Source: Pelagomonas calceolata | Taxonomy: Eukaryota | DNA: 64,000 bases | Assembly: GCA_918797485.1 (NCBI GenBank) | Contig: CAKKNE010000006.1 | Span: forward strand, 2,914,001 to 2,978,000 | Reading direction: 5' to 3' | Shown: piece by piece, positions 1-64,000 of the stretch | Layout of the letters: each line of letters starts with the position of its first letter | Position numbering within the stretch: the stretch's first letter is position 1 | Notes under the pieces: generated by a model | What the model saw: the letters and a program-made list of their open reading frames with translations, nothing else | What the model was told of the DNA's origin: nothing | Databases searched by the model: none | Made by a program: the position numbers and the translations under genes

Positions 1-99
1 CAGCGAAGAAACGGCAGCCTAGACGGCGCGTGAGCTCAAAATCAGCCAAAGACCAAATTCTAAAAATACAAGCCGCAGCGGTTGCGCCGAGGCGAAACC

Positions 100-903
100 A
101 TGCGCCTCCTCCTCGTCCTGAGCCTAGCGCAAGCGCTCCGCGCGCCCTTAGACCGACGGCGAACATTAACGACGCGCAAGTACGGCCAGCAGCAGGACGC
201 CGACGACAAATTGCCGGAGATGCGAGCCCCGGAGGAGGGCAAACAAGTCCGCATGTTCGGCGCGAAGTTAGATGCGGGCTTTGCCGGTACGAGAGCAAGT
301 AACCCGAAAGTCATCCGGGCGGTGCTCAAGGCCTACGAGGACAAGCGCGACACCGAAGGGAGCTACGCGTCGAACGACGAGCAGGCCGAGATCTTCTACG
401 CTTCCGCTGTTGAAAAAATGAACAAGGGGTTCTACGACGACGCCGTGAAGAGGCTGAACCGAGCTTCTTATTTCGCGGGCGTCGCGAGTCGTCGAGGCGG
501 CCAGATGCAGTTGTGGCTCGGGCAGGCTCTGTACGCTGCGGGGCGGCGGGGCGACGCCCTCAAACTACTGTTGGCATTGAAAGCTCATCCGGATAGAGAT
601 GTGGCCAAGGTCTCGAAAGAGCTAGTGTTCATTTTAAAAGCGCCCGAACTCCAATTGGACGAGTCGTCGCGCGTCGGCTTCGACATGGACAATTTTGATG
701 CTGAAGCCAAATTCGAAAGGGCTCCGGACGGGACGATAAAAATCATGAAAAGGCCAGAGTTCGAAAAGCCTCCAGAGTACGGGTCCGTCGAGTGGGTGCT
801 CCAGCAGCCGCGCGGCGAGCCGCTTCCTACGAATGAGGTGGATCCTGTCGCCGTGGGTGGGGTCCTGGCTTTGTGCGTCGGGGCGCTGGCTCTGTGCCGC
901 TAG
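100..903 (+). CDS. Signal-peptide protein with TPR-like helices and C-terminal TM segment (probably plastid-targeted)
   Basis: ATG at 100 (MRLLLVLSLAQALRAP: signal peptide plus transit-like stretch); TPR-like segment FYDDAVKRL...QLWLGQALYAAGRRGDAL; hydrophobic C-terminus. Confidence 0.65.
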   Translation: MRLLLVLSLAQALRAPLDRRRTLTTRKYGQQQDADDKLPEMRAPEEGKQVRMFGAKLDAGFAGTRASNPKVIRAVLKAYEDKRDTEGSYASNDEQAEIFYASAVEKMNKGFYDDAVKRLNRASYFAGVASRRGGQMQLWLGQALYAAGRRGDALKLLLALKAHPDRDVAKVSKELVFILKAPELQLDESSRVGFDMDNFDAEAKFERAPDGTIKIMKRPEFEKPPEYGSVEWVLQQPRGEPLPTNEVDPVAVGGVLALCVGALALCR

Positions 904-1032
904 CCGTGCCTGCTCGACGGCGTGGAGGCGGTACGGCCGCTTCTACGTGTCTGCTCCGCAACGTGTCGGATCGAATTCAGCTGCTGGCCGCGCCGATGGC
1001 GTACCGTGTCTACTAATATAATTTCTGTAAAC

Positions 1033-1959
1033 TTACTCACGGTAGGACGCCTTGCGCCGCGCCTCCCGCTTCTCAAATTCGGCCATCTCCGCGGCCGTGA
1101 TGACGCCGTCGCCATCCAAGTCCATGGCCCCGATGTGCTCCTCGAAGGCGCCGCCCGCCCACCGAGGCTTGTAGGAGCCACCGGCTTGAAAGGGCTGCCT
1201 CGGCTTCGAGCTGAAGGGCCTCTTCTTTCTCTCCTCCATAAAAAAGTGCTCCTGGCGCATCTGCTCCTGCTTGGTCGTCTCGAACATGTGGCCCTTGGCC
1301 TTCATGGGTACGGACGGATCAAAGACGCGCGTCTTGTTGTAGCACATCTTCTCTGCTGCCGCGTCGTTCAGATCATTAGGAAAGTCGCGACTGAAGGGCG
1401 GGGCCTCGCCGCTACTCCGCGCGGACGTATTCACGAGCAGCTTCTCGCCCTTCTTGTACGTGCGCTCCGTCATCTTCGATGGACTTAATTGTTCGCGAGT
1501 GTAGCACTTCAATGCGGCTTGCGCGGCAGAGACCGGTCTACGTCTTTGCATCGGATTGTCATACCCTCTAAAATAAGGAGACCAGTCGGGCACGCCCTGC
1601 TTGTCGTCTTGGGCCTTCTTGTCCGCCGCCGCTCGGCCGGCGCCGCCGTCGAAGGGCTGGGTAAAATCGACTGGATACTGTCTCAATTTTTGCGGGATGA
1701 GTTCGCCGCACACCAGGTTCTTGCGCTTCGACTGGTCGGCGCCCTCGTACGAACTTCGGAAGTAGGGGCTCCAGTCCGGGTGCCGGTCCGCGCCCTTCGC
1801 CTTCATACGTTTCTCACGTTCGGCCTGCTGGTAGCGGCGCTGGCGCCGGCATTCTTCCACATAGTCCTCGACGGGCGCGATCTCGAGATTCTTGGGGTTC
1901 TTGTAGATGTCAAAGGCCTTGAATTTGCGCGACGTGCCGGGGCCGCCCTCTGTAGCCAT
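1033..1959 (-). CDS. Hypothetical protein with C-terminal EF-hand
   Basis: 308-aa ORF from ATG; EF-hand loop DLDGDGVITAAE; internal repeat PDWSPYFR occurs twice. Confidence 0.65.
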   Translation of the reverse strand: MATEGGPGTSRKFKAFDIYKNPKNLEIAPVEDYVEECRRQRRYQQAEREKRMKAKGADRHPDWSPYFRSSYEGADQSKRKNLVCGELIPQKLRQYPVDFTQPFDGGAGRAAADKKAQDDKQGVPDWSPYFRGYDNPMQRRRPVSAAQAALKCYTREQLSPSKMTERTYKKGEKLLVNTSARSSGEAPPFSRDFPNDLNDAAAEKMCYNKTRVFDPSVPMKAKGHMFETTKQEQMRQEHFFMEERKKRPFSSKPRQPFQAGGSYKPRWAGGAFEEHIGAMDLDGDGVITAAEMAEFEKREARRKASYRE

Positions 1960-2290
1960 CGGACTGTGGTTGTTGCGACCGCGACGGCGGCGCTAGGTGG
2001 CGGGGCAGCTGCGGCGGGCCGTGGAGGTGCTTGACGTGCTGTTCCGTGCGTTTACGCAAGCGGGAGCGCGAAATTATCATGCGCTGTGATGCAGCGCCAA
2101 CACAACCGGTAAAACGGAGCCCCGTACTTTGCTAGGGCTGGGCGTGTCGAAGCCTCGCCTGACCGGTCCAAGGGCGTCCGGAAGGCTGCCAGACGCGCAA
2201 CAAACGTCGCACCGGGGTGGCAGGAAAAGCTACTAGCCTGCTATAGAGTGGGCGCTGAGCCGAGGCAAAAGGGCTGCCCCAGACGACACG

Positions 2291-4201
2291 ATGCCCAAGC
2301 AGGCGCGCGTCTTAGTGGTGGGAGGCGGCGTCGCCGCGGCGCACGTCGCCCAAGCACTTTGTGAGAGGGCCGAGGAGCTGCCCGAGACGGACAAAGCACT
2401 GTGTACCATCCTGAGCGCCTACCCAGCAGGTATCAGCCCGTACGACAGATCTAGAATCTCGAAGGACGCGCTGGACTGTACCCGGTTAGATGCGACGAGC
2501 TTCCCTTCCTTAGAACTGCCGGACGGCGTCGCGCTGTGGAGCGGCAAGGTCGTCACGAAGTGCGATCCCGACGCTAAGAAAGTTACGTACCGCGATGCCA
2601 TCACGGGTGATGAAGATGAAATCACGTATGAGAAGCTCATTATCGCGACGGGGGCGCGGGCCAAGGTGTTAGATGATCAACCTTACTTGTGGCAAGACAA
2701 GCACTCGGACGTCGTGGACAATGGTTCAATCGAGGAAGGAGGAGAAGATATTGCGTGTGCCCCGGCCCCCGCGCCCGCCGGCGCCCCCGAAGCGACGGCG
2801 CCGGCCCCCAGAATTAGACCGTGGTGTCTCCAAGCCGACAAGAACTGCGGTTTTGGCTCGGTCCACTACCTGAGGGACATCGGCGACGCGGCCAAGGTCT
2901 CGGAAGCCGTCTCCATGAAAGAAGCGGACGGCCAGGAGACGTGTTCCGATCCCGTGGTCATTGTGGGTGGGGGTATCCTCACGATGGAGTTGGCGGCCAA
3001 GATCGCGCGGTTCCGAGGGCAAAAAGTGCCGGTCACCGTCGTACTCTCGAGAGATCGCATCATGCCCAAAGTGTTTAGGGAGGACATTGCTCCGGAGGCC
3101 GGCTCGTTAGGCGCGAAGGACGTCGCGGAGTTTTATGAGAGGCAACTCGTGAAGTGTGGCGTGAAGTTTATCAGGGAGCACCGCTGCCTACGGTTGTGGG
3201 ACGTTGATGAAAGTGGCGAGTTTCCCACGATGGAGGGGCCGGCCATTTCTCTACAACGAACGAGACCTCGACGCTTTGAACCTTTACAGGGGGAGTACTT
3301 CTCGACTTGTAGGGGCATCGTGGTGGAGAACAACCATAGTGCTGAACGAAGTTGGATCGCGGCGAAATGTGTGATTCTATGTCTCGGCGATGAGCCCAAC
3401 TCCCAGGTGTTCTCATTCTTAGATCTGGCTGATGATTCTTCAATCAAAGTAGATGCTACTTGTAGAACTTCGCATTCCTCAGGCGACGTCTTCGCGGTCG
3501 GCGACGTCGCCTCGTATCCTTTACCTCGCAGTAAAGAGAGATGCATGAGACTGCCCCACTACCAGCAGGCTTTCAGTACTGCAGTGTATGTAGCCCACCA
3601 ATGCATTGACGCGATGAAGCAGCCCTCGCGGCCCGGAACCAGAGATTCCAGAAGAAGTATTGGCGGGGACCCGTTTGACCCCGTGCCTTGTATTACCTCC
3701 CAAGTCCTCGACTTGGACTGGGTCTTCTACGGGAGGAATGTTGGAGAATGCGTCCCGCTCGGGTTTGATGGCAATTCCGACCGATACTTCGGGTGCTTCT
3801 GGGTCGAGGACATGCGAGTTGTCGGGTGTTTTTTGGAGGGTGGCTCGGACGAGGAGAAGACCATATGCGAGAAAATCGCGGAGATGCGACCGCGGCTCAC
3901 GCGCATGCACAAGTTCCGCAGTCTCGAGTGCGAGGACTTTTTAGCGGATCCGCTCGGCATGGAGCCGCCGGAGCTCGGGCCCGGCGAGTTCAACGCCGAG
4001 CTGGACGCGAAATACATCGCGATCGCGTTCGACAAGTACGGGCGCGACGGCCAGGCCAAGACCCAAGCCATGGGCGACCTGATGCGGGACCTGGGCGCGG
4101 ACTGGGACGCCGAGGAGGAGAAGGAAGCTTTAAGGGCGCTGGACCCGCTCGGGTCGAACCAGGTGTCGCTCGAGTGCTTCACGGAGTGGTGGCTGAACTA
4201 A
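2291..4201 (+). CDS. FAD/NAD(P)-dependent oxidoreductase, monodehydroascorbate-reductase-like, with C-terminal EF-hand-like pair
   Basis: VVGGGVAA, PYDRSRISK, LIIATGA, IVGGGILTMELA and VFAVGDVA motifs; MDHAR-like C-terminus (WVFYGRNVGE...FGCFWV...VVGCFLEGG); tail ALRALDPLGSNQVSLECFTEWW is EF-hand-like. Confidence 0.8.
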   Translation: MPKQARVLVVGGGVAAAHVAQALCERAEELPETDKALCTILSAYPAGISPYDRSRISKDALDCTRLDATSFPSLELPDGVALWSGKVVTKCDPDAKKVTYRDAITGDEDEITYEKLIIATGARAKVLDDQPYLWQDKHSDVVDNGSIEEGGEDIACAPAPAPAGAPEATAPAPRIRPWCLQADKNCGFGSVHYLRDIGDAAKVSEAVSMKEADGQETCSDPVVIVGGGILTMELAAKIARFRGQKVPVTVVLSRDRIMPKVFREDIAPEAGSLGAKDVAEFYERQLVKCGVKFIREHRCLRLWDVDESGEFPTMEGPAISLQRTRPRRFEPLQGEYFSTCRGIVVENNHSAERSWIAAKCVILCLGDEPNSQVFSFLDLADDSSIKVDATCRTSHSSGDVFAVGDVASYPLPRSKERCMRLPHYQQAFSTAVYVAHQCIDAMKQPSRPGTRDSRRSIGGDPFDPVPCITSQVLDLDWVFYGRNVGECVPLGFDGNSDRYFGCFWVEDMRVVGCFLEGGSDEEKTICEKIAEMRPRLTRMHKFRSLECEDFLADPLGMEPPELGPGEFNAELDAKYIAIAFDKYGRDGQAKTQAMGDLMRDLGADWDAEEEKEALRALDPLGSNQVSLECFTEWWLN

Positions 4202-4275
4202 GTACGAGTACCCTATTTTCCTTTTTGTTATGCCACGCTGTGGCTTCCAGGGCTCCCGCGCCGTTGAGGAATCGA

Positions 4276-4296
4276 CTAGCGGCCGTAAGACACTAG
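4276..4296 (-). promoter_or_regulatory. CTAG-bounded 21-bp upstream motif
   Basis: Reverse complement CTAGTGTCTTACGGCCGCTAG, identical to the copy at 16198; ~125 bp upstream of ATG 4421. Confidence 0.65.
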
Positions 4297-4420
4297 AAAA
4301 GCAACGCTGTGCGTCAGTTCTGATGTGCAATCCGGCGGCATCACTGCCCGCCGGAAGATTTTGGGACGCCTAGTGGCGCACGGTGCTCCGTCTACTCGGT
4401 CGCGGCGGAGGGCAGCGACC

Positions 4421-5548
4421 ATGGCGGCTCACGTGATGCACCCGAGCCTGGCGGTGGTCGACACGCCCCACGGCCGCGGGCTGCGAGCCACGGCGCCCGT
4501 TCGCGCCGGCGAGCGCCTGCTCTATGCGCCCGCGGCGGCGCAGCTCGACGGCGTCGATGCTGATGAATTAGCGACGACGCTGCTCGCGGAGCTGGAGCGC
4601 GGTGCGCACAAATGGCTGGCTTCGCTGCCGCGCGGCGTCGCCTACAGCGCGGCGGGATGTGACGACGCGACGCGGGCCGCGCTCTGCGCCACCGCGGGCG
4701 GCGGGCTCGGGGATTGCGCGTTTGTCCGCAGCGTGGGCCAGGCCCAGGGGCGCGCAGACCAGCGCTGGGCGCGGAGCTTCGTCGTGGCGAACGCTTTGCG
4801 GGTCAAGTCGGGCCATCTCCGGCTAGCACCCCTATTCACGCTGCTGAACCACGGCGAGGACGGGCTGCGACCGACAGAACTGGAGGACGGCGCTCTGAGC
4901 CTGGAGGCCGCCCGCGACCTACAGCCTGGCGACGACGTGCGCATCGACTACGGCCATGGGTCCCACGGCGGCGCGGGCGTGCTCCACCGCTACGGATGGT
5001 TCCCGTCGACGGCTTCGACCGAATTCGTCGTCTTTAACGAGGCGTCGGACGACGCGATTCTAGAAAAACTGCGGAAGCGCCTCGCGCTCGATAACGGCGT
5101 GACGCTGCGTTCCGACGTATCCGGTCCCAACGAGGCGTTGGAGCTTGCGTCTCTACTCCCGGTCCTCAGTTCCAACAGTCTTGTTTCGTTGTCAAGGCGG
5201 CTTGATCGCGGCGAAGACGGAGACGACGCGTCGACGTCACAGGCCTCGCCCACGAAGTCGGCGTCGTCGTCTTGTGGCTTATTCGGGCTGTTCGCCGCGG
5301 AGACGGACCGCGACGTCGCTTATGGGTGGCTCCTGCGCCGGTCGCCGCAACTCCTGGCGCGCGCCCGCGCCCACTGCTGTTCCGTGCTCGACTCTGCCCT
5401 CTCGGCGTCGCGCAAGAACGCCGCGTCGGCGATCGCACGCGGCGGCGCGGCGGTCGCGTCGCTGAGGGAGCACTGCGCGCGCTACCGTTTATCAAGGGAG
5501 GCCATGCTCGAGCGATACGCGGCGCCGCTGCGGTGTAGTAAGAGCTAG
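4421..5548 (+). CDS. SET-domain lysine methyltransferase (Rubisco LSMT/SETD-like)
   Basis: GRGLRATAPVRAGERL, LAPLFTLLNH and DVRIDYG...LHRYGW SET motifs; ATG at 4421. Confidence 0.75.
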   Translation: MAAHVMHPSLAVVDTPHGRGLRATAPVRAGERLLYAPAAAQLDGVDADELATTLLAELERGAHKWLASLPRGVAYSAAGCDDATRAALCATAGGGLGDCAFVRSVGQAQGRADQRWARSFVVANALRVKSGHLRLAPLFTLLNHGEDGLRPTELEDGALSLEAARDLQPGDDVRIDYGHGSHGGAGVLHRYGWFPSTASTEFVVFNEASDDAILEKLRKRLALDNGVTLRSDVSGPNEALELASLLPVLSSNSLVSLSRRLDRGEDGDDASTSQASPTKSASSSCGLFGLFAAETDRDVAYGWLLRRSPQLLARARAHCCSVLDSALSASRKNAASAIARGGAAVASLREHCARYRLSREAMLERYAAPLRCSKS

Positions 5549-5557
5549 AATTCTTCG

Positions 5558-5577
5558 CTAGTGTCTTAGTCCGCTAG
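5558..5577 (+). promoter_or_regulatory. CTAG-bounded upstream motif
   Basis: CTAGTGTCTTAGTCCGCTAG, ~160 bp upstream of ATG 5740. Confidence 0.6.
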
Positions 5578-5739
5578 CATGCGTGGCCTCGGTTTTGACG
5601 CCTTAACGCGGCACCACGCCCGTCAACATAGGTGCGCTTGCAGCCTGAGTCGTGAATTGCATCTGTGGTTAAGACTGTGAACGCTGCACAGCTTCGGGCC
5701 ATCGCTACGACTGCCAAACCACTGCTGCTGACCACAGCC

Positions 5740-7383
5740 ATGATGCTAGCAAGGCGGGCCGTCCCGGCAGCGGCCACAGCAGTTGGCGTAGGACTGGGCA
5801 CAGCCTACGCCATCGAGCCAACTGCCCGCGACGACGAGCTGCCGCGACAATGGGACAGGTCGGCCGTGGCTGCGTACTGGCGCGCGCGGCCGCTCGCAGC
5901 TGCATCGCGCGCTATCGAGGTCGCCGCAACGTTGGCACCTGTCGCCGCGAGGATAGCTGCCGACCGCGCCTTCGTCGCGACCGACGAGCCGGCCGTTGAG
6001 CGTGCCGCGCGGCAGCGGCTGCGGGCGACGCAGGCGCGGGACGCGCTCGTCGAGCTCGGCCCGGCCTTCATCAAACTAGGCCAGCAGCTGTCCATCAGAC
6101 CAGATGTGGTACCGCCGCCAGCCCTCGAAGTGTTGCGAGGTTTGTGCGATGCGGTGCCGGCGGTGCCGACGTCCACAGCTCTAGAGACCGTGCGGGAGGA
6201 CCTCGGCGACGTCATCATCGAGGGCCTCGACGCTCATGCCGTACCGGTGGCCGCTGCTTCATTAGGACAAGTATATAGGGCGCGCTACGAGGGCCGGGAC
6301 GTGGCCGTGAAGGTCCAGCGACCAAATATGGCATGCGGCGTCGCGCGCGACTTGTATCTCTTGGGCAACTGGGCGCGGTTCGTGGAGAGTGCCAAGGCGA
6401 TTCTCGTCCCGAGGCAGCGGCCGTACGACATCCAACTCATCGACGCGTTCTGTAGGGGTGCCTACGGCGAGCTCGACTACGAACATGAAGCAGCAAACCA
6501 GCGACGCTTCAAAGACGCCATTTCCAACGGACCGGCGTCTCTACGCGACGTCTACGTGCCCGAGGTGCGGCTGGCGACGCGGCGTGTTTTGATAAGTGAC
6601 TGGGTCGAGGGTGAACGGTTAAGCCAAGCATCGCAGCCCACGATCAAGAGGCTCGTGCCGCTGGGCGTCGAGCTGTTCTGCTGGCAGCTGCTCGATCTCG
6701 GGTTCTATCATTGTGATCCGCATCCGGGCAATCTGTTGGTGGACGGGCGCGGGCGGCTGTGCGTGATTGACTTCGGTTCGACGCGGCGTCCCTGCGCCTT
6801 CGACGTGACGCCATCGCCGCGACGACGCCATCGCTGTGACACGACGCCACGCGCAGGCTTGTGCGCCGAGATCTCCGCCCCGGCTCGCGAAAACATGACC
6901 AAGGCCATGGTCCACCTCATCGAAGGGAAGGTGGCGGCGCTCGTCGACGACGCCGTCGACCTCGACTTCCTCCCGGACGACATCGACAGGTCCGCGCTGG
7001 TGCCCATCCTCGGCAGAGTCTTCGACGGTGCACGACTGGCGGCCAAGTCCATGGACGGCGTGCCCGTGCAGAAGCGGCGGAAGGAGTTCGCCGCGGTCTC
7101 GGCGGATCTGAACAACATCTTCTTCGAGCAGCCGTTTCGGGTCCCCGACTACTTCGCGCTGGTGACGCGCGCGCTCATCGTCCTCGAGGGTATTGCGTTA
7201 TCCGGCGACCCGTCCTTCGACATCTTCAAGGCGGCCTACCCGCACGGCCTGCGGCGCGCGCGGGAGCTGTTCGGCGTCGAGGGGCTGGCGCGGATCGCCG
7301 CGGCGGCCGGCCGCGCGCGCGTCGCACGGCCTGTGGACGGCGCGGAGGCGACGCCGATCGCGCGGCGACTGACGACTGTGTAA
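5740..7383 (+). CDS. ABC1/UbiB atypical kinase; exons 5740-6775 and 6857-7383 (520 aa)
   Basis: LGPAFIKLGQ, AAASLGQVY, VAVKVQRP and HCDPHPGN motifs; removing the 81-nt GT-AG intron restores IDFG-LCAEI. Confidence 0.9.
   Translation: MMLARRAVPAAATAVGVGLGTAYAIEPTARDDELPRQWDRSAVAAYWRARPLAAASRAIEVAATLAPVAARIAADRAFVATDEPAVERAARQRLRATQARDALVELGPAFIKLGQQLSIRPDVVPPPALEVLRGLCDAVPAVPTSTALETVREDLGDVIIEGLDAHAVPVAAASLGQVYRARYEGRDVAVKVQRPNMACGVARDLYLLGNWARFVESAKAILVPRQRPYDIQLIDAFCRGAYGELDYEHEAANQRRFKDAISNGPASLRDVYVPEVRLATRRVLISDWVEGERLSQASQPTIKRLVPLGVELFCWQLLDLGFYHCDPHPGNLLVDGRGRLCVIDFGSTRRPCAFDVTPSPRRRHRCDTTPRAGLCAEISAPARENMTKAMVHLIEGKVAALVDDAVDLDFLPDDIDRSALVPILGRVFDGARLAAKSMDGVPVQKRRKEFAAVSADLNNIFFEQPFRVPDYFALVTRALIVLEGIALSGDPSFDIFKAAYPHGLRRARELFGVEGLARIAAAAGRARVARPVDGAEATPIARRLTTV
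6776..6856 (+). mobile_element. Decayed introner-like intron (81 nt, in frame, no stop codon)
   Basis: GT...CACGCGCAG ends; two ACGCCATCG family motifs; interrupts the conserved DFG motif; TSD no longer recognisable. Confidence 0.7.
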
Positions 7384-7745
7384 AGTAGATGTATATGTAC
7401 ATACGAGGAGAAAAGCTGGCGCGCGTCTAGTGCGTATCGCGCCTGGCCAAAACGGGTTTCTCATCCAGCCAACTTTGGCTTCCTCGCGCGCGCAGTGCAT
7501 TTATCGCTCGTGGTGTGAATATAACGTATTAGTGAAGGCGCGAACGCGGCTCACCGCTCGCCAGGCGCGCAACGCCGCGAGAGGGCCTGGAAAACCGTCA
7601 GGTCGCTACAACTTCGACCAAGCTGCCGAGAAGTCCTTCTACGCGCCGAAGACGCCGAAGATGCCGAAGAAGAATGGTGCGTAGGCGCGCGGCCCGGGTA
7701 ACACTCAAAGTATATCTTCCTCGCCGGATTGCTTGTACACAATCT

Positions 7746-8669
7746 TTACACGGAGCCACCGCCTTGTGCGGCCGCTGCTAGCCCCGAAAGTAAGTCCCGA
7801 AACTCCGGCCTCCCAAGCTCTTGTTCGCGGCCGACGGCCACTACTCCCATCGCCCGGTAGCGCACAAGCTCCTGCTCCGCCCGCTCCAACCGCTCGCGGA
7901 GGTCGGCGTTCTCCTTCTCGAGCGCGGCGGTCTGGTAGATCTCGCTCCTGACCTCGCGCGGCACGTCAGAGAGCCGCACCTTCTCCAACTCCGCCACGCG
8001 CGCCGTCAAGGCAGCACAAGACGCGCAGCCGGACGGAGCAGGGACAGGAGGCGCGCAGACGACGGCCGGCCGCCGCTCGCACTCCTTGCACATCCAGTCG
8101 CCAAAATACCGCTTCACGAAGAGCTCGCGGTACCGCCGGTCGGCGCGCGTCGACCCGCGGAAGGGGATCGCCCTTAATCTAACGCAGCCGGCGTGGAAGG
8201 CCCGGCCGCACGACGTGCAGGGCACGAGCTGGCTCCTTAATGAATAGGCGTCGTCGCCGCAGGCCGCGCAGCGTTCCCCATTGCTCTCGTCGAGGGGGTT
8301 CGTCGTGGCTGCTAACGCTAATAGATCCGCGGTCGTCGGCGTCGCCTCGTCCGGAGCTGGCGGCGGGCGCGGCGGCGTGGCGGGCGCCGTCGTCTCGGCG
8401 GTCGGGACTGGCGCGGCGTCCCTCGGCGGGCTCGGGGCGGCGGCCTCGACCGCGGGAGGTTCGGACACGACCACGGCGACGCTCGTGTCCGCGTGGGTTG
8501 CCGCCGCCGCTGGGGCCTCCGGCGCCTCCTCCGCCCGCGCCTTGAGCCGCTCTCCCTCGACACGGGCGGCCTCGAGCTTTGCCTGAAGCTGGGCCATGGC
8601 CGCGTCCTGGTCGGCCAGCTGCGCCGCAAACGCGCTTTTGCGCTTCCTGGCGCTGTCGAGCACATCCAT
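7746..8669 (-). CDS. PHD-finger and coiled-coil protein
   Basis: CAACG...CTSCGRAFHAGC...WMCKEC C4HC3 pattern; coiled-coil segments at both ends. Confidence 0.75.
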   Translation of the reverse strand: MDVLDSARKRKSAFAAQLADQDAAMAQLQAKLEAARVEGERLKARAEEAPEAPAAAATHADTSVAVVVSEPPAVEAAAPSPPRDAAPVPTAETTAPATPPRPPPAPDEATPTTADLLALAATTNPLDESNGERCAACGDDAYSLRSQLVPCTSCGRAFHAGCVRLRAIPFRGSTRADRRYRELFVKRYFGDWMCKECERRPAVVCAPPVPAPSGCASCAALTARVAELEKVRLSDVPREVRSEIYQTAALEKENADLRERLERAEQELVRYRAMGVVAVGREQELGRPEFRDLLSGLAAAAQGGGSV

Positions 8670-8985
8670 CTTAGAGCTCGCTTAGCGCTGGCGGAAGCGC
8701 TTGGAAACGAGCGGGCGCGTCACAGCGCTCGAGCAGCGATGTCTGGCGGCCGGAATTAGAGCGTCTACGCCCTGCGCGCTCACACGGCCAAGGTTAGGCG
8801 CCGCCGACCTAGCGTACATCGACACTAGCAATCAGCTCGCTTTGCAATTTGACGCTCATAGACGCGATAAACCGCATCGCTGTGCACACTAGTGACTGTC
8901 AGGACTCGCAGTCGGCAAGGCCTCGTCGCCGCAATCAAATTTCTTGCAGCGCTATCGTCCGAGGCGTGACGCCTCAGCCGCAACC

Positions 8986-9690
8986 ATGATCCTGCGACAC
9001 GCCATAACGCTTGTAGCCTGCGCCCGCGTGGCGCAGGCCTTCCACAGCTCTACCCTTGCAACAATGCCGCGGCAAACCCCCCTGCTGCGCGCGAGCACCG
9101 CCGACGCCGCGACGGGCCTTGCGGACACGCAACTCGTCCTCAAGTTCGCGTGCTTCGGGTTTAAGGACCGGGACTGCTTGCTCACGCTTGGTAGTGGCGG
9201 CACGGCGACGTTCAGCGCGGGCATGGTCAGCGACGGGCCCGGCGAGTGGCGCGTCGTGGCGGGCGACCCCGAGGACGGGGAGAACCCGAGAGACGCGTAC
9301 CTCGAGTTCAGCCAGCCCGTGACGGAGGTCTACAGCGAGCTGTACAACGTGCCGAGCGGCGTCGTCTTCTGGCGGGGCCGCGTCGCGAACGAGGGCGGGC
9401 GGCTCGCGATCGTCGACGGTGTGGCCATCTCAGAGTCTTCAGATACCTCTCGGAAACTCGTGGCGAAGCTGACGGGCGGCGCGGGCTTCCAGAAGGAGGG
9501 CGACTTCACGGCGCGCGCGGTGGCGCCGGGCGACGACCCGGCGACGCTGCCCCAGCCGGTCTCGATCGAGTTGTACGACGACGGCGGCACGCCGCAGTCG
9601 TCGGGCGTCGACCCCGAGTTCGGGGAGCTCGGCAAGCGCAAGCGCAAGCGCAAGGCGGGCACGGCGCCGGAGAAGGGGTTCGGGGCCTAA
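8986..9690 (+). CDS. Hypothetical plastid-targeted protein
   Basis: ATG at 8986; signal peptide ending AQA-F (ASAFAP-like), followed by an S/T/R-rich transit-like stretch. Confidence 0.6.
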   Translation: MILRHAITLVACARVAQAFHSSTLATMPRQTPLLRASTADAATGLADTQLVLKFACFGFKDRDCLLTLGSGGTATFSAGMVSDGPGEWRVVAGDPEDGENPRDAYLEFSQPVTEVYSELYNVPSGVVFWRGRVANEGGRLAIVDGVAISESSDTSRKLVAKLTGGAGFQKEGDFTARAVAPGDDPATLPQPVSIELYDDGGTPQSSGVDPEFGELGKRKRKRKAGTAPEKGFGA

Positions 9691-9810
9691 TAGTAGCGCT
9701 CTGAACCTTGGCCCAGGCCCCAGTGGGGGATCCGCGAATCCCCGCGACGCCGTCGACGCGACAGTACTACGAAAGAATGTACGAAAGAATGCTATATACC
9801 CCCCCACTCC

Positions 9811-10671
9811 TCAATGCGCGTCAGCGATCGCCTTCTTGATCTCGCCGATGGCCTTGCCCGGGTTCAGGTGCTTCGGGCATGTTTTACTGCAGTTCATGAT
9901 CGTGTGGCACCGGTACAATTTAAAGGCGTCGTCCAAAGCTTCTAGTCTTTCTTGGCGCATGTCGTCGCGACTATCTTGGATCCATCTGTAAGCCTGCATC
10001 AAGACAGCGGGCCCAAGGTACGAATCGGCATTCCACCAATAAGAGGGACAGGAAGTCGAACAACAAGCACAAAGGATGCACTCGTACATCCCGTCAAGCT
10101 TCTTCCGATCGACTTGTGTTTGCAGATGTTCCTGCGTCAAGTCATGTTCACTCTTCGTCTGGAGCCAGGGCTTGATCGACCGATACTGGTCGTAGAAGTT
10201 CGTCATGTCCGGTACCAGGTCCTTGATGACGTACATGTGCGGTAGGGGGTTTATCGTCACTGGCTTGTCCGAGACCTTCTCCTCGCCGGGCGGCGTGATA
10301 TAACACAAGCAAGCGAGGGTGTTCGTCCCGTTGATGTTCATGGCGCAGGACCCGCAGATGCCCTCTCTACAGGACCTTCTGAAGGTTAGCCCTGGCTCTT
10401 GCTCCGCCTTAATCTTGATCAAAGCATCTAAGACCATGGGGCCGCACTCGTCGAGATCTACCGGATAGGTCGACGTGTAGGGCTTCTGGCCGGGAACCTC
10501 CGGGTCCCACCGATAAATCTTAAAGTAGCGGACGTTGTCGCCGGTGGACGCTTGCGTGCTGAGGGCGGCGCGCGTGGCGCTGACGGCCCAACCGGCGCCT
10601 GGCGCGCGACGCGCAGGCCCGGCGGCGCCGAGGGTGGCGCGGGCGGCGCGCTGGACTGAAACACGCAGCAT
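9811..10671 (-). CDS. SDHB: Succinate dehydrogenase iron-sulfur subunit
   Basis: [26 protein letters not shown] and [12 protein letters not shown]e-S motifs; mitochondrial-type presequence. Confidence 0.98.
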
Positions 10672-11054
10672 GGTGCTAATTTTGTCGGTGCTCTGGAGCG
10701 GTGGGTTTCTTCGGCGTCGGGGCGCGGGGGCCGTGCGCAGACGTCCGAGAGACTGCTAGAAACGCGTGAACGCGCAGCGGTAATCAGCGGTATTCGGCGG
10801 CGGCCGCGCTGTAATATTTTGTTGTGGTGGAAGAATTGCGGAAGCACTCGATAATCCTTTAGCGTCAAGCATACTAGCTTTTCAGCCTCCTTGCTTTGTA
10901 CGTCGATTGCGCAGCCGAGAGAGAGACGCTGAAACACTGTGCAAGCAAGCGTATAACATCTACCATTCGGTGTGAGCGCTGCTACCAATTATTGAGAGCA
11001 GTGCTGGTCCCCGACGCGAGTTTGGCCTCCTTGCCTGCAGCGCTGCACAGCATA

Positions 11055-12266
11055 ATGAAGCGCCTCCTCGTAATAAACCCGAACACATCCAAGCTCTTCA
11101 CAAAACGCATCGCAGCGGTAGCGCGCCGAAGCACGGAACTCCAAGTCGAGACGGTAAATCCACGGAGCGGCCCTAGATCGATAGAGAGCGCCTACGACGA
11201 GCTCCTGAGCTGCGCGCCGACGCTCGAGACGTATTTGGAAGCGCGACGGCGCGGCCCCGTCGACGGCGTGGTGGTTGCCTGTTTTTCGGATCACGCCGCC
11301 GTCGAAGCGCTACGGGAGATCGCGGACGGTCCCGTCGTGGGTTTGCTGGATGCGGCGTGTGCGACCGCGTCACTGGTCGGCGACAGCTTCGGCATCGCCA
11401 CGACGTCGAAGTCCTGGGAGCCTCTGCTGCGGAAGGGCGTGGAGCGGCTCGGCTACGGCGAGCGATGCGTGGACATCCGCGCCATGGACCGGCCGGTGCT
11501 CGCTTTGGAGCACGAAAACGTGGAGCAAGCGCTCCTCGACACAACAACAGCGATCGCCAGCGACGTGGTTATTTTGGGTTGCGCGGGCTTTGGCTCGGAA
11601 GTAGCGAGACGGACGGCCGCGGCGACGGGCAGCTCGATCATAGAGCCCGTGGAGGCCGCCGTGCGCCTTTGTACCTCTTTGGCGCTCCAGGGCCTCGGGT
11701 CGGCGAAAGCGCGGCCGCTCGCGCAGGAGCTCGACGGCCTCCCGGAGATACTGGCCGAGGCGTACGCGCCCCGCGGCGATACCGTCGCCGTCGCGGCGCC
11801 GGCGGCACCGGCAGCGAACCGCGCCCTGGCCCTCTACCGCCGCGCGCTGCGCGCCGCGCGGCGATGCGTCCCGGGCCAGGCCGCAACCCAAGAGGCCTAC
11901 GCGCGGCAGAGCTTTCGCGCCAACGTAGGAGCTGACGCGCGGAGGGCTCCTGGCTTGCTCGCCGACGCCGAGGACCAAATCGCGTTCGGGGAGTCGCTGC
12001 TCCGGCGCCGAGAGGCAGAGGACTCCGCGCCGGTCGCGGCGATGGCGTCTACCGCGGCCGACCGCGTCTCCCCGGAGCCCGTCGCCTCGACGCCCGTCGC
12101 CCCGACGCCTGTCGCACCGGCGCCTCAGGAAGCACCTCGGGGAGCGCATCGGGAAGCGTCTCGGGAAGCGCCTCAGGAAGCGCCTCGGGAAGCGGACGAC
12201 CTCCTGGCCTACGGCGACTACCTCGACGGCGACGCGCTCGACCGACGACTTCGTGATAATTTGTAA
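11055..12266 (+). CDS. Asp/Glu/hydantoin (allantoin) racemase fused to a C-terminal LYR-motif domain
   Basis: LVINPNTS start; catalytic cysteines in VACFSD and ILGCAG; downstream LALYRRALRAARR...ARQSFRAN LYR pattern in the same frame. Confidence 0.8.
   Translation: MKRLLVINPNTSKLFTKRIAAVARRSTELQVETVNPRSGPRSIESAYDELLSCAPTLETYLEARRRGPVDGVVVACFSDHAAVEALREIADGPVVGLLDAACATASLVGDSFGIATTSKSWEPLLRKGVERLGYGERCVDIRAMDRPVLALEHENVEQALLDTTTAIASDVVILGCAGFGSEVARRTAAATGSSIIEPVEAAVRLCTSLALQGLGSAKARPLAQELDGLPEILAEAYAPRGDTVAVAAPAAPAANRALALYRRALRAARRCVPGQAATQEAYARQSFRANVGADARRAPGLLADAEDQIAFGESLLRRREAEDSAPVAAMASTAADRVSPEPVASTPVAPTPVAPAPQEAPRGAHREASREAPQEAPREADDLLAYGDYLDGDALDRRLRDNL
12122..12193 (+). repeat. Coding tandem repeat, 6 x 12 nt (GCCTCRGGAAGC-like)
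   Basis: Encodes the APQE/APRG/AHRE/ASRE/APQE/APRE run; preceded by 15-nt PVAxT repeats. Confidence 0.75.
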
Positions 12267-12268
12267 TG

Positions 12269-13399
12269 TCAAAACTCCACCTTAAGGTTCGGGTTCCGCC
12301 GTTGCAGATCGCTCTTGAGCCGCTGTTGGCCAACCTGGCGCTCGTACTCCTCAGCCGCGACGCGGCGCTCGTCGGCCTCCGCCTCGGGCGTCAGCACTCG
12401 CTTCGACTTGGGGAACTGGACGGCGAGCCCGACGCCATCTCCAGTTAATGCCACAAACTCGGCCTCGAATTGGGACGCCACCGCCGCCACCGCTCGACAC
12501 GCGTCCTTCTTCAGGAACGCGCGGACCGCCTCGTGCGGCTCAGTCTTCGGAGAAAACGTTGTAGTCAGCTCCAAATCGTCTGCACCACACCCGGACGCGC
12601 AGTCCCGCAGCGTCGCCTTGCCCTTGAAGAGCGCACTGCCTTCCTCATCCTCGGCGACCCATTCGAGCTCGGCACACGAAAAGTCGAAGAGGAACTTGAC
12701 CTTGCGCTGGAACACCACAACTTGCGCGTCGCCCTTGACCCGCCTCAAATCCCAGAAGCGCACGTGCAGATCCGGGCCGACCCTCGTGGTCGCCTCCTTC
12801 AGCAGCTCCGCGAAGCGTTCCACGGCCCAGGCCGTCACGTCGCGCTCCTCCCACGTGTCCTTCTTGTTCCAGTCCGACTGCCTCAGGGGCGCGCCGCCGG
12901 CACTCCGCACGTCGGTCGTCGTCACCGCGACTTTTCTAGGCCTCTCTTCCGACAGGTCCACGACGGCGTTGTCGAGCTTCTGTGGCGGTCGTGCGCTGGA
13001 CTTCGTCGACGCCTTTTTGGGAGGCGGCGGCGGCAGGGCGCTCCGCATACTCTCGAGCCGGGCTCGGTAGCCCGAGAGCCCCTCGAGCGCGACGCAGCGG
13101 TCGCAGGCCGCGAGGCCCCTGGCGCAGGCCTTCGCCGCCTTTGATGCGGCTTTAGATGAAGGCCGCTGCTGGGCCATGGCTTGTAATGCTTCAGCTCGAA
13201 AACAATGAGCCGGGACGCAGTCGCCGTCCAGGTCGATGGCCAAATCGGCGTACTGCACGACGCCGCGCTTCATGTCGAGCGCCGCGAGCGCTGCACAGAG
13301 CTCCAGCGCTACTTCCAACTTCTTGCGGTCCTTGTTGCCGCCGGAGTCGGCCTCGAGGGCTTGGAGCTTGTCCTTGAGCTGTTCGATTGTGTCGGCCAT
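12269..13399 (-). CDS. TPR-like plus Aha1 N-terminal-type (Hsp90 activator) domain protein
   Basis: WNKKDTWEERDVTAWA and VKGDAQVVVFQRKVKFLFDF resemble Aha1_N; N-terminal TPR-like helices; first ATG at 13399. Confidence 0.7.
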   Translation of the reverse strand: MADTIEQLKDKLQALEADSGGNKDRKKLEVALELCAALAALDMKRGVVQYADLAIDLDGDCVPAHCFRAEALQAMAQQRPSSKAASKAAKACARGLAACDRCVALEGLSGYRARLESMRSALPPPPPKKASTKSSARPPQKLDNAVVDLSEERPRKVAVTTTDVRSAGGAPLRQSDWNKKDTWEERDVTAWAVERFAELLKEATTRVGPDLHVRFWDLRRVKGDAQVVVFQRKVKFLFDFSCAELEWVAEDEEGSALFKGKATLRDCASGCGADDLELTTTFSPKTEPHEAVRAFLKKDACRAVAAVASQFEAEFVALTGDGVGLAVQFPKSKRVLTPEAEADERRVAAEEYERQVGQQRLKSDLQRRNPNLKVEF

Positions 13400-13621
13400 G
13401 GTTTTGCAGCACGCGTCGAAGGCGTGCGCGTGCGATGGAAATGCGCAGTCCTGCTCGTCCACGAGCTTCGAGGCCCGCTACAGATCGAGCTAGGCAGCTT
13501 GTTTTCGATGCGAGCTCGCGCAGCTAACGGCACATACATACTAGCATTTTCACACAAGCACAAAACGAGGCTCTGAGCGCCAGGGGCAGCCGAGGGCAGC
13601 CGCAAGTATGCGCTGACACCC

Positions 13622-14680
13622 ATGACCATGCACCCGGCAGCGGTGCGCAGCATTTCGAGCACAGCGCTGCTCGTCCTGCTGAGTCTGAGTGGCTGGAAGC
13701 GGAGCAAGCAGCCCCCGCCGAGCGCACGGAACGCGACGCTCACTCCGGAGGAACGCTACGTGCCGCTGCGACGAGAACCGAAATTGTTCGAATCGTTGCT
13801 GCGCGACGAATGGCTCACGTCGGAGGCGCGCGCCGTCGCTGCAGCCGCGTGGGAGGGCTACCTCCATGACGCGGTGGTACGAGAGTCTTCTGGGGTCTAT
13901 TCCTTCGAGTTGTTCTCAAAAGCTTTCTGCGAGACGTTTTTACGGGAGGTAGATAACTATGACGCGTCGGGTTTACCAGTGAGACGGCCAAATTCCATGA
14001 ACAACTATGGGTTAATAGTAAATGAGATCGGGATGAGGGATGCCATCACACAGTTACAGCAGGAGATCCTGTGGCCCGTGGCGCGTTTGCTCTTCCCGCT
14101 CCAGTCGACACGCTTCGACGCGCATCACTCTTTTATAGTACGGTACAAGGAAGACGAAGATCCTGGTTTGGATATGCACACCGACGACAGCGACGTCACA
14201 TTTAATGTGTGTCTCAATAGCAACTTCACCGGGGCTGGACTAACGTTCTGCGGCGACGCCGGTACCTCGCGACATAGAAAGCTCGCCTTCCGCTACCGCC
14301 ACGAGATGGGCCGCGTCGTCGTGCACCTCGGTACGAAGCGCCACGGCGCCGACGACATCGAGAGCGGCGAGCGGCGCAACTTGATCATCTGGAACCACAA
14401 CCACCGCTGGCGCGCGTCGCGGACCTATCGACGACTCCGCGAGAGATACGCCACCGAGGCGGGCGAGCCGGATACGGAGTGCGTCTCCTACACGCACGAT
14501 CGCGACTACGGCGCGTTCAAACCGCATACGGATAGAACGCGCGAACACGCGAACAGGCCGTGGTGTCCGCCCGAACAGGCGTGCTACGACACGATGGGCG
14601 AACGCCTCTTGGAGGACGAGTACTCCTATTACGGCGGACGCCCGAGGAGGCGTTCCCAAGGCATGTGCCCGGCCACGTAA
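13622..14680 (+). CDS. 2-oxoglutarate/Fe(II) dioxygenase (OGFOD2/PLOD-like)
   Basis: RPNSMNNYG, FIVRY, HTDDSDVTFNVCL (HxD) and HGA...GERRNLIIW motifs. Confidence 0.88.
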   Translation: MTMHPAAVRSISSTALLVLLSLSGWKRSKQPPPSARNATLTPEERYVPLRREPKLFESLLRDEWLTSEARAVAAAAWEGYLHDAVVRESSGVYSFELFSKAFCETFLREVDNYDASGLPVRRPNSMNNYGLIVNEIGMRDAITQLQQEILWPVARLLFPLQSTRFDAHHSFIVRYKEDEDPGLDMHTDDSDVTFNVCLNSNFTGAGLTFCGDAGTSRHRKLAFRYRHEMGRVVVHLGTKRHGADDIESGERRNLIIWNHNHRWRASRTYRRLRERYATEAGEPDTECVSYTHDRDYGAFKPHTDRTREHANRPWCPPEQACYDTMGERLLEDEYSYYGGRPRRRSQGMCPAT

Positions 14681-14699
14681 TGTATGTGATAACAATGTA

Positions 14700-16097
14700 C
14701 TAGGACTTAGCCGCCTGCTGCTGCTGGGCCTTCTTCTGCCGCGCTCTGGCTTGCGACCGCTGCGTGTCGTCGCGCGACGCCCTCACGAGGTCGCAGTCCC
14801 AGGGTAAAGAACGGTCACCAGCAGCTAAAGGCGGCGCCCCCTCCCAGAAGAAGTCGTCGTCGAGCGCGTCCTTGGCCGTGACGCGTTTTTTCGGCGAGAG
14901 AGCCAGTAACCGGTCAAGTAGTTTCGCGCCGGCCTCGGACCTCTCCGCAAACGCCTCCAGGACGCGGCGCCGGCGCGGCACCGACGCGGCCACCGGATAC
15001 GGCTCGGTCGTGACCTTGTCCTCCACGCCTCGCACCCCACACGCCTCGCGCCAATGTTTACACACTTTTCGGGCCTCGGGCCAGTCTACTTCCCGAGGCG
15101 TGCCGCACAACGCGTACAACTTCTGCAGGTAATCCCCTTCGTCTCGGCCCGTGATCACGATCTCCCGCTTCAACAACTCCGCAAAGATAGCGCCCACAGA
15201 CCACACGTCGATCGGCGGCCCGTAGTGCCGACAACCTAGCAATAACTCCGGAGGGCGGTAGTTCAGAGTGACCACAGGCAAAGTATAGGCGTGGCCGGGC
15301 TTGTACGACCTTGCTAATCCAAAGTCGCAGATCTTGACGTCGCCCTTCCGCGTGATGAGGCAGTTCGACGGCTTCAAATCTCTATGCATGACCTGGTTCG
15401 CGTGCATGTAGTGCACGCCCTCCAAGATCTGCTGGACGATGGACTTTTGTCTTGGTTCGTCTATCGTTCTCACCACTGGCGACTGGATGACGATCTCCAG
15501 GTCGAGCTCCGCGTACTCGAAGACCATAAAAACAGGGCTTTTATATGAACTTGATGGCGAGTACACTTCATGAAGCCGTATGAGATTCGCATGTCTGAGT
15601 TGGAGCAGGATCTTGTGCTCTCTAAGAGTAGTAATCGGAAAGCCCCAGTCGTCGTCGCGCTGGATGAATTTTTTTAGGGCCACGGTCGTGCCCTGGGTAC
15701 GTCGCCGCGCGTCGTCGGGCCGCGCGCGGTAGACTTCTCCATAAGTACCTTTCCCGACACACACGAGGTCGGTCCAGGGTAATTCCGGCCGGTCGCGCCG
15801 GTCGGCCGAAGGGGGCGTGCGCTGGCGCTTTTTTGAGGATAGGATTTCGGCGGGCGACTTCTGCGCGGTGCCTGGGCTGCGCCCGCGCAGGCCGGCGCCG
15901 GCGAGGGCCGGTGACTTGCCCGGGCGCAGGCCGGCGAGTGCGGGGCTCGTTTTTGTTATAGGTGGCGACCGGCCCGGCGCGGCGCCCGCGGCGGGCGACC
16001 GTCTGGCGGGCGCGACGGCCGTCGCTTGGGCGGCGGCACCCGGCGGCGCGTCGGTGCGCGAGCGCTTGGCTGCGGGCGATGCGGATGGAGATGACAT
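14700..16097 (-). CDS. Cyclin-dependent kinase, CDK9/CDKC-like
   Basis: GKGTYG, GFPITTLRE (PITALRE-like), HRDLKPSN, DFGLAR and VVTLNYRPPELLLG; N-terminal K/R-S-P repeats; first ATG at 16097. Confidence 0.9.
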   Translation of the reverse strand: MSSPSASPAAKRSRTDAPPGAAAQATAVAPARRSPAAGAAPGRSPPITKTSPALAGLRPGKSPALAGAGLRGRSPGTAQKSPAEILSSKKRQRTPPSADRRDRPELPWTDLVCVGKGTYGEVYRARPDDARRRTQGTTVALKKFIQRDDDWGFPITTLREHKILLQLRHANLIRLHEVYSPSSSYKSPVFMVFEYAELDLEIVIQSPVVRTIDEPRQKSIVQQILEGVHYMHANQVMHRDLKPSNCLITRKGDVKICDFGLARSYKPGHAYTLPVVTLNYRPPELLLGCRHYGPPIDVWSVGAIFAELLKREIVITGRDEGDYLQKLYALCGTPREVDWPEARKVCKHWREACGVRGVEDKVTTEPYPVAASVPRRRRVLEAFAERSEAGAKLLDRLLALSPKKRVTAKDALDDDFFWEGAPPLAAGDRSLPWDCDLVRASRDDTQRSQARARQKKAQQQQAAKS

Positions 16098-16197
16098 GGC
16101 GCTGCGCGGTTCCAAAAGCACGTCTCTCTCGCGTTCCACCCTTACGTCTCCACCGCTGCGTCGCCCAAAGCCGCCGCAAGCAAAGGAGAGTGCCTCG

Positions 16198-16218
16198 CTA
16201 GTGTCTTACGGCCGCTAG
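16198..16218 (+). promoter_or_regulatory. CTAG-bounded motif in a divergent promoter
   Basis: CTAGTGTCTTACGGCCGCTAG between the CDK (-) and hydrolase (+) starts. Confidence 0.65.
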
Positions 16219-16399
16219 CACCAGTTTTTGCGTGGTGGCCAAGTACGGTGCTTAACGAAGCCGAGGCATTGCAAGGATCAATGTCAACACCAGCATTCCT
16301 CGCGGCAGCAGTGGTTCTGGGCCTGGCCGGCGCCTTTGCCCTCATCAAGCACCGCAGCAAGAAGACGATCCCAAGGCTGCCGGACGCGAAGCTCGATTA

Positions 16400-17272
16400 A
16401 TGCTCCGCTGGCTCGTCGTCGCCATGGCCGCAAATGCCCAGCAGTGCGACGAGCTCCCGTACGAGGTCGCCACCTACGCGTTCACGATCCCCGCCCGCGA
16501 CGGCCACGCCATCGACGCGCGGGTCTACGCGCCGGCGACGAACTGGACAGTCCTGCAGCAAGCCCCGGGGCCGCATGACGCGCACGACGCGTTCGCCGGC
16601 GTCGTCTACGCCCACGGCGGCTGCTTCTCGGAAGGCACTTGTGAGTCCTTCGAGGAGCTGGGCCGCGGCTTCGCACGGCGGGGCCTGATGGTGCTGGACA
16701 CATCGTTTCGGCAAGGCGCCGGGAACCCGCACCCGGGGGCTTTACGTGATCTGGGCGACGTCGCGGCGTGGGCTCACGAGGCGTTTCCAGACCTCGCCTG
16801 GGGCGTCGCGGGCTCGTCCTCCGGTGGTTACATGGCCCTGGCCCTGGCCGCGGACCCGTTTCACTGGGGCTGCGCGATGGATTTTTCATTTACGCTGGCC
16901 CTGTGTCCGGTCGCGGACCCCCTGGCGCGCGCGAATTATCTCCGTGCTGTGATTAATGGTACCTCGGAGATCGAGCCGCGGCACGAACCCGAGCGCGCAC
17001 GACAGATCCTCGCGAGCCAGCTCTCGTATTTCCCGGGCGGCGACGACCAAATGTGGGAGGCTGCGGGTCTCGTCAACGAATTTGCCATGGGTATGGTGTT
17101 CATCGTCGCCGGGGCGCAGGACAAGAACGTCCCCCTGCACGTGCTCTCGAAGGTGATTCCCCGGGCGAACCGCACGCTCGTCCTCGGCCGGGCCGGCCAC
17201 GAGGTCCAGGCCGTGCTCAAAGATCAGGACTACGACGAGATTATCCCGTGGCTCCGCGAGGCTGTAAAATAA
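16400..17272 (+). CDS. Alpha/beta hydrolase (HSL/esterase-like) with signal peptide
   Basis: YAHGGCF oxyanion motif; GSSSGG nucleophile elbow; GAQDKNVP Asp; AGH His. Confidence 0.85.
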   Translation: MLRWLVVAMAANAQQCDELPYEVATYAFTIPARDGHAIDARVYAPATNWTVLQQAPGPHDAHDAFAGVVYAHGGCFSEGTCESFEELGRGFARRGLMVLDTSFRQGAGNPHPGALRDLGDVAAWAHEAFPDLAWGVAGSSSGGYMALALAADPFHWGCAMDFSFTLALCPVADPLARANYLRAVINGTSEIEPRHEPERARQILASQLSYFPGGDDQMWEAAGLVNEFAMGMVFIVAGAQDKNVPLHVLSKVIPRANRTLVLGRAGHEVQAVLKDQDYDEIIPWLREAVK

Positions 17273-17285
17273 CATATCACAATAC

Positions 17286-18014
17286 TTAGGGCCTCCAGTT
17301 CGTAAACAGCGAGATCCGCCCCTCCATGACGCCCGTCGCGTAGCCGAGGACGTCGCCCGTATCCCTCAAATCAAACGAAGCGAAGGCGTCGACGAGCTCG
17401 GCACCGCGCTGCAGGTTGTAGCCGACGAAGAGCGGTACCTGGCGATCGCCGCAGAGTTCGGCGACCGCTTCTGCGAGCTCCGCGGGCGTGACGTTCGCGA
17501 AGGGCGGGTCGAGAAAGAGCGCGTCGAAATCATATGAAACGCTTTTTGGGGAGCGCAGGTCGAAGGGCTCGTAGTGCCTCAACGTGGCGAAGCGCTCGTC
17601 GCGGTCGAGGAGCAGGTAGTCGTCTCCACTACTGTCGAGCTTCGCCGCGATCGACGGCACGCAGACTAGCAACGGCTTCTCGAAGCGCCTTACCAGTCTC
17701 ATCATCTTGGCGCTCGTCGGCGCGTCGTAGAAAAATTGCTCAAATCTATGATCCTCGGGGATCGGCACGCCGTTCGCCACGACTGCCGCGGGCGCGATGT
17801 CCGTCGCGCGGCCCTTGCGTCTCTTCTTATCTTGGGCTTCGCGCGCCTTCTTCTCCGCCCACGCGGCCTCGCGGTCGACTTTTTTTGCCCTCTTCGCTCG
17901 CATTGTTGTGTGGTGATGCCTTTGGTGCAGCGGCTGCCAGGCGCTGCAGGCATGCCCAGCAAGGAGTGTGATCAGTGCGACCGCGGTACACGGCCTGCAC
18001 TGATGACTAGGCAT
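17286..18014 (-). CDS. EEF1AKMT1/N6AMT2-like class I methyltransferase with signal-like N-terminus
   Basis: FEQFFYD, VCVPSI, LLDRDERF and FLDPPF motifs; ATG at 18014 chosen over the upstream non-ATG ORF start. Confidence 0.75.
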   Translation of the reverse strand: MPSHQCRPCTAVALITLLAGHACSAWQPLHQRHHHTTMRAKRAKKVDREAAWAEKKAREAQDKKRRKGRATDIAPAAVVANGVPIPEDHRFEQFFYDAPTSAKMMRLVRRFEKPLLVCVPSIAAKLDSSGDDYLLLDRDERFATLRHYEPFDLRSPKSVSYDFDALFLDPPFANVTPAELAEAVAELCGDRQVPLFVGYNLQRGAELVDAFASFDLRDTGDVLGYATGVMEGRISLFTNWRP

Positions 18015-18231
18015 CGTGCAATGGACAGGAAGCTGCAAATGCGTCGCCGCTACGTGCTTGCAGTCCAGTGCGGCTGTCCAATGCAATTGCTGCCCACTTG
18101 TTGTTTTGCACTCGCAAGAGCTGCAGCGCTGGCCGGCGGCCGTGCGCTGGTTGCGACCGTTCACGACAGCTCGCAGAGCGTCTACAAAGTACCGTAGCAG
18201 CCGTCGCGCGAGAGGCAAAAAGCACAAGCAG

Positions 18232-18253
18232 CTAGCGGCATAAGACATACTAG
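18232..18253 (-). promoter_or_regulatory. CTAG-bounded motif in a divergent promoter
   Basis: Reverse complement CTAGTATGTCTTATGCCGCTAG. Confidence 0.55.
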
Positions 18254-18538
18254 AGAGCGGGAAGCGGGGTTTTCTTCCAGGCGCCAGAGCTCTTGTACGA
18301 GTAGAGTCAGAACACGAGGCCATGCGGGCGAGAATCGAGCAGGCCGAGAGGTACGGGGCAGCCCAACCGTTCACCTGGGGCTGCTCATAAACAGCACGCG
18401 GTCCGCCGTCTCGTGGAGTCGCGCAAGCCGTGCGACCTACCAGGCTCGTGCAGGACCTGACGGCACCGCCGCAGCAGTAGCGTCGAGTCTCGCGCGCCGT
18501 GAGACCTGCCGTACCGGCAGTACATCACAGGGACAAAG

Positions 18539-20491
18539 ATGCCTCTCGAACCGCTGCGCTCCAAGGTCGTCGGCGCCGGCGCACCTAATAAAGATGCGAC
18601 CTGGCTGCCCGCGCCATCATCAACAGCAGGAGACCTCCTCTCCACGAAGAACTTCTACTTCGCCGATAGGAGCACGCAATTAGATCTGGAGGCGATCCGC
18701 GACATCGATCTGGAGCGCATCGAGAAGGATGTTGATATAGAAGCCCTGCAGAGGCACCTCGAGCCGCTCGTGTTCGGGAGATTGCCGGAAGTGTTAGATG
18801 CCGGCGAGGGGCACGCGGCCTTCCGGAAGCTGTTCCGCCTGTCTCAGTTAACTTTAGAATATCTGCTGAACGTGCAAGACGTATTAGCTGAAGGGCTCGA
18901 TAAAGCTTCCCAAGCATGCTCGGAGTCGTCTAGGAATGCGGAGAGATATCGCAAGCGCGCCAAAAAATTAGACGCTCGGGTGAAGATGCTGGAAAGAGAT
19001 TTGGCCTCAAAAAGGGACGCGGCGCACGCCTACCAGGGCCTCGTCATGTCGGCTTCCTCAAGACCTCCCGCACCGGTCGTCCAGCCCATGTCCGTGGCCA
19101 CGGAACCGTCCGTGAACTTTCCCCTTGGGGATGCTACTGTCTATGTGACGCTGCCCGACGGCACGGCGACGCAGCACGCCATTCAAGAAGGTACTACTGC
19201 GGCGGATTTGAGAAACAGGGCGGGGTATACGGGCCGGACCTACTTTCGCGGTAGAAGGTTGGCTGCGGACGTCACCCTAGGCGACGCGGGCGTGCGCGAC
19301 GGTGATTGTATCATGGTCGTCCAGGACGGCCTGGATCAGGGGCAACAGGAACCGTTAGATGATCGCATCGCGGATCTGGAGCGATCCATCCGCGGGGAGC
19401 TCGCCATGCAGGTGCAGACGCAACTCGCGGCTCTACGCGGGTCATTACCTTCTCAGTCACAACCCGCACAGCCTCAGGGCTGCCTCGCCGGCGACTTGGA
19501 GGACGACGACGAGGCCGTTGACGACGAGACGGGGATGCAAACCGTCCTCACGTCGCCGTTCGACGCGTCGCAGAGTGGCTTCTTCGGCGGCCCGTCGCCG
19601 CACGCCGGCGATTTGAGAGCGATGGAGACGCGGCTGAGCGCCCAGATGGACGCGCTCGAGGCCAAGATGTCGGAGCTCATGGGCGACGCCGTGCACCGCG
19701 TCACCTTACCTAGAGCGACGACGCCGGTAGCACCCGCGGTGAAACAGAGCGCGCGGAAGACGACGCCGCGGCCCGTGCCGGCCACGCCGAAAGCCACGAC
19801 GCCCTACGCGGGCGCCGTCGAGGACGACGTCGAGGACGAGGAACCGCCCCGCGACGCGAGCTTCGAGTTCTCGTGCGTGTTCGGGGAAGGCGCGTGGCCC
19901 GTAAAACCGAAGGGCAAGCTCTCGCTCGTCGTGGCGCCGGAGGAGACGATTGCGACGGTGCGATGCGCCGTGGCCGCGAAGCTGGACCTCGAGGTCGATC
20001 GCATCCGGTTACGGGATAACACAACGGGTGAGGATATTGGAACCGCGGCGGACTTGGAGGAGGCGGACGTCGTCTGCCAGATCGTGCGCGGCGATCTTAT
20101 TAGTGATGGGCAGGTCGAGGATTTGGCACGCCTCAAGTCCATCCTGGGCGATAATGCAATCGACGAGTCGACGGCGGCGCAGCGCGAAGCACTAGATGCG
20201 TCCGTCGAAGCGCGACGGGCCGTCTGGCGGGCCGTGCCGCCGGCGCACGGCGCGGCGGCCGCGACGCGCGAGGACGTCGTCCACCTCGAGGTGCGGCTGA
20301 ACGCGCTCCAGAAGCTCGTGGCTTCCATCGACTCGACGACGACCTGGGACGCGGAGATGGTCGCCAAGGTCGACGAGGCCTTGTCGGCGTTCGGCGGCGG
20401 GCTCGATCCGGCCGTCAACGCGGCCGTCGCTCGTATAAGGGCCCGCGTCGACGAGCGGGCCGCGCTCGTCGCGGAGCGCGTGGCGGAGTAA
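18539..20491 (+). CDS. DZIP1/Iguana-like N-terminal domain protein with ubiquitin-like domains (ciliary)
   Basis: FYFADR...IDLERIEKDVDIEALQRHL...FRKLFRLSQLTLEYLL matches Dzip-like_N; RTYFRGRRLAADVTLGDAGVRDGD is ubiquitin-like. Confidence 0.75.
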   Translation: MPLEPLRSKVVGAGAPNKDATWLPAPSSTAGDLLSTKNFYFADRSTQLDLEAIRDIDLERIEKDVDIEALQRHLEPLVFGRLPEVLDAGEGHAAFRKLFRLSQLTLEYLLNVQDVLAEGLDKASQACSESSRNAERYRKRAKKLDARVKMLERDLASKRDAAHAYQGLVMSASSRPPAPVVQPMSVATEPSVNFPLGDATVYVTLPDGTATQHAIQEGTTAADLRNRAGYTGRTYFRGRRLAADVTLGDAGVRDGDCIMVVQDGLDQGQQEPLDDRIADLERSIRGELAMQVQTQLAALRGSLPSQSQPAQPQGCLAGDLEDDDEAVDDETGMQTVLTSPFDASQSGFFGGPSPHAGDLRAMETRLSAQMDALEAKMSELMGDAVHRVTLPRATTPVAPAVKQSARKTTPRPVPATPKATTPYAGAVEDDVEDEEPPRDASFEFSCVFGEGAWPVKPKGKLSLVVAPEETIATVRCAVAAKLDLEVDRIRLRDNTTGEDIGTAADLEEADVVCQIVRGDLISDGQVEDLARLKSILGDNAIDESTAAQREALDASVEARRAVWRAVPPAHGAAAATREDVVHLEVRLNALQKLVASIDSTTTWDAEMVAKVDEALSAFGGGLDPAVNAAVARIRARVDERAALVAERVAE

Positions 20492-20614
20492 GGGTTCTGC
20501 TCTAAGCAAGACTAGTGCTGCAGCTGCGGCGGCGCTAGTGGCCTCGCGCTAGACGATCCTGGCTGTTTTTGCTCAGTGCTCGCTGCGGGCAGCCCCCACG
20601 CGGACTCTATCACC

Positions 20615-21181
20615 ATGGCCCAGGGAGAAAAAAACTCAGGGGGTGGCATGTGCTGCTCGGCCGGCGACAACGGCTTCTGCCAGAACACGACCCAAGCCAC
20701 CGACTGGGCCCGCAAAGCAACAGTGCATAAAGCAAGGTCGCGGCGCTTCTCGCCCGCGGCTGAATCATGACCGCCACGCCATCGACGCGACGCCAGCTCC
20801 TCACTGGTTGATTTGCGCGCAGGCAAGAATCGGTGCGCGCACGTGGGCATCATCGTCGGCATGTGGGTGTCGGGCTTCCTCATCGCCATGTTCATGCCCG
20901 ATCTATTTTACCACGTGCGCGGCCTCTTAGGCATCATCGGTGCCGTCGCCTGCGCTTGTTTTGGGGGAGGCGGCGCGTGCATGGCGGTCCTCTGCATGAA
21001 CGACAAGATCCGCGAGGCCGAGCAGAACGGCGGAAGTTGGTTCAACGCCGGCGGCGGGCCCCTCGCGCCCGACGGCTGGATCGGCCGCCATTTCGTGGAG
21101 CCCGAGATTGATGACGGCGACCCGCCCGTCGTCGAGGCGCCCGCCGGCGCCGACGACGTCGAGGCGCCGTCGGAGCCGTGA
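20615..21181 (+). CDS. Small two-TM membrane protein; exons 20615-20711 and 20823-21181 (151 aa)
   Basis: Two separate ORFs join in frame (DWAR|KNRCAHV) across a GC-AG introner-like intron; two hydrophobic segments. Confidence 0.65.
20712..20822 (+). mobile_element. Partly decayed introner intron (111 nt, GC-AG), reversed orientation relative to most copies
   Basis: 3' end CTGGTTGATTTGCGCGCAG resembles the TIR; internal GCTGAATCATGACC...ACGCCATCGACGCGACGCCA is shared with the 59859 copy; degraded TSD GCAAAGCA vs GCAAGAAT. Confidence 0.75.
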
Positions 21182-21294
21182 CGACGTCTCGTGACGACGC
21201 ACGTGTTTTTCTGCGCGCCGCCCTCCAAGTCCCCCTCCTTATTTCCTCTGGCCTCGACGCGACTAGGCCAGCGACTAATTAGATGACCGCTCGA

Positions 21295-22560
21295 CTACTC
21301 GCCGAGGTCGAGCTCGGCCCAGGGCTCCTTCGAGTAGCAGTACAATAACGCCGCGTCCTTGAGCCGGTCGAGCGCGCCGTGCGTCGCCAAGCTATGGACG
21401 CAGTCGCTCTTGTTCGATGTTTCGCGGTCGTAGGCAAGCCGCGCCGCGGCATGGTCCCCATCTTCCAAACCCGACGCGGCCTCCGACGCGGGCACGAAGA
21501 CCGGCGCGCCGTTCTGGTCCCGGTACAAGCCCACCAGGTTCTTGTCCGCGTCGTAGGCCGGGAAGCCGAGGACCGCGCCGTCGCGCACCGGGCGAAACTT
21601 CTTCGCGAGCACCGTCCTCACTTGGGACTCGACCTCGCGGCTCTGGGCCGTCTCCGTGAACGGCGGCAAGGGCACGTCCTCCCCATGGCCGGAGCCGTCG
21701 CCGGCGGGACCGCCCGTGTAGACCGAGGACACGCCCCGCTGTAACACGGGCGGCGCCATGCTTCCAGCGCCGGCCAGCGCGTGGAGCGCGCTCTGGCCCT
21801 CGGCCTCGTCCAAGATTGCCAGCGTCATCCCCGCCGACGTGCGCATGCGGCTCATAGAGGGTGCTTGCATCGGCGGGACGCTCCGCGGCTTCTTCCTCTT
21901 TTGGTTTTCTCCTAATAAAGGTGCGATGTCCTTCTCGTACTTTCTTTGTAGTGTATCGATGATGGCGTTGGGGTTGCGCATCTGGTAGTCTACGCCCGAG
22001 ACCCTCCAGCGCATTTCATCTAACGAAGACACAGCCTCCTGGATCCACTCCGCCACCGACGACGGCAGGCCATCCTCCGAGACTTGCGGTAGAGGTGCCC
22101 TAGTACGAGGAGGAGAGGTAGACGCCCGGCGCCGCTTGTTCCTCTTCGACCTAACATGCACCTTCTGCGTTCTCACACTTTCGATGCCCTCCTCGTCACA
22201 CGACACCTCCACACAAAAACACTGGCCCTGGTGGTTCTTCGACACGTCCTCCACTCGAGCCTTCACGGTCAACAACCCGCCCTTCAGTGACAAGCCCCGT
22301 TTCCTACCATCTTCCGTCCAGACCCGCAGGATCGACTGGTTCTCGACGATTTTGCCCGTGTCGGCGTAGCGCAGCGCGCACTTTACTTTCACATCTTTTT
22401 TCACCTTCTTGCCCGTGCTGTCATTTAGTGAAAGCTTCAGTAATATACATTTGTGCTGGCCCCCTTCGTCCTTGTACCAGACGGCGGCGCCCTGCTTTTT
22501 GGATTCCGCCGCGTCGTGCTCGAGGATGCCGCCCTGCTCGATGGCCAGCTGGAGGGCCAT
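21295..22560 (-). CDS. Putative DNA-binding protein, CudA/p53-fold-like
   Basis: VWYKDEGG...ARVEDVSKNHQGQCFCVEV...VHVRSKRNKRRR with a basic NLS; family resemblance recognised by eye only; ATG at 22560. Confidence 0.5.
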   Translation of the reverse strand: MALQLAIEQGGILEHDAAESKKQGAAVWYKDEGGQHKCILLKLSLNDSTGKKVKKDVKVKCALRYADTGKIVENQSILRVWTEDGRKRGLSLKGGLLTVKARVEDVSKNHQGQCFCVEVSCDEEGIESVRTQKVHVRSKRNKRRRASTSPPRTRAPLPQVSEDGLPSSVAEWIQEAVSSLDEMRWRVSGVDYQMRNPNAIIDTLQRKYEKDIAPLLGENQKRKKPRSVPPMQAPSMSRMRTSAGMTLAILDEAEGQSALHALAGAGSMAPPVLQRGVSSVYTGGPAGDGSGHGEDVPLPPFTETAQSREVESQVRTVLAKKFRPVRDGAVLGFPAYDADKNLVGLYRDQNGAPVFVPASEAASGLEDGDHAAARLAYDRETSNKSDCVHSLATHGALDRLKDAALLYCYSKEPWAELDLGE

Positions 22561-22810
22561 GGGGGCAGCCTGTTTTTTTTTGGCTGTCCAGGAAATTTCT
22601 AAGCATGTACTTTGGCGTGGGGTGGTGCTTTCTATAGAGATTTTTAAGGGGTGCTGTGAGACACCCTGGGAGCGGTTGGCCGGGTGCATCTATCGGCATG
22701 GGACGGGTTTTCCCTCAAACCCGTACGCATGGCTGTGTATGTAAAGCGGCCGCTGCGCGACACGCATCGATCGAGGCACAACGACTAACCGGCTTCGCGG
22801 CACTCCTGCG

Positions 22811-23347
22811 ATGGCCGAGCTCGCGGCGGCAGAGGAGGACGCCTGGTCCGACGAGGACTGGCAGGCCTTTCCGCCGCTCTACACGCTGCAGCCGCACGCG
22901 GCGACGCGCGAGGCGCAGCTGAACGTGTGGATCGATTTGCTGTGGCGCTGGTGCAAGGCGCAGAACAGCTGGACCGTGGACGTGGCGAGCTGCGACGTCT
23001 TCGTCAATGAAACCATCAACCGGAGGCTCGACGAGAACGGTCGACGCGAGGTCGCGAAGGCGGCGTGCCGCGCGGGCCGCGGCGAGCTGCTCGAGAACGG
23101 CGCTTTGTTCGTCCTAGAACAGCAGCCGAAGGACCTCGCGCGGCAGCTCTACGAGTGGGCCAAGGCGACGGGCAGGCTCGGCGGCGTCTTCACGCTGGCG
23201 GAGCTCGACGACGACGGCCCGCTCGCGGGCGCCGACGCGCGGCTGCGGACGGCGGCGCTGGACGCGCTCGAGGCCGCGGACCGGTGCGCCGTCTTCACGG
23301 GCGCGACGTCGGCCGAGGCGGGCGTGAAGTTTTTTCGGGAGGAGTAG
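22811..23347 (+). CDS. VPS25: ESCRT-II subunit VPS25
   Basis: FPPLYTLQP...TREAQLNVW, FVNETINRRL, VFTLAEL and C-terminal GVKFF; 178 aa. Confidence 0.9.
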   Translation: MAELAAAEEDAWSDEDWQAFPPLYTLQPHAATREAQLNVWIDLLWRWCKAQNSWTVDVASCDVFVNETINRRLDENGRREVAKAACRAGRGELLENGALFVLEQQPKDLARQLYEWAKATGRLGGVFTLAELDDDGPLAGADARLRTAALDALEAADRCAVFTGATSAEAGVKFFREE

Positions 23348-23569
23348 TCTCTAATGTGTTTTGTGTGATAGCGACGATGGCGTACAGGGCACTGCGCTGC
23401 GGTATCCCCATAATACTTATTGATCGCGCGCGGGCCAATCACATGGATTCCAATCATTGCCAGTGAGCTCGGAAAAACAAGCCTGAGTGGAAAAACTCGG
23501 CGGCGCCGTGAGGATGATGGCACATTGCTAGCGGCACATTAGTCTCCTTCATTTACAAGAAATAGGACC

Positions 23570-26500
23570 TTACTGAATTGCGCAAGTGGAACTGCCTGAT
23601 GTCGGCCCAGATGATAAAGATAGTTCGGCGAGGTGCTTTTGGCACTTCTTTGTCATACGATTGCCGGTGCGCGTATATATCGGGAGAGCACGTTCTAGGA
23701 GCTCGCGTTTCTTGGCGTTGTCGCCGAGGTTGCCATGGGCTATGCCGAGATTGAACAGCGTGCTGGCCACTTGCGCGTGGTCGCGGCCGTACTTGCGCTC
23801 CTTGATCGCGAGCGCGCGCTCTAGCACGTCTCGCTTCTTCGCGTGGTCGCCTAAGTCGCCGTACGCGATCCCGAGGTTCGTCAGCGTGCTGGCCACTTGC
23901 GCGTGGTCGCGGCCGTACTTGCGCTCCTTGATCGCGAGCGCGCGCTCCAGCACGTCTCGCTTCTTCGCGTGGTCGCCCAAGTCGCCGTACGCGTTCCCGA
24001 GGTTATTCAGCGTGCTGGCCACTTGCGCGTGGTCGCGGCCGTACTTGCGCTCCTTGATCGCGAGCGCGCGCTCCAGCACGTCTCGCTTCTTCGCGTGGTC
24101 GCCCAAGTCGCCGTACGCGTTCCCGAGGTTATTCAGCGTGCTGGCCACTTGCGCGTGGTCGCGGCCGTACTTGCGCTCCTTGATCGCGAGCGCGCGCTCC
24201 AGCACGTCTCGCTTGTTCGCGTGGTCGCCCAAGTCGCCGTACGCGTTCCCGAGGTTATTCAGCGTGCTGGCCACTTGCGCGTGGTCGCGGCCGTACTTGC
24301 GCTCCTTGATCGAAAGCGCGCGCTCCAGCACCTCTCGCGCCTTTGCGTGGTCGCCTAATTTACTGTATGCGTCCCCGAGGTTCGTCAGCGTGCTGGCCAC
24401 TTCCGGATGGTCGCGGCCGTACGCCCGCTCCTCGATCGCGAGCGCGCGCTCCAGCATGTCTCGCTTCTTCGCGTAGTCGCCCAAGGCGCCGTACGCGTTC
24501 CCGAGGTTCCCCAGCGTGATAGCCACTTCCGGATGGTCGCGGCCGTACGCCCGCTCCTTGATCGCGAGCGCGCGCTCCAGCACGTCGCGCTGCTTCGCGT
24601 AGTCGCCTAACCTGCCGTACGCGTTCCCGAGGTTATCCAGCGTGGCGGCCACTTGCGCGTGGTCGCGGCCGTACGCCCGCTCCTTGATCGCGAGCGCACG
24701 CTCCAGCATGTCTCGTTTCTTCGCCTGGTCGCCTAAGGCGCCGTACGCGTTCCCGAGGTTATTCAGCGTGCCGGCCACTTTCGGGTGGTCGCGGCCGTGC
24801 GCCCGCTCCTTGATCGCGAGCGCGCGCTCCAGCACGTCTCTACTCTTCGCGTGGTCGCCTAAGTCGCCGTACGCGAGCCCGAGGTTGTTCAGCGTGATGG
24901 CCACTTGCGCGTGGTCGCGGCCGTACGCCCGCTCCTTGATCGCGAGCGCGCGCTCCAGCATGTCTCGTTTCTTCGCGTTGTCGCCTAAGGCGCCGTACGC
25001 GTTCCCGAGGTTCCCCAGCGTGCCGGCTACATTCACGTGGTCGCGGCCGTAGGTCCGCTCGTCGATCGCGAGCGCGCGCTCCAGCATGTCGCGCTTCTTC
25101 GCGTGGTCGCCTAAGTCGCCGTACGCGCACCCGAGGTTCGACAGCGTGAGGGCCACGCTCGCGTGGTCGCGGCCGTACGCCCGCTCCTTGATCGCGAGCG
25201 CGCGCTCCAGCATGTCTCGCTTCTTCGCGTGGTCGCCTAAGTCGCCGTACGCGCACCCGAGGTTCGTCAGCGTGGGGGCCACGCTCGGGTGGTCGCGGCC
25301 GTACGCCTGCTCCTCGATCGCGAGCGCGCGCTCATAAATGGCTCGTGCCTTGGCAGGTTCGCCGAGAGAGTTGTACGCGCTCCCGAGGTTCGTCAGCGTG
25401 GTGGCCACCTGCACGTGGTCGCGGCCGTACGCCCGCTCCTTGATCGCGAGCGCGCGCTCCAGCACGTCTCGCTCCTTCGCGTGGTCGCCCAAGTCGCCGT
25501 ACGCGCTCCCGAGGTTCGTCAGCGTGGTGGCCACCTGCACGTGGTCGCGGCCGTACGCCCGCTCCTTGATCGCGAGCGCGCGTTCCTGTATGTCTCGTGC
25601 CTTGGCGTGGTCGCCTAGGTCGGCGTACGCGTTCCCGAGGTTCCCCAGCGCCACGCCCGTCTCCTTGCTCTCCGCACCAAACGCGCGCTCCCTCTCCGCT
25701 AGGATAGCCTCCCGGACCTTCACGACGCCCGCAGATTCCTGTATCGACTCGAGCAGATCGCAGAGCCCCTCGAGCAAACTCGCGTCCGCGTCGGACCCGA
25801 GCACGTGGTCCACCAACTCCTCCACATCGTTCGCCTCGTCAACTGGAAGCTTGCACAGCATCTCGAGCCGCTGCGCGACGGCGTCTGAATTTCCCAAGAA
25901 AAACGACCGGAAATACTCGTAGACCGTGTGGCTCTGGTGCAGCGCTTCCGACTCTTTGATCGGCATGAGGTGAATTTGCAGCTCGCACATGTGCGACACG
26001 TTCTCGACTTTCACGGCGACGTTCATCAAAATATCCTGATAGCCGTTGAAGAGCGGCGGCGCGAACCGGTTCTTCGTCCGCACGATATCCACGCGGTCGT
26101 CGGCCTCCAGCGCCTTGTACAAACTGACGAGGGCGTCCTCCGTTTGACAGAGGGCCGCCCCGCGCGTAATGTCGAAGAGCCACGAGTAGCACGGCGCGGT
26201 CTTGTCCGCGTACTCGTCGCGCGCCTTAGCGCCGGCGCGGTCGCGTCCTTTCAGCGGCGCGAACATCAGCTTTACACCGCTTTCAGGGCACGCGGCCGTC
26301 ATAATTTCCTCGAACTGCACCCTCGCCAGCACGGCGACCTCGTACAGCGCGTCGAGCGACGCGGCCGGCTTGCCGTCGAGGCCGCACTGCCGACACTCGT
26401 CTCCTAAATTCTTGCCCACCCAGGGGATCTTCTTCACATCACCCTTGATGTGCACGCGCGCGATCTCGTCGATTTGTTCACGCGCTGCTTTGAAGGCCTT

Positions 26501-26722
26501 CAGGTTGTGAAACATGCATTTCCGCGGGTCGAGCGCGCGTTCGTCGTGCTCCTTGGCGTGGGCCTCGATGGTAGGCCAGGCAGCCACGCGCGTCCCATCG
26601 GGGCCCTCGGTCGCGGCGGCATCAAAGGCTTTCTTCTTCTCCGCGTCGTACAGCACGCCGATTTCATTCTTGATGGCTACCTCGGACAGTGGTGCGCCCT
26701 CCGTCGACACGCCAGCACCCAT
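23570..26722 (-). CDS. RelA/SpoT-like nucleotidyltransferase fused to 16 42-aa TPRs; N-myristoylation and CaaX motifs
   Basis: MGAGVS start; APLKGRDRAGAK...DITRG...VRTKNRF...NGYQDILMNV...CELQIHL; TPR array; ends CAIQ-stop. Confidence 0.8.
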   Translation of the reverse strand: MGAGVSTEGAPLSEVAIKNEIGVLYDAEKKKAFDAAATEGPDGTRVAAWPTIEAHAKEHDERALDPRKCMFHNLKAFKAAREQIDEIARVHIKGDVKKIPWVGKNLGDECRQCGLDGKPAASLDALYEVAVLARVQFEEIMTAACPESGVKLMFAPLKGRDRAGAKARDEYADKTAPCYSWLFDITRGAALCQTEDALVSLYKALEADDRVDIVRTKNRFAPPLFNGYQDILMNVAVKVENVSHMCELQIHLMPIKESEALHQSHTVYEYFRSFFLGNSDAVAQRLEMLCKLPVDEANDVEELVDHVLGSDADASLLEGLCDLLESIQESAGVVKVREAILAERERAFGAESKETGVALGNLGNAYADLGDHAKARDIQERALAIKERAYGRDHVQVATTLTNLGSAYGDLGDHAKERDVLERALAIKERAYGRDHVQVATTLTNLGSAYNSLGEPAKARAIYERALAIEEQAYGRDHPSVAPTLTNLGCAYGDLGDHAKKRDMLERALAIKERAYGRDHASVALTLSNLGCAYGDLGDHAKKRDMLERALAIDERTYGRDHVNVAGTLGNLGNAYGALGDNAKKRDMLERALAIKERAYGRDHAQVAITLNNLGLAYGDLGDHAKSRDVLERALAIKERAHGRDHPKVAGTLNNLGNAYGALGDQAKKRDMLERALAIKERAYGRDHAQVAATLDNLGNAYGRLGDYAKQRDVLERALAIKERAYGRDHPEVAITLGNLGNAYGALGDYAKKRDMLERALAIEERAYGRDHPEVASTLTNLGDAYSKLGDHAKAREVLERALSIKERKYGRDHAQVASTLNNLGNAYGDLGDHANKRDVLERALAIKERKYGRDHAQVASTLNNLGNAYGDLGDHAKKRDVLERALAIKERKYGRDHAQVASTLNNLGNAYGDLGDHAKKRDVLERALAIKERKYGRDHAQVASTLTNLGIAYGDLGDHAKKRDVLERALAIKERKYGRDHAQVASTLFNLGIAHGNLGDNAKKRELLERALPIYTRTGNRMTKKCQKHLAELSLSSGPTSGSSTCAIQ
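23648..25663 (-). repeat. Coding tandem array of 16 x 126-nt TPR units
   Basis: Unit approximately QVAxTLxNLGxAYGDLGDHAKKRDVLERALAIKERxYGRDHA; units 12-15 are nearly identical at DNA level. Confidence 0.95.
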
Positions 26723-27096
26723 TTTGTGCTACAACACTCTATGTCTACAGTATGGAGTCAAGCTGCTCCGGGCTTTTAGGCTGCCCCAAATGCCAAATCG
26801 GTGCGCGTTTGGGCGCCTCCCTTCTTCAGCTGTAGCTGTTGTGTTAGCGCAGCCCCGACGTTGTGCTTAAGGGCAGCTGCTCGATAAGCATGAGCATCCC
26901 TGAGCATCGCACAGATCGGGCGCGCGCTACAAGCTCGTACGCCGCCGCCGCGCCGCGCCGGGACGAGAGGCGGCGAGACCCCTACCAGCAGTAAGGAGAC
27001 CTCCCGGACCCCCGAACGACATCTCACGGAGAAAAAATAAGGAAACGTTGACGCCGCCGACGCGGCGACTAGCACTAGAGACTAGACTTGATAAGG

Positions 27097-28908
27097 TTAG
27101 GCCACCACGCATCCCGCGCACCCCTCCTCGGCCGCGCGCCGCGCCACGACGCCGCTGCCCTCGCTCGTCACGACCCAGGACCCGCTCGTAAAGTCGAACG
27201 ACGGCACGTCGCCGCCCCTGACGGTGACGTAGCCGCGGATCGCCGTGGCTTCCGGCGCGTCGCCCGGCGCCGGGCCCCGCACGAAACCCGCGTTCGCCGC
27301 GACGCAGTGCTCTATCGTGCACGACGCGCCCGGCGCGCATTTGACGACGAGGCCGCCGTCCAATTGGAGCGACTTCACGGTGACGTCGCCCTCCAGTATT
27401 AAAGTGGAGCGCTCCGTCACGGTCACGAATTTTGGGGAGGGCACGCGACCCTTCAGCGCCTTGAGAGAGGTGGCGAAGGACGGCAGGAGGACGATGGCCG
27501 GCCTTAGATTGTCGACGGCGACGCCGCCCCACGCCTCCGGCATGGACTGCTTCTCGACGGCACACCCGCACCACCGTAACATTTCCGCGCAGTGGGCGTA
27601 CTGGTCCGCTTCTGCCGATAAAGCACACGCTGGTGGACTTTTCGTGGCGGCGTCGGCCGTGGCATTTTTACAGGGCGAGAACGAGATCCAGGCGTCCACG
27701 GACGTAAAACCGACCTTCTCCTCCTTCGCCAACACCTTGGGGTAGTCCTGCATCATGCATTCCAACCGGGCGGGCTTCTTGAAGGTCGTCTTCGTCGAGT
27801 CCGCGTATTTGGGGTTCACGAACTCGCCCATGACGCCGCGCGTCTTCTCCAAAGTTTGGGCGTAGGGCCCACACGCCAAGACGAACTGGTTGATGTTGCC
27901 CGGGTAGGGCGAGTGGACTCCGTCGGCGCCGGCCACATCTCCTCTGGGATCGACGGTAGCTTTCAGGAGAGGTCCCAATTGATTGTACTCGACGTTCAGC
28001 GTCATCTCGCGGCCATCTTCATGCGTTAATTTGGCCACGCCGCCCACGGCCTGGCCGGGCAATCTAGGAACGGTCAGAAAGTTGCAGTGCAAATTATGTT
28101 GTTTCGACACTCCTAACGTAGCCAACAACGGTCGAAATCCTAGAGCGTTCGTGTCCTGGAAGAAGTAGACCCACTTCCGGCCCTGCGAAGCCCACTTCTT
28201 CACGAGACCGGACTGATGTAACAAAACGTGGACGTCGCCGTGGCCGTGGGGCTTGGCCTGCACCTCATACGTTGATAAGGGTGCTATTCTAGCGTCGTTG
28301 TCCTGGAGCGCGGGCACCTTTTCCTGCTTCATGAGCGTGATCTGGCCCTTGGCGGCTCCAAAGTCGTTATTTTCCTTCAAGAGTTGCCGCGTCATGGCCT
28401 CGGTGTCGCCGGACACCATGATGGCCAAAGGCAGCCGGTCACCTAAGGCTAGTAACGTCTTGACGTAGTACTCGAGGTATTTCGTCGCCGACGCCGTCTC
28501 CGTCGGCAGCTCGACCTTGATGCGGGAATAGCCTAATCTTTCGCCCAAACCGCCCGCGACGAGCACGAAGGCGCATTTGGAGACCTCTTGACTGCCAAGG
28601 TCCTCCGCTTGCAACCAGGCCTCGCTGCCGAACTGCAACGATTCGCCTTGGGGCACGGACGGCGTCCAGCCCTCCAAGGGGTTGGCGCCCTTGGCCGACG
28701 CCGCTAACAGATCGCGCGCCGACGCGAGGTAGGCTTTCAAGCCGCCGGGATACGCGCCGTCGAGGGTCGCGATTTGATCGTAAAACGCCTTGCGCTGCTC
28801 TTTCGTGTCGCTCGCCTTCCAGTCCTTGTAGAGGTGCTCCTGCTTCTCGGCGATGAGTATATCGCGCAGCTTCTGCTGCGCCGGCGTGTCCGCTGGGTAC
28901 TCGCTCAT
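27097..28908 (-). CDS. USP: UDP-sugar pyrophosphorylase
   Basis: YPGGL, LVAGGLGERLG, KPHGHGDVH, FFQDTN, NVEYNQL, EFVNPKY and RLECMMQDYP motifs; ATG at 28908. Confidence 0.93.
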   Translation of the reverse strand: MSEYPADTPAQQKLRDILIAEKQEHLYKDWKASDTKEQRKAFYDQIATLDGAYPGGLKAYLASARDLLAASAKGANPLEGWTPSVPQGESLQFGSEAWLQAEDLGSQEVSKCAFVLVAGGLGERLGYSRIKVELPTETASATKYLEYYVKTLLALGDRLPLAIMVSGDTEAMTRQLLKENNDFGAAKGQITLMKQEKVPALQDNDARIAPLSTYEVQAKPHGHGDVHVLLHQSGLVKKWASQGRKWVYFFQDTNALGFRPLLATLGVSKQHNLHCNFLTVPRLPGQAVGGVAKLTHEDGREMTLNVEYNQLGPLLKATVDPRGDVAGADGVHSPYPGNINQFVLACGPYAQTLEKTRGVMGEFVNPKYADSTKTTFKKPARLECMMQDYPKVLAKEEKVGFTSVDAWISFSPCKNATADAATKSPPACALSAEADQYAHCAEMLRWCGCAVEKQSMPEAWGGVAVDNLRPAIVLLPSFATSLKALKGRVPSPKFVTVTERSTLILEGDVTVKSLQLDGGLVVKCAPGASCTIEHCVAANAGFVRGPAPGDAPEATAIRGYVTVRGGDVPSFDFTSGSWVVTSEGSGVVARRAAEEGCAGCVVA

Positions 28909-29180
28909 GCTGTGGATCGGCGGAGATGTCGCTGTGGCTCGAAGCTTGGCGTGGAGGATGACGGTGCAGCCGAGGTGCACTCGCAGTGGGTTTTGGCTGC
29001 AACAGTGCGGCGTATGGCCAAGATGCGGCGATGACACACCCCAAAAAATAGTCGAGCTAGCGTCATGTAACACACTTAATTGAACTCAGAGCTGTGATTT
29101 TGAGTTCTTAGACATACGCCCCACTGAATTTGCTCTCGCAGCGCTGCATTCATACCTACACGCCAGCCGCAACCACCACC

Positions 29181-30461
29181 ATGCTCCTCCGCGCCGCCCT
29201 CCTCGGCCACCTCGCACATGCCCTCGTCGCCCCGCCGCGCCTCATCAGGCCGCGCCTGCACCTCGCTTCAACCACAACCGAAACCAAGGGCGACAGTACA
29301 GTAGAGACGCTCGCCCGCAGCGTGCAGATTGGTGCTGTGGGCGGCACCATCATCGCCGGGTTCCGCAAATGCGTGGACACGTTGCATGGGGACGTCTTCT
29401 TCAAGGGTTTGAGTTTTGACGTCTGCGCCAAGGACCCGAAGTTCATCCTCGGGCCCGTTATTGGCGCGCTGATCGTCGGTAAAGCGCTGCAGGGGGGCAA
29501 GACCGTCGCACAACTCAAAGACGTCACACTGCGGAGAGAACCGCTGAAGAAGCGGGACCAGGCGACGCGCGGCGCCGCGGCTGCCTTGACGCTCGGAAGC
29601 GGCTGCTCTTTGGGTCCGGAGGGGCCCTGCGTCGAGCTGGGTGCCGCGACGGGCCAGTGGGCGGCGTCCCAAGGCGGCAAGCCAAACGCGCTGGCCGCGG
29701 CCGGCGTCGCCGCCGGCGTCGCGGCAGGTTTTGATGCCCCTACCGCTGCGGTAGCGTTTGCCTTGGAGTCTGATACTAAAAATGCTGATACGACGGCCGC
29801 GGTGTCCGCAATTACGGCGGCGGGCGTCGCGTCCTACGTCTCGCGCGCTCTGTTAGGTGTTCCTAGCACCACTAGAAAAGGCAGCAAAGGGCTCGCAGCA
29901 GTCGTGACGAACTGGAAACTGACAGATGTGGGACCCCTCATGAGCGTGGCGCAAGATGTTGTCATAGCCTCCTTCGTCGCAGCGGTCTTCGCCAAGGCCT
30001 TGCGAACGAGCGCCGACTTGTTCAAGAGGGCGCCGTCCGTCAACGACTCGTTGGATGCAGCTAGAGCCGCGGCCATCACCGGTGCGATCACTCTAGCGGT
30101 AGGTTCGCCCATGATTCTGTTCTGGCACTCGGCGCCCTTTAAAGCTGCCTTAGCCGGGTCGTTGTCGCGGAACCGCGTGCTGACGCTGGCTGCGGCGAAG
30201 GTCGCGGCGACTGGTGCTTGTGTCAGTTCGCCCCTGGTCGGAGGCCTCTTCGCACCCACCCTAATCCTGGGCGCGCTCGGCGGCGCGGCCGTGTCGCCGA
30301 CCGTCGCGCGCTACGCCGCCGCGGCCTGTCTCGGGGCCTTTTTCGGCACTCCCGTCACCGGAGCACTATTGGTCGCGGAACTGCTCAAGGCGCCGGCGCT
30401 GGTGCTGCCTTCATTTATTGCCGCGGTGCTCGCGCGGGCGCTGCTGCAGCGGGCGGAGTGA
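29181..30461 (+). CDS. CLC-family chloride channel/transporter, divergent, probably plastid-targeted (CLC-e-like)
   Basis: SLGPEGPCVELG, AAGVAAGFDAP and GGLFAPTL motifs; presequence AHA-LVAP. Confidence 0.85.
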   Translation: MLLRAALLGHLAHALVAPPRLIRPRLHLASTTTETKGDSTVETLARSVQIGAVGGTIIAGFRKCVDTLHGDVFFKGLSFDVCAKDPKFILGPVIGALIVGKALQGGKTVAQLKDVTLRREPLKKRDQATRGAAAALTLGSGCSLGPEGPCVELGAATGQWAASQGGKPNALAAAGVAAGVAAGFDAPTAAVAFALESDTKNADTTAAVSAITAAGVASYVSRALLGVPSTTRKGSKGLAAVVTNWKLTDVGPLMSVAQDVVIASFVAAVFAKALRTSADLFKRAPSVNDSLDAARAAAITGAITLAVGSPMILFWHSAPFKAALAGSLSRNRVLTLAAAKVAATGACVSSPLVGGLFAPTLILGALGGAAVSPTVARYAAAACLGAFFGTPVTGALLVAELLKAPALVLPSFIAAVLARALLQRAE

Positions 30462-30486
30462 TTTAAGTTTTGGAGATTTACTACGC

Positions 30487-30771
30487 TTAAAACTCCTTGC
30501 CCTCCTGGCCGGACGTCCGGTCGTGGTAGTAGCGCTCGTCGACGAGCGCGTTCTCCTCGTCCGTGATGCCGGGAATGTATCGTCTTGCTTTGCCATCGTC
30601 GTAGTCGCGGGTGCGGTAGCACCGACCTGCGTGCGAGAAGGTCGCGTCGATGGCGTGCGAATTGGACCTTAATTATGCGCACTGGCAGCGACGGCAGCCC
30701 ACGCAGATGAGAATCGCGCCGACGATCGCGGCGGCCGTGATCAGGCCGGCGTAGAGCGGTTTCATCGGCAT
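30487..30771 (-). CDS. 72-aa single-pass membrane microprotein; exons 30771-30693 and 30626-30487
   Basis: Splicing the 66-nt intron gives MPMKPLYAGLITAAAIVGAILICVGCRRCYRTRDYDDGKARRYIPGITDEENALVDERYYHDRTSGQEGKEF. Confidence 0.65.
30627..30692 (-). mobile_element. Short decayed introner intron (66 nt, GT-AG)
   Basis: TSD GTCGCTGC/GTCGGTGC (7/8, minus strand); CACGCCATCGACGCG family motif; ends CGCACGCAG. Confidence 0.75.
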
Positions 30772-31132
30772 CGTCGCGCGCGAGAGCGATCTGACCCAGT
30801 CGAGACGACGACGGTGGATACTTTGTCCGCCCGCCGCGGTCGGTCCGCTGCGAGCAATGCGAATCACTAGAGACAGGCCTCACAGAGTCACAGGAGCAGT
30901 CTAACCTGAGACTCACGATCGGTGGATCGCGACGAGCCCAGCCAACCCGTGGCGTACCCAACCACCAAGAGAATGTGCCTGTCGACGACGCCAACGACGA
31001 GCCTCGGAGAGTGAGCGCCGAGCATGCCCTGCTGCAATTTCAGTGCAAAACGGGTTTCTCGTCGCACGACTCTCGCTCCACGACCAGGAGCAAGTATACA
31101 CGTCTTCATTAGGACAGGGGAGAGGGGAACAA

Positions 31133-33364
31133 TCACCACCCGTTCGCCGCGTGGTGCCGCAGCATGCGGTCGAAGGCCGACCGCGCCTCGTGCACAGTAT
31201 ACTCCTGGAGCGGGTCGCGGCAGTAGCGGCGCTGGAGGTCGACGCGCAGCGGCCCCGAGCGCCCGCCCGGCCCCGTGGCCGTGCGTATCAATTGCGACGT
31301 CGTGTCGAGGAAGTTCGCGAACACCGTGTGCAGGATCGCCTCGACGTTTAAGGACGGGTTCCACGACCCGGGCGATCCGGAAGTTGTCAAAGCTTCGATG
31401 CAGATGGCCCCGCCGGCGGTCACGTGGCCCGTGTACCAGCAGAAGCGCGGCGAGACGCAGCGCAGGAAGAACGGCCGCGTCGGGTAATCCGAGGGAAACG
31501 TGATCTCCATGCGGATCGGAACGCGCAGCTGCGCCAGGTCTCCGTTGAGATCACGGCCAGCCGGGCAGTCACCGTCGAAGTCCGCGACGGAAAAGCGCCA
31601 CGTAGTCGCCGCGTCGCCGACGAGTTCCAGATCATGAACGCGCGGGGCCGACGCCCACTTCCGCAACGACTGGAACTCGCTCATGATGCGAGGAACCCCG
31701 GTCTTGCCCAGCCACTTCGGCGGCGCGCCCGGGGGACCTTGAGTCCGCTGGGCCTTCGCGGGCGGCAGCTCCGGCGGCGGGGGCGGCTCCGTTCGCGGCG
31801 CGGGCGTCACGGGCCGCCGCGCACTTTTCAAGGCGTCGACGCGCGCCCGGACTTCCCGATCAAACGCCGGCGCGAGCGTGTTCTCGCCAGCCGCGTCGCG
31901 CGCCTGCAGGGCCTCCCCCCGATACACGAACAGGAACCGCGTCGCGACCGCGTCCTCGTCGGGGACCACCCAGATGTTGGCACTCTTGGTAATTCCAGGA
32001 ACTTCAGCCACCTCGCACAACGCAATAATCCTCAGGTCCGGCGACCCGAAGAAGGAATCGTTGAACTGCGGCGTCTCGGGTTCCGGAGCCGCGGCGCCGG
32101 CGCGTCCCGGAAGCGCGCCGCGGTGCTGGCGCCGGGCGGACATGGCGTAGCGAATAGAATACGACAGAGACGTCGAGACATACACGCCAGCCCCGTGCGC
32201 GGCGCCGTGGAGCTGCAATTTCGTGCCCGACGCCGACCGCAGGCCGGATCGCAAGATACAATGCCAATTTTCGGCCGGCGAGCCGTGCCACGCGAACTTG
32301 CTGCCGTGCCGCGCCTTCAAAGCCGCGAACCTAGCTTGCCTCGCCGGCGGCTGGCTCAACATAATAAACTGGCGGCACGTTGCTTCCGGCGCGATGCGCT
32401 CGAGCAACCGCATATTCGGCGGCAGCGCAACCAAATGAGCCTTGTTCGACGTCATGATCCAGCGCAGGGCCGCCGGCGCTTGCTTATCGACCTTGAGCAA
32501 AGCGCCCTCCACCGCCGCGAAGCCGGCGGCCGACTGGCCGTCGTTCCGCGCCGTCTCGTGGATGCGCTCGAAGGACGGGAAGCGGTCCAAAATCTTCGCC
32601 GCGGCGGCCGCGCCGACGCTCGTGCCGTCGAGGACGCAGGGCGGCTGCAGGATGTCCGCCGCGCGCCGCGACCGCGCGGCGAGCCGAGTCGTCGCGACGA
32701 GCAGGTCGAGGACGTCGGCGCGGGCCGCGAGGCACGTCGCGCCGACGAGCAGCTTCCCAAAGGTCTCGAGCTGGTGGGCACACAGGGGCCGCCCGCATAC
32801 CGACGGCAGGATCGAGGCTTCTCCGAACGCTAGAGGGGCATCACATATTGCACAGACGTCCGCTAAGGAGCCCATTCTCTGATTTGCGTAGGCGAGCGTT
32901 GCGTAAAGCAAGCCCTCGGTATCTCGTTGTCGTTTGTGCAGGGGCGAGCGCCAAAAAGCCTCCAGCAGCCGTTCGACCTGCCGCCCGACGATGCAGCCTT
33001 CGGGGGCCGTGACTGTGATGCCAGCGTCGCAGTAGCCGGACGCGTACTGCGTCGCGCCACCCGAGAACACGAGCTTTGCGGAGAGCGGCGCGGTCAATCC
33101 CCAAGCTTGCCGTGTCTCCGCCGAGGCTTGCGACCGCGTCGGATCAATTTTGAGGGTCACGATGAGCGTCCGGCTCCCCTTCGTCGTCGACCGCTCCGCG
33201 CTCTCGTCGCCGAAGCGCGCGCAACACCGGGCGACGTCGACGTCGAGCTGGTCGCCGGCGTCGGCTACCGGGTCGGTCGACGCTTCGGATTCGTACGCGT
33301 AGTCATCTTCGGACTCCTCTGCTTCGTCATCGCTGGCGCTGCGGAGGTCCTCGACGTCGGCCAT
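31133..33364 (-). CDS. PARP6/8-like mono-ADP-ribosyltransferase fused to a UBE2Q-like ubiquitin-conjugating domain
   Basis: CAICD...PSVCGRPLC zinc motif; FAWHGSPAENWHCILRSGL...HGAAHGAGVYVS and IWVVPDEDAVATRFLFVY; C-terminal FPSDYPTRPFFLRCVSPR...GHVTAGGAICIEALT. Confidence 0.88.
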   Translation of the reverse strand: MADVEDLRSASDDEAEESEDDYAYESEASTDPVADAGDQLDVDVARCCARFGDESAERSTTKGSRTLIVTLKIDPTRSQASAETRQAWGLTAPLSAKLVFSGGATQYASGYCDAGITVTAPEGCIVGRQVERLLEAFWRSPLHKRQRDTEGLLYATLAYANQRMGSLADVCAICDAPLAFGEASILPSVCGRPLCAHQLETFGKLLVGATCLAARADVLDLLVATTRLAARSRRAADILQPPCVLDGTSVGAAAAAKILDRFPSFERIHETARNDGQSAAGFAAVEGALLKVDKQAPAALRWIMTSNKAHLVALPPNMRLLERIAPEATCRQFIMLSQPPARQARFAALKARHGSKFAWHGSPAENWHCILRSGLRSASGTKLQLHGAAHGAGVYVSTSLSYSIRYAMSARRQHRGALPGRAGAAAPEPETPQFNDSFFGSPDLRIIALCEVAEVPGITKSANIWVVPDEDAVATRFLFVYRGEALQARDAAGENTLAPAFDREVRARVDALKSARRPVTPAPRTEPPPPPELPPAKAQRTQGPPGAPPKWLGKTGVPRIMSEFQSLRKWASAPRVHDLELVGDAATTWRFSVADFDGDCPAGRDLNGDLAQLRVPIRMEITFPSDYPTRPFFLRCVSPRFCWYTGHVTAGGAICIEALTTSGSPGSWNPSLNVEAILHTVFANFLDTTSQLIRTATGPGGRSGPLRVDLQRRYCRDPLQEYTVHEARSAFDRMLRHHAANGW

Positions 33365-33603
33365 GATTGCTGCGGTGCTGGCGGCGCAGTCTTACGGTCG
33401 CTGGCGCGGCAGACGGGCTCGCGTCGGCCGGAGAGTCACCAGAGAGGTCAATCTCTGGAATGGATCAGGTGGCGCACGGGGGCAGACACTGCTCAGACAG
33501 ATCGTCGCAGCGCGTCGAAGCGTTTTTCTGGCTGCGGTTCGGCCCTGCAATGCGCTCCGCGCAAGCGGACCTTCTCCGGCACCGCGTCCAAAACTCGTGC
33601 TTG

Positions 33604-33624
33604 CTAGTGTCTTACAGCCGCTAG
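33604..33624 (+). promoter_or_regulatory. CTAG-bounded motif in a divergent promoter
   Basis: CTAGTGTCTTACAGCCGCTAG, identical to the reverse complement of 52657-52677. Confidence 0.65.
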
Positions 33625-33777
33625 CCTGATCGACTGCCCTGCCAATTTTCAAGAAAACGGGCCGTCTTGTTGCATTTCCTTGACGAAACTTGTTCACTGG
33701 GTCTTCTCTGGTAGCTCCGCACCAGCTGTATAAGCCGCGGGCAGCCAACAGTTACGCTAACACATCCCCAGAGCAGC

Positions 33778-34356
33778 ATGCTCTGGCCAACGATGATCCT
33801 AAGCGCTCACGCCGTCACTTTTGCTCCTAAAGCACTCAAGTTCCCGTCTCGCGCGACGCCGCCAGCGGACGTCGTCGTCGCACAGCTGGACGCGCTTCGA
33901 CGAAACGACGTCGCCCGGACCTACGAGCTCTTCTCGCGCGCTCGTAGGCTCGCCATCGACGAGGCGGCGCGAGGCGACGCCCGCCACTACGAGGTGTCGC
34001 GCGAAGTCGTTCTGCAAAAGCTCGAGATAGCGCTGCGCGATTCGTGCCCGGGACTGATCGGCCACGACAGGTACGAGATCTCCTCGTCGCTCGCGATCCG
34101 CGAATACGATGGCGTGCACCTGCCGCAGTGGCGATGTCGCGTCCGGTGCCGGACCGGTTCCAGGACGCGGGCCTTCATTTTCCACTGCACGCGCCAAAGC
34201 GACCCGCCCCCTCCAACAATAGACTTCGACGATCGGTTCGACGAGTCCCGTCTCATCGACGGCTTCGAGGGCTGCTGGTTCGTCTGGCGGATCGAGCCCG
34301 ACGACCGGGGCTTAGCCGTCGCCGCGCCGGCGCCGGCGCGGCTCGTGCCCGCGTAA
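33778..34356 (+). CDS. Hypothetical protein, probably plastid-targeted
   Basis: 192-aa ORF; signal-like N-terminus; PADVVVAQLDALRRND and GCWFV segments. Confidence 0.55.
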   Translation: MLWPTMILSAHAVTFAPKALKFPSRATPPADVVVAQLDALRRNDVARTYELFSRARRLAIDEAARGDARHYEVSREVVLQKLEIALRDSCPGLIGHDRYEISSSLAIREYDGVHLPQWRCRVRCRTGSRTRAFIFHCTRQSDPPPPTIDFDDRFDESRLIDGFEGCWFVWRIEPDDRGLAVAAPAPARLVPA

Positions 34357-34394
34357 TTGAACATAGATGTGGCTAGACCTAGAAGTACAACAAG

Positions 34395-37300
34395 TTACTC
34401 GACGGCTGGCCGGGGCGGCGTCGTGCCGGGTTCCGCGTACCTTTGGCGTCTAGCCGCCTCCATTTGGCGCGCGCGTGACGGGGCCGGCGGCGGCGAAGCC
34501 GCGAGGCTTGCAGCGCGGCGCCGCTCCTCGGCCGCCGCGGTGAGGCGCGACGCCGCGAGCGCCCGATTTTCGTCGTTGCTCGCCTGGTCCGCCCGGACGT
34601 GCCGGACGATATCCGTGAATGTCGGCCGCGTCGCGGCGTCGTTCGCCCACGCCCGGCGCATGACGGTGGCGAGCGGTCCGGGCATCGCCGGCGGCACTGG
34701 CGGGCGCGCGTGCTCGAACACGACCTTGAAGCTAATTTGGAGCGGCTTGTGGCCCGCCCAGGGCACGCCTCCGTCGAAAAGTTCCCACAGCACCATGGCG
34801 TACGAGTAGACGTCGCTCTTCTCCGTGAACACGTTATCCTTGAGGAGCTCGGGAGCCATGAAAGACGGTGTCCCTGAGAGCCCGTCGCCGTTCTTTGTGG
34901 TCAGCGTCGTCGCCGTCTTGAGCGCGTCGCAGCGGCTGAGCCCAAAATCCGACACTTTTGCCCTCGCTTCCTTGGTCAGGAGGCAGTTGTGGCTCTTCAG
35001 GTCTCGATGCTGCACGCCGCACGAGTACAGGAATTGCATGCCCTGCGCGACATCTGCGGCCCAGAGGCACTTCAGATCGGCCCCCACCTCCGCTGTCCCG
35101 TCGAGTGCCTCACGGATGGATCCACCGGGCATGAATTCCATGACGAGGCCGAGGAACGAAGAGTCCGTCGTGACGACGCCCAGCACCGCAACCGTCCGCG
35201 GCGAGCGGAGACGGATCATGATCGAAAGCTCCTGCGCGAACTGGGAGATCATTTGCTGGCGCTTAACCGCGGTCAGCGACGCCAGCGATATCTTCTTGAG
35301 GGCCACGGCCTCGCCCATGTACTCGCCTTGATACACGTCGCCTTGCGCGCCGCACGCCACCGGCTCTGCCGCGACGCGGTCGAGCGTCAGCTCGTGGCTG
35401 ACCAGGTTGGTTCGTTTGAGAGAGCGAGCCGACTCCTTCCGCGTCTTTTTCGCCATCGACGCGCCGAGAGCAGCGACCTCTTCCTTGATGCTGTCGAGCC
35501 TGGCGCCGTCGCGTTGCACTCTCGCCTCGACGGCGTTGATGCGCCGCTCGCCGCTCTGTGCGGCGGCCACGATGAATTTCTCGTTGCGTCGCGCCCCGGC
35601 CTGGACCGCAGCCAAAAGCGTCGCGTCTCGCCGCGTGCTCGACGCGACTGCCCCCGAGACATAGTCGAGCTGCGCAGTGGTGCGTTGCGCCCTCGCTTCT
35701 GCAGCGACTAGCAGCTCCTCGTCACGACGCGCGCTCGCGCGGACGGCCGCGAGTATCGTGGCGAGCTGCTGTTCGTTGCTCCGATCTCGTAGCATTTTCT
35801 TCAGTTGCTTGTCCACTTTGGCGAAGCCCTCCCTGACTTCGAGTCGGAACTCGCCGAGCTCGCTCGTCAATTCGTCGACCGGCACGTGGGCTTCTATGGC
35901 GACGGACGTGATCGCGACGGGATCCTCCGCGAGGCTCCGCGCCGCAGCTTCCGCGGTTTCGCCGGTCTCGCGAACGCGCGCCTTGACGAGCTGGTCGATA
36001 GAACGCTCGATCTGGTACGTGTGTTCCATGAGTCGCGCGTCCGCCGCGAGGCGGTATAAATCGCGAAACGAGTCCATGGCCTGACAGATCTCCTTGTCGA
36101 GGCGGCCCAGCGACCTGACGTGGCCTTGCATCGTGAAGGCGCGCTTGAGCCAGCCCTTCTTCCCAAACGTTCGCATTGCATCGTTGAACTCGACGAGCAG
36201 ATTCACGAGGTGTCGCATCTTCGACTCGACGAGCGCCCTCTCGTCCTCGAGGCGGGCGACATTCTTCGCCATCAAGTGGGCCGCGTCGAGCACGTCGCAG
36301 ACGCGCTTCGCCGCAATCAGGACGTCATCCGCCATGTCGCCGAACTCCACCGCCGAACCGAGGCAGCCTTTGACGGCCCTGCAGAGCTCCCCGACGAGAG
36401 GGAGACCGCTACCCGCGGAGAGCAGGGCGTTCGCGAGCGTGAGGCCGTGCTGCACGACCGTCGACGTGTCCTTGTGACGGGCGAGCATCGCGGAGCGGCC
36501 ATCGCCTGACTCGTCCCCGAGCTCCACGTCGACGCCACTGCGGGTCATCTGTTTCGTATTGGACCCTTTGCTGCGGCGGTAGAAGAAAAATGCAGCCGCG
36601 GCCAGCAGCAGCACGGCGCCCGCGGCGGCACCGCCACCGGCGACCATCACGCTGTTGTCTTTTCTGCCGCCGGAGCTCTCTGCTGTCTCGGTTGTAGCGA
36701 GCGCGCTGGCGAACGTGGGGCGCGGCGTCGGTGCGGAGACGGTCTTGACCGTGGGGTTGCCGGGTGTCGCCGTCGGGGCAGTTGTCGGGTGTAACGATGG
36801 TCGAGGCACCGGCATCGGCGTCGGCGCGCCGTCGACCGCGGTCGCTGCCATGATCGTGTCGTAGTCATTCGCGGCCGCCGGCGCCGTTGGCCCCACGGCG
36901 CCCTCGGCGTCGGCCGCGGTGGCAAGCGCCGTGTACAAGGCGCCGCTCTGGGCCGCGGTCGACAGATCGCTGACGACCGCCTCGGCGTAGCCCGTTGCCA
37001 TCTCCGCGCTGCCCTCGACGCGAACGGAAAACACTACCGTGGTCGTGGTCTGCTGCAGGCGCCGTCGTCGCGACGATACGACGCTAAACGCCACAATTTG
37101 GTCGGTGCTCGTGACGTAGGAGAGCGTCGCGACGAGCGCAGTCTTGACGATGGTCTCGAGCGTCGTGGCATCCACGGTCACTTCCGCAAGGACCAGCTGA
37201 GAATTAATCACGACTGACTCCGCCGTCGGCGACAGCGCCGGTGTGGCCGTTGGTACCGGATTCAAGAACTCACCGGAGGTCGGCGCCGGCGCCGGCTGAG

Positions 37301-38591
37301 ATGTTGGCGCATTTGCATCGAAGACGTAGGCCGCGCCCGAGCCGCTGCTGTAGTATTGTTCGGCCCCGACCACGATGGTGGTGCCGTCAATCGCCACGGA
37401 GAAGCCGAAGCCGAAGCCGTCGTCCGCCGCGGCGTCGGAAGCCGTCAGCTTGGCCACCTGGTCGTACGTGGCGCCGCCGTCGCTCGTGCGGTAGACGTAG
37501 GCCGCGCCCGAGCCGTCGTTGTAATATTGGTGGGCCCCAATCACGATGGTGTCACCGTCAATCGCCACGGAGCGGCCGAAGTAGTCGTACGCCGCAGCGT
37601 CGCTGGCCGTCAGCTTGGCCAGTTCGACGTACGTGGCGCCGCCGTCGGTTGTGCGGAAGACGTAGGCCGAGCCCGAGCTGGTGCCGGCGTCGTCGTCTTG
37701 CCGGGCCCCGACCACGACGGTGCCGCCGTCGATTGCCACGGAGTAGCCGAAGTTGTCGTACGCCGCAGCGTCGGAGGCCGTCAGCTTGATCTTCGTGTGC
37801 GTGATCCAGCCGTCGGTCGTGCGGAAGACGTAGACCGCGCCCGATCGGCCGGTGTGATATTGGTAGGCCCCGACCACGATGGTGTCACCGTTAATGGCCA
37901 CGGAAATGCCGAAGTAGTCGTCCTCCGCGGCATCGCTAGCCGTCAGCTTGGCCAGTTCGACGTACGTGGCGCCGCCGTCGCTCGTGAGGAAGACGTAGGC
38001 CGAACCCGGGCCATTCCATTCATAGGCTCCGACCACAATAGTGCCGCCGTCGATCGCCACGGAGTAGCCGAACTGGTCACTCTCCGCGGCGTCGGAGGCC
38101 GTCAGCTTGGCCACCTGAGCGTACGTGGCGCCGCCGTCGGTCGTGCGGAAGACGTAGGCTGCGCCCGAGCCTGTACCGTCGTCGTCGTCGTAGGGGGCTC
38201 CAATCACGATTGTGTCGCCGGAAATTGCCACGGACCAGCCGAACTGGTCACTCTCCGCGGCGTCGGAGGCCGTCAGCTTGGCCACCAGGCCGTACGTGAC
38301 GCCGCCGTCGCTCGTGCGGAAGACGTAGGCTGCGCCCGGGCCGCTGTTGTAGTACTGGTGGGCCCCAATCACGATGGTGTCACCGTCAATCGCCACGGAG
38401 CGGCCGAAGTGGTCGTCCGCCGCGGCGTCGCTGGCCACGAGCTTCGCGACCTCCCCGAAGTTGGTGGACAGCCGCCGATCAGCCCGCGCGACGAGCGGTG
38501 CTGTGAGGAGTGGCCCATTGCTAGGCTCAAGAACGCGCAGCCCGTGATGAGTGTGCAAGCTTACCAGCAGGCATAACTGGTAGCATCTCAT
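34395..38591 (-). CDS. Receptor-like kinase: signal peptide, 7 FG-GAP repeats, P/T-rich stalk, TM, MLKL-NTD-like helical bundle, coiled coil, TKL kinase
   Basis: Seven KL(T/V)ASDAA..D.FG.SVAI.G.T(I/V)V.GA units; TM ...AVLLLAAAAFFFY followed by RRSK; kinase VALKK, HRDLKSHN, SDFGLS, GTPSFMAPE and SDVYSYAMVLWE. Confidence 0.88.
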   Translation of the reverse strand: MRCYQLCLLVSLHTHHGLRVLEPSNGPLLTAPLVARADRRLSTNFGEVAKLVASDAAADDHFGRSVAIDGDTIVIGAHQYYNSGPGAAYVFRTSDGGVTYGLVAKLTASDAAESDQFGWSVAISGDTIVIGAPYDDDDGTGSGAAYVFRTTDGGATYAQVAKLTASDAAESDQFGYSVAIDGGTIVVGAYEWNGPGSAYVFLTSDGGATYVELAKLTASDAAEDDYFGISVAINGDTIVVGAYQYHTGRSGAVYVFRTTDGWITHTKIKLTASDAAAYDNFGYSVAIDGGTVVVGARQDDDAGTSSGSAYVFRTTDGGATYVELAKLTASDAAAYDYFGRSVAIDGDTIVIGAHQYYNDGSGAAYVYRTSDGGATYDQVAKLTASDAAADDGFGFGFSVAIDGTTIVVGAEQYYSSGSGAAYVFDANAPTSQPAPAPTSGEFLNPVPTATPALSPTAESVVINSQLVLAEVTVDATTLETIVKTALVATLSYVTSTDQIVAFSVVSSRRRRLQQTTTTVVFSVRVEGSAEMATGYAEAVVSDLSTAAQSGALYTALATAADAEGAVGPTAPAAANDYDTIMAATAVDGAPTPMPVPRPSLHPTTAPTATPGNPTVKTVSAPTPRPTFASALATTETAESSGGRKDNSVMVAGGGAAAGAVLLLAAAAFFFYRRSKGSNTKQMTRSGVDVELGDESGDGRSAMLARHKDTSTVVQHGLTLANALLSAGSGLPLVGELCRAVKGCLGSAVEFGDMADDVLIAAKRVCDVLDAAHLMAKNVARLEDERALVESKMRHLVNLLVEFNDAMRTFGKKGWLKRAFTMQGHVRSLGRLDKEICQAMDSFRDLYRLAADARLMEHTYQIERSIDQLVKARVRETGETAEAAARSLAEDPVAITSVAIEAHVPVDELTSELGEFRLEVREGFAKVDKQLKKMLRDRSNEQQLATILAAVRASARRDEELLVAAEARAQRTTAQLDYVSGAVASSTRRDATLLAAVQAGARRNEKFIVAAAQSGERRINAVEARVQRDGARLDSIKEEVAALGASMAKKTRKESARSLKRTNLVSHELTLDRVAAEPVACGAQGDVYQGEYMGEAVALKKISLASLTAVKRQQMISQFAQELSIMIRLRSPRTVAVLGVVTTDSSFLGLVMEFMPGGSIREALDGTAEVGADLKCLWAADVAQGMQFLYSCGVQHRDLKSHNCLLTKEARAKVSDFGLSRCDALKTATTLTTKNGDGLSGTPSFMAPELLKDNVFTEKSDVYSYAMVLWELFDGGVPWAGHKPLQISFKVVFEHARPPVPPAMPGPLATVMRRAWANDAATRPTFTDIVRHVRADQASNDENRALAASRLTAAAEERRRAASLAASPPPAPSRARQMEAARRQRYAEPGTTPPRPAVE

Positions 38592-38798
38592 GATATATCA
38601 GGCTGCCCGAGAGTGGGCGCGACGGCCCATCCTGCACCGCACGTGCGTGAGGAGCGCTGCGCAGCTTGGGACGCCGGGTTCGGGTTTTACACGGCGCGCG
38701 ACCCCTAATCGCTCCCGCTGGGCCGACGGCACGGGTCTTCAATCGATGCGAGCGACTCTCTCCCTTAGGATACAACCTTACACACGACAAGAGAGTCA

Positions 38799-41700
38799 TC
38801 ACACCCACAGCGTCAGCCCGCACCAGTGCCGCCCCAGCGACGCCGGGTCCGTCGCGAGGTCGACGAGGACCCTGACCTGGTCCTCGACACTCAACGTCGC
38901 CTGGTGGCGCAAGGCGTGGCGGGCGCTGTTCTCCAAGCCGGCGACGACGGTCCGCGCGCGCTGGGCCATGTCCGCCTCGAGCATCGGGTTCCCCGCGACC
39001 TCGCGGCTCAATAAGTGGCAGGGGTTCGCCCCGAAGAGTTTCCCGCGCGCCGTCGCGACGCGCCGCTCGGGCGCCGCCGCGGCGCCCGCCTCGACGTCGT
39101 CCGCGTCCCTATCTAAAGACGCGTCGTGCTTCGCGCCCCGTAACCAGTCGAGCACGGGCTCCCGCACGAACGCCTCCAACAAGCCGAGGAGAGGCGCCCG
39201 CGCCCGCGGCTGCCGCAGCGTCCTGAATGTAGACTCGAGATGAGACGTGAGGACGCGCCGCGCGCCCACGGGCTCGAGGGGCGCTTCCAACTCCCGCGTC
39301 AACCGGAACGGAATCAACTCCGGCACGGGCAGCAGCGCCCCCGTCCCAAACGAGTAGCCCAGATCGATGTGCACGAGCGCGCCGTCGCCACTTAATAGGA
39401 AGTTGTCCAAATGGCGGTCGCCCAGACCAACAACATAACCGGCAGCACACGTCGCCGCCAGGGAATACGCGTAGGTCCGCCGCTTCGCGAGGAACGCCTC
39501 CGATGAGACAGACAGCTTTTCCAGATGGCGTTTCAAACCACCAGACGTCGCGTCGAGCACCTTGCGCGCGGCGAAGAGAGCTTGAGATGCTTCTTGCGGC
39601 TTGGCCCTTAGTCTCTTCTTCGTGAACGCCTTCGACGCCTTGTCCGGGGCTCCTAATAACATATCATCCCTTGAACGCTGCGCCCGGATCCACAAAGCCT
39701 CGCCCTTCGTGCTGTCGCCCATTCCAAATTCTCTGAGTAATATAGACTTGACGGGCGGCGACGCGGGCACCCATTCCACCAAACCAACCCTAGGAGATAA
39801 CGGCGCGACGGCGTACGTCCGCAGTGCCGCACCAACACCGCGGCAAGACCCTTTCAGAGTGGTAGAGATGGCCTCGAACAAAGCCTCGACGCGGGCGTCG
39901 TTCCGCAGATCTTCCCCACCTTTGACGAGGAAATTTAATCTGCGGGCGTCGGTCGCGTGCACCGACAATTTTTTAGGAACCTGTTTCGATGGTAAAATGT
40001 CCAAAGACGGCTCGAAGCCCGCTACGACACCACCGGGCACCTCTAACAACGACCGGGCGCCGTCGAAGTCGCGCAGCCAGCCCGAGTACCTGTCGAGGGG
40101 ACACGTCGGCCTCACGGACTTCTTTGGTTGTTTTGCTAGATCTTGTCTTAGACCGTCCAAGCCTTTCGCTAGCTTCGTGTGGTCGTCCGTCGAGAACAAA
40201 GCGTCGGCCTTCTTCCTCAAAGATCTCACAAATGCTTCCCGAACAAACGCTTCGTTCCTGGAACCGATGCCCGTACCCACGAGAGGCCACTCGTCACCCA
40301 GCGTCGTCTTCTTGAGTCTAGACCAGGCCGCCCGCGCTCTTACCAAATCACCATTCCGAGCGGCCTTGCGCGCCACATCTAAACCTTCCGCGAGGCGTTT
40401 CTCGGGCTCGTGCAGCCCCTCGCACGCCAGCACGAACGCCTCCGCAATATCATCTCTACAAGCGTCGCGGGCCGCTCTTATGAGCGTCGCGTCCGTCAAT
40501 TTCTCGGAAGCGAAGCGCAGCGCGTCCCTTACTGACGATGGAGAAGAGCGCGCCAAGCGCTCGACGACGGGCCTTACGGCTTCGCAGATCGCTTTGGCTC
40601 TCGCATCGTTCGAATCACCATAAGCTGATAATAACGCGACGAGCTGGTCGCCGTGGTCTTTGAAGGAGGCGGAAGGCGCGTCCTCCGCGGCCGCCCGGAA
40701 CGCCGCGGCGCAAGCTTCGGCGTGAGGACTTCCCAACAAAGCGAGCACTCTCGGAATGGCTCTTGAAGCGTAGGACGCATCTAGCGCCGTCGCTCTGATA
40801 TAAGTCTCGACAGCAGACGCGGCGCACCGTTGCGTCGCCGTCGACGCGCTGCCGCCACCTGCTAGTTTAGCCAGGTCGCACACGACCTCCTTGGCCTGGC
40901 GCCGTCGTTTCGTCGGCTGGTCCTCATCCTCCTCATCCTTGGAAAGGCGGTCTCGGCGCAGCATCTCGTCGCACAAATCCGCAAAGGCGAAAAACGCCTC
41001 CGCGCTCGACACTTGAATCGCCGCAGTTCTCAGGTCGTGGGCCGCATTGTTCGCTAATTCTACGGGTGTCGCATCGCCCTCGGAACACTTCCCCGCATAA
41101 CGGGCGTCGGCCCACTCCAGCGCCAACGCGCCTCGCCTCACTAGATTCCGTTCCACTTTATAAGCCACGGCGAAGACCTTGTCGCATTTCTCGGGCTCGT
41201 TGCTCGCACAGTAATCCCTAGCTAGAGCTAACGTGTAGTCGGCCTTGAGCTGGTCGGCGCCTTGCGGGGCGGTACTGAAGAAGGCATTTTTGCGGAGACA
41301 CTGCGTCGCCACGTCTGTTATTGATGCATTCAGTGCTAAGGACGCGATATCCAGCCTTGTCAAATCTAAAACGGCCTCTAACGCTTGGTCGCTTTGGGCT
41401 AGTACTTTTCGCGTACATAACGACGCGACCCAGGAACTACAGGGCGCGTCCGCGGGCGGCTTGGGTGACGTGCGCCACCTTTCTCCAGCACCGCTGGATG
41501 GGGGCCGCGCGACGGCGTCGACGTCACCCAATATGCTTAAATCGGCGACGCACTTCGCCAATGCAGTACCTTGCGACAGGGACGCCAGCGCCTCCGCTAC
41601 TTGTTCAAAACCAGCGTCGACGGCCTCCGCCGCGCCCGCACGATCACCATCTCGTAGTAAACGTATAGCTACTGAAGCGGGCGCCTTCCTCAGCAATTCG

Positions 41701-44700
41701 GCCCGCGTCTCAGGCTTTTTGAGCTGCACCCTTAGTTTTTCCTCGACGTCGTCGTCGTCAATTAACGCACCGGCGAGAGCCAACGAACCCGGATCACTCG
41801 CCATTCGAGCCACGTCGTCCCACTCGCCTAAAGCTTTCGCCGCGTCGAGCTGCCGCTCCTTGTCATCCTCAAAAGCGGCAAACGCTTCTCTTAAACGCCC
41901 CGCCCGCAACAGTGACGCGCCCTCATTATCGTCCAGTGACGCGTTGATGTCCTCGTCGACCTTCGCGTAGAGTGACGCTAAAGCGCTTTTTGTAGGCGTA
42001 TCTAGCGGCAGGGCTCTCGCTTTGCGCGCCCAGGGCCCTTTCGTCGAGGAACCTGTGAGTGCACACAAGCGGGCCTTTTCGATCGTCAGAACGCCCGGTT
42101 CCAACGCGTTCGACGCTAACGCCGTTGAAGCTATTGATGTAGAGGGCACTAAGACCGCAGGGTCTTCACTTTTCTCTGATGCATCGATGCAGGCAGCATG
42201 GGCTTGATGGAGAGCGCTCCCTAATTCATGAGTGGGACTCTCCTCGCACGACCGCAAAGCGTTCTCCAGACCCACGACGACTCGTCGACGCGTAGCCAGC
42301 GGTCTAGCGTTGTAAAGTGTCCCAACGAGCTGCCCGAACAGCGACGCCGCTATTGATCCATCCCGTAACGACAAGGCCATCAATGGCCGGACCACCTCCG
42401 CCAACGACAGCCCCACGTTGGGCAACTCGCCCTGGGCATACGACCGGTACATGACGACCTTCTGCCGCGCTGGTTTCTTCTTTTTTGATACAGTATCTTC
42501 CGCAAACCGCACCGTACGTGCTGCAAGCCTACGCGACAGCTGGGCCTCGTCTTCTAGCACGTCGCCCGTCGTCTTCGGAGGGACGACATGGTCAGCAGCG
42601 AACAACAACTGCGTCTGCAGGCGCACTTGCCTTCCCTGGGCCCTTGGATCATCTTCGTCGACCTGAGTCGCATCGTATAAAGAATCTTTCTGTGTGGCCT
42701 TCACGGGACCAGAACCGAACATTTGGGTCGATAACGAGCTACACCGTTGGGACTTGGCGTTCTCCACGACGGAAAAGGCGTTTACGAGCGAGGACCCTTT
42801 CCCTTCGAGGTCCAGCTGCAGGTCGCAGCCCTTGTCGCCGCCCAGATCGTCACAGAGCGGCTGGTTCCAACTCGGGGAAGATGATGATGAAGCTAATAAC
42901 AAAAATGCGGCGAATCTATGGGGCCTCGCATCGGGCGCGATGAACATCTCCCCGAGAGCACCATCCAGCCTCGACTGCGCCGTCTCACCTAAACGACTAC
43001 GCCAGTAGTCGTAGACCCTTCTACGAACGCCCTTCCTCTGTTCCACCACTTGTTCTTTCTCCGCGTCCACGTCGATAACTTCCGGTGGTGGCGGCGGGTT
43101 CGGATCTCGCTCGAGCATGACCACGTCCTCGTCCGGCGTCTCTTGGACCGGTGGAGGCGGCTCTTCCTCCTCCACAACAGCTTCGTCCTTGGGCGCGTCG
43201 AGCATGCCCTCGCCGTCTTGATCTCCTAGACCTCTGATTAACGCTGCTCGCACTCGTAATGCCGTGGGATTCTCATTTTTCGAGTGTGAAGTAGGAAAGT
43301 AGACGTCGTGCAATGCTGCTAGGAGATCGTAGCCCAACGATCTTACCTGCACGTCTGGTGATGCCGCAAGTAGAGCTTCGAGCGACGCGGGCCCGCCGTG
43401 GACCACTGAAGCCACTAACTGCTCGTTCCTAGACAAAGCTTCACTTCTACTCACGAGCAATTGCAAAGCTCCGAGCTGCACTAATGGTTTGGCGGTCTTC
43501 GTATCTTCCTGAGAATCATCATCAAGAGGCAGCTCCGGCGTCACGCGTTCACTATTGGCCAAGGCCTTCGGCAAGATGCCTTCGAGCTGCTGCAGCAACT
43601 CGTCGTCGGAAGAAAAGCATTCGGAAGACACACCGCCCACGTCCAGCGCCCGCAGCAGCTCGAACGCTTGTTTTGCCGACTTGCCCTCGTGCACTATTTC
43701 ATTTAAACTCCTACAACTTCGTAAAGCGTGGCGCCGCGACAGGAACGTAGGCACGGCCAACGTACACCTCGACACGAGCGACGCGAAGCGCCCGTGGCGG
43801 TGGTGCGAGCCCGCTTTACTTGTATCTGTGACGTCTTCTACGGTGTCCTTGCACTTGCGTAGCAGCGCATCGAGCGACGTCGCTTTCAGAGCTGCGGCGA
43901 GGACCTCGCCGGCGGCCTTGTATAACGTGGCGTGCCTTACTTTGGCGCACTCTACCACGAGTTCTAAAGTCTTGGGCGCCTCTGGGAGTAGATTCGGTCT
44001 TAAGGTTAGTATGGCGTTGACGAGGGACAATCCAGCTAATCGAGGCACCAGGTTCTTGGCCAACAGAGTTTTAGATCCACCTAGATCTTTGGGCGGCGTC
44101 AGGAGCTTGTTGATCGGTCGGCTCCAGTCGAAAAGTTCCCCATCGAACAATGTTGTGGAGTAGGCTGTGAGTAGAGCGTTGCACAAGGCTAGGTTCCGCT
44201 TTGTTGTGTCCTTATTACTACCAGGGTTCGTCGGGCCTCTATCAGTAAAGTGGGGGTCGTTTTCTTTGGAGTAGGACACATTTGCACAAAGCGTCTCCGC
44301 GATCCTTGCGATGGCTGGCGCTTCCTCTTCTGTAATGGGTGGCGCGTTCCGCTTGTCCGGTGACGTACATACGAGGAAGCGGCACGCGCTTCGTAGCAAA
44401 TGATCAATACCTTGAGTTGGTTCGGCACATAACGCTCGAGCGGTCGCTTGCGCGACAGACTTTCGTAAACACATGGCGTGCGTCCTTAAAGCTCGTCTTA
44501 AGCCACCTTTGCTCTCGACGAAGACGTTCAACACCAAGGCGAGCAAATAGATACAAGTGTCGCCTTCCGACCGATCCAAATGAGACGCTAATACTTCCGC
44601 GGACTTAGGTGTAGAGTGTTCCTTGCGCCGTACCGACGCTGGACTTGCACCTGTGGCCTTGGCGGCGTTCCTAGCGTCCACCAATGCTTTGGCCTCCAGT

Positions 44701-47700
44701 CGGGCCAATTTAGCAAGACCAGCAACTAACGGAGCCATCAGAGCCGTGCGATTGAGGGGATGCGCCACGATCTCGATGGCCTCCTCGTGATCATCGTCAT
44801 CTGAATCGTCCGTGTCCTCCTCGAGCAAGGCCGGATCCCCCGCGTCGACGTCCCACAAGGAAGCTTCTACCGGAGGCACGGCCTCGACGTCCTCCAAATC
44901 TTCTTCTTCCTCTCTAGTAGAGAAGGCGTCCTCCTCCTCGTGATCATCGATTTGCGACGCCTCCAAGCCTAATGAAGAGTGCCGCAGCATGGTCCTCGCG
45001 AATTGAGATAATCCCGCGTCTTCGTCTTCACAATTTTTTTCGACCACGTTCGCTCTCATACAACCGATGCGGTCGCGTCGCATGCTTAATTTACGTTGAT
45101 GACCTCGTGCCGTCGTCATGCTCTCGAAGCCGCAGCCCACGGTCAAGGTGATAGCGTCTGGCTGGAGAGCTAATAGTAACGTCTCTTGCCGCTCCGGAGC
45201 CAGCACGATCTTGTTTAGATGGAGCGGGTTGTCCTGCGACGCCTCGGCTAACACTACCGCTAGCCTATAAGCACTCTTCACGACTCTGGGCGAGACGTCA
45301 GTAGTACTTTTTAGTTTCGAGACCCAAAGGCGCAAAACGCGCTTCCGCAGGGCCTTCGCGTCTTGCCCATAAGCGCTTAGTACTGAAGAAGAAGCGTCGT
45401 CCATGACGCAGTCCTCGAGACCACCTCGTGACAACCCAGGAAGCGCGTCGAAGGCCTGTTCCAAGATGCATGCTGCAGTTTCACCAGTCGCGACCTCTAC
45501 TTGAGAAGCATTCGTCTCTAACGACTTCTCGAGCGCCGTCAAGGCCAAGGACACGACGGGTCTTGATGAAATACCATCGTTACTATCTCTGATACTTTTA
45601 AGGAAGACGCTTAGCGTACGGCCGTCGAAGCGTTTTAGTGACGGCACTAAGCCGTACTCACAGATGAAGCGGCAGACGTCGGGCCACTGCTTCGATTTAC
45701 GATTCAATGAGTTTTGTGGAGCCTTCTTCCCGAGCAGCCCGCAGTGCGCCGCTAAATCGTCTAGAAAAGCTACTGATGACTCTTGGTCGTGATCATATGA
45801 AGACTGTGCAGAACCGACGGCCGCCGCCCGCAACCCTCTCCTGATTGATCTACCGAGCGTGTCCTTGAGAGCCGGGATTCTCCTCGAGAGTAGAGCTAGC
45901 AGTCGCGGCGCGCCGCAGGACCCGTAGGCCGCGCCCAACGCCGAGGCGTCGTTCCGGGCGCGGCTTTTACTAGGTTCATCAAATTCGTTCGAGGCCCAGT
46001 CTTCAAAGCGAGCGGGTAGGGTCCTCGCCAGGCGCGCGTCTAAAGCTTTGAGGACCTCCGCGTCGTCCTCTATACAAATTTCATCGTCTTCCTCAAAGGC
46101 GTCGGTCTCGTCGCCGTCGTTCGTCCGTTTACGTCTACCGGGGGCGTTCCTCGTCAGCCCTCCGACGAAGTGCGGCACTAATCGAATGGCCTTGTCGGCC
46201 GCGGCGTCGTCGTTACTTGCTAGAGCGTCTACGACACAGGTCCGCGCTTGGTTCCGCGCCTCCAGTCGCTTCTGTCTCCCTCGAAAGCCAGCACCCAACA
46301 ATCTTGTAGCCAGGCCTAGTTTCTGCGACGTCGGCCACGCATCCGCATTTACGGTGAGTAGAGGCGCCGCGAGGGCCGCTCGACTAATCCCTCTAGTTCG
46401 CGCCCAGTCGCCACAGGCGACGACGAAGGGCGCCTGTCCCGCGCGACATAGCTTTTCAGCAGTATCAGACCAATCTTCGGATAATGTACCCGTACCATTG
46501 CACACGAGCGCCTCATACACCGCCTCGGGATGCCGGTCGCACGCCTCACCGGTCTTCAAATCTTTGATGACCAGAGGGAGCAAGCCCGGCGCTTCCGGTT
46601 CACCCAACAACGGCAGACCCATGGCTACGGCCAATCTCAGAGCGCCGTCGTCCTCGTCGTCGTCGTCGTCGAGACCCTCGAAGAAGTTCCTCGCGAGGAG
46701 TCGTGCAATATCTTCTGACGGTGCCGCTTGGTCGAGAGCATCTGTTTTGTGGAGAGCGTCGTACAACCTCAACGCGCCGTCCCGCCTCCGTTGCGCCGCT
46801 CGCGACGGTGTCGACAGTCGCGCCTCCTCGGTGTCTTCTCGGGACGACGAATGCGTCGGCTCCGAGCCTTCGGAGTCTACGGACCAGTGCGGCGCCAAGG
46901 CTTGGAGTGACGTGGCGATGGCCTTCCTTGTTAAATGTATCGGACACCTTTTCAGCAGTTTCGCGACTGATAGCGGTAACTGTGTACGTACCTCGACGTC
47001 GTCCTGCGACGACGGCAAGGCGCCTCGCCGATCCGGTGATACAATAGCATCCACGAAGATGCGTAACAGGTCGTAGAGGCCCGACTGTGCTACTATATCT
47101 TCGTCGAGTTGTGAGGCGAGGTCGCAGGAGTGTCTCAGAGCGTCCCTCCTCAAGATGCGCCGTCGTTCTTCACACACCTCGTCGTCGTCGTCGATCATGG
47201 CACTCCCTCGCTGCCTTGAACCGACATGTTGTACTAATTGTATAGAAATAGCAAGGGCGTCCGCCGCCCACGCCCCATCGATCACTTCAGCCTTAAGGAA
47301 GGACCCGACGGCGTGCACGCAAGCGACGGCCTTCGCTAATGATTCCGAGTCGTCGCAGTCGACTGGGGTTTGAGGCCAGAGCACTTTTTTCGCACTCGGA
47401 GCGTCGGGCAGCTTCTGCCGGTAAAAGGAACCGAGGTCGCCACTTACGAGCGGCGCCAACTTAGCGAGCGTGTACCACGTCCTCCTTCTACAAGCGTCGT
47501 CGGGGTGGGCCGCGCTCGCCATGAGCTCGTCGCATAGAACGCCTATCGAGGCCGGAGGCGCCCTATTGCCAACGGTAGCATCCATTAACTTCGCGTCGTC
47601 CCGCTTTCTCGCAACATGATGTCTAATACCTTCCGCGAGGCGATCCGCCGCCGCGGACGCCGCGCGCGTGGCTGCCGCGCCGGGTCCACCCGAAGAAGAC

Positions 47701-50700
47701 GTCTCGACCGCTTGTAGTGAAGCTCTGAGTAAATGCAGGCCGAACCTCGATAAAATAAGGGAATGAGCCCGCACATGTCTCGCCAACTTCCCGAGCGCCA
47801 ACGCGGCGCCTAATCTTCTGGTAGCATCTCTCTGCGTGAGGTCGAACGCGACCCTTCGCAGCACATGGGCCAAAGCATCAAACCCCTTGCCCGTCGCAAC
47901 ACCACTCATTTCTTCCCGCACTTCGGCCGGTCGCATCTGTTTACACGTCCAATTGACGAACTCCGCGAGGGCCTCGGCGGCTTGTGCTCGTTTCGATGCC
48001 TGGTGGCCAGCTAGCGCTTCGAACAACGCGTCTACGAGGTAGCGCGCCGCCCTCGTCTTCTCGTTCTGTTCCCGGCAGTCCCTATTTGAGAATAATCTAC
48101 AACATTGTAATAACAACTCCCGGAATAGAGCTCGTATGATCGAATCTGAGTGTGATGCTAGACTACAGACGTAGGGCCAAACGCGGACATAGATCGAGTC
48201 TTCGAGGTTCGCACCTTTGCCGTGCTGGTTGGGATGGGACGTCGTCCTCCCAATAGCTACTAGGACGAGGGCGTGCAACGCTTCCGATGCTAGTAAGCGC
48301 GTCTGGCGCGGTCCCGAGCCGCACGCTATGACCCCTAAACGATTCAGTAAGGCACCATCCAATCGCAGCGATAGCGTCCCCAGAGATATAGTTAAAGGAG
48401 CGCCGAGCATTCTAGAAGATTCAGTTCTTTGGGAGAACGCTCTCACTGCTTCCCCGCCACAAGAAGATAAAAAGCGGACGGCCCTTCTAGATAAGTAACG
48501 AGCGGCACTATCAGAGACGTGCGGGTCCGCTCTTTGTGCAGCGAGCGCCATTCGTCGAGCGCGAGCGCGCGCTTGCGCACTTTGGGCCTTGTCGATCACT
48601 ACACTAACGTCTCTGGACCGAGCCGCGACGGCGTACCTCCCGATTTCCGGCAGCACCTTCTCCAACACGTCCTCGGTGAAGAACTCATCGCTAGCATCGT
48701 CGCGCCACGTCACCACGGCATCAAACGCTCTGGAAGCTGTGGGTCGGTGCGCACTACCTAGCCGCAACGCGGCACCAAGCGCCGGCGCCAACACAGCTAG
48801 CTGGCCCGTCCGCACCTCTAGAGGCGCTGACAGTACGACTCGACAGGCACACTCGAGCAACTCGTCGCGAAAGTCGCCAACCCTATGAGCCGTGTCCCGC
48901 GCGAATTTCCTCGCTGATCTTAGGAATGCGTCCTCGTCGCCCGGCGTCAAGGAGCATTGCGTGCCCGCTCGGATAGCCAACGCACCCAACCGATACAGTG
49001 AAGAACACCTTTCATGTTTCGACGCGCGATCGACCACGACTCGCAATAGCTGTGAAGCCCAGGGCGCAAACGAATCTCCTGTATCTGCGACGAAGGTCTC
49101 CAGAAAGGAAGCTAAATTAATGAGGAGCTCCTGGTCGAACTCGTTTTTTGGCCTGTGTGGCACGGACGCCGTCGCGAGACGCGTAGACTCTCATGTGATA
49201 CCGCGTCAGGTTCAAGTTCATTTTTCACGCTGAGTCAGCACCGCATCTCGTCCTCCAACATTCGCTCTTCGTATCTCAAATCTAATCGCCGGAGGATCTC
49301 CAATGAGGCGCTTAGTAGAGCATCATACAACACGTCGGACTGGGACGAGGCGATGACGTCGCGCCAGAGCTGCGCGCACCTTCTAAAAACGGGCGGTAGC
49401 GTTGAGTCTTCATCCGGCCGTTTATGCTGTATGGACGCGACCTGTACCGCGTCCCTGCAGACGACTCTGAGTGACGCGCGGCCGCCTTTCAATGCTGAAC
49501 AAGCTTTGACTAGGGATGCTAAACCGTCGACGAGGTACTGCCTCGCTCGCGCGTTCTCCCCATACAACGCACATTGGTCCGCGTGCGCGCCCACGCACCT
49601 TCGAGCTCGTTGGGCGAGAGCTTGTAAAGCTGCTCTCGGTCGCTCTGTCTGATGAGAAGTAACGAGTGAGGAAGACGCATGGAGCGCCGCACTACGAACT
49701 TGTAAAGCGTCCCAGTGCGCGAGCCTCCGTCGGACCTTGTCCATTTCACCTTGCAGAGCTAGGTCCTTGTCTCGCCGCTCGTTGTCCTGCGCATCACAGG
49801 CATCGGCACAAGCGTTGGCCGCCTCCATGAGCCTTGCGTAATCTACGGACGAGGCGGGCGCCGCCGCCGCGATGCTACGTAACGAAGCCGCCCGCACTTT
49901 CGGGTTCACGTCCCGACAGCCCGCGTCGAGCAACGCAAACACGGGGCTCCAGTCACCTCGTTGTTGTAGAGCCAAGGCATGTAACGTTTCGAAGAGAGCC
50001 ATCGACGCGTGTTTCGCGACGAGCTTCGGCGGACCTTCCTTCATGTCGGGATGGACCGTGGCCGCGAAGTGGAGGGGTTCATATGAAGTCATCGGTTCTG
50101 AAGGCAGCGACGGTGCCAGTAGGGACGCCCTTCTACGGAGAAACCGCAGCGCCTTGGCGGGCGCCTCGTACCGCGTGAACACTTTTTGGAACGGCACGGC
50201 GTACCTTTCTAGGAGCGTCAGGATGGCAGGGGCGCCTATCTCTGCCGCTTGTGAAGCCCACGCGTCGTTGCCACACAAGTGCTCCAATGCGGCCAATGTA
50301 GAGCCGGAATCTTTACCGGTGTCCTTCTGGAGGTCCAACTTGCATATCCGTAGGAGGGACGCGCCCTGCTCGTCCCAGGGGGATGAGGACCGGTCGTCGA
50401 TCGCTAATGGAGGCGCCGGCCGCTCTGATGCGATGAGCGTCGCCGCGAGCTTCATGGCCTCGCCTTTAATACCCTTGGCCTTTTCTCCTGATAAAGAATC
50501 GACGCACTTGTGGGACAAAGAGCGCCACTGCTCGCCACTTACAACTCTCTCAGCATCCCTCTTGAAGAGCTCTCTGAGAGCACTCGCCGCGGCCTGCCGC
50601 GCCGTCGCGTGGCCCCGGCCCTCCAATACCAAGCGTAGGGACTCGAACGCCGTCAGGGTGTGGGGCCCGGCGCCTCTTTTCTTGATGTACTTGGCCATCT

Positions 50701-50965
50701 CTTTGAGGACAGTCGTCCGCGGCGTTTCGAGGATCTTGAAGCTCTTCGACACGGCCAGCCAGCGGCACAGGTCCGGCGGGTGCTCATTTTTGAACAGTCG
50801 TGCCCGCGCTAATGTGACTTCGACGTTTTCGACGTTCAGACACTCCTCGACCTCCTTCACTAATCTAGAAGGCGCGACGGCGAAGGCCGGCTCGGCGCCG
50901 TCCGGCGCCTCCTGGAGCGGGCGGTGGAGCTCCCAGAGCGCCGCGTCTAATCGGGCCGCGGCCAT
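38799..50965 (-). CDS. PRKDC: DNA-dependent protein kinase catalytic subunit (PIKK); exons 50965-49242 and 49152-38799 (~4025 aa)
   Basis: VVMYRSYAQGELP, SKQVPKK, FLVKGGEDLRNDARVE, GLGDRHLDN, LPVPELIPFRLTR and FATC-like VDLATDPASLGRHWCGLTLWV; length typical of DNA-PKcs. Confidence 0.9.
49153..49241 (-). mobile_element. Decayed introner-like intron (89 nt, GT-AG) in PRKDC
   Basis: Joins the two ORFs in frame (EMR-PKNEF); 3' end CCACACAG matches the TIR; 5' part CAGCGTGAAAAATGAA weakly resembles the TIR. Confidence 0.7.
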
Positions 50966-51184
50966 CCGTGCGCGGCGGTGATCCAACGTATATCAGTCTA
51001 TGGCGCGCGCGGCTGTCTGGCGCGCCGGCTAGCTTGGTCAGCTGTTACCCCGGCGCGTGGTGCAGAGATCTCGTGCGCTGCACGTTGTCGCAGCAATGCT
51101 AAAGCGATGCGCTGCGCAGCGCGCGGTCACGATGAGCAGTCAGCGCGCACGCAGAGCGTCCAGATCGATTTGCTGGGATGATCC

Positions 51185-51206
51185 CTAGTGTGTTACATGC
51201 CGCTAG
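51185..51206 (+). promoter_or_regulatory. CTAG-bounded motif upstream of PRKDC
   Basis: CTAGTGTGTTACATGCCGCTAG, ~220 bp from ATG 50965. Confidence 0.55.
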
Positions 51207-51394
51207 CGCGTTTTTCTACGCCCGGGGCTCGCCCACTAGTCCTAGCACCGTAACAATAAGCATTTTTCTACGCAAGGAGCGATCGATACGCCGCCAGTCC
51301 GGTTTGCTGACAGACTCCGCGGATCCGTACTCGGAGCCCGGGCCGTGACAACAATGCATCTCTTTGTACTTGTACTTACGCCATCAACGCGGCG

Positions 51395-52475
51395 CTAACA
51401 CGACGTCGTCCAGGAAAACAGCGCCGACCGCGTCGAGTTGTCGTAGTAGTTCGTCTTGTTCCTGTAATTTTTGGCCATCTCCTTCATGTCGGCGACCTCC
51501 TTGGGTATCACTAACTCCGACTGATACTTTTCGACGATCGCCGCAGACGTCTCCATCTTGTCGCAGATGCCGCATTTAGCGATGCGAGCGAGTTCTTTCG
51601 GAACGCCCGTCACGGTCCCCAGCTTCTCCAACTCTCTCAAAATAGCGTAGCCGTCGACCAACCTACCAAAGACGACGCGCCGCCCATCGAGCTCCGGCCG
51701 CTCATCCAGTAAAATCTCAAACTGCGACTGGTTCGCGTTCGGCCTTTTCGTCAACGTCGTCAGCACGCCGGCGTTCGTGTGCTTGAGGCGGTGGTTCTCG
51801 TCCTCGTAGTCGCGGCCGTAGACCGAACGACCTCCAGTCCCGTCGTTCTTGTCGATGTCGCCGCCGCAGACGCCTCTGCCTGGCTCGACCCGGAAGAAGG
51901 CGCTTCCCTCGTAGCGCAACCCATCGCCCTTCTCCCCCGTAATTAATTGACAGAAGTTCTTGCACGTCCGCGGTACCACATCTTCGAAGAGCTCGAAGAT
52001 CAATCGACCCTTCCCGGCGTCATGGGTAGAACCTGTGTGGAATCAAATTTCAGGCTTCTGCGCGATGGCGTGGCGATTCCACGCCATCGACGCGACGTTG
52101 TCCCCGTGGCCGCGTCGGCTCGATGGCGTGGAGGCTCACGAAGGTAACCTAACTCACTGGTTGATTTCCACACAGGGTAGAACGTTTCGGGATCGTGACA
52201 TCCAACCACACATGGACTCCTGGTTTTCGGTCCGTGTCCTCGCCGCGCGTTCTCGCAATTATAGAAGCCTCTTTATCAAGTTGCTTCTTGCGTTGCGCTT
52301 TAATACGCTCTCTCGTCGCGAGATCCCGCTTCAGGGCCTCGAAGGCGTCTCCTTCATCATCACTCGCGTCCTCGCCCGCCTCGCGGTTGCCCGTGTCTTG
52401 CTTCTTGGTTTGGGGCTCGTCCTGGGCGTCGCGCCAGCTCGGGCGCTTCTTCGCGCCTTTCGTGGAGAAGTTCAT
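51395..52475 (-). CDS. Cyclophilin-like protein, divergent; exons 52475-52184 and 52032-51395 (309 aa)
   Basis: Splicing restores VWLDVTIPKRSTHDAGKGRLIFELFEDVVPRTCKNF; GGDIDKNDGTGGRSVYG and VVFGRL motifs. Confidence 0.88.
52033..52183 (-). mobile_element. Introner element (143 bp, 52033-52175) with perfect 8-bp TSD; 151-nt GT-AG intron
   Basis: GGTAGAAC at 52025-52032 and 52176-52183; TIRs CTGTGTGGAATCAA / TTGATTTCCACACAG. Confidence 0.95.
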
Positions 52476-52656
52476 CTGTCTGGCTTGCGGTCCGTTCGCG
52501 CCGCCGCGTCGAGCTGCCCTGCTCTTGGCGCCGCTGGCAGCGACCTCTGAGCGCGCTGCGCTGGCGTTGGGTAATGGATGCTGTAGCACACCGACCGGCG
52601 TTTGCACGCGTTGGTCGCCGCAAAACGCGGGCTTGCCTATGTCGAACGCAGGCGAG

Positions 52657-52677
52657 CTAGCGGCTGTAAGACACTAG
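52657..52677 (-). promoter_or_regulatory. CTAG-bounded motif upstream of the cyclophilin gene
   Basis: Reverse complement CTAGTGTCTTACAGCCGCTAG, ~180 bp from ATG 52475. Confidence 0.65.
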
Positions 52678-52809
52678 CAAGCGACGCGGGACCCGCGACG
52701 TAACTAGCCTGAGCCTGAGCGTCGAAAAGTTGTGTGATAAGTATCTGTTAATTATTAATTACGCCGTTGGCACTGGTTGCAGGCGGGGCGGCTTCCGACG
52801 CGGGGCCGG

Positions 52810-54180
52810 CTAAGCGAGGATGGCGGCAAGCACGGCCGCGGCGGCGGTGAGGATCGTGGCGGAGGGGAGCCTCCTCGTCGCAGCAGCATCGGAAGAAAAA
52901 TAGTCCCACCAACTCGACTCGTCCTCGAAGACGTAGACCGAGCCCGAGTTCGAGTAGGTGCCGGCGTCGTCGTCGCCGTAGGCCCCGACCACGATGGTGC
53001 CGCCGGCGATCGCCACGGAGCCGCCGAACTGGTCGCTCGCCGCGGCGTCAGCAGCCGTCAGCTTGGCCACCTGGTCGTACGAGGCGCCGCTGTCGCTCGT
53101 GCGGAAGACGTAAGCCGAGCCCGATTTGGAGCCGGCGTCGTCATCGCCGTCGGCCCCGACCACGATGGTGTTGCCGTCGATCGCCACGGAGCGGCCGAAG
53201 TAGTCGTTCGACGCGGCGTCGCTTGCCGTCAGCTTGGCCACCTCGACGTACGTGGTGCCGTCGTCGGTCGTGAGGAAGACGTAGGCTGAGCCCGAGCCGC
53301 TGCTGTAGTATTGGTCGGCCCCGACCACGATGGTGTTGCCGTCGATCGCCACGGAGCCGCCGAACTGGTCGATCGACGCGGCGTCGTCGGCCGTCAGCTT
53401 GGCCACCTCGACGTACGTGGCGCCGTCGGTCGTGCGGAAGACGTAGGCCGAGCCCGAGGCGGAGCCGCCGTCGTCATCGCCGTCGACCCCGACCACGATG
53501 GTGTCGCCAGCGATGGCCACGGAGATGCCGAACTGGTCGATCGCCGCGGCGTCGTCGGCCGTCAGCTTGGCCACCTCGACGTACGTGGCGCCGCCGTCGG
53601 TCGTGCGGAAGACGTAGACTGCGCCACCGGTGCCAGCACTGGATGCCCCAATCACGATTGTGGCGCCGTCAATCGCCACGGAGCTGCCAAATAAGTCGTT
53701 CGCCGCGGCGTCGCTGGCCGTCAGCTTGGCCACCTGGTCGTACGTGCCCCAGGTGCTCTTTTCGAAGACGTAGACCGAGCCCGAGTTGGAGCCGGCGTCG
53801 TCGTCGTTGGTGGCCCCGACAACGATAGTGCTGCCGTCGATCGCCACGGAGCTGCCAAATAAGTCGCCCGCCGCGGCGTCGCTGGCCGTCAGCTTGGCCA
53901 GCTCGGCGCCGTCGCTCGCTCGTAGGACGTAGACTGAGCCCGACCAGGAGCCAGCGTACGGGGCTCCGATCACGACGGTGTCGCCGTCGATGGCCACGGA
54001 GTATCCGAACTTGTCGCCCGCCGCGGCGTCGCTGGCTGCCATCTTCACACGCTCCGAAAAATCGTCGCTCAGCCGCCGATTCTTGCCCGCCTCCCTGCCC
54101 CGCCGCCTCGCGCGGGCGTCCAGCAGGCCCCACGCATGGGGGGCCGCAGCTGCGAGGCAAATAAAGGCGAATGCGTGCAT
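52810..54180 (-). CDS. Secreted, possibly GPI-anchored 7-blade FG-GAP beta-propeller protein (456 aa)
   Basis: ATG at 54180, signal peptide MHAFAFICLAAAAPHAWG; 7 FG-GAP units; SSDAAA followed by hydrophobic tail ATILTAAAAVLAAILA-stop. Confidence 0.85.
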   Translation of the reverse strand: MHAFAFICLAAAAPHAWGLLDARARRRGREAGKNRRLSDDFSERVKMAASDAAAGDKFGYSVAIDGDTVVIGAPYAGSWSGSVYVLRASDGAELAKLTASDAAAGDLFGSSVAIDGSTIVVGATNDDDAGSNSGSVYVFEKSTWGTYDQVAKLTASDAAANDLFGSSVAIDGATIVIGASSAGTGGAVYVFRTTDGGATYVEVAKLTADDAAAIDQFGISVAIAGDTIVVGVDGDDDGGSASGSAYVFRTTDGATYVEVAKLTADDAASIDQFGGSVAIDGNTIVVGADQYYSSGSGSAYVFLTTDDGTTYVEVAKLTASDAASNDYFGRSVAIDGNTIVVGADGDDDAGSKSGSAYVFRTSDSGASYDQVAKLTAADAAASDQFGGSVAIAGGTIVVGAYGDDDAGTYSNSGSVYVFEDESSWWDYFSSDAAATRRLPSATILTAAAAVLAAILA

Positions 54181-54284
54181 TGTTGGGCTGCCCGACGCGA
54201 GCAGCACCCGCGTCCGCTTCTTCTGCTCGGGTCCGGGTCGGGGCGAGGTGGCCGGCGAATCGCGACGCGCGGAAACACACACAC

Positions 54285-55550
54285 TCACGTTACGACGGCA
54301 TACGCGTCCGAGCCGACGCTTGGTACACGGTGGCGGCGACGCGACGCCCGCACCTGCGCCGCCGCGAGCCGCGTCTCGCCGAAGCCGACGACGCCCCGCC
54401 GCGGGCCCGGCGCGTAGTCGTGCACGCCGCACGGTCGCGTCGACGCGTTCCGCCGCAGGTCGTTCACCATGACCGCGAGGCTCGACGTCCGCGCGGGCGA
54501 CTGGACGAACGCGTCGGCCAGGACGCACGTCGCGACGTCCAAGACGACGCGCTCCGACGCCTCGTCCCTTTGCTTGCCTGGTTGCCGCGCGAACCGCGCC
54601 CGGCGGCGCCACTCTTCTATATTCACGCCGAAGCGGGCGTCGTCGTGACCCCCGACGAAGGCGCAGCGCTCGCCGCCGCCGTCGCACAGTTCGAAAAGTT
54701 CGTCGACGGCTTTGGATCGGGACCGCAGCTTCCGGATGTCTCCGAGAGGCATGTCCGAGGCCAGGTAGACCGCCGGCGCGTCGCGACGCGTCCGCAGGTG
54801 CCGTACCAATGCAGCGACGGCGTGGTCCAGGAACAGGACGTAGGTCGCCGTCTCTCCTTTTCCAGTCCTCACATGAGCACACACAATGGGCCGCTTCACG
54901 TGCCGTCTCATATGAACCGTCGCGTCGCGCAGCGCGGGGTGCAGCGCCCACGCGGCGCGCGCCGCCTCGCGGCCGCAGCCCCTCAAATCACAAGCCGGCC
55001 GCACGGCCTCGAGATCCAAGCCGCGGCTCCCGCCCAGGGCCCGCCCTAAATTCAGGATGATTGGATTCGAGGGGAGTTTAGCGGTGATGTTCGCCGCGGT
55101 CCAGCCCCGCGTCATGCTCCCGCAGAAGGGGACCGGGGCCACGCTCAGCGACGCCGCCTCGTCCACAAATTTTAAACCGGTCGCCTCGAACCTGGCGAGG
55201 TCGAGGACGCGGCGCCACGACGCGTGGCCGCTCCGCCGGAACTGCGCGTAGGCCCGGTCGGCCTTGGCCTGCACGTCGTTAACGAGCTTACTAGCACTCA
55301 AACGAGTGCACTTCTGGTCGGCGTACGAGGCCGACAGGCGCCCGTGCGGGAGGATGGGCGGGAGGATCAGCGCCCGGTCCGCCGCGCGGCTGACCCAGAC
55401 CGCCGTCTTGAGGTTGTAGTACTGGTTGCCGAGGCCGCCCGTCGCGGCGAAGGCGAGGTAGCGCTTCCGCCGGACGGCGGGGCAGGGCTTCGCTGCCGTG
55501 CTTACGATGCTACACAGGCACCATGCCTTGTATGATCGATGGCGCCGCAT
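54285..55550 (-). CDS. O-fucosyltransferase-like glycosyltransferase
   Basis: GGLGNQY, RALILPP, CAHVRTG and VYLASD motifs; first ATG at 55550. Confidence 0.7.
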   Translation of the reverse strand: MRRHRSYKAWCLCSIVSTAAKPCPAVRRKRYLAFAATGGLGNQYYNLKTAVWVSRAADRALILPPILPHGRLSASYADQKCTRLSASKLVNDVQAKADRAYAQFRRSGHASWRRVLDLARFEATGLKFVDEAASLSVAPVPFCGSMTRGWTAANITAKLPSNPIILNLGRALGGSRGLDLEAVRPACDLRGCGREAARAAWALHPALRDATVHMRRHVKRPIVCAHVRTGKGETATYVLFLDHAVAALVRHLRTRRDAPAVYLASDMPLGDIRKLRSRSKAVDELFELCDGGGERCAFVGGHDDARFGVNIEEWRRRARFARQPGKQRDEASERVVLDVATCVLADAFVQSPARTSSLAVMVNDLRRNASTRPCGVHDYAPGPRRGVVGFGETRLAAAQVRASRRRHRVPSVGSDAYAVVT

Positions 55551-55879
55551 CAATGCATCACTGAGCCAACTGCGAGCGCTATGGCAGCCATTGCGTCCGC
55601 GGGGCAGCCCCTGCACCGCGGTGCACCATCCAGCTCCCGCACGATTTTTGAGCAGCAAAAGGCGCCGCCCGGCCGCGCGAGCCGCGTGTTACGGACGCAG
55701 CGATCGTACTGGGCCGCGGACTGGACCAGACGACCACGTGGACCAAGCGAAAGCCGAGCAACACCGCGGCTCGGGACCAAGACAGTTGTGGGGGGCTGCC
55801 CCAAGGACATTTGTCGAGCGGACCCGCCGGGACACACGCGACACAACGTGAACGCGGCAGCACGCCATCGACGCGGATC

Positions 55880-56739
55880 ATGGCTGCGGCCGAGGCGAAG
55901 ACCAATGATGCGGAGGCGCCCGCGCCACCTTCAATCATTTACGCGACGAACCCGGAGCCGACCATCGCCCACGGCGCCGCCAAGGACGTGACGGACTGTG
56001 ATTATGGGCGGCTTTTACTGAGGAGGTGGGGCGTGCCCAAGTCGCGCTTCGTCGGCAACATGCTCATCCTCTACAAATCGAAACGCGGCAAGCCCCGAAT
56101 TATGTTAGGGCCCTATTGGACCATGCTGCTGGGCGTGACCGTGCCCCTCTCTATAATAATGCCGGCGCTGATCTGTGGACTACTACTCAGTACCAAAGTA
56201 CATGTAGGCGTGCAGATCGCCTACGGTATTATTGTCCTGTGGACCGCGTGTGCACTCATGTCGGTGTCGCTGCGGAACCCGGGCCTGGTGGAGAGGCGAG
56301 ACTCGATCCCGATGCGCGAGAACGGCAAGCCCGAGCTGGCGTGGGTCTGGAACGATCAAGCTCGAACCTGTGTGGAAATCAACCGGTGTCGGGTGCACCC
56401 GGCAATTCTCCACGAAGTCCTTTCTCGGCGATCGGTGAGGGACCCCACCGCCACGCCATCGAGCTGGCGTCGCGTCGATGGCGTGGAGGTCATGATTCGA
56501 CGCGCCGCGACGATTGGATTTCTACGCAGGCCCGGACGTACAAGCCGCCCGGCGCGCGTTATTGTGATTGGTGCAACGCCGTGTTTTATGAATTTGACCA
56601 CACCTGCCCCTGGACGGGCACGGCGATCGCCCGGAACAACATGCGAAGTTTTCGGTCCTTCGTGGCGCTCGTGCAGCTGGAGCTGTGGTGCACGATCGCG
56701 GTCGTCATTTTGTGGTTCTCGGAGCTGGTGCCCCGGTAA
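55880..56739 (+). CDS. DHHC-family palmitoyltransferase-like protein with a DHTC variant; exons 55880-56359 and 56530-56739 (229 aa)
   Basis: Splicing gives NDQARTYKPPGARYCDWCNAVFYEFDHTCPWTGTAIARNNMRSF; two TM segments and RNPG upstream. Confidence 0.85.
56360..56529 (+). mobile_element. Introner element (162 bp, 56368-56529); 170-nt GC-AG intron
   Basis: TSD GCTCGAAC/GCCCGGAC (6/8); TIRs CTGTGTGGAAATCAA ... GGATTTCTACGCAG; removal fixes the frameshift. Confidence 0.92.
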
Positions 56740-56946
56740 CGACATACTAGTATTCACATTTACACGAAGGAGGGGGAGGGTTTCAAGGCGTACTACTCAT
56801 TGCAGGGGCCCGAGCCGGTACTCCGCGAGCAGGCAGGCTTCCTTCGAAGCCGATACGACGCAGTTGCGGCGCTTGCCCTTCTCGAGGGAGGAGAGCGTCC
56901 GGACCATCGCCGCGTGCCACCCGCACGAAAAAACACACACATAGTA

Positions 56947-59900
56947 TTACTCCTCCGGCGCACTCCCAGCCTCAGACGGCACGTCGTCGTCATACGACAT
57001 CGCGTCATTCAATTGAAACGAGTCGCGGTAGTACAGGTACTTGTCCACCGTCCGGCAGTGCCTCGCCCACGCGTCGTACGAGCCACTTGTAGGCTTGACC
57101 TTCGTATCGTCCTCGCGATTCGGGTCATGGACCACGGCCGTCCGTCTCCGTAGCAGCTCAAACACAGCATCCTGCTCCTGCGGTAAGGCTTGTTCGACGA
57201 CGAGCCGCGCGGCGACCGCACCTACGCGACCTGCTAACGTGCCCGGGTCGTACGTACACGCATCCGGCAGGCTTCCGGGAACGACGGGCCGCTCCGCGCA
57301 CTTCAGGCAGGTCGCCACGTCCCGCACGAGCTGTTTCCGCTGGTCCTCGTCATCATCTAAAATTCGCGGGACGCGAGTAGCCTTCTCTTGAACAACGGAA
57401 GTGGCCTTGTAGAAGTCCGCGCCTTGCGCGAGGGCGCCCTTGTCGACCTTCCTTAAATGGGCTGCCATCTCGTCTTGCGCGCTCTCGTCGGCCGCGACCT
57501 GTGTGGAAATCACAATTTTACGGCGCGTCGTCCTCCACGCCATCGACGCGATGCCTGCTCGATAGCGTTGCCATGCCGGTTCCTCACCGCTCGACCGAGC
57601 CAGGACGGCCGCGTCATCGCCGAGAATGCACCCGACGCACTGGTTGATTTCCACACAGGCCGCGACGAGCTGCCTCGCCCTCTGAGCCATGTCCTTGATG
57701 TTCTTCGACGTGTCGTCCTCCAGCAACCCGCCACTCTTCTCCAACGACGCCTTTTTATCGGCCACGGGGTCGCGCCAGGCCTGCCCATTTCTCTCGACGA
57801 CCGCTCGTCGCTCGAGTAGCGTCCCCACAAAATCTCGCAGCTCGTCATGGGAAGGAGAAAACGTAGCACACCGATCCAACGCCAGCTCCACCTCCCGACA
57901 GCACATGTCCCGATGCGCCTCGGCCAGGTCCGCGACGCGCCCAAGGGCCCGCCACGCGTGCTTCTCGCAGCAGTACCGTCGCGGCCGGTCTCGACCGCCC
58001 TCATCTAATAGCAATTCCGAATTGGGCAAGTCGTCGTCGTCCAGCATGACTCGCGAATGGGATTGGATGTCGGTGATGAGTCTCTTGGTTCGGTTCGACC
58101 GCGGTCCTCGGGGAGGCCTATCTCTCAAGATAGATTCGCGGATGCGCTGCAAGGGATCCTTGGGCAGTTCCGCTTCGTACTCCGCGACCTCCTCCTGCAG
58201 TTTAGCTAATTTATTCTGCTCCAAACTTCCCGAGGGAGGTTTGCGCCTCCCAGCTATATTCTGATACAACGTAACACAAAATCTGCGTATAGACTTCTCG
58301 CGGTCCTCGTCCTTGTCCAACTTAATACTAGGACCGCCGAGCTTCTCGACGTCAGACGTGAACCGTTTCGGCGCGATCGGCCGCGTCCCGATGCACTCAT
58401 ATCCTCGTAACTTGCCGTCGTTCGCCAGAAAGAACTCCCGGAGGATGTGATCCCTCTTCTTGTGCTTCGCGAAGACATCTAGAAATAATTCTACGAGAGC
58501 GTCGACGCAGTCGCGGTGGTCGCCTCTACACCCCGCAGCTACTGGCTGCAAGAGAATATCAATCCGATCCTGCAGCGTCGGCTCGCCGTCCTCGTCAAAA
58601 CAAGGGACGAACTTGCCGATGCTACCCACATGCCTGAAGCGCGGATCCGTCCAGACCTTCTTTTTCTGGTATTTCGCGGGTGCGCTCAATTGCGACCAGA
58701 CGGAGCGATCATCTTCCGTTAATGTAGGGTGGTCCTTGGTGATGATCGTCGACTGCTGCAAGTCGAACCCTCCAAGCGAGTCGACCTCATTTAATAAAGG
58801 TCCCGGCTCGATCGACGCCGACGGCCGCATGACCTCGGCATGCTCGACGCCGTTCGGCTGCGGTATACTGACGCCGCCCTCCTGCAGCGACGACACGTCG
58901 TGCAGGTCCTGCTTCTGGTACGCCTTCTTCGCCCAGTGCCGGTTCATCTCGCTCTTCTTCCCGAAGAACTCCTCGTCGCCCGTCTGGAACGCTTTCGCAT
59001 CTTGCCGCTCTTCGATGCTTCTCTTGGCGAGGTAGTTCGTCGGCGCCGCTTCATCCCGCAGATCCTGCTGCCGGTAGACCTCGGCCAGGGCGACTATCTT
59101 TCTTCTAGTCTTTCTGTCCACATACAACGGTGCTGAGAGTAGGACATCTTCAGTCAACGCCGCGAAGGAACCCCTGTCATCATACCCGTAGCTACACAAC
59201 CTCTCAATGATGTGCGGCGGACACCGTAGTAGTTTGAGCTCCCGCCTCAAGTCAAATGAAGCAGAGTGAGGATGCATCTTCGACGCGACGCTCTTATTTT
59301 TCGTGGCCTTGCCCCGTCGACGAGCACTCATCTCCTGGGACCGCCGCTGCGACTCCATGCTCCGTCGTAGGGCCTCCTCCTCGTCTTGGTCCTTCTCGGG
59401 CTCCTCTTCTTCATATTCTAACGGTTTGATGGACACGGAACCGGTCCCGATGCTCCACTCCGACGGCAGACTATCCACATCTATCTCCGATTCCTCGAAG
59501 GGCGGCCTATATTTAGAACGAGCCACGTAGACCTTGTTCGGCCACTCATCCTGTGAAACTTCACCGTAGACGCCCTTCGGCACTATGTCATCATCTTGTA
59601 ACATCTGGCCCTGAAATAGTAATACATAGCGATGCCTCAAGTGCTCGTGTTTCTCGACCTCCGGCATGATGTCGTCCCGCTTCGCGATGAACTGCCGTAC
59701 TTTTTGTCGTAAAACAGCCACTTTGCAGGGCTTCAGGACATCAATGCAAATCTCGACCGAGTCCCACGCCTGGACAACAACAACGGTGTCGTTTTCCTTG
59801 AGGACGGCGAAGTTCTCCTGCATGCGGCTCATAAAACCTTGCTTTTTGGGGGGAGAACCTGTGTGGAAATCAAATTGTCGCGGCGCGTCTCCGCCACTGC

Positions 59901-61011
59901 TGAATCATGACCTTACGCCATCGACGCGACGCCACCTCGATGGCGTGGCGGTGTGGGTCTTACACGACTCGATTCAGTCATCAGGGCCGCGTCGTCGCCG
60001 AGAAATGACTTAGTGAAGAATTATCGGGTGCACCCGACACACTGGTTGGTTTCCACACAGCGGTGAACCAAACGCTTCCTTCTTCTTGGGCTTCTTCTTC
60101 TGTTTATTACCGAACCAGGACGACGCCTTCTTCTTGGCCGGCTTGTCCGGCGACATGTCGCCCCTCGCGAGCGACGTCGAGTTCTTCGTCCTCGTCAGTT
60201 GGGGCGGCTTCCAGCCCGGCGACGCGGACCGACTGCGGCTCCGGAACATGAAGTACCGCCGCGCCGCCTTCTGCGTCTTCGTCCGGCCGCGCTCCGCCGC
60301 GCGTTCCGCCTGGATCACCTTGTCCTCGCGTTCCTTCTTGCCCCGTTCCTTCGCCTCGACGGCGTCGTCGACCCGCGTCAATGCTCTTTCCGCCGCGGCC
60401 GCCGCGAGGTCGTCTGCATCCTGGTCATGCGTCGGTGACGAGCCTCCTTTGATCAGGCCGCTCCGCACCACATTTCTCACTTTATCTCTCGAGGAGGGTC
60501 GCTTATCCTCGTCTTGCGGGATGGACTCTTGGGTCCAGGAGTCGTGCAACGTGTCGTCGTCCTTTTTCTCCGGCGTCTCGGTCAGTACCGTGTCCGGCGA
60601 CTTGGCGCGCTCTTCTGGTGTATTTGTGAAGACCGTGTCCGGTGATGTGGCTCGCTCCGGCGTGTAGACCGTGTCGGACGGACTCGTGGCGTCCGCACTG
60701 AAGACCGTATCGGAGGGAGATAAAGCCCCTTGGCCGCTCTCCGCGTAGGACGTCGTCACGAGGCGACTGGGAGACGCGAAGCTCACACTTGTGGCAGCCA
60801 CGGACGGCTGGATCTCGAGCGTGTCCGACGGCTGCGTCGACGGCTCCGCCAATTGAGCGGCGGACGCCCGCAGCGTCGAACCGGGGCTGTCCACGGACGC
60901 CTCGGCGTTTACTGAGGAAGCATCAATATTGGCCGCCTCATCAATATCGGCGGGCATGTCCGGGTCCCGCAGCGGCGTGAGGGCGCCGGGCTCGCCGCGG
61001 TCGTCGGCCAT
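56947..61011 (-). CDS. Large hypothetical protein (~1228 aa) with ubiquitin-like and SAM-like segments; exons 61011-60069, 59858-57667 and 57498-56947
   Basis: ORFs join as EAFG-SPPKKQGFMSRMQ and RQL-VAADES; YVLLFQGQMLQDDDIV is Ub-like; IERLCSYGYDDRGSFAALTEDVL is SAM-like; SP(S)DTV repeats near the N-terminus. Confidence 0.75.
57499..57666 (-). mobile_element. Introner element (160 bp, 57499-57658) with perfect 8-bp TSD; 168-nt in-frame GT-AG intron
   Basis: GCCGCGAC at 57491-57498 and 57659-57666; TIRs CTGTGTGGAAATCA / TGATTTCCACACAG. Confidence 0.95.
59859..60068 (-). mobile_element. Introner element (202 bp, 59859-60060); 210-nt GT-AG intron
   Basis: TSD GGGAGAAC/CGGTGAAC (6/8); TIRs CTGTGTGGAAATCAA / TTGGTTTCCACACAG. 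Confidence 0.93.
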
Positions 61012-61342
61012 CGTCGGCAACGCTGCCCAGAGCCGCTGGTAAGGGAGGGCTGGCTCTGAGGCCCACGCTCGCGTATAGGCCGCTTCCTCGGGACGCGGGG
61101 GCTGCCTCCTCACCAGCGCTTGACCTTGTTGGGCCCCGTACGGAGCGGCGGGCAGCCTTTGCTCGAGCGGCGCTGAGCTTTAGGTAGCGGGTAACCCACT
61201 AGATTTTTGCAGACTTTTTGGCCGGCGCCGTCTGTGGCGCTAGGAGCGCCACGCGTCACGAAACTCACGCAACTGGTCGGCACCGACGCGCTGTCGACGC
61301 GTGCGGCCGCGCGGGCAGCCCCATAATGATCACCAAAGTGCC

Positions 61343-62650
61343 ATGAGGGCAGCACTGCTGCTGCTCCTCGCCCCGCTGCACGCGCAGCAGCGCCGCACGA
61401 TCAACGACGTCGTGAGTACGCGGCCGAAGTACTCGATCAACGACGTCGTCAGCCGTAAACAATCAAGAGGCCGGCCGCGCGTCGGTATCGCATACACGCG
61501 CAACGAGGTGACCGCAGGACCGAACGGCCACACGGAGGAACACCACGTCTTTGAACTAAGGAATGCCGTGTTATCCGCTTTATCTGTCAAGCGCGCGGCA
61601 CCCGCACTGCCCGTGGCGTTGTTTACGGATCTGAGCGCGGCCGAGGTCAAAGCTGCCGCGAGGCGTCTCTTGAACGACACGTCTCACCGACGCGTCTTTG
61701 ACTACGTGCTGCCCAATGCGCAGTTCAAGCCGAGAAATGAGCAAGAGGCTCGCCTGTTGAAGGGTGGTGGCGACGCCGTGGTGCTGCGGCGGAGGCAGAA
61801 GCTCCGCTCGCGACTGGGGCGGTTGCTGAATCTCGCGGGGAAGCCCTTCGACCTCACTTTATTTGTCGACGACGACACCTACTTCTGCCCGTCGCCGGAG
61901 CAGAAATGCGAGCGCTACGGCTGCTCGTCGCCCGATAGGCCTCTCGTGCGTGTCTTGAGGCATCTGTACGCCACTAGAAAAGTCTACGACGTGCGGGCCA
62001 CGGTCTTCGCGCGAGATGCGAAGGAAGGCGTGCTGCAGAACGAGGCAAAACGCTGCGTCTGGTCTCGAGCCGCAGACAGGGGCTTCTCCGCTACCTTAGA
62101 GGCCCAATGTCTGGAACGAGCGGCCACGCGCCGGTCGGCCTGCGGCGGCGCGCAGGGCGGCGCCATGGCCGTGTCCGCCGGCGACCGCAGTCGACAATTT
62201 GTGCGGGACTGGGTCGACGCTTACTTAAGGCATTGGACGAAGCAGGCCACGCGGTTAGGTGCGGGCAAGTATGATGAGAGGGAAGCTCGGACGTTTGCGT
62301 CAGATCAGGGGCCTTTGTTGGATGTGGCGCAGACGCGGTGCAAGGAAGAAGAAAGTACGAAGCCTAAATGGAAGCTCGGCGCCCTGCCACGAACCATGAA
62401 CGTGAGGGACGCGGACGCGGCCCCGGACTGTAGGAACTCGGTGTTCGGTCCTGTATTGTTCTTGCATCAGAAGAAATATGTCAGAGGCGGGTCGATCCCC
62501 GAAGCGGTTCAGAGGCTCGACGGCGTGTGTCGGAGGGTGAACCGGCCTTTACATGATGGCGGGCTCTCGTGGAAAAACAAGACCAAACCGCCTTTTGAAT
62601 GTGGTTGGATGTCTCCCAGAGGCGCGCCGGCGGGGACGCCTTTGCTTTAG
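61343..62650 (+). CDS. Secretory-pathway glycosyltransferase-like protein (GT-A type, DxD)
   Basis: Signal peptide MRAALLLLLAPLHA; SALSVKR...PVALFTD, PFDLTLFVDDDTYFC and SDQGPL motifs. Confidence 0.6.
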   Translation: MRAALLLLLAPLHAQQRRTINDVVSTRPKYSINDVVSRKQSRGRPRVGIAYTRNEVTAGPNGHTEEHHVFELRNAVLSALSVKRAAPALPVALFTDLSAAEVKAAARRLLNDTSHRRVFDYVLPNAQFKPRNEQEARLLKGGGDAVVLRRRQKLRSRLGRLLNLAGKPFDLTLFVDDDTYFCPSPEQKCERYGCSSPDRPLVRVLRHLYATRKVYDVRATVFARDAKEGVLQNEAKRCVWSRAADRGFSATLEAQCLERAATRRSACGGAQGGAMAVSAGDRSRQFVRDWVDAYLRHWTKQATRLGAGKYDEREARTFASDQGPLLDVAQTRCKEEESTKPKWKLGALPRTMNVRDADAAPDCRNSVFGPVLFLHQKKYVRGGSIPEAVQRLDGVCRRVNRPLHDGGLSWKNKTKPPFECGWMSPRGAPAGTPLL

Positions 62651-62735
62651 CGTCTGCGCGATGGCGTCGAGATTCCACGCCATCGACGCGGCGTTGTCGC
62701 CTCGACTTAGTTTGTTAACATTATTTACATTAACA

Positions 62736-64000
62736 CTAGAGTTCACCGCGATCGCCCGGCCCGCGCACCGTCCGCGCGTTGCCCGAGTCGTCAGCAACGC
62801 GCAGCTCGAAGGGGTAGTCGCCGCCCGGCAGCTCTCCATGCAAAGCGTGCCATGCTTCGTGACCCCAGACCAAGGACCACTTCACCTCCGACGCGAGTCT
62901 ATCGAGCTCGGCGAGGTGCCACCGGCCGTGCGACCAAGAAACCTCGACGGACGCCACCACCCCACCGACGTCCGACGCGGCTCCCGACAAGCGAAGGACG
63001 CCGTCCTCCAAATTAGCGTAGAGCAGCGACGCCGTCGGCGCCTCATTATCAGTGATATCATCGACGAGCACGAGCGACTCATGTAAAGAACCAGGCAGCA
63101 CGCCCTGCATCCGGAAGACATTCACCGTCAATTGTTGCAAGTCACGCACGACACCCGCCGTATCCATCTCGACCCTGATGCTATACTTGTTCTGGCGCTG
63201 CGGGTCGTTCGCGTCGTGAACGTCGTCGAGCGCCCAGGCCCACTGCACGGTCCCGCTCCCGAAGGTCCAAGCTTTTGATTCTTCATGACGAGACAGTACC
63301 AGGTTGTGCGTCGCGCTGCAGGAGTCGAAGACGGCGCCCACGTCTCGTAGGCATTGGACGTTGTCCACCGTCGTAGATGATAAACGGTGAAGGTTCGGTG
63401 GCGACCAGCCGTTGTCGACGACCTCGTCCCACTCGTGGCCCAGCACGCCCTTCGGCGTATGGTATGAATGACCTTGGGCGACGGACGTGTTGCGCCAGGC
63501 GCGATGCCGCCCGAAGCGCTCGCCATCGACAAACAACGAATCGACGCGCTGGGCGTTGGCCACGAACATGTGTCCAGATAAAGCGTTCTCCGGCCTCGAA
63601 CCGCGGGGATTGATCGGTCGCGAGTCTCTAAAAGTACCGGTCCAGACGTCGTGCCTATCCATCTTTCTTATGTTTTGCGTCTCCTTGTAGCAGATCATGG
63701 TCCGGCCCTCGAAGCGCACGGCCCAGTAGGCCTCGTTCGCGCTCCAGAAGTTGAGGTGGACGCCTCTACGTCTCGCGCGCTCGATCGCGTCGCGCTGGCC
63801 GTAAGTCCAGTACTCCTGTGTGGGAATCAATTTCGGGCGCCCCACGCCATCGCCGCGATGCTGTCTCCGTAGCAGCGTCTGCTCGATGGCGTTCTCAGAA
63901 CTCACTGGTTGATTTCCACACAGGACGCGACGTCATGCCCCACGGATAAGTAGGCCCGCGACCGCTTCAGGATATTGTCCGCGTGCTTCCCCGATAGATC
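62736..64000 (-). CDS. N,N-dimethylformamidase large-subunit-like protein, 5'-truncated by the window edge; exons >64000-63932 and 63815-62736
   Basis: Splicing restores YLSVGHD|EYWT; GVHLNFWSANEAYWAVRFE, PENALSG, LGHEWD and TFGSGTVQWAWALD motifs; C-terminal Ig-like segment; ends RGEL. Confidence 0.8.
63816..63931 (-). mobile_element. Introner element (108 bp, 63816-63923); 116-nt GT-AG intron
   Basis: TIRs CTGTGTGGGAATCAA / TTGATTTCCACACAG; donor lies exactly 8 nt outside the TIR, but those 8 nt do not match the exon copy. Confidence 0.9.

Follow-up and report, generated by a model that had tools for sequence, protein, structure and literature searches.

The window analysed here, a 64,000-nucleotide stretch of the Pelagomonas calceolata genome, carries on its minus strand, at positions 23570..26722, a whole, transcribed single-exon gene encoding a protein of 1050 residues. 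It is the only synthetase-TPR gene within these 64 kb, and its neighbour genes are a UDP-sugar pyrophosphorylase-like gene and an ESCRT-II gene. The entire open reading frame is covered by minus-strand polyA reads in four runs of one culture sample, at a mean depth over the gene of 4-61 across the runs and with no splice joint inside. Many of the reads over the N-terminal domain carry other letters, as would be expected from expressed paralogues. The ATG is preceded by an in-frame stop three codons upstream, and across the first 40 residues no 19-residue stretch exceeds a hydropathy of 0.42. The protein therefore has no presequence or signal peptide, in agreement with an earlier sequence-only reading of this DNA that had found no plastid presequence. 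The 3′ end, including the last four codons for CAIQ, is matched by contigs of three of four other runs with 0, 0 and 1 differences. Among the listed pieces of the fourth run, a metagenome, none lies over the 3′ end.

The protein begins with MGAGVS (residues 1-6; 26705..26722, minus strand, as are all features below), followed by a helical N-terminal domain (residues 7-111; 26390..26704) that is well folded in the predicted structure and without a family match; for residues 1-110 neither Pfam nor the Atlas offered a lead, and the VIA search hardly probed that part. The RSH synthetase (SYNTH) domain occupies residues 112-290 (25853..26389) and contains K158..R162-A..K166, D184-x-x-R187-G, KNRF at 217, NGYQD at 226 and ELQIH at 247. 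A helical linker (residues 291-347; 25682..25852) leads into the tetratricopeptide-type (TPR) repeats, and a capping segment and Ser/Gly tail, private to the window copy, end in CAIQ (residues 1047-1050; segment 23573..23665, CaaX box 23573-23584). The two terminal motifs, the domain motifs and the 16 TPRs that the sequence-only reading listed were thus all located in this one open reading frame.

On its own, the Pfam RelA_SpoT match to the SYNTH domain is weak (E 0.015-0.06); phmmer against the PDB returned chance matches only, and no family for the domain was found in NCBIfam, PADLOC or PHROGs. A single-sequence fold prediction was set aside (pLDDT 37.5). Modelled from a 105-row alignment, residues 1-350 reached a pLDDT of 93.8. 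All 25 Foldseek matches listed from the PDB are RSH synthetases, and in the exhaustive VIA comparison against 48,161 chains the top 11 entries are all RSH. The Z scores were 14.3 for RelP (rmsd 2.8, 142 aligned), 12.9 for CapRel, 12.4 for Tas1 (rmsd 3.1, 157 aligned), 10.1 for SaEAS and 5.4 for FaRel2, with 7.0 for the best non-RSH fold; these structure scores give Tas1 no edge over RelP. In the model, residues 112-290 adopt the SYNTH nucleotidyltransferase fold, as had been proposed from the order of the motifs, and the putative catalytic acidic residues D184 and E247 align.

The profile alignment pairs D184 with D107 and Y228 with Y151 of Staphylococcus aureus RelP, and E247 with the glutamate of EIQ in B. 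subtilis RelP. In the S. aureus enzyme D107 and E174 are Mg ligands and Y151 binds guanosine, according to the sections consulted of PMC5794853. In Apk1 the equivalents of R187 and E247 are R330 and E382 (Apk1 residues from the consulted part of PMC12691689), a mapping that uses an offset of 21 derived from four matching residues and, for the glutamate, a link via a phage protein. Conservation was read from an alignment of 149 rows, including 32 close relatives, of which 144 cover all nine key positions (K158, R162, K166, D184, R187, Y228, E247, Q249 and H265); all nine residues are kept in 129 of these 144. The two Mg ligands are kept in 146/149 and 145/149 rows, and the G-loop Tyr is replaced by Phe in 44/149. 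Leu232 occupies the position of Apk1 N370, described as contacting ATP (PMC12691689, in part); of the 149 rows, 70 have Leu and 56 have Asn at this position, and RelV-like proteins are variable there. By alignment, the Mg-binding Asp and Glu, the ATP-binding Lys/Arg and the G-loop Tyr are present, Leu232 departs from Apk1, and the RSH domain is real and active-looking. The family also has motifs of its own, H.CE.Q.H and H..YE.FR..F, and the residue before the conserved His is Ser in 129/149 family rows versus Glu in 118/119 RelV rows. A canonical SAS (L030) carries Thr at this place, and the portions consulted of PMC10802352 and PMC5794853 lend no support to the idea that a Glu here determines guanine specificity.

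The nearest kin of the domain lie elsewhere than expected. The sequence-only reading had compared it with RelA/SpoT, and this likeness holds for the fold, but the closest relatives are the exported synthetases of the RelV type and the Apk1/Tas1 toxin branch rather than RelA/SpoT or plastid RSH. A search with the family profile matched 11 of 401 genomes from the Vibrio phylum, ten of them via open frames of 257-268 residues (E 1e-20 to 1e-28); none of the frames of RelA or SpoT size scored better than 1e-5. RelV-like proteins received 77-104 bits, phage proteins 88-102 and one other bacterial protein 46, compared with 15 for a canonical-type SAS and 6-9 for RelA/SpoT. The Vibrio and Photobacterium matches are called RelV/VpEAS by exclusion, as the third RSH beside RelA and SpoT and of about 257 residues, without alignment to characterised proteins. 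Aligned with RelV-like proteins in hhalign, the domain gave a probability of 99.1% and 29% identity over 156 columns. A profile search of the PDB matched RelP, Tas1 (E 4.7e-5, collinear over KxxxRAxxK and DxxR) and RelQ; CapRel and FaRel2 were absent.

In a 57-row tree, 33 family rows, labelled eukaryotic from their architecture and few of them carrying organism names, form one group (97/94), and the family, RelV-like and phage rows together split from canonical RSH (98/96). The same split is supported at 94 in a 26-row tree; both trees were built without Tas1 and plastid RSH. The 26-row tree gives no firm branching order for the three groups, algal, RelV and phage (p-AU 0.65 for algal with RelV; support 49 for RelV with phage). 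Motifs, profile and tree affinity assign the window domain to the Apk1/EAS/RelV branch, although the export signal or delivery domain of that branch is absent from the window protein. A long RSH of the Rel/RelA/SpoT or plastid RSH1-4 type was rejected: there is no Pfam match to HD, TGS/ACT or EF-hand, no presequence and no room. A word-based scan of IMG/VR for viral relatives gave five pattern matches, none of which was confirmed.

This branch holds (p)ppApp, (p)ppGpp and mixed producers, and its characterised members are lethal in the cytoplasm, as reported in the consulted text of Ahmad et al. (2025, PMC12691689). Because producers of both kinds and dual producers are mixed in it, kinship gives no guide to the product. 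The acceptor loop, KNRF..P..xGY[RQ]D, resembles that of RelV and differs from that of Tas1, and guanosine is for this reason somewhat favoured over adenosine or a mixed acceptor as judged from the sequence. The argument that a Tas1-like domain should make (p)ppApp is weakened, as the motifs in question are common to RelV-type guanylate enzymes.

The C-terminal two-thirds of the protein is an array of 16 kinesin-light-chain-type TPR repeats with an exact period of 42 residues (residues 348-1019; 23666..25681), recognised as 16 stretches of Pfam TPR_10; against solved structures, the repeat profile matches kinesin light chain TPRs. Since repeats 12-14 are mutually 99-100% identical and no listed record spans the array, the count of 16 depends on the assembly. 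Within the window gene the repeat scaffold is fixed, and positions 7, 10, 13, 17, 21, 25 and 28 are variable. These positions are inferred to line the TPR groove, from helical spacing and a fungal precedent. Their pN/pS within the window gene is 1.32, a circular figure since the sites were picked on the same gene. In 49 independent repeats from eight other loci, pN at five variable positions is 0.59 versus 0.25 elsewhere, and pN/pS at the variable positions is 0.97, near saturation. The contrast in pN shows diversification at the variable repeat positions, for which positive selection is no more than a possibility.

The array also differs between copies as a whole. Locus L050 shares neighbour genes with the window, and its copy has 6 repeats versus 16. 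N-domain DNA of the two copies is 90.5% identical, whereas the position-matched repeats 1-4 are only 64-71% identical; the repeat array has been replaced and resized at one locus. Across thirty close relatives the number of repeats is 4-8, with a median of 6. The synthetase domain has a dN/dS of 0.053 against the L050 copy, compared with 0.07-0.34 for five flanking genes, which places it under strong purifying selection. The window gene displays the repeat-sensor trait of NLR/STAND proteins, with repeats highly identical to one another and variable in number. A NACHT or NB-ARC is absent, as 57 helical residues make up the whole stretch between SYNTH and the repeats, and a Walker A motif occurs in 0/31 close and 2/116 distant proteins.

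At E 0.001 a full search for relatives yielded 1177 cluster representatives, a number that falls to 463 at 1e-10; the best 150 of the 1177 were examined, and the tail may include bacterial or linker-only matches. TPRs were found in 56 of the 60 longer relatives scanned, and among the matches listed some relatives carry extra domains (COR, MSP, C1, FYVE, PUB, LNR, EF-hand). The closest named relatives are five proteins of the pelagophyte Aureococcus anophagefferens, at 53-61% identity. Members with an organism name (2 of 30 looked up) come from Aureococcus and from Cylindrotheca closterium, a diatom. Clusters rich in diatoms are likewise indicated by the Atlas, and the annotations of members go no further than TPR, kinesin light chain or nephrocystin-3 protein. 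In one DNA run, ten contigs differ from the window at 25970, with a summed depth of 7991, whereas the letter of the window reaches 546; this is a hint, though not a count, of at least ten close copies. At L053 and L065 the flanks are 77-93% alike and the synthetase genes 68% identical, the one at L065 being interrupted; the L063 copy is frameshifted, which may be an assembly error. The family is a large, multi-copy one, mostly TPR-fused and without an NLR-type NOD, and the suggested search for paralogues has found many.

Lipid anchors had been proposed for both ends of the protein, and one of the two is borne out as a family trait. MGxxxS is the N-myristoylation consensus. An MGxxx[S/T]-type start is present in 27 of 30 close relatives, in 24 of them at residue 1, and in 10/94 distant relatives versus 16/1477 internal Met. 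The N-terminal myristoylation motif is, by these counts, conserved in the family, and myristoylation and a cytosol-facing membrane location are predicted. A CaaX box, in contrast, occurs in 0/32 close and 2/116 distant relatives, many of them fragments (background 14/2503), and the same-locus copy in L050 has none. The CaaX box was thus rejected as the family anchor; CAIQ is real in the window copy and could be used there.

A conserved enzyme domain joined to a fast-changing repeat array makes an immune-type switch likely. Among the readings considered, a defence sensor-enzyme switch fits best because it accommodates an enzyme that is conserved in its catalytic residues and of a potentially lethal class, a tether to the membrane, the lack of a NOD and a volatile array. 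We give about an even chance to the specific proposal of a membrane-tethered immune-type switch that combines an alarmone synthetase of the toxin/export branch with a reshuffled TPR array. At rest, the enzyme would be held off by its own flanking domains, and binding of a non-self ligand in the TPR groove would release it. The enzyme would then convert GTP/GDP or ATP/ADP to (p)ppGpp or (p)ppApp with pyrophosphate taken from ATP, and fast transfer could drain the nucleotide pool so that the infected cell is arrested or killed. More tentatively, and with the odds somewhat against it, the gene may represent a stramenopile family of NOD-less, membrane-anchored receptors built from a bacterial alarmone-toxin domain, in which the TPRs recognise proteins of giant viruses or parasites and set off a suicidal synthesis of alarmones in the cytosol. 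TPR arrays also serve non-immune binding, which speaks against an immune reading.

The protein could instead be a non-immune cytosolic signalling enzyme that makes low (p)ppGpp as a nutrient or stress second messenger, with the TPRs binding host partners. Expression in all four runs of a culture sample, the RelV-like guanylate enzymes as closest bacterial kin, the stress tolerance conferred by Shewanella RelV (in the part consulted of a preprint) and the relatives with EF-hand, C1, FYVE or PUB domains are all consistent with such a role. A stable partner, however, predicts a stable array, and here the array was replaced and resized at one locus in a multi-copy family with broken members, so we regard this role as unlikely, if worth keeping in view. 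A defence switch with an RNA acceptor, which would pyrophosphorylate the 3′ ends of tRNA or viral RNA like CapRel/FaRel2 and block translation, appears rather doubtful: CapRel is tied with Tas1 in the structural comparison, and the residue before the conserved His sets the family apart from RelV, as do two motifs of its own, but the PDB profile search reached neither CapRel nor FaRel2, the FaRel2 Z score is only 5.4, and the sequence kin are nucleotide-acceptor enzymes. Outward use, in which the alga delivers the protein or an alarmone to bacteria or prey, has been proposed for fungal RelA_SpoT-NLRs by Dyrka et al. (PMC4986451, in part), who suggested manipulation of bacteria, and the bacterial relatives are exported; with no signal peptide or hydrophobic segment, and with a conserved MGxxxS start that points to the cytosolic face, it seems very unlikely here. 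Long RSH enzymes carry an Arg at the position matching Leu157. This residue and Leu232 might suggest a pseudo-enzyme that binds nucleotide without catalysis, but Tas1 is likewise hydrophobic before the lysine, RelV-like proteins vary at 232 and the Mg ligands are nearly invariant, which leaves this reading scarcely credible.

The defence-switch reading has precedents among known systems. Fungal NACHT-WD40 NLRs carry RelA_SpoT heads, and variable TPRs occur in fungal NLRs also (Dyrka et al. 2014, PMC4986451, in the sections consulted). In common with the algal protein, a non-plastid eukaryotic RSH domain precedes a repeat sensor, and the fungal repeats too are highly conserved, polymorphic in number, variable at concave-face sites and modelled on kinesin light chain. 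The fungal heads listed there are of the form RelA_SpoT-NACHT-WD40, whereas the algal protein lacks a NOD; the comparison concerns architecture. In the part consulted of a later preprint survey, no cluster matched RelA_SpoT with enough coverage, and the role of these fungal heads is called poorly documented in the consulted text of a 2023 review (PMC10197012). NB-ARC-TPR candidates of the brown alga Ectocarpus, another stramenopile, similarly show shuffled 42-residue (126-nt) TPR units and gene birth and death, but have NB-ARC in place of a synthetase and encode the repeats as separate exons, unlike the intronless algal gene (Zambounis et al., PMC3341825, in part). The suggestion that the window gene is a candidate innate-immune sensor gains from an array that evolves like those of the fungal and brown-algal candidates, while a non-plastid RelA_SpoT receptor had already been reported in fungal NLRs. 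We found no paper on an algal SYNTH-TPR family, in a literature search whose coverage of subscription journals was thin, and six eukaryote names gave no match in six supplements of the EAS survey (PMC12691689, in the parts consulted). The NOD-less union of SYNTH and a repeat sensor is apparently undescribed.

The family bears on the means by which abundant marine algae detect and halt viruses, and on whether eukaryotes make alarmones outside plastids. It offers an enzyme whose predicted active site is intact and whose assay is simple, together with sensor variants supplied by nature, and it extends the Apk1/EAS toxin branch, so far surveyed in bacteria, into eukaryotic genomes. If the receptor-family reading were true, these proteins would be the equivalent, in eukaryotes, of fused sensor-toxins such as CapRel and would provide the first defined source and role for cytosolic alarmones in algae.

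Among bacterial systems, RelV/VpEAS of the Vibrionaceae (cluster B in the consulted part of PMC12691689) is the closest sequence kin found and has KxxxRAxxK, DxxR, KNRF..P...GYRD and ExQxH in common with the algal protein. RelV/VpEAS is a single domain with a signal-peptide-like start, whereas its algal relative starts with MGxxxS and has in addition an N-terminal domain and the TPR array. For Apk1/Tas1 and the phage Apk2-type (p)ppApp toxins, the Syn1-Syn2 layout of Tas1 is collinear with the algal domain, but besides its differing acceptor loop the algal gene lacks a PAAR or MuF delivery domain, and no immunity gene lies beside it. The best phage match follows a portal gene and is itself followed by a small ORF and a gene with a synthetase/hydrolase annotation, like the Apk2 loci described in the part consulted of PMC10083569. 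Plastid RSH1-4 have the SYNTH fold in common with the algal protein but are long HD-plus-SYNTH enzymes thought to be plastid-targeted, a family that includes the TPR-fused green-algal RSH4 (PMC6881373, in part); the algal protein lacks a hydrolase domain and presequence and groups away from RelA/SpoT. In the consulted portion of Atkinson et al. (2011, PMC3153485), two diatoms have unplaced synthetase-only proteins and Aureococcus a divergent hydrolase.

The protein encoded by the main gene (window 23570-26722, minus strand) carries at residues 7-111 a helical N-domain that is confidently predicted in the structure model and is common to close relatives. A family search with this domain returned no match, and it is a candidate autoinhibitory or membrane-binding module. 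In the close relative P0024, a second, divergent synthetase-like domain lies C-terminal to the TPR array (residues 864-1016; E 3e-14 with the family profile). Ankyrin, SPRY or SAP-like modules flank the repeats in the paralogue encoded at L056:5261-8581, a DNA locus, and in the proteins P0011, P0026 and P0023. These additions show that modules are swapped.

Two further DNA loci, L053:3284-5137 and L065:5056-6750, have their flanking genes in common, yet their synthetase genes are just 68% identical. One of the two genes is broken by ~0.8 kb of non-coding sequence, after which a remnant of the last repeat follows. The pair could represent either divergent alleles or the replacement of one paralogue by another.

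Outside the algae, the Bordetella phage PHB04 (L002:2341-6351) has, in order, a portal gene, an unannotated synthetase-domain gene, a small ORF and a gene annotated as a synthetase/hydrolase, which is an Apk2-like arrangement of toxin and immunity genes. Relatives occur in other viral contigs. Among bacteria, two RelV-like genes stand in tandem in Photobacterium (L001:4800-6632); many RelV-like proteins wrongly bear the name phosphoribosylglycinamide formyltransferase. The unnamed protein P0126 comprises a tandem pair of RelV-related synthetase domains and is placed as sister to RelV in the tree.

The window also encodes, all on the minus strand, a fusion of a PARP catalytic domain with a ubiquitin-conjugating domain (31133-33364), a protein that combines FG-GAP repeats and a kinase domain (34395-38591), a DNA-PKcs-like protein of 3250 aa (38799-48551) and a second FG-GAP-like repeat ORF recognized by eye (52810-54180). 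Upstream of the DNA-PKcs-like gene, the minus-strand ORF at 49235-50965, which had no match in a Pfam search, may be a further exon of that gene. The gene at 21295-22689 (minus strand), likewise without a match in a Pfam search, is highly expressed, and reads with loose ends at 21311, 21340, 21914 and 21990 within it point to the existence of a paralogue or divergent allele.

Follow-up and report, generated by a model that had tools for sequence, protein, structure and literature searches.

A predicted receptor kinase with a juxtamembrane helical domain

The window analysed here, a 64-kb stretch of Pelagomonas calceolata DNA, carries on its minus strand a single-exon gene (34395..38591) whose open frame encodes 1398 aa without internal stops or introns. 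Gene-strand RNA from four PolyA raw-read runs (three of them from one sample, with 6-12% of each run's reads used) spans about 34550 to 38640 and shows no splice joints; its depth is zero at 34395-34550, i.e. over the last ~50 codons, and falls to 0.2-0.6 in three of the four runs within the Pro/Thr stalk. Contigs of two presumed-RNA runs (X7 and X10) span 34806-37092 and add little, since their ends are identical to a DNA contig and they are possibly DNA themselves. An assembly artefact or an intron fusing two genes was excluded because RNA joints are absent and the same module recurs in other genera. Judged by its sequence, the expressed gene is predicted to encode a single-pass surface receptor kinase in which a bundle separates the membrane from an intact-looking kinase; no second bundle gene was found within the 64-kb window.

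The extracellular part, like all features below encoded on the minus strand, begins with a probable signal peptide (residues 1-17, 38541..38591). The signal peptide reported by the first-pass annotation is weak, with a best 10-residue KD of 1.88 versus 2.8-3.1 in three relatives; a hydrophobic N-terminus is clear in P0003, P0064 and P0117. Seven FG-GAP_2 repeats (Pfam PF14312, 7 stretches, E 2.3e-123; residues 45-428, 37308..38459) follow, predicted to form a 7-bladed beta-propeller, and the seven KL[VT]ASDAA blade starts at residues 50-381 agree with the blade count given earlier. The description of the protein as integrin-like holds for these repeats but not beyond them, as Pfam detects no integrin domains and a PDB sequence search returned no solved structure matching the propeller. 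Integrin alpha continues from its FG-GAP propeller into thigh and calf domains and ends in a short cytoplasmic tail, whereas the algal protein has FG-GAP_2 only and a cytoplasmic part of about 725 aa that includes the kinase.

The stalk domain (residues 460-560, 36912..37214) contains the previously noted SRRRRL motif at residues 507-512 (37056-37073). Given the specificity of furin/kexin proteases, this motif is a possible extracellular processing site. RRRL-type motifs upstream of the transmembrane (TM) helix also occur in related loci, e.g. L001, L003, L008, L010 and L021. A Pro/Thr/Ala-rich spacer (residues 561-647, 36651..36911) leads to the TM helix (residues 648-671, 36579..36650), which is Gly/Ala-rich and followed by RRSK. 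It is the only one, as had been proposed: a 19-residue KD scan peaks at 2.04 at residue 648, the highest window of the protein, and the runners-up reach 1.63 and lower. The juxtamembrane linker of about 30 aa (36492..36578) is unconserved; across 26 aligned TM-tethered sequences it measures 6-73 aa (median 33.5) with no shared motif. A di-acidic export motif common to the linkers was considered and rejected, being present in just 5 of the 26.

At the expected place (~36050-36470 in the first-pass annotation) lies a helical domain comprising residues 701-870, which is all-helical in two AlphaFold2 models (mean pLDDT 87.8 and 84.3). Model 1 has helices at model residues 2-30, 34-50, 56-76, 79-111, 115-121 and 129-170, the first of which is an extra N-terminal helix (36405..36491) ahead of model residue 31, the position of MLKL residue 1. 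The four-helix core (residues 730-852, 36036..36404) features a near-invariant Pro731 and a short GWLKRAF helix between h3 and h4. In the model, h4 continues as a long helix into residues 853-1070 (35382..36035), a region with a brace-like helix, a conserved helical segment (residues 866-935, matched by BLASTP in 5 of 10 tested homologues at 38-60%) and a probable coiled coil, the last judged by eye only.

The kinase is a TKL-group Ser/Thr kinase (residues 1076-1331, 34599..35366; Pfam PK_Tyr_Ser-Thr, E 3.7e-52). All the motifs reported as intact were located, namely VALK at 1096-1099, HRDLKSHN at 1195-1202 and DFG at 1215-1217, together with MAPE at 1245-1248, and on this sequence basis the kinase looks active. 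When solved structures are ranked against it, 9p9u (labelled EGFR) comes first, followed by CTR1, TNNI3K and MLKs, while MLKL is missing from the best 60 of 595. A low-complexity C-terminal tail (34398..34598) completes the protein, with gene-strand RNA depth nil below about 34550.

The helical domain is likely related to the MLKL N-terminal bundle

The first-pass annotation had likened the helical domain to the MLKL N-terminal, HeLo-type bundle. This reading is supported because family Pfam matches, ESM Atlas neighbours and a collinear structural alignment all point to MLKL, and, as far as sequences and predicted models can tell, the domain is likely related to the MLKL bundle. The MLKL_N family (PF22215) matches 29 of 55 aligned sequences at E <= 0.1, with a best E of 2.4e-6, and no other Pfam family exceeds 5 matches in the same set, RPW8 being second. 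Language-model neighbours of the bundle in the ESM Atlas are MLKL_N-type clusters, the best a mostly basidiomycete cluster (0.95); a query of TM helix plus bundle (residues 610-940) gave no usable matches. In a wide structural search of 48,161 chains, human, mouse and Arabidopsis MLKL take ranks 2, 7 and 9, and each aligns with the predicted core along its whole length. Human MLKL NTD (6ux8) superposes collinearly at Z 11.7 and rmsd 2.9 over 121 residues (model 3-124 on chain 1-121), 4btf at Z 10.7 and rmsd 2.7 over 100, and AtMLKL3 (6ka4) at Z 10.4-10.9 over 129 (rmsd 3.8 at Z 10.4). The query is a predicted model, and for helical bundles a Z under about 13 can be generic and does not decide the matter. 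The domain models as a bundle with MLKL similarity rather than as a plain coiled coil.

It might instead be a generic helical bundle that merely resembles MLKL and serves as a spacer or protein-interaction module. The window's own copy has no match to MLKL_N or any other Pfam family up to E 1, and among the relatives listed only P0082 exceeds the curated MLKL_N cut-off (27.6 versus 27). Searching the PDB chains by sequence and profile with the bundle returned nothing meaningful, and Foldseek against the PDB gave nothing at E <= 0.001 for either model, with generic bundles alone and no MLKL among the matches listed. In the wide structural search, scores equal to those of the MLKLs or above them also went to gamma-tubulin complex proteins, designed bundles and CAMP factors. 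We nevertheless consider a generic bundle highly improbable: MLKL_N matches outnumber those of every other family, the MLKL start maps to about residues 730-734 in both the Pfam and the structure alignment, the three MLKL structures in the top 9 align from their first or second residue, and the TM-type members P0142 and P0143 weakly match MLKL_N, NACHT_N and SesA.

Tethered bundles form a pelagophyte receptor family

The single-chain order of receptor, bundle and kinase was confirmed. The gene is no isolated case but one member of a family of pelagophyte receptors: bundles behind a TM helix are present in four named genera of these algae, their ectodomains vary, and across genera identity is about 28-35% in the bundle versus 41-49% in the kinase. 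The 17 TM-tethered sequences in the tree all fall to the same side of a 97/91 branch, with none among the other 48. The HRDLKxxN motif is found in 10 of the 26 aligned TM-tethered sequences, namely the members that include the kinase, of which 8 have DFG, one has DFA and one ends earlier. Metagenome labels of "bundle-first" are unreliable here, as several such entries in the TM branch (e.g. P0140, P0174, P0025) are fragments of TM genes.

Relatives lacking the TM helix carry ANK, TPR, LRR, Roc-COR/CHAT, SAM and P-loop domains, company that seems typical of immune signalling modules. In viral contigs, 32 pattern matches included no relatives, a search for longer proteins using the family alignment gave 0 among 7,990 candidates, which is weak evidence, and our literature search found no paper on a receptor-bundle-kinase architecture.

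Comparison with known systems

Vertebrate MLKL (6ux8, 4btf) shares the order of four-helix bundle, brace-like helix and kinase fold. It is, however, soluble, its N-terminus is free, and RIPK3 switches its pseudokinase, whereas the algal protein adds an ectodomain, a TM helix and a further helix before the core, has its bundle and kinase spaced about 200 residues apart, and keeps intact catalytic motifs in a kinase nearer to CTR1, TNNI3K and MLK. Because the kinase looks active and the bundle N-terminus is tethered, with 700 residues including propeller and TM helix preceding it, the protein is not MLKL itself. Plant MLKLs (AtMLKL3, 6ka4; 10.1101/681015) likewise combine a HeLo bundle, a long helical brace and a kinase fold, but are soluble tetramers with a pseudokinase and no receptor part.

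The domain has the layout of the basidiomycete MLKL-like (BaMLKL) N-termini of NLRs, which by description also have an extra N-terminal helix ahead of h1, a four-helix core and a short h3-h4 helix, here seen in the model; BaMLKL heads cytoplasmic NLRs or stands alone, and the available part of the source describes none behind a TM helix (10.1101/2022.03.16.484565). Fungal HELL-kinase and HELL-pseudokinase proteins join a bundle to a kinase or pseudokinase (PMC12881547), and Glomeromycotina MLKL-family homologues carry Sel1 repeats (PMC8778642); in the available text of both sources, neither group is described with an ectodomain or TM helix. The single-pass layout of ectodomain, one TM helix with basic residues and predicted cytoplasmic TKL kinase matches the stramenopile receptor-like TKL kinases of Phytophthora, which have a signal peptide, ectodomain, TM helix and TKL kinase (PMC3019232, PMC10463195). 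An MLKL-type juxtamembrane bundle goes unmentioned in these two papers, "MLKL" occurring 0 times in either and "FG-GAP" 0 times in PMC10463195.

Possible roles of the tethered bundle

A survey of 67 protists found, in the available part of its text, no homologues of the mammalian necroptosis regulators including MLKL, and called the pathway likely vertebrate-only (PMC7539657). Numerous algal proteins contain the MLKL-type bundle described here, which in pelagophytes sits immediately beneath a predicted surface receptor. Should the bundle act on membranes, a single chain would unite receptor, kinase and executioner and provide a mechanism, open to experiment, by which abundant marine algae could undergo regulated death or signal through Ca2+; should it not, the family would show the MLKL fold put to a non-lytic purpose. 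Both outcomes would be informative on the role of bundles with an extra N-terminal helix.

Our tentative preference, which we put only a little short of an even chance, is a clustering-driven receptor kinase in which the likely MLKL-family bundle is an oligomerising switch. Ligand binding to the propeller would cluster receptors, the bundle, together with brace and coiled coil, would self-associate in the manner of plant MLKL brace regions, and the clustered kinases would phosphorylate one another and then downstream targets. The extra helix and the membrane tether would hold the bundle closed, so that the normal output would be signalling, probably in sensing or defence, rather than lysis. 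On the side of such a switch stand the bundle homology, the retained catalytic motifs, the conservation of bundle and kinase beneath variable ectodomains, the single TM branch and the partner domains of the non-TM relatives. To these may be added three published observations, each taken from the available part of its source: mouse and human MLKL are compromised in killing when tagged at the N-terminus (PMC7305131, PMC4716306), the authors regard death activity of bundles with an extra N-terminal helix as unproven and give no functional data on them (10.1101/2022.03.16.484565), and the tetramer contacts of AtMLKL are made through its brace, with immunity and cell death separable from each other (10.1101/681015). 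A cell-death role faces a specific difficulty because the algal bundle starts with an extra helix tied to a TM helix and such tags compromise MLKL killing.

A death or ion-flux output of the receptor is nonetheless conceivable, if somewhat less probable, and we are rather doubtful that pelagophytes possess an all-in-one receptor family in which ectodomain, active kinase and MLKL-type membrane-attack bundle turn an outside signal into ion influx or necroptosis-like death. One specific mechanism, in which clustering and autophosphorylation open the bundle, the tethered hG-h1 hairpin inserts into the inner leaflet and a cation-permeable lesion triggers Ca2+ signalling or regulated death, seems unlikely. 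Besides the MLKL-type homology, it draws on the hairpin around Pro731, whose KD is 0.91 in TM-tethered sequences (n=26) and 0.91 outside the TM branch (n=52), and on the basic segment, with a charge of +4.3 versus +5.3; since both are kept, nothing suggests that tethered bundles lost membrane-acting features, which tells against the switch. The hairpin KD19 of 1.24 is, however, well under that of the protein's true TM helix and may reflect core packing. A flexible linker of about 34 aa would permit movement, and myristoylation-like starts, found in 8 of 88 non-TM sequences, place lipid-anchor-like N-termini ahead of the bundle, so that a tether there is normal in the family and may not inhibit. 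Where assayed, MLKL, HET-S HeLo and the HeLo-plus-brace part of AtMLKL prove cytotoxic or target membranes according to the available parts of the sources, which likewise speaks against the switch. CAMP factors, too, have a five-helix region similar to the model when the extra helix is included (Z 13.0 and 12.1), at 4-6% identity a fold-level hint only. Release by proteolysis, with ectodomain shedding followed by an intramembrane or juxtamembrane cut that would free a soluble, MLKL-like bundle-kinase, is highly improbable: the polybasic SRRRRL in the stalk and the Gly/Ala-rich TM helix would suit it, but that site is extracellular and a cut there would leave the bundle attached, the FG-GAP receptor in locus L009 lacks an RRRL stalk adjoining its TM helix, and TM and linker sequences are not conserved among relatives. 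Soluble bundle-first relatives, which are also in keeping with such release, do exist, e.g. Chrysophaeum P0101 and P0121.

Architecture and transcription of the receptor gene

The receptor gene is a single open frame (34395-38591, minus strand) encoding 1398 residues. Most of the layout proposed by the first-pass annotation is borne out: Pfam finds seven FG-GAP_2 repeats, in keeping with the seven blades, and a kinase domain at residues 1076-1331 in which the VALK, HRDLKSHN, DFG and APE motifs are all intact; the SRRRRL motif of the stalk lies at residues 507-512; and by far the most hydrophobic window starts at residue 648 and is followed by RRSK, as expected for a single transmembrane (TM) helix. 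The proposed signal peptide survives as a weak hydrophobic start, and the coiled coil as an assignment by eye. Against solved structures, the kinase matched best 9p9u (labelled EGFR), followed by CTR1, TNNI3K and MLKs, with MLKL absent from the best 60 of 595 matches.

In four PolyA raw-read runs (three from one sample; 6-12% of each run read), coverage of the gene strand extends between about 34550 and 38640 and shows no splice joint. The likely 5′ end of the transcript is 38647, where five molecules stop. In three of the four runs depth drops to 0.2-0.6 across the Pro/Thr stalk; over the last ~50 codons it is zero, and propeller and kinase are not joined by any single read in these runs. An upstream ORF of 10 codons (38598-38630, minus strand) falls within the likely 5′ leader, in frame with the receptor gene, and stops two codons ahead of its ATG. 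Many paralogue reads, with consistent differences and loose ends, match only the stalk segment around SRRRRL (37048-37164); this segment is therefore common to the receptor and a more highly expressed paralogue gene.

Animals, plants and fungi are known to have proteins that combine a bundle and a kinase (PMC12881547, PMC8778642, PMC10197012), and receptor-like TKLs are described in stramenopiles (PMC3019232, PMC10463195). Among mostly open papers, we found none that places an MLKL-type bundle beneath a receptor kinase's TM helix or reports one from pelagophytes, and a survey of 67 protist species reports no MLKL homologues (PMC7539657). Such domains may already carry labels from automated database annotation. 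The receptor architecture is real, expressed and conserved, a new combination of known parts with a predicted function.

Probable relationship of the bundle to MLKL

Beneath the TM helix, residues 701-870 form the helical domain that had been likened to the MLKL N-terminal or HeLo-like bundle. The window's own copy has no Pfam family match, as would be expected of a generic helical bundle. Among 1.84 billion representatives it has 174 relatives, 150 of which are listed. In alignment A1, comprising the window domain and 54 hand-chosen, mostly short matches, MLKL_N leads with 29 of 55 sequences at E <= 0.1 (lowest 2.4e-6), ahead of RPW8 with 5. Among the 72 listed relatives of at least 300 aa, MLKL_N is found in nine, counting the best five families per protein, and one exceeds the curated cut-off; P0142 and P0143, which are of the TM type, match MLKL_N, NACHT_N or SesA weakly. 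The closest ESM Atlas neighbour (score 0.95) is mostly Basidiomycota and has no Pfam family, and two others (0.93 each) carry MLKL_N on 22% (Oomycota) and 36% (Mucoromycota) of their members; all ten of the best named matches have a family or clan in common, at rates not calibrated for protein parts.

The AlphaFold2 model is confident and all-helical (pLDDT 87.8; trimmed core 84.3). When the core was searched against 48,161 chains, human MLKL ranked second (Z 11.7, rmsd 2.9 over 121 residues, with model residues 3-124 laid against chain residues 1-121), at a Z which, like any below about 13, is possibly generic for helical bundles; mouse MLKL, AtMLKL3 and NRG1.1 CC-R ranked 7, 9 and 21. A generic bundle would also suit the first rank of a gamma-tubulin complex protein (Z 12.7, alignment spread over 544-778), the placing of a designed protein, two CAMP factors and GCP4 above MLKL (rank 5, Z 11.9) once the extra first helix is included, and the outcome of the suggested Foldseek check, in which the bundle models gave no significant match. 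Taken singly, the lines are indecisive. As the Pfam and structural lines nevertheless converge on one register, placing the MLKL start at about residues 730-734, the bundle is very probably homologous to MLKL, and a generic bundle is an unlikely explanation. The layout, in which a helix is added at the start and a short one lies between h3 and h4, matches that reported for basidiomycete MLKL-like proteins (10.1101/2022.03.16.484565).

Relatives and membrane tethering

Position labels were assigned by a hydropathy rule to 114 near-complete domains, many metagenome proteins being fragments: a TM helix immediately precedes 26 of them, 56 are positioned no further than 50 residues from the protein start, and the remaining 32 are internal. 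TM-bundle proteins are found in Pelagomonas (P0003), Aureococcus (P0064), Aureoumbra (P0128, P0120) and Chrysophaeum (P0122, P0164, P0149). These named relatives point to a pelagophyte as the source of the window. Complete FG-GAP-TM-bundle-kinase chains include P0128, P0122, P0142 and locus L009; in other members the ectodomain is rich in Cys or in Pro/Thr. Across genera, bundle (~28-35% identity) and kinase (41-49%) are both kept beneath changing ectodomains.

An unrooted tree was built from 79 rows after removal of near-duplicates (80% identity) and of five rows on long branches. A 97/91 branch sets apart 31 rows that include all 17 TM rows, and the other 48 contain none; a quick tree of all 114 domains gives the same split (SH-aLRT 84). 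One origin of tethering therefore fits, short of proof. Outside the TM branch, where named members occur in Chrysophaeum and the haptophyte Prymnesium, bundles are fused to kinases and to ANK, TPR, LRR, Roc-COR/CHAT, SAM and P-loop domains. In Chrysophaeum (P0100, P0101) the bundle is C-terminal in a Roc-COR-CHAT protein and N-terminal in an ankyrin-kinase protein, the latter carrying a P-loop-like motif close to the end.

Among non-TM rows, 10 of 88 start with MG, compared with 1 of 35 long window ORFs, and the N-terminus of 8 of the 88 fits a myristoylation pattern. Together with the TM rows, these starts make membrane tethering ahead of the bundle appear to recur in the family. The TM-less P0155, P0104, P0123 and P0066 begin MGSCCCK or MGCxxS. 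Such starts suggest a switch between TM and lipid anchors among relatives. Frame breaks or insertions occur inside the bundle in the close relatives P0026-P0029 and loci L001, L015 and L021, after KGW or after h2; because the window gene is continuous there, intron presence or absence seems to differ within the family.

Possible output of the tethered bundle

Ligand binding would cluster the receptor. N-terminal tags impair killing by mammalian MLKL (PMC7305131, PMC4716306), which speaks against a bundle acting on the membrane while tethered. In the plant protein AtMLKL, immunity can be uncoupled from death, and the oligomer is built by the brace, the long helix after the bundle (10.1101/681015), and the death activity of extra-helix bundles has been termed unproven (10.1101/2022.03.16.484565). 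For these reasons we tentatively rank first, at somewhat below an even chance, a bundle that switches the kinase by clustering, without lysis. Tethered bundles, which follow a flexible linker of 6-73 aa, do retain the hydrophobic hairpin and the basic segment seen in untethered relatives, so that a membrane-acting output carries some weight, as a less likely reading for the tethered bundle and an improbable one for a bundle released by cleavage.

Other features of the window

The upstream neighbour of the receptor is a DNA-PKcs-like gene (38799-48551, minus strand; 3250 aa in one frame), and a CLC channel gene lies at 29181-30461 (plus strand); within the window neither shows a sign of a link to the receptor. 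One ORF (31133-33364, minus strand) joins a PARP catalytic domain (E 1.6e-13) to a C-terminal ubiquitin-conjugating-like domain (E 3.5e-6). Four exact copies of a 21-base motif, CTAGTGTCTTACRGCCGCTAG, are present (4276-4296 and 52657-52677, minus strand; 16198-16218 and 33604-33624, plus strand; chance expectation 0), always outside long ORFs and ~120-200 bases before the start of a plus-strand ORF. It is a candidate promoter element or tiny mobile repeat, and is probably common in the genome, since DNA contig depth reaches ~2500 in the bin with the 33604 copy versus ~170 nearby.
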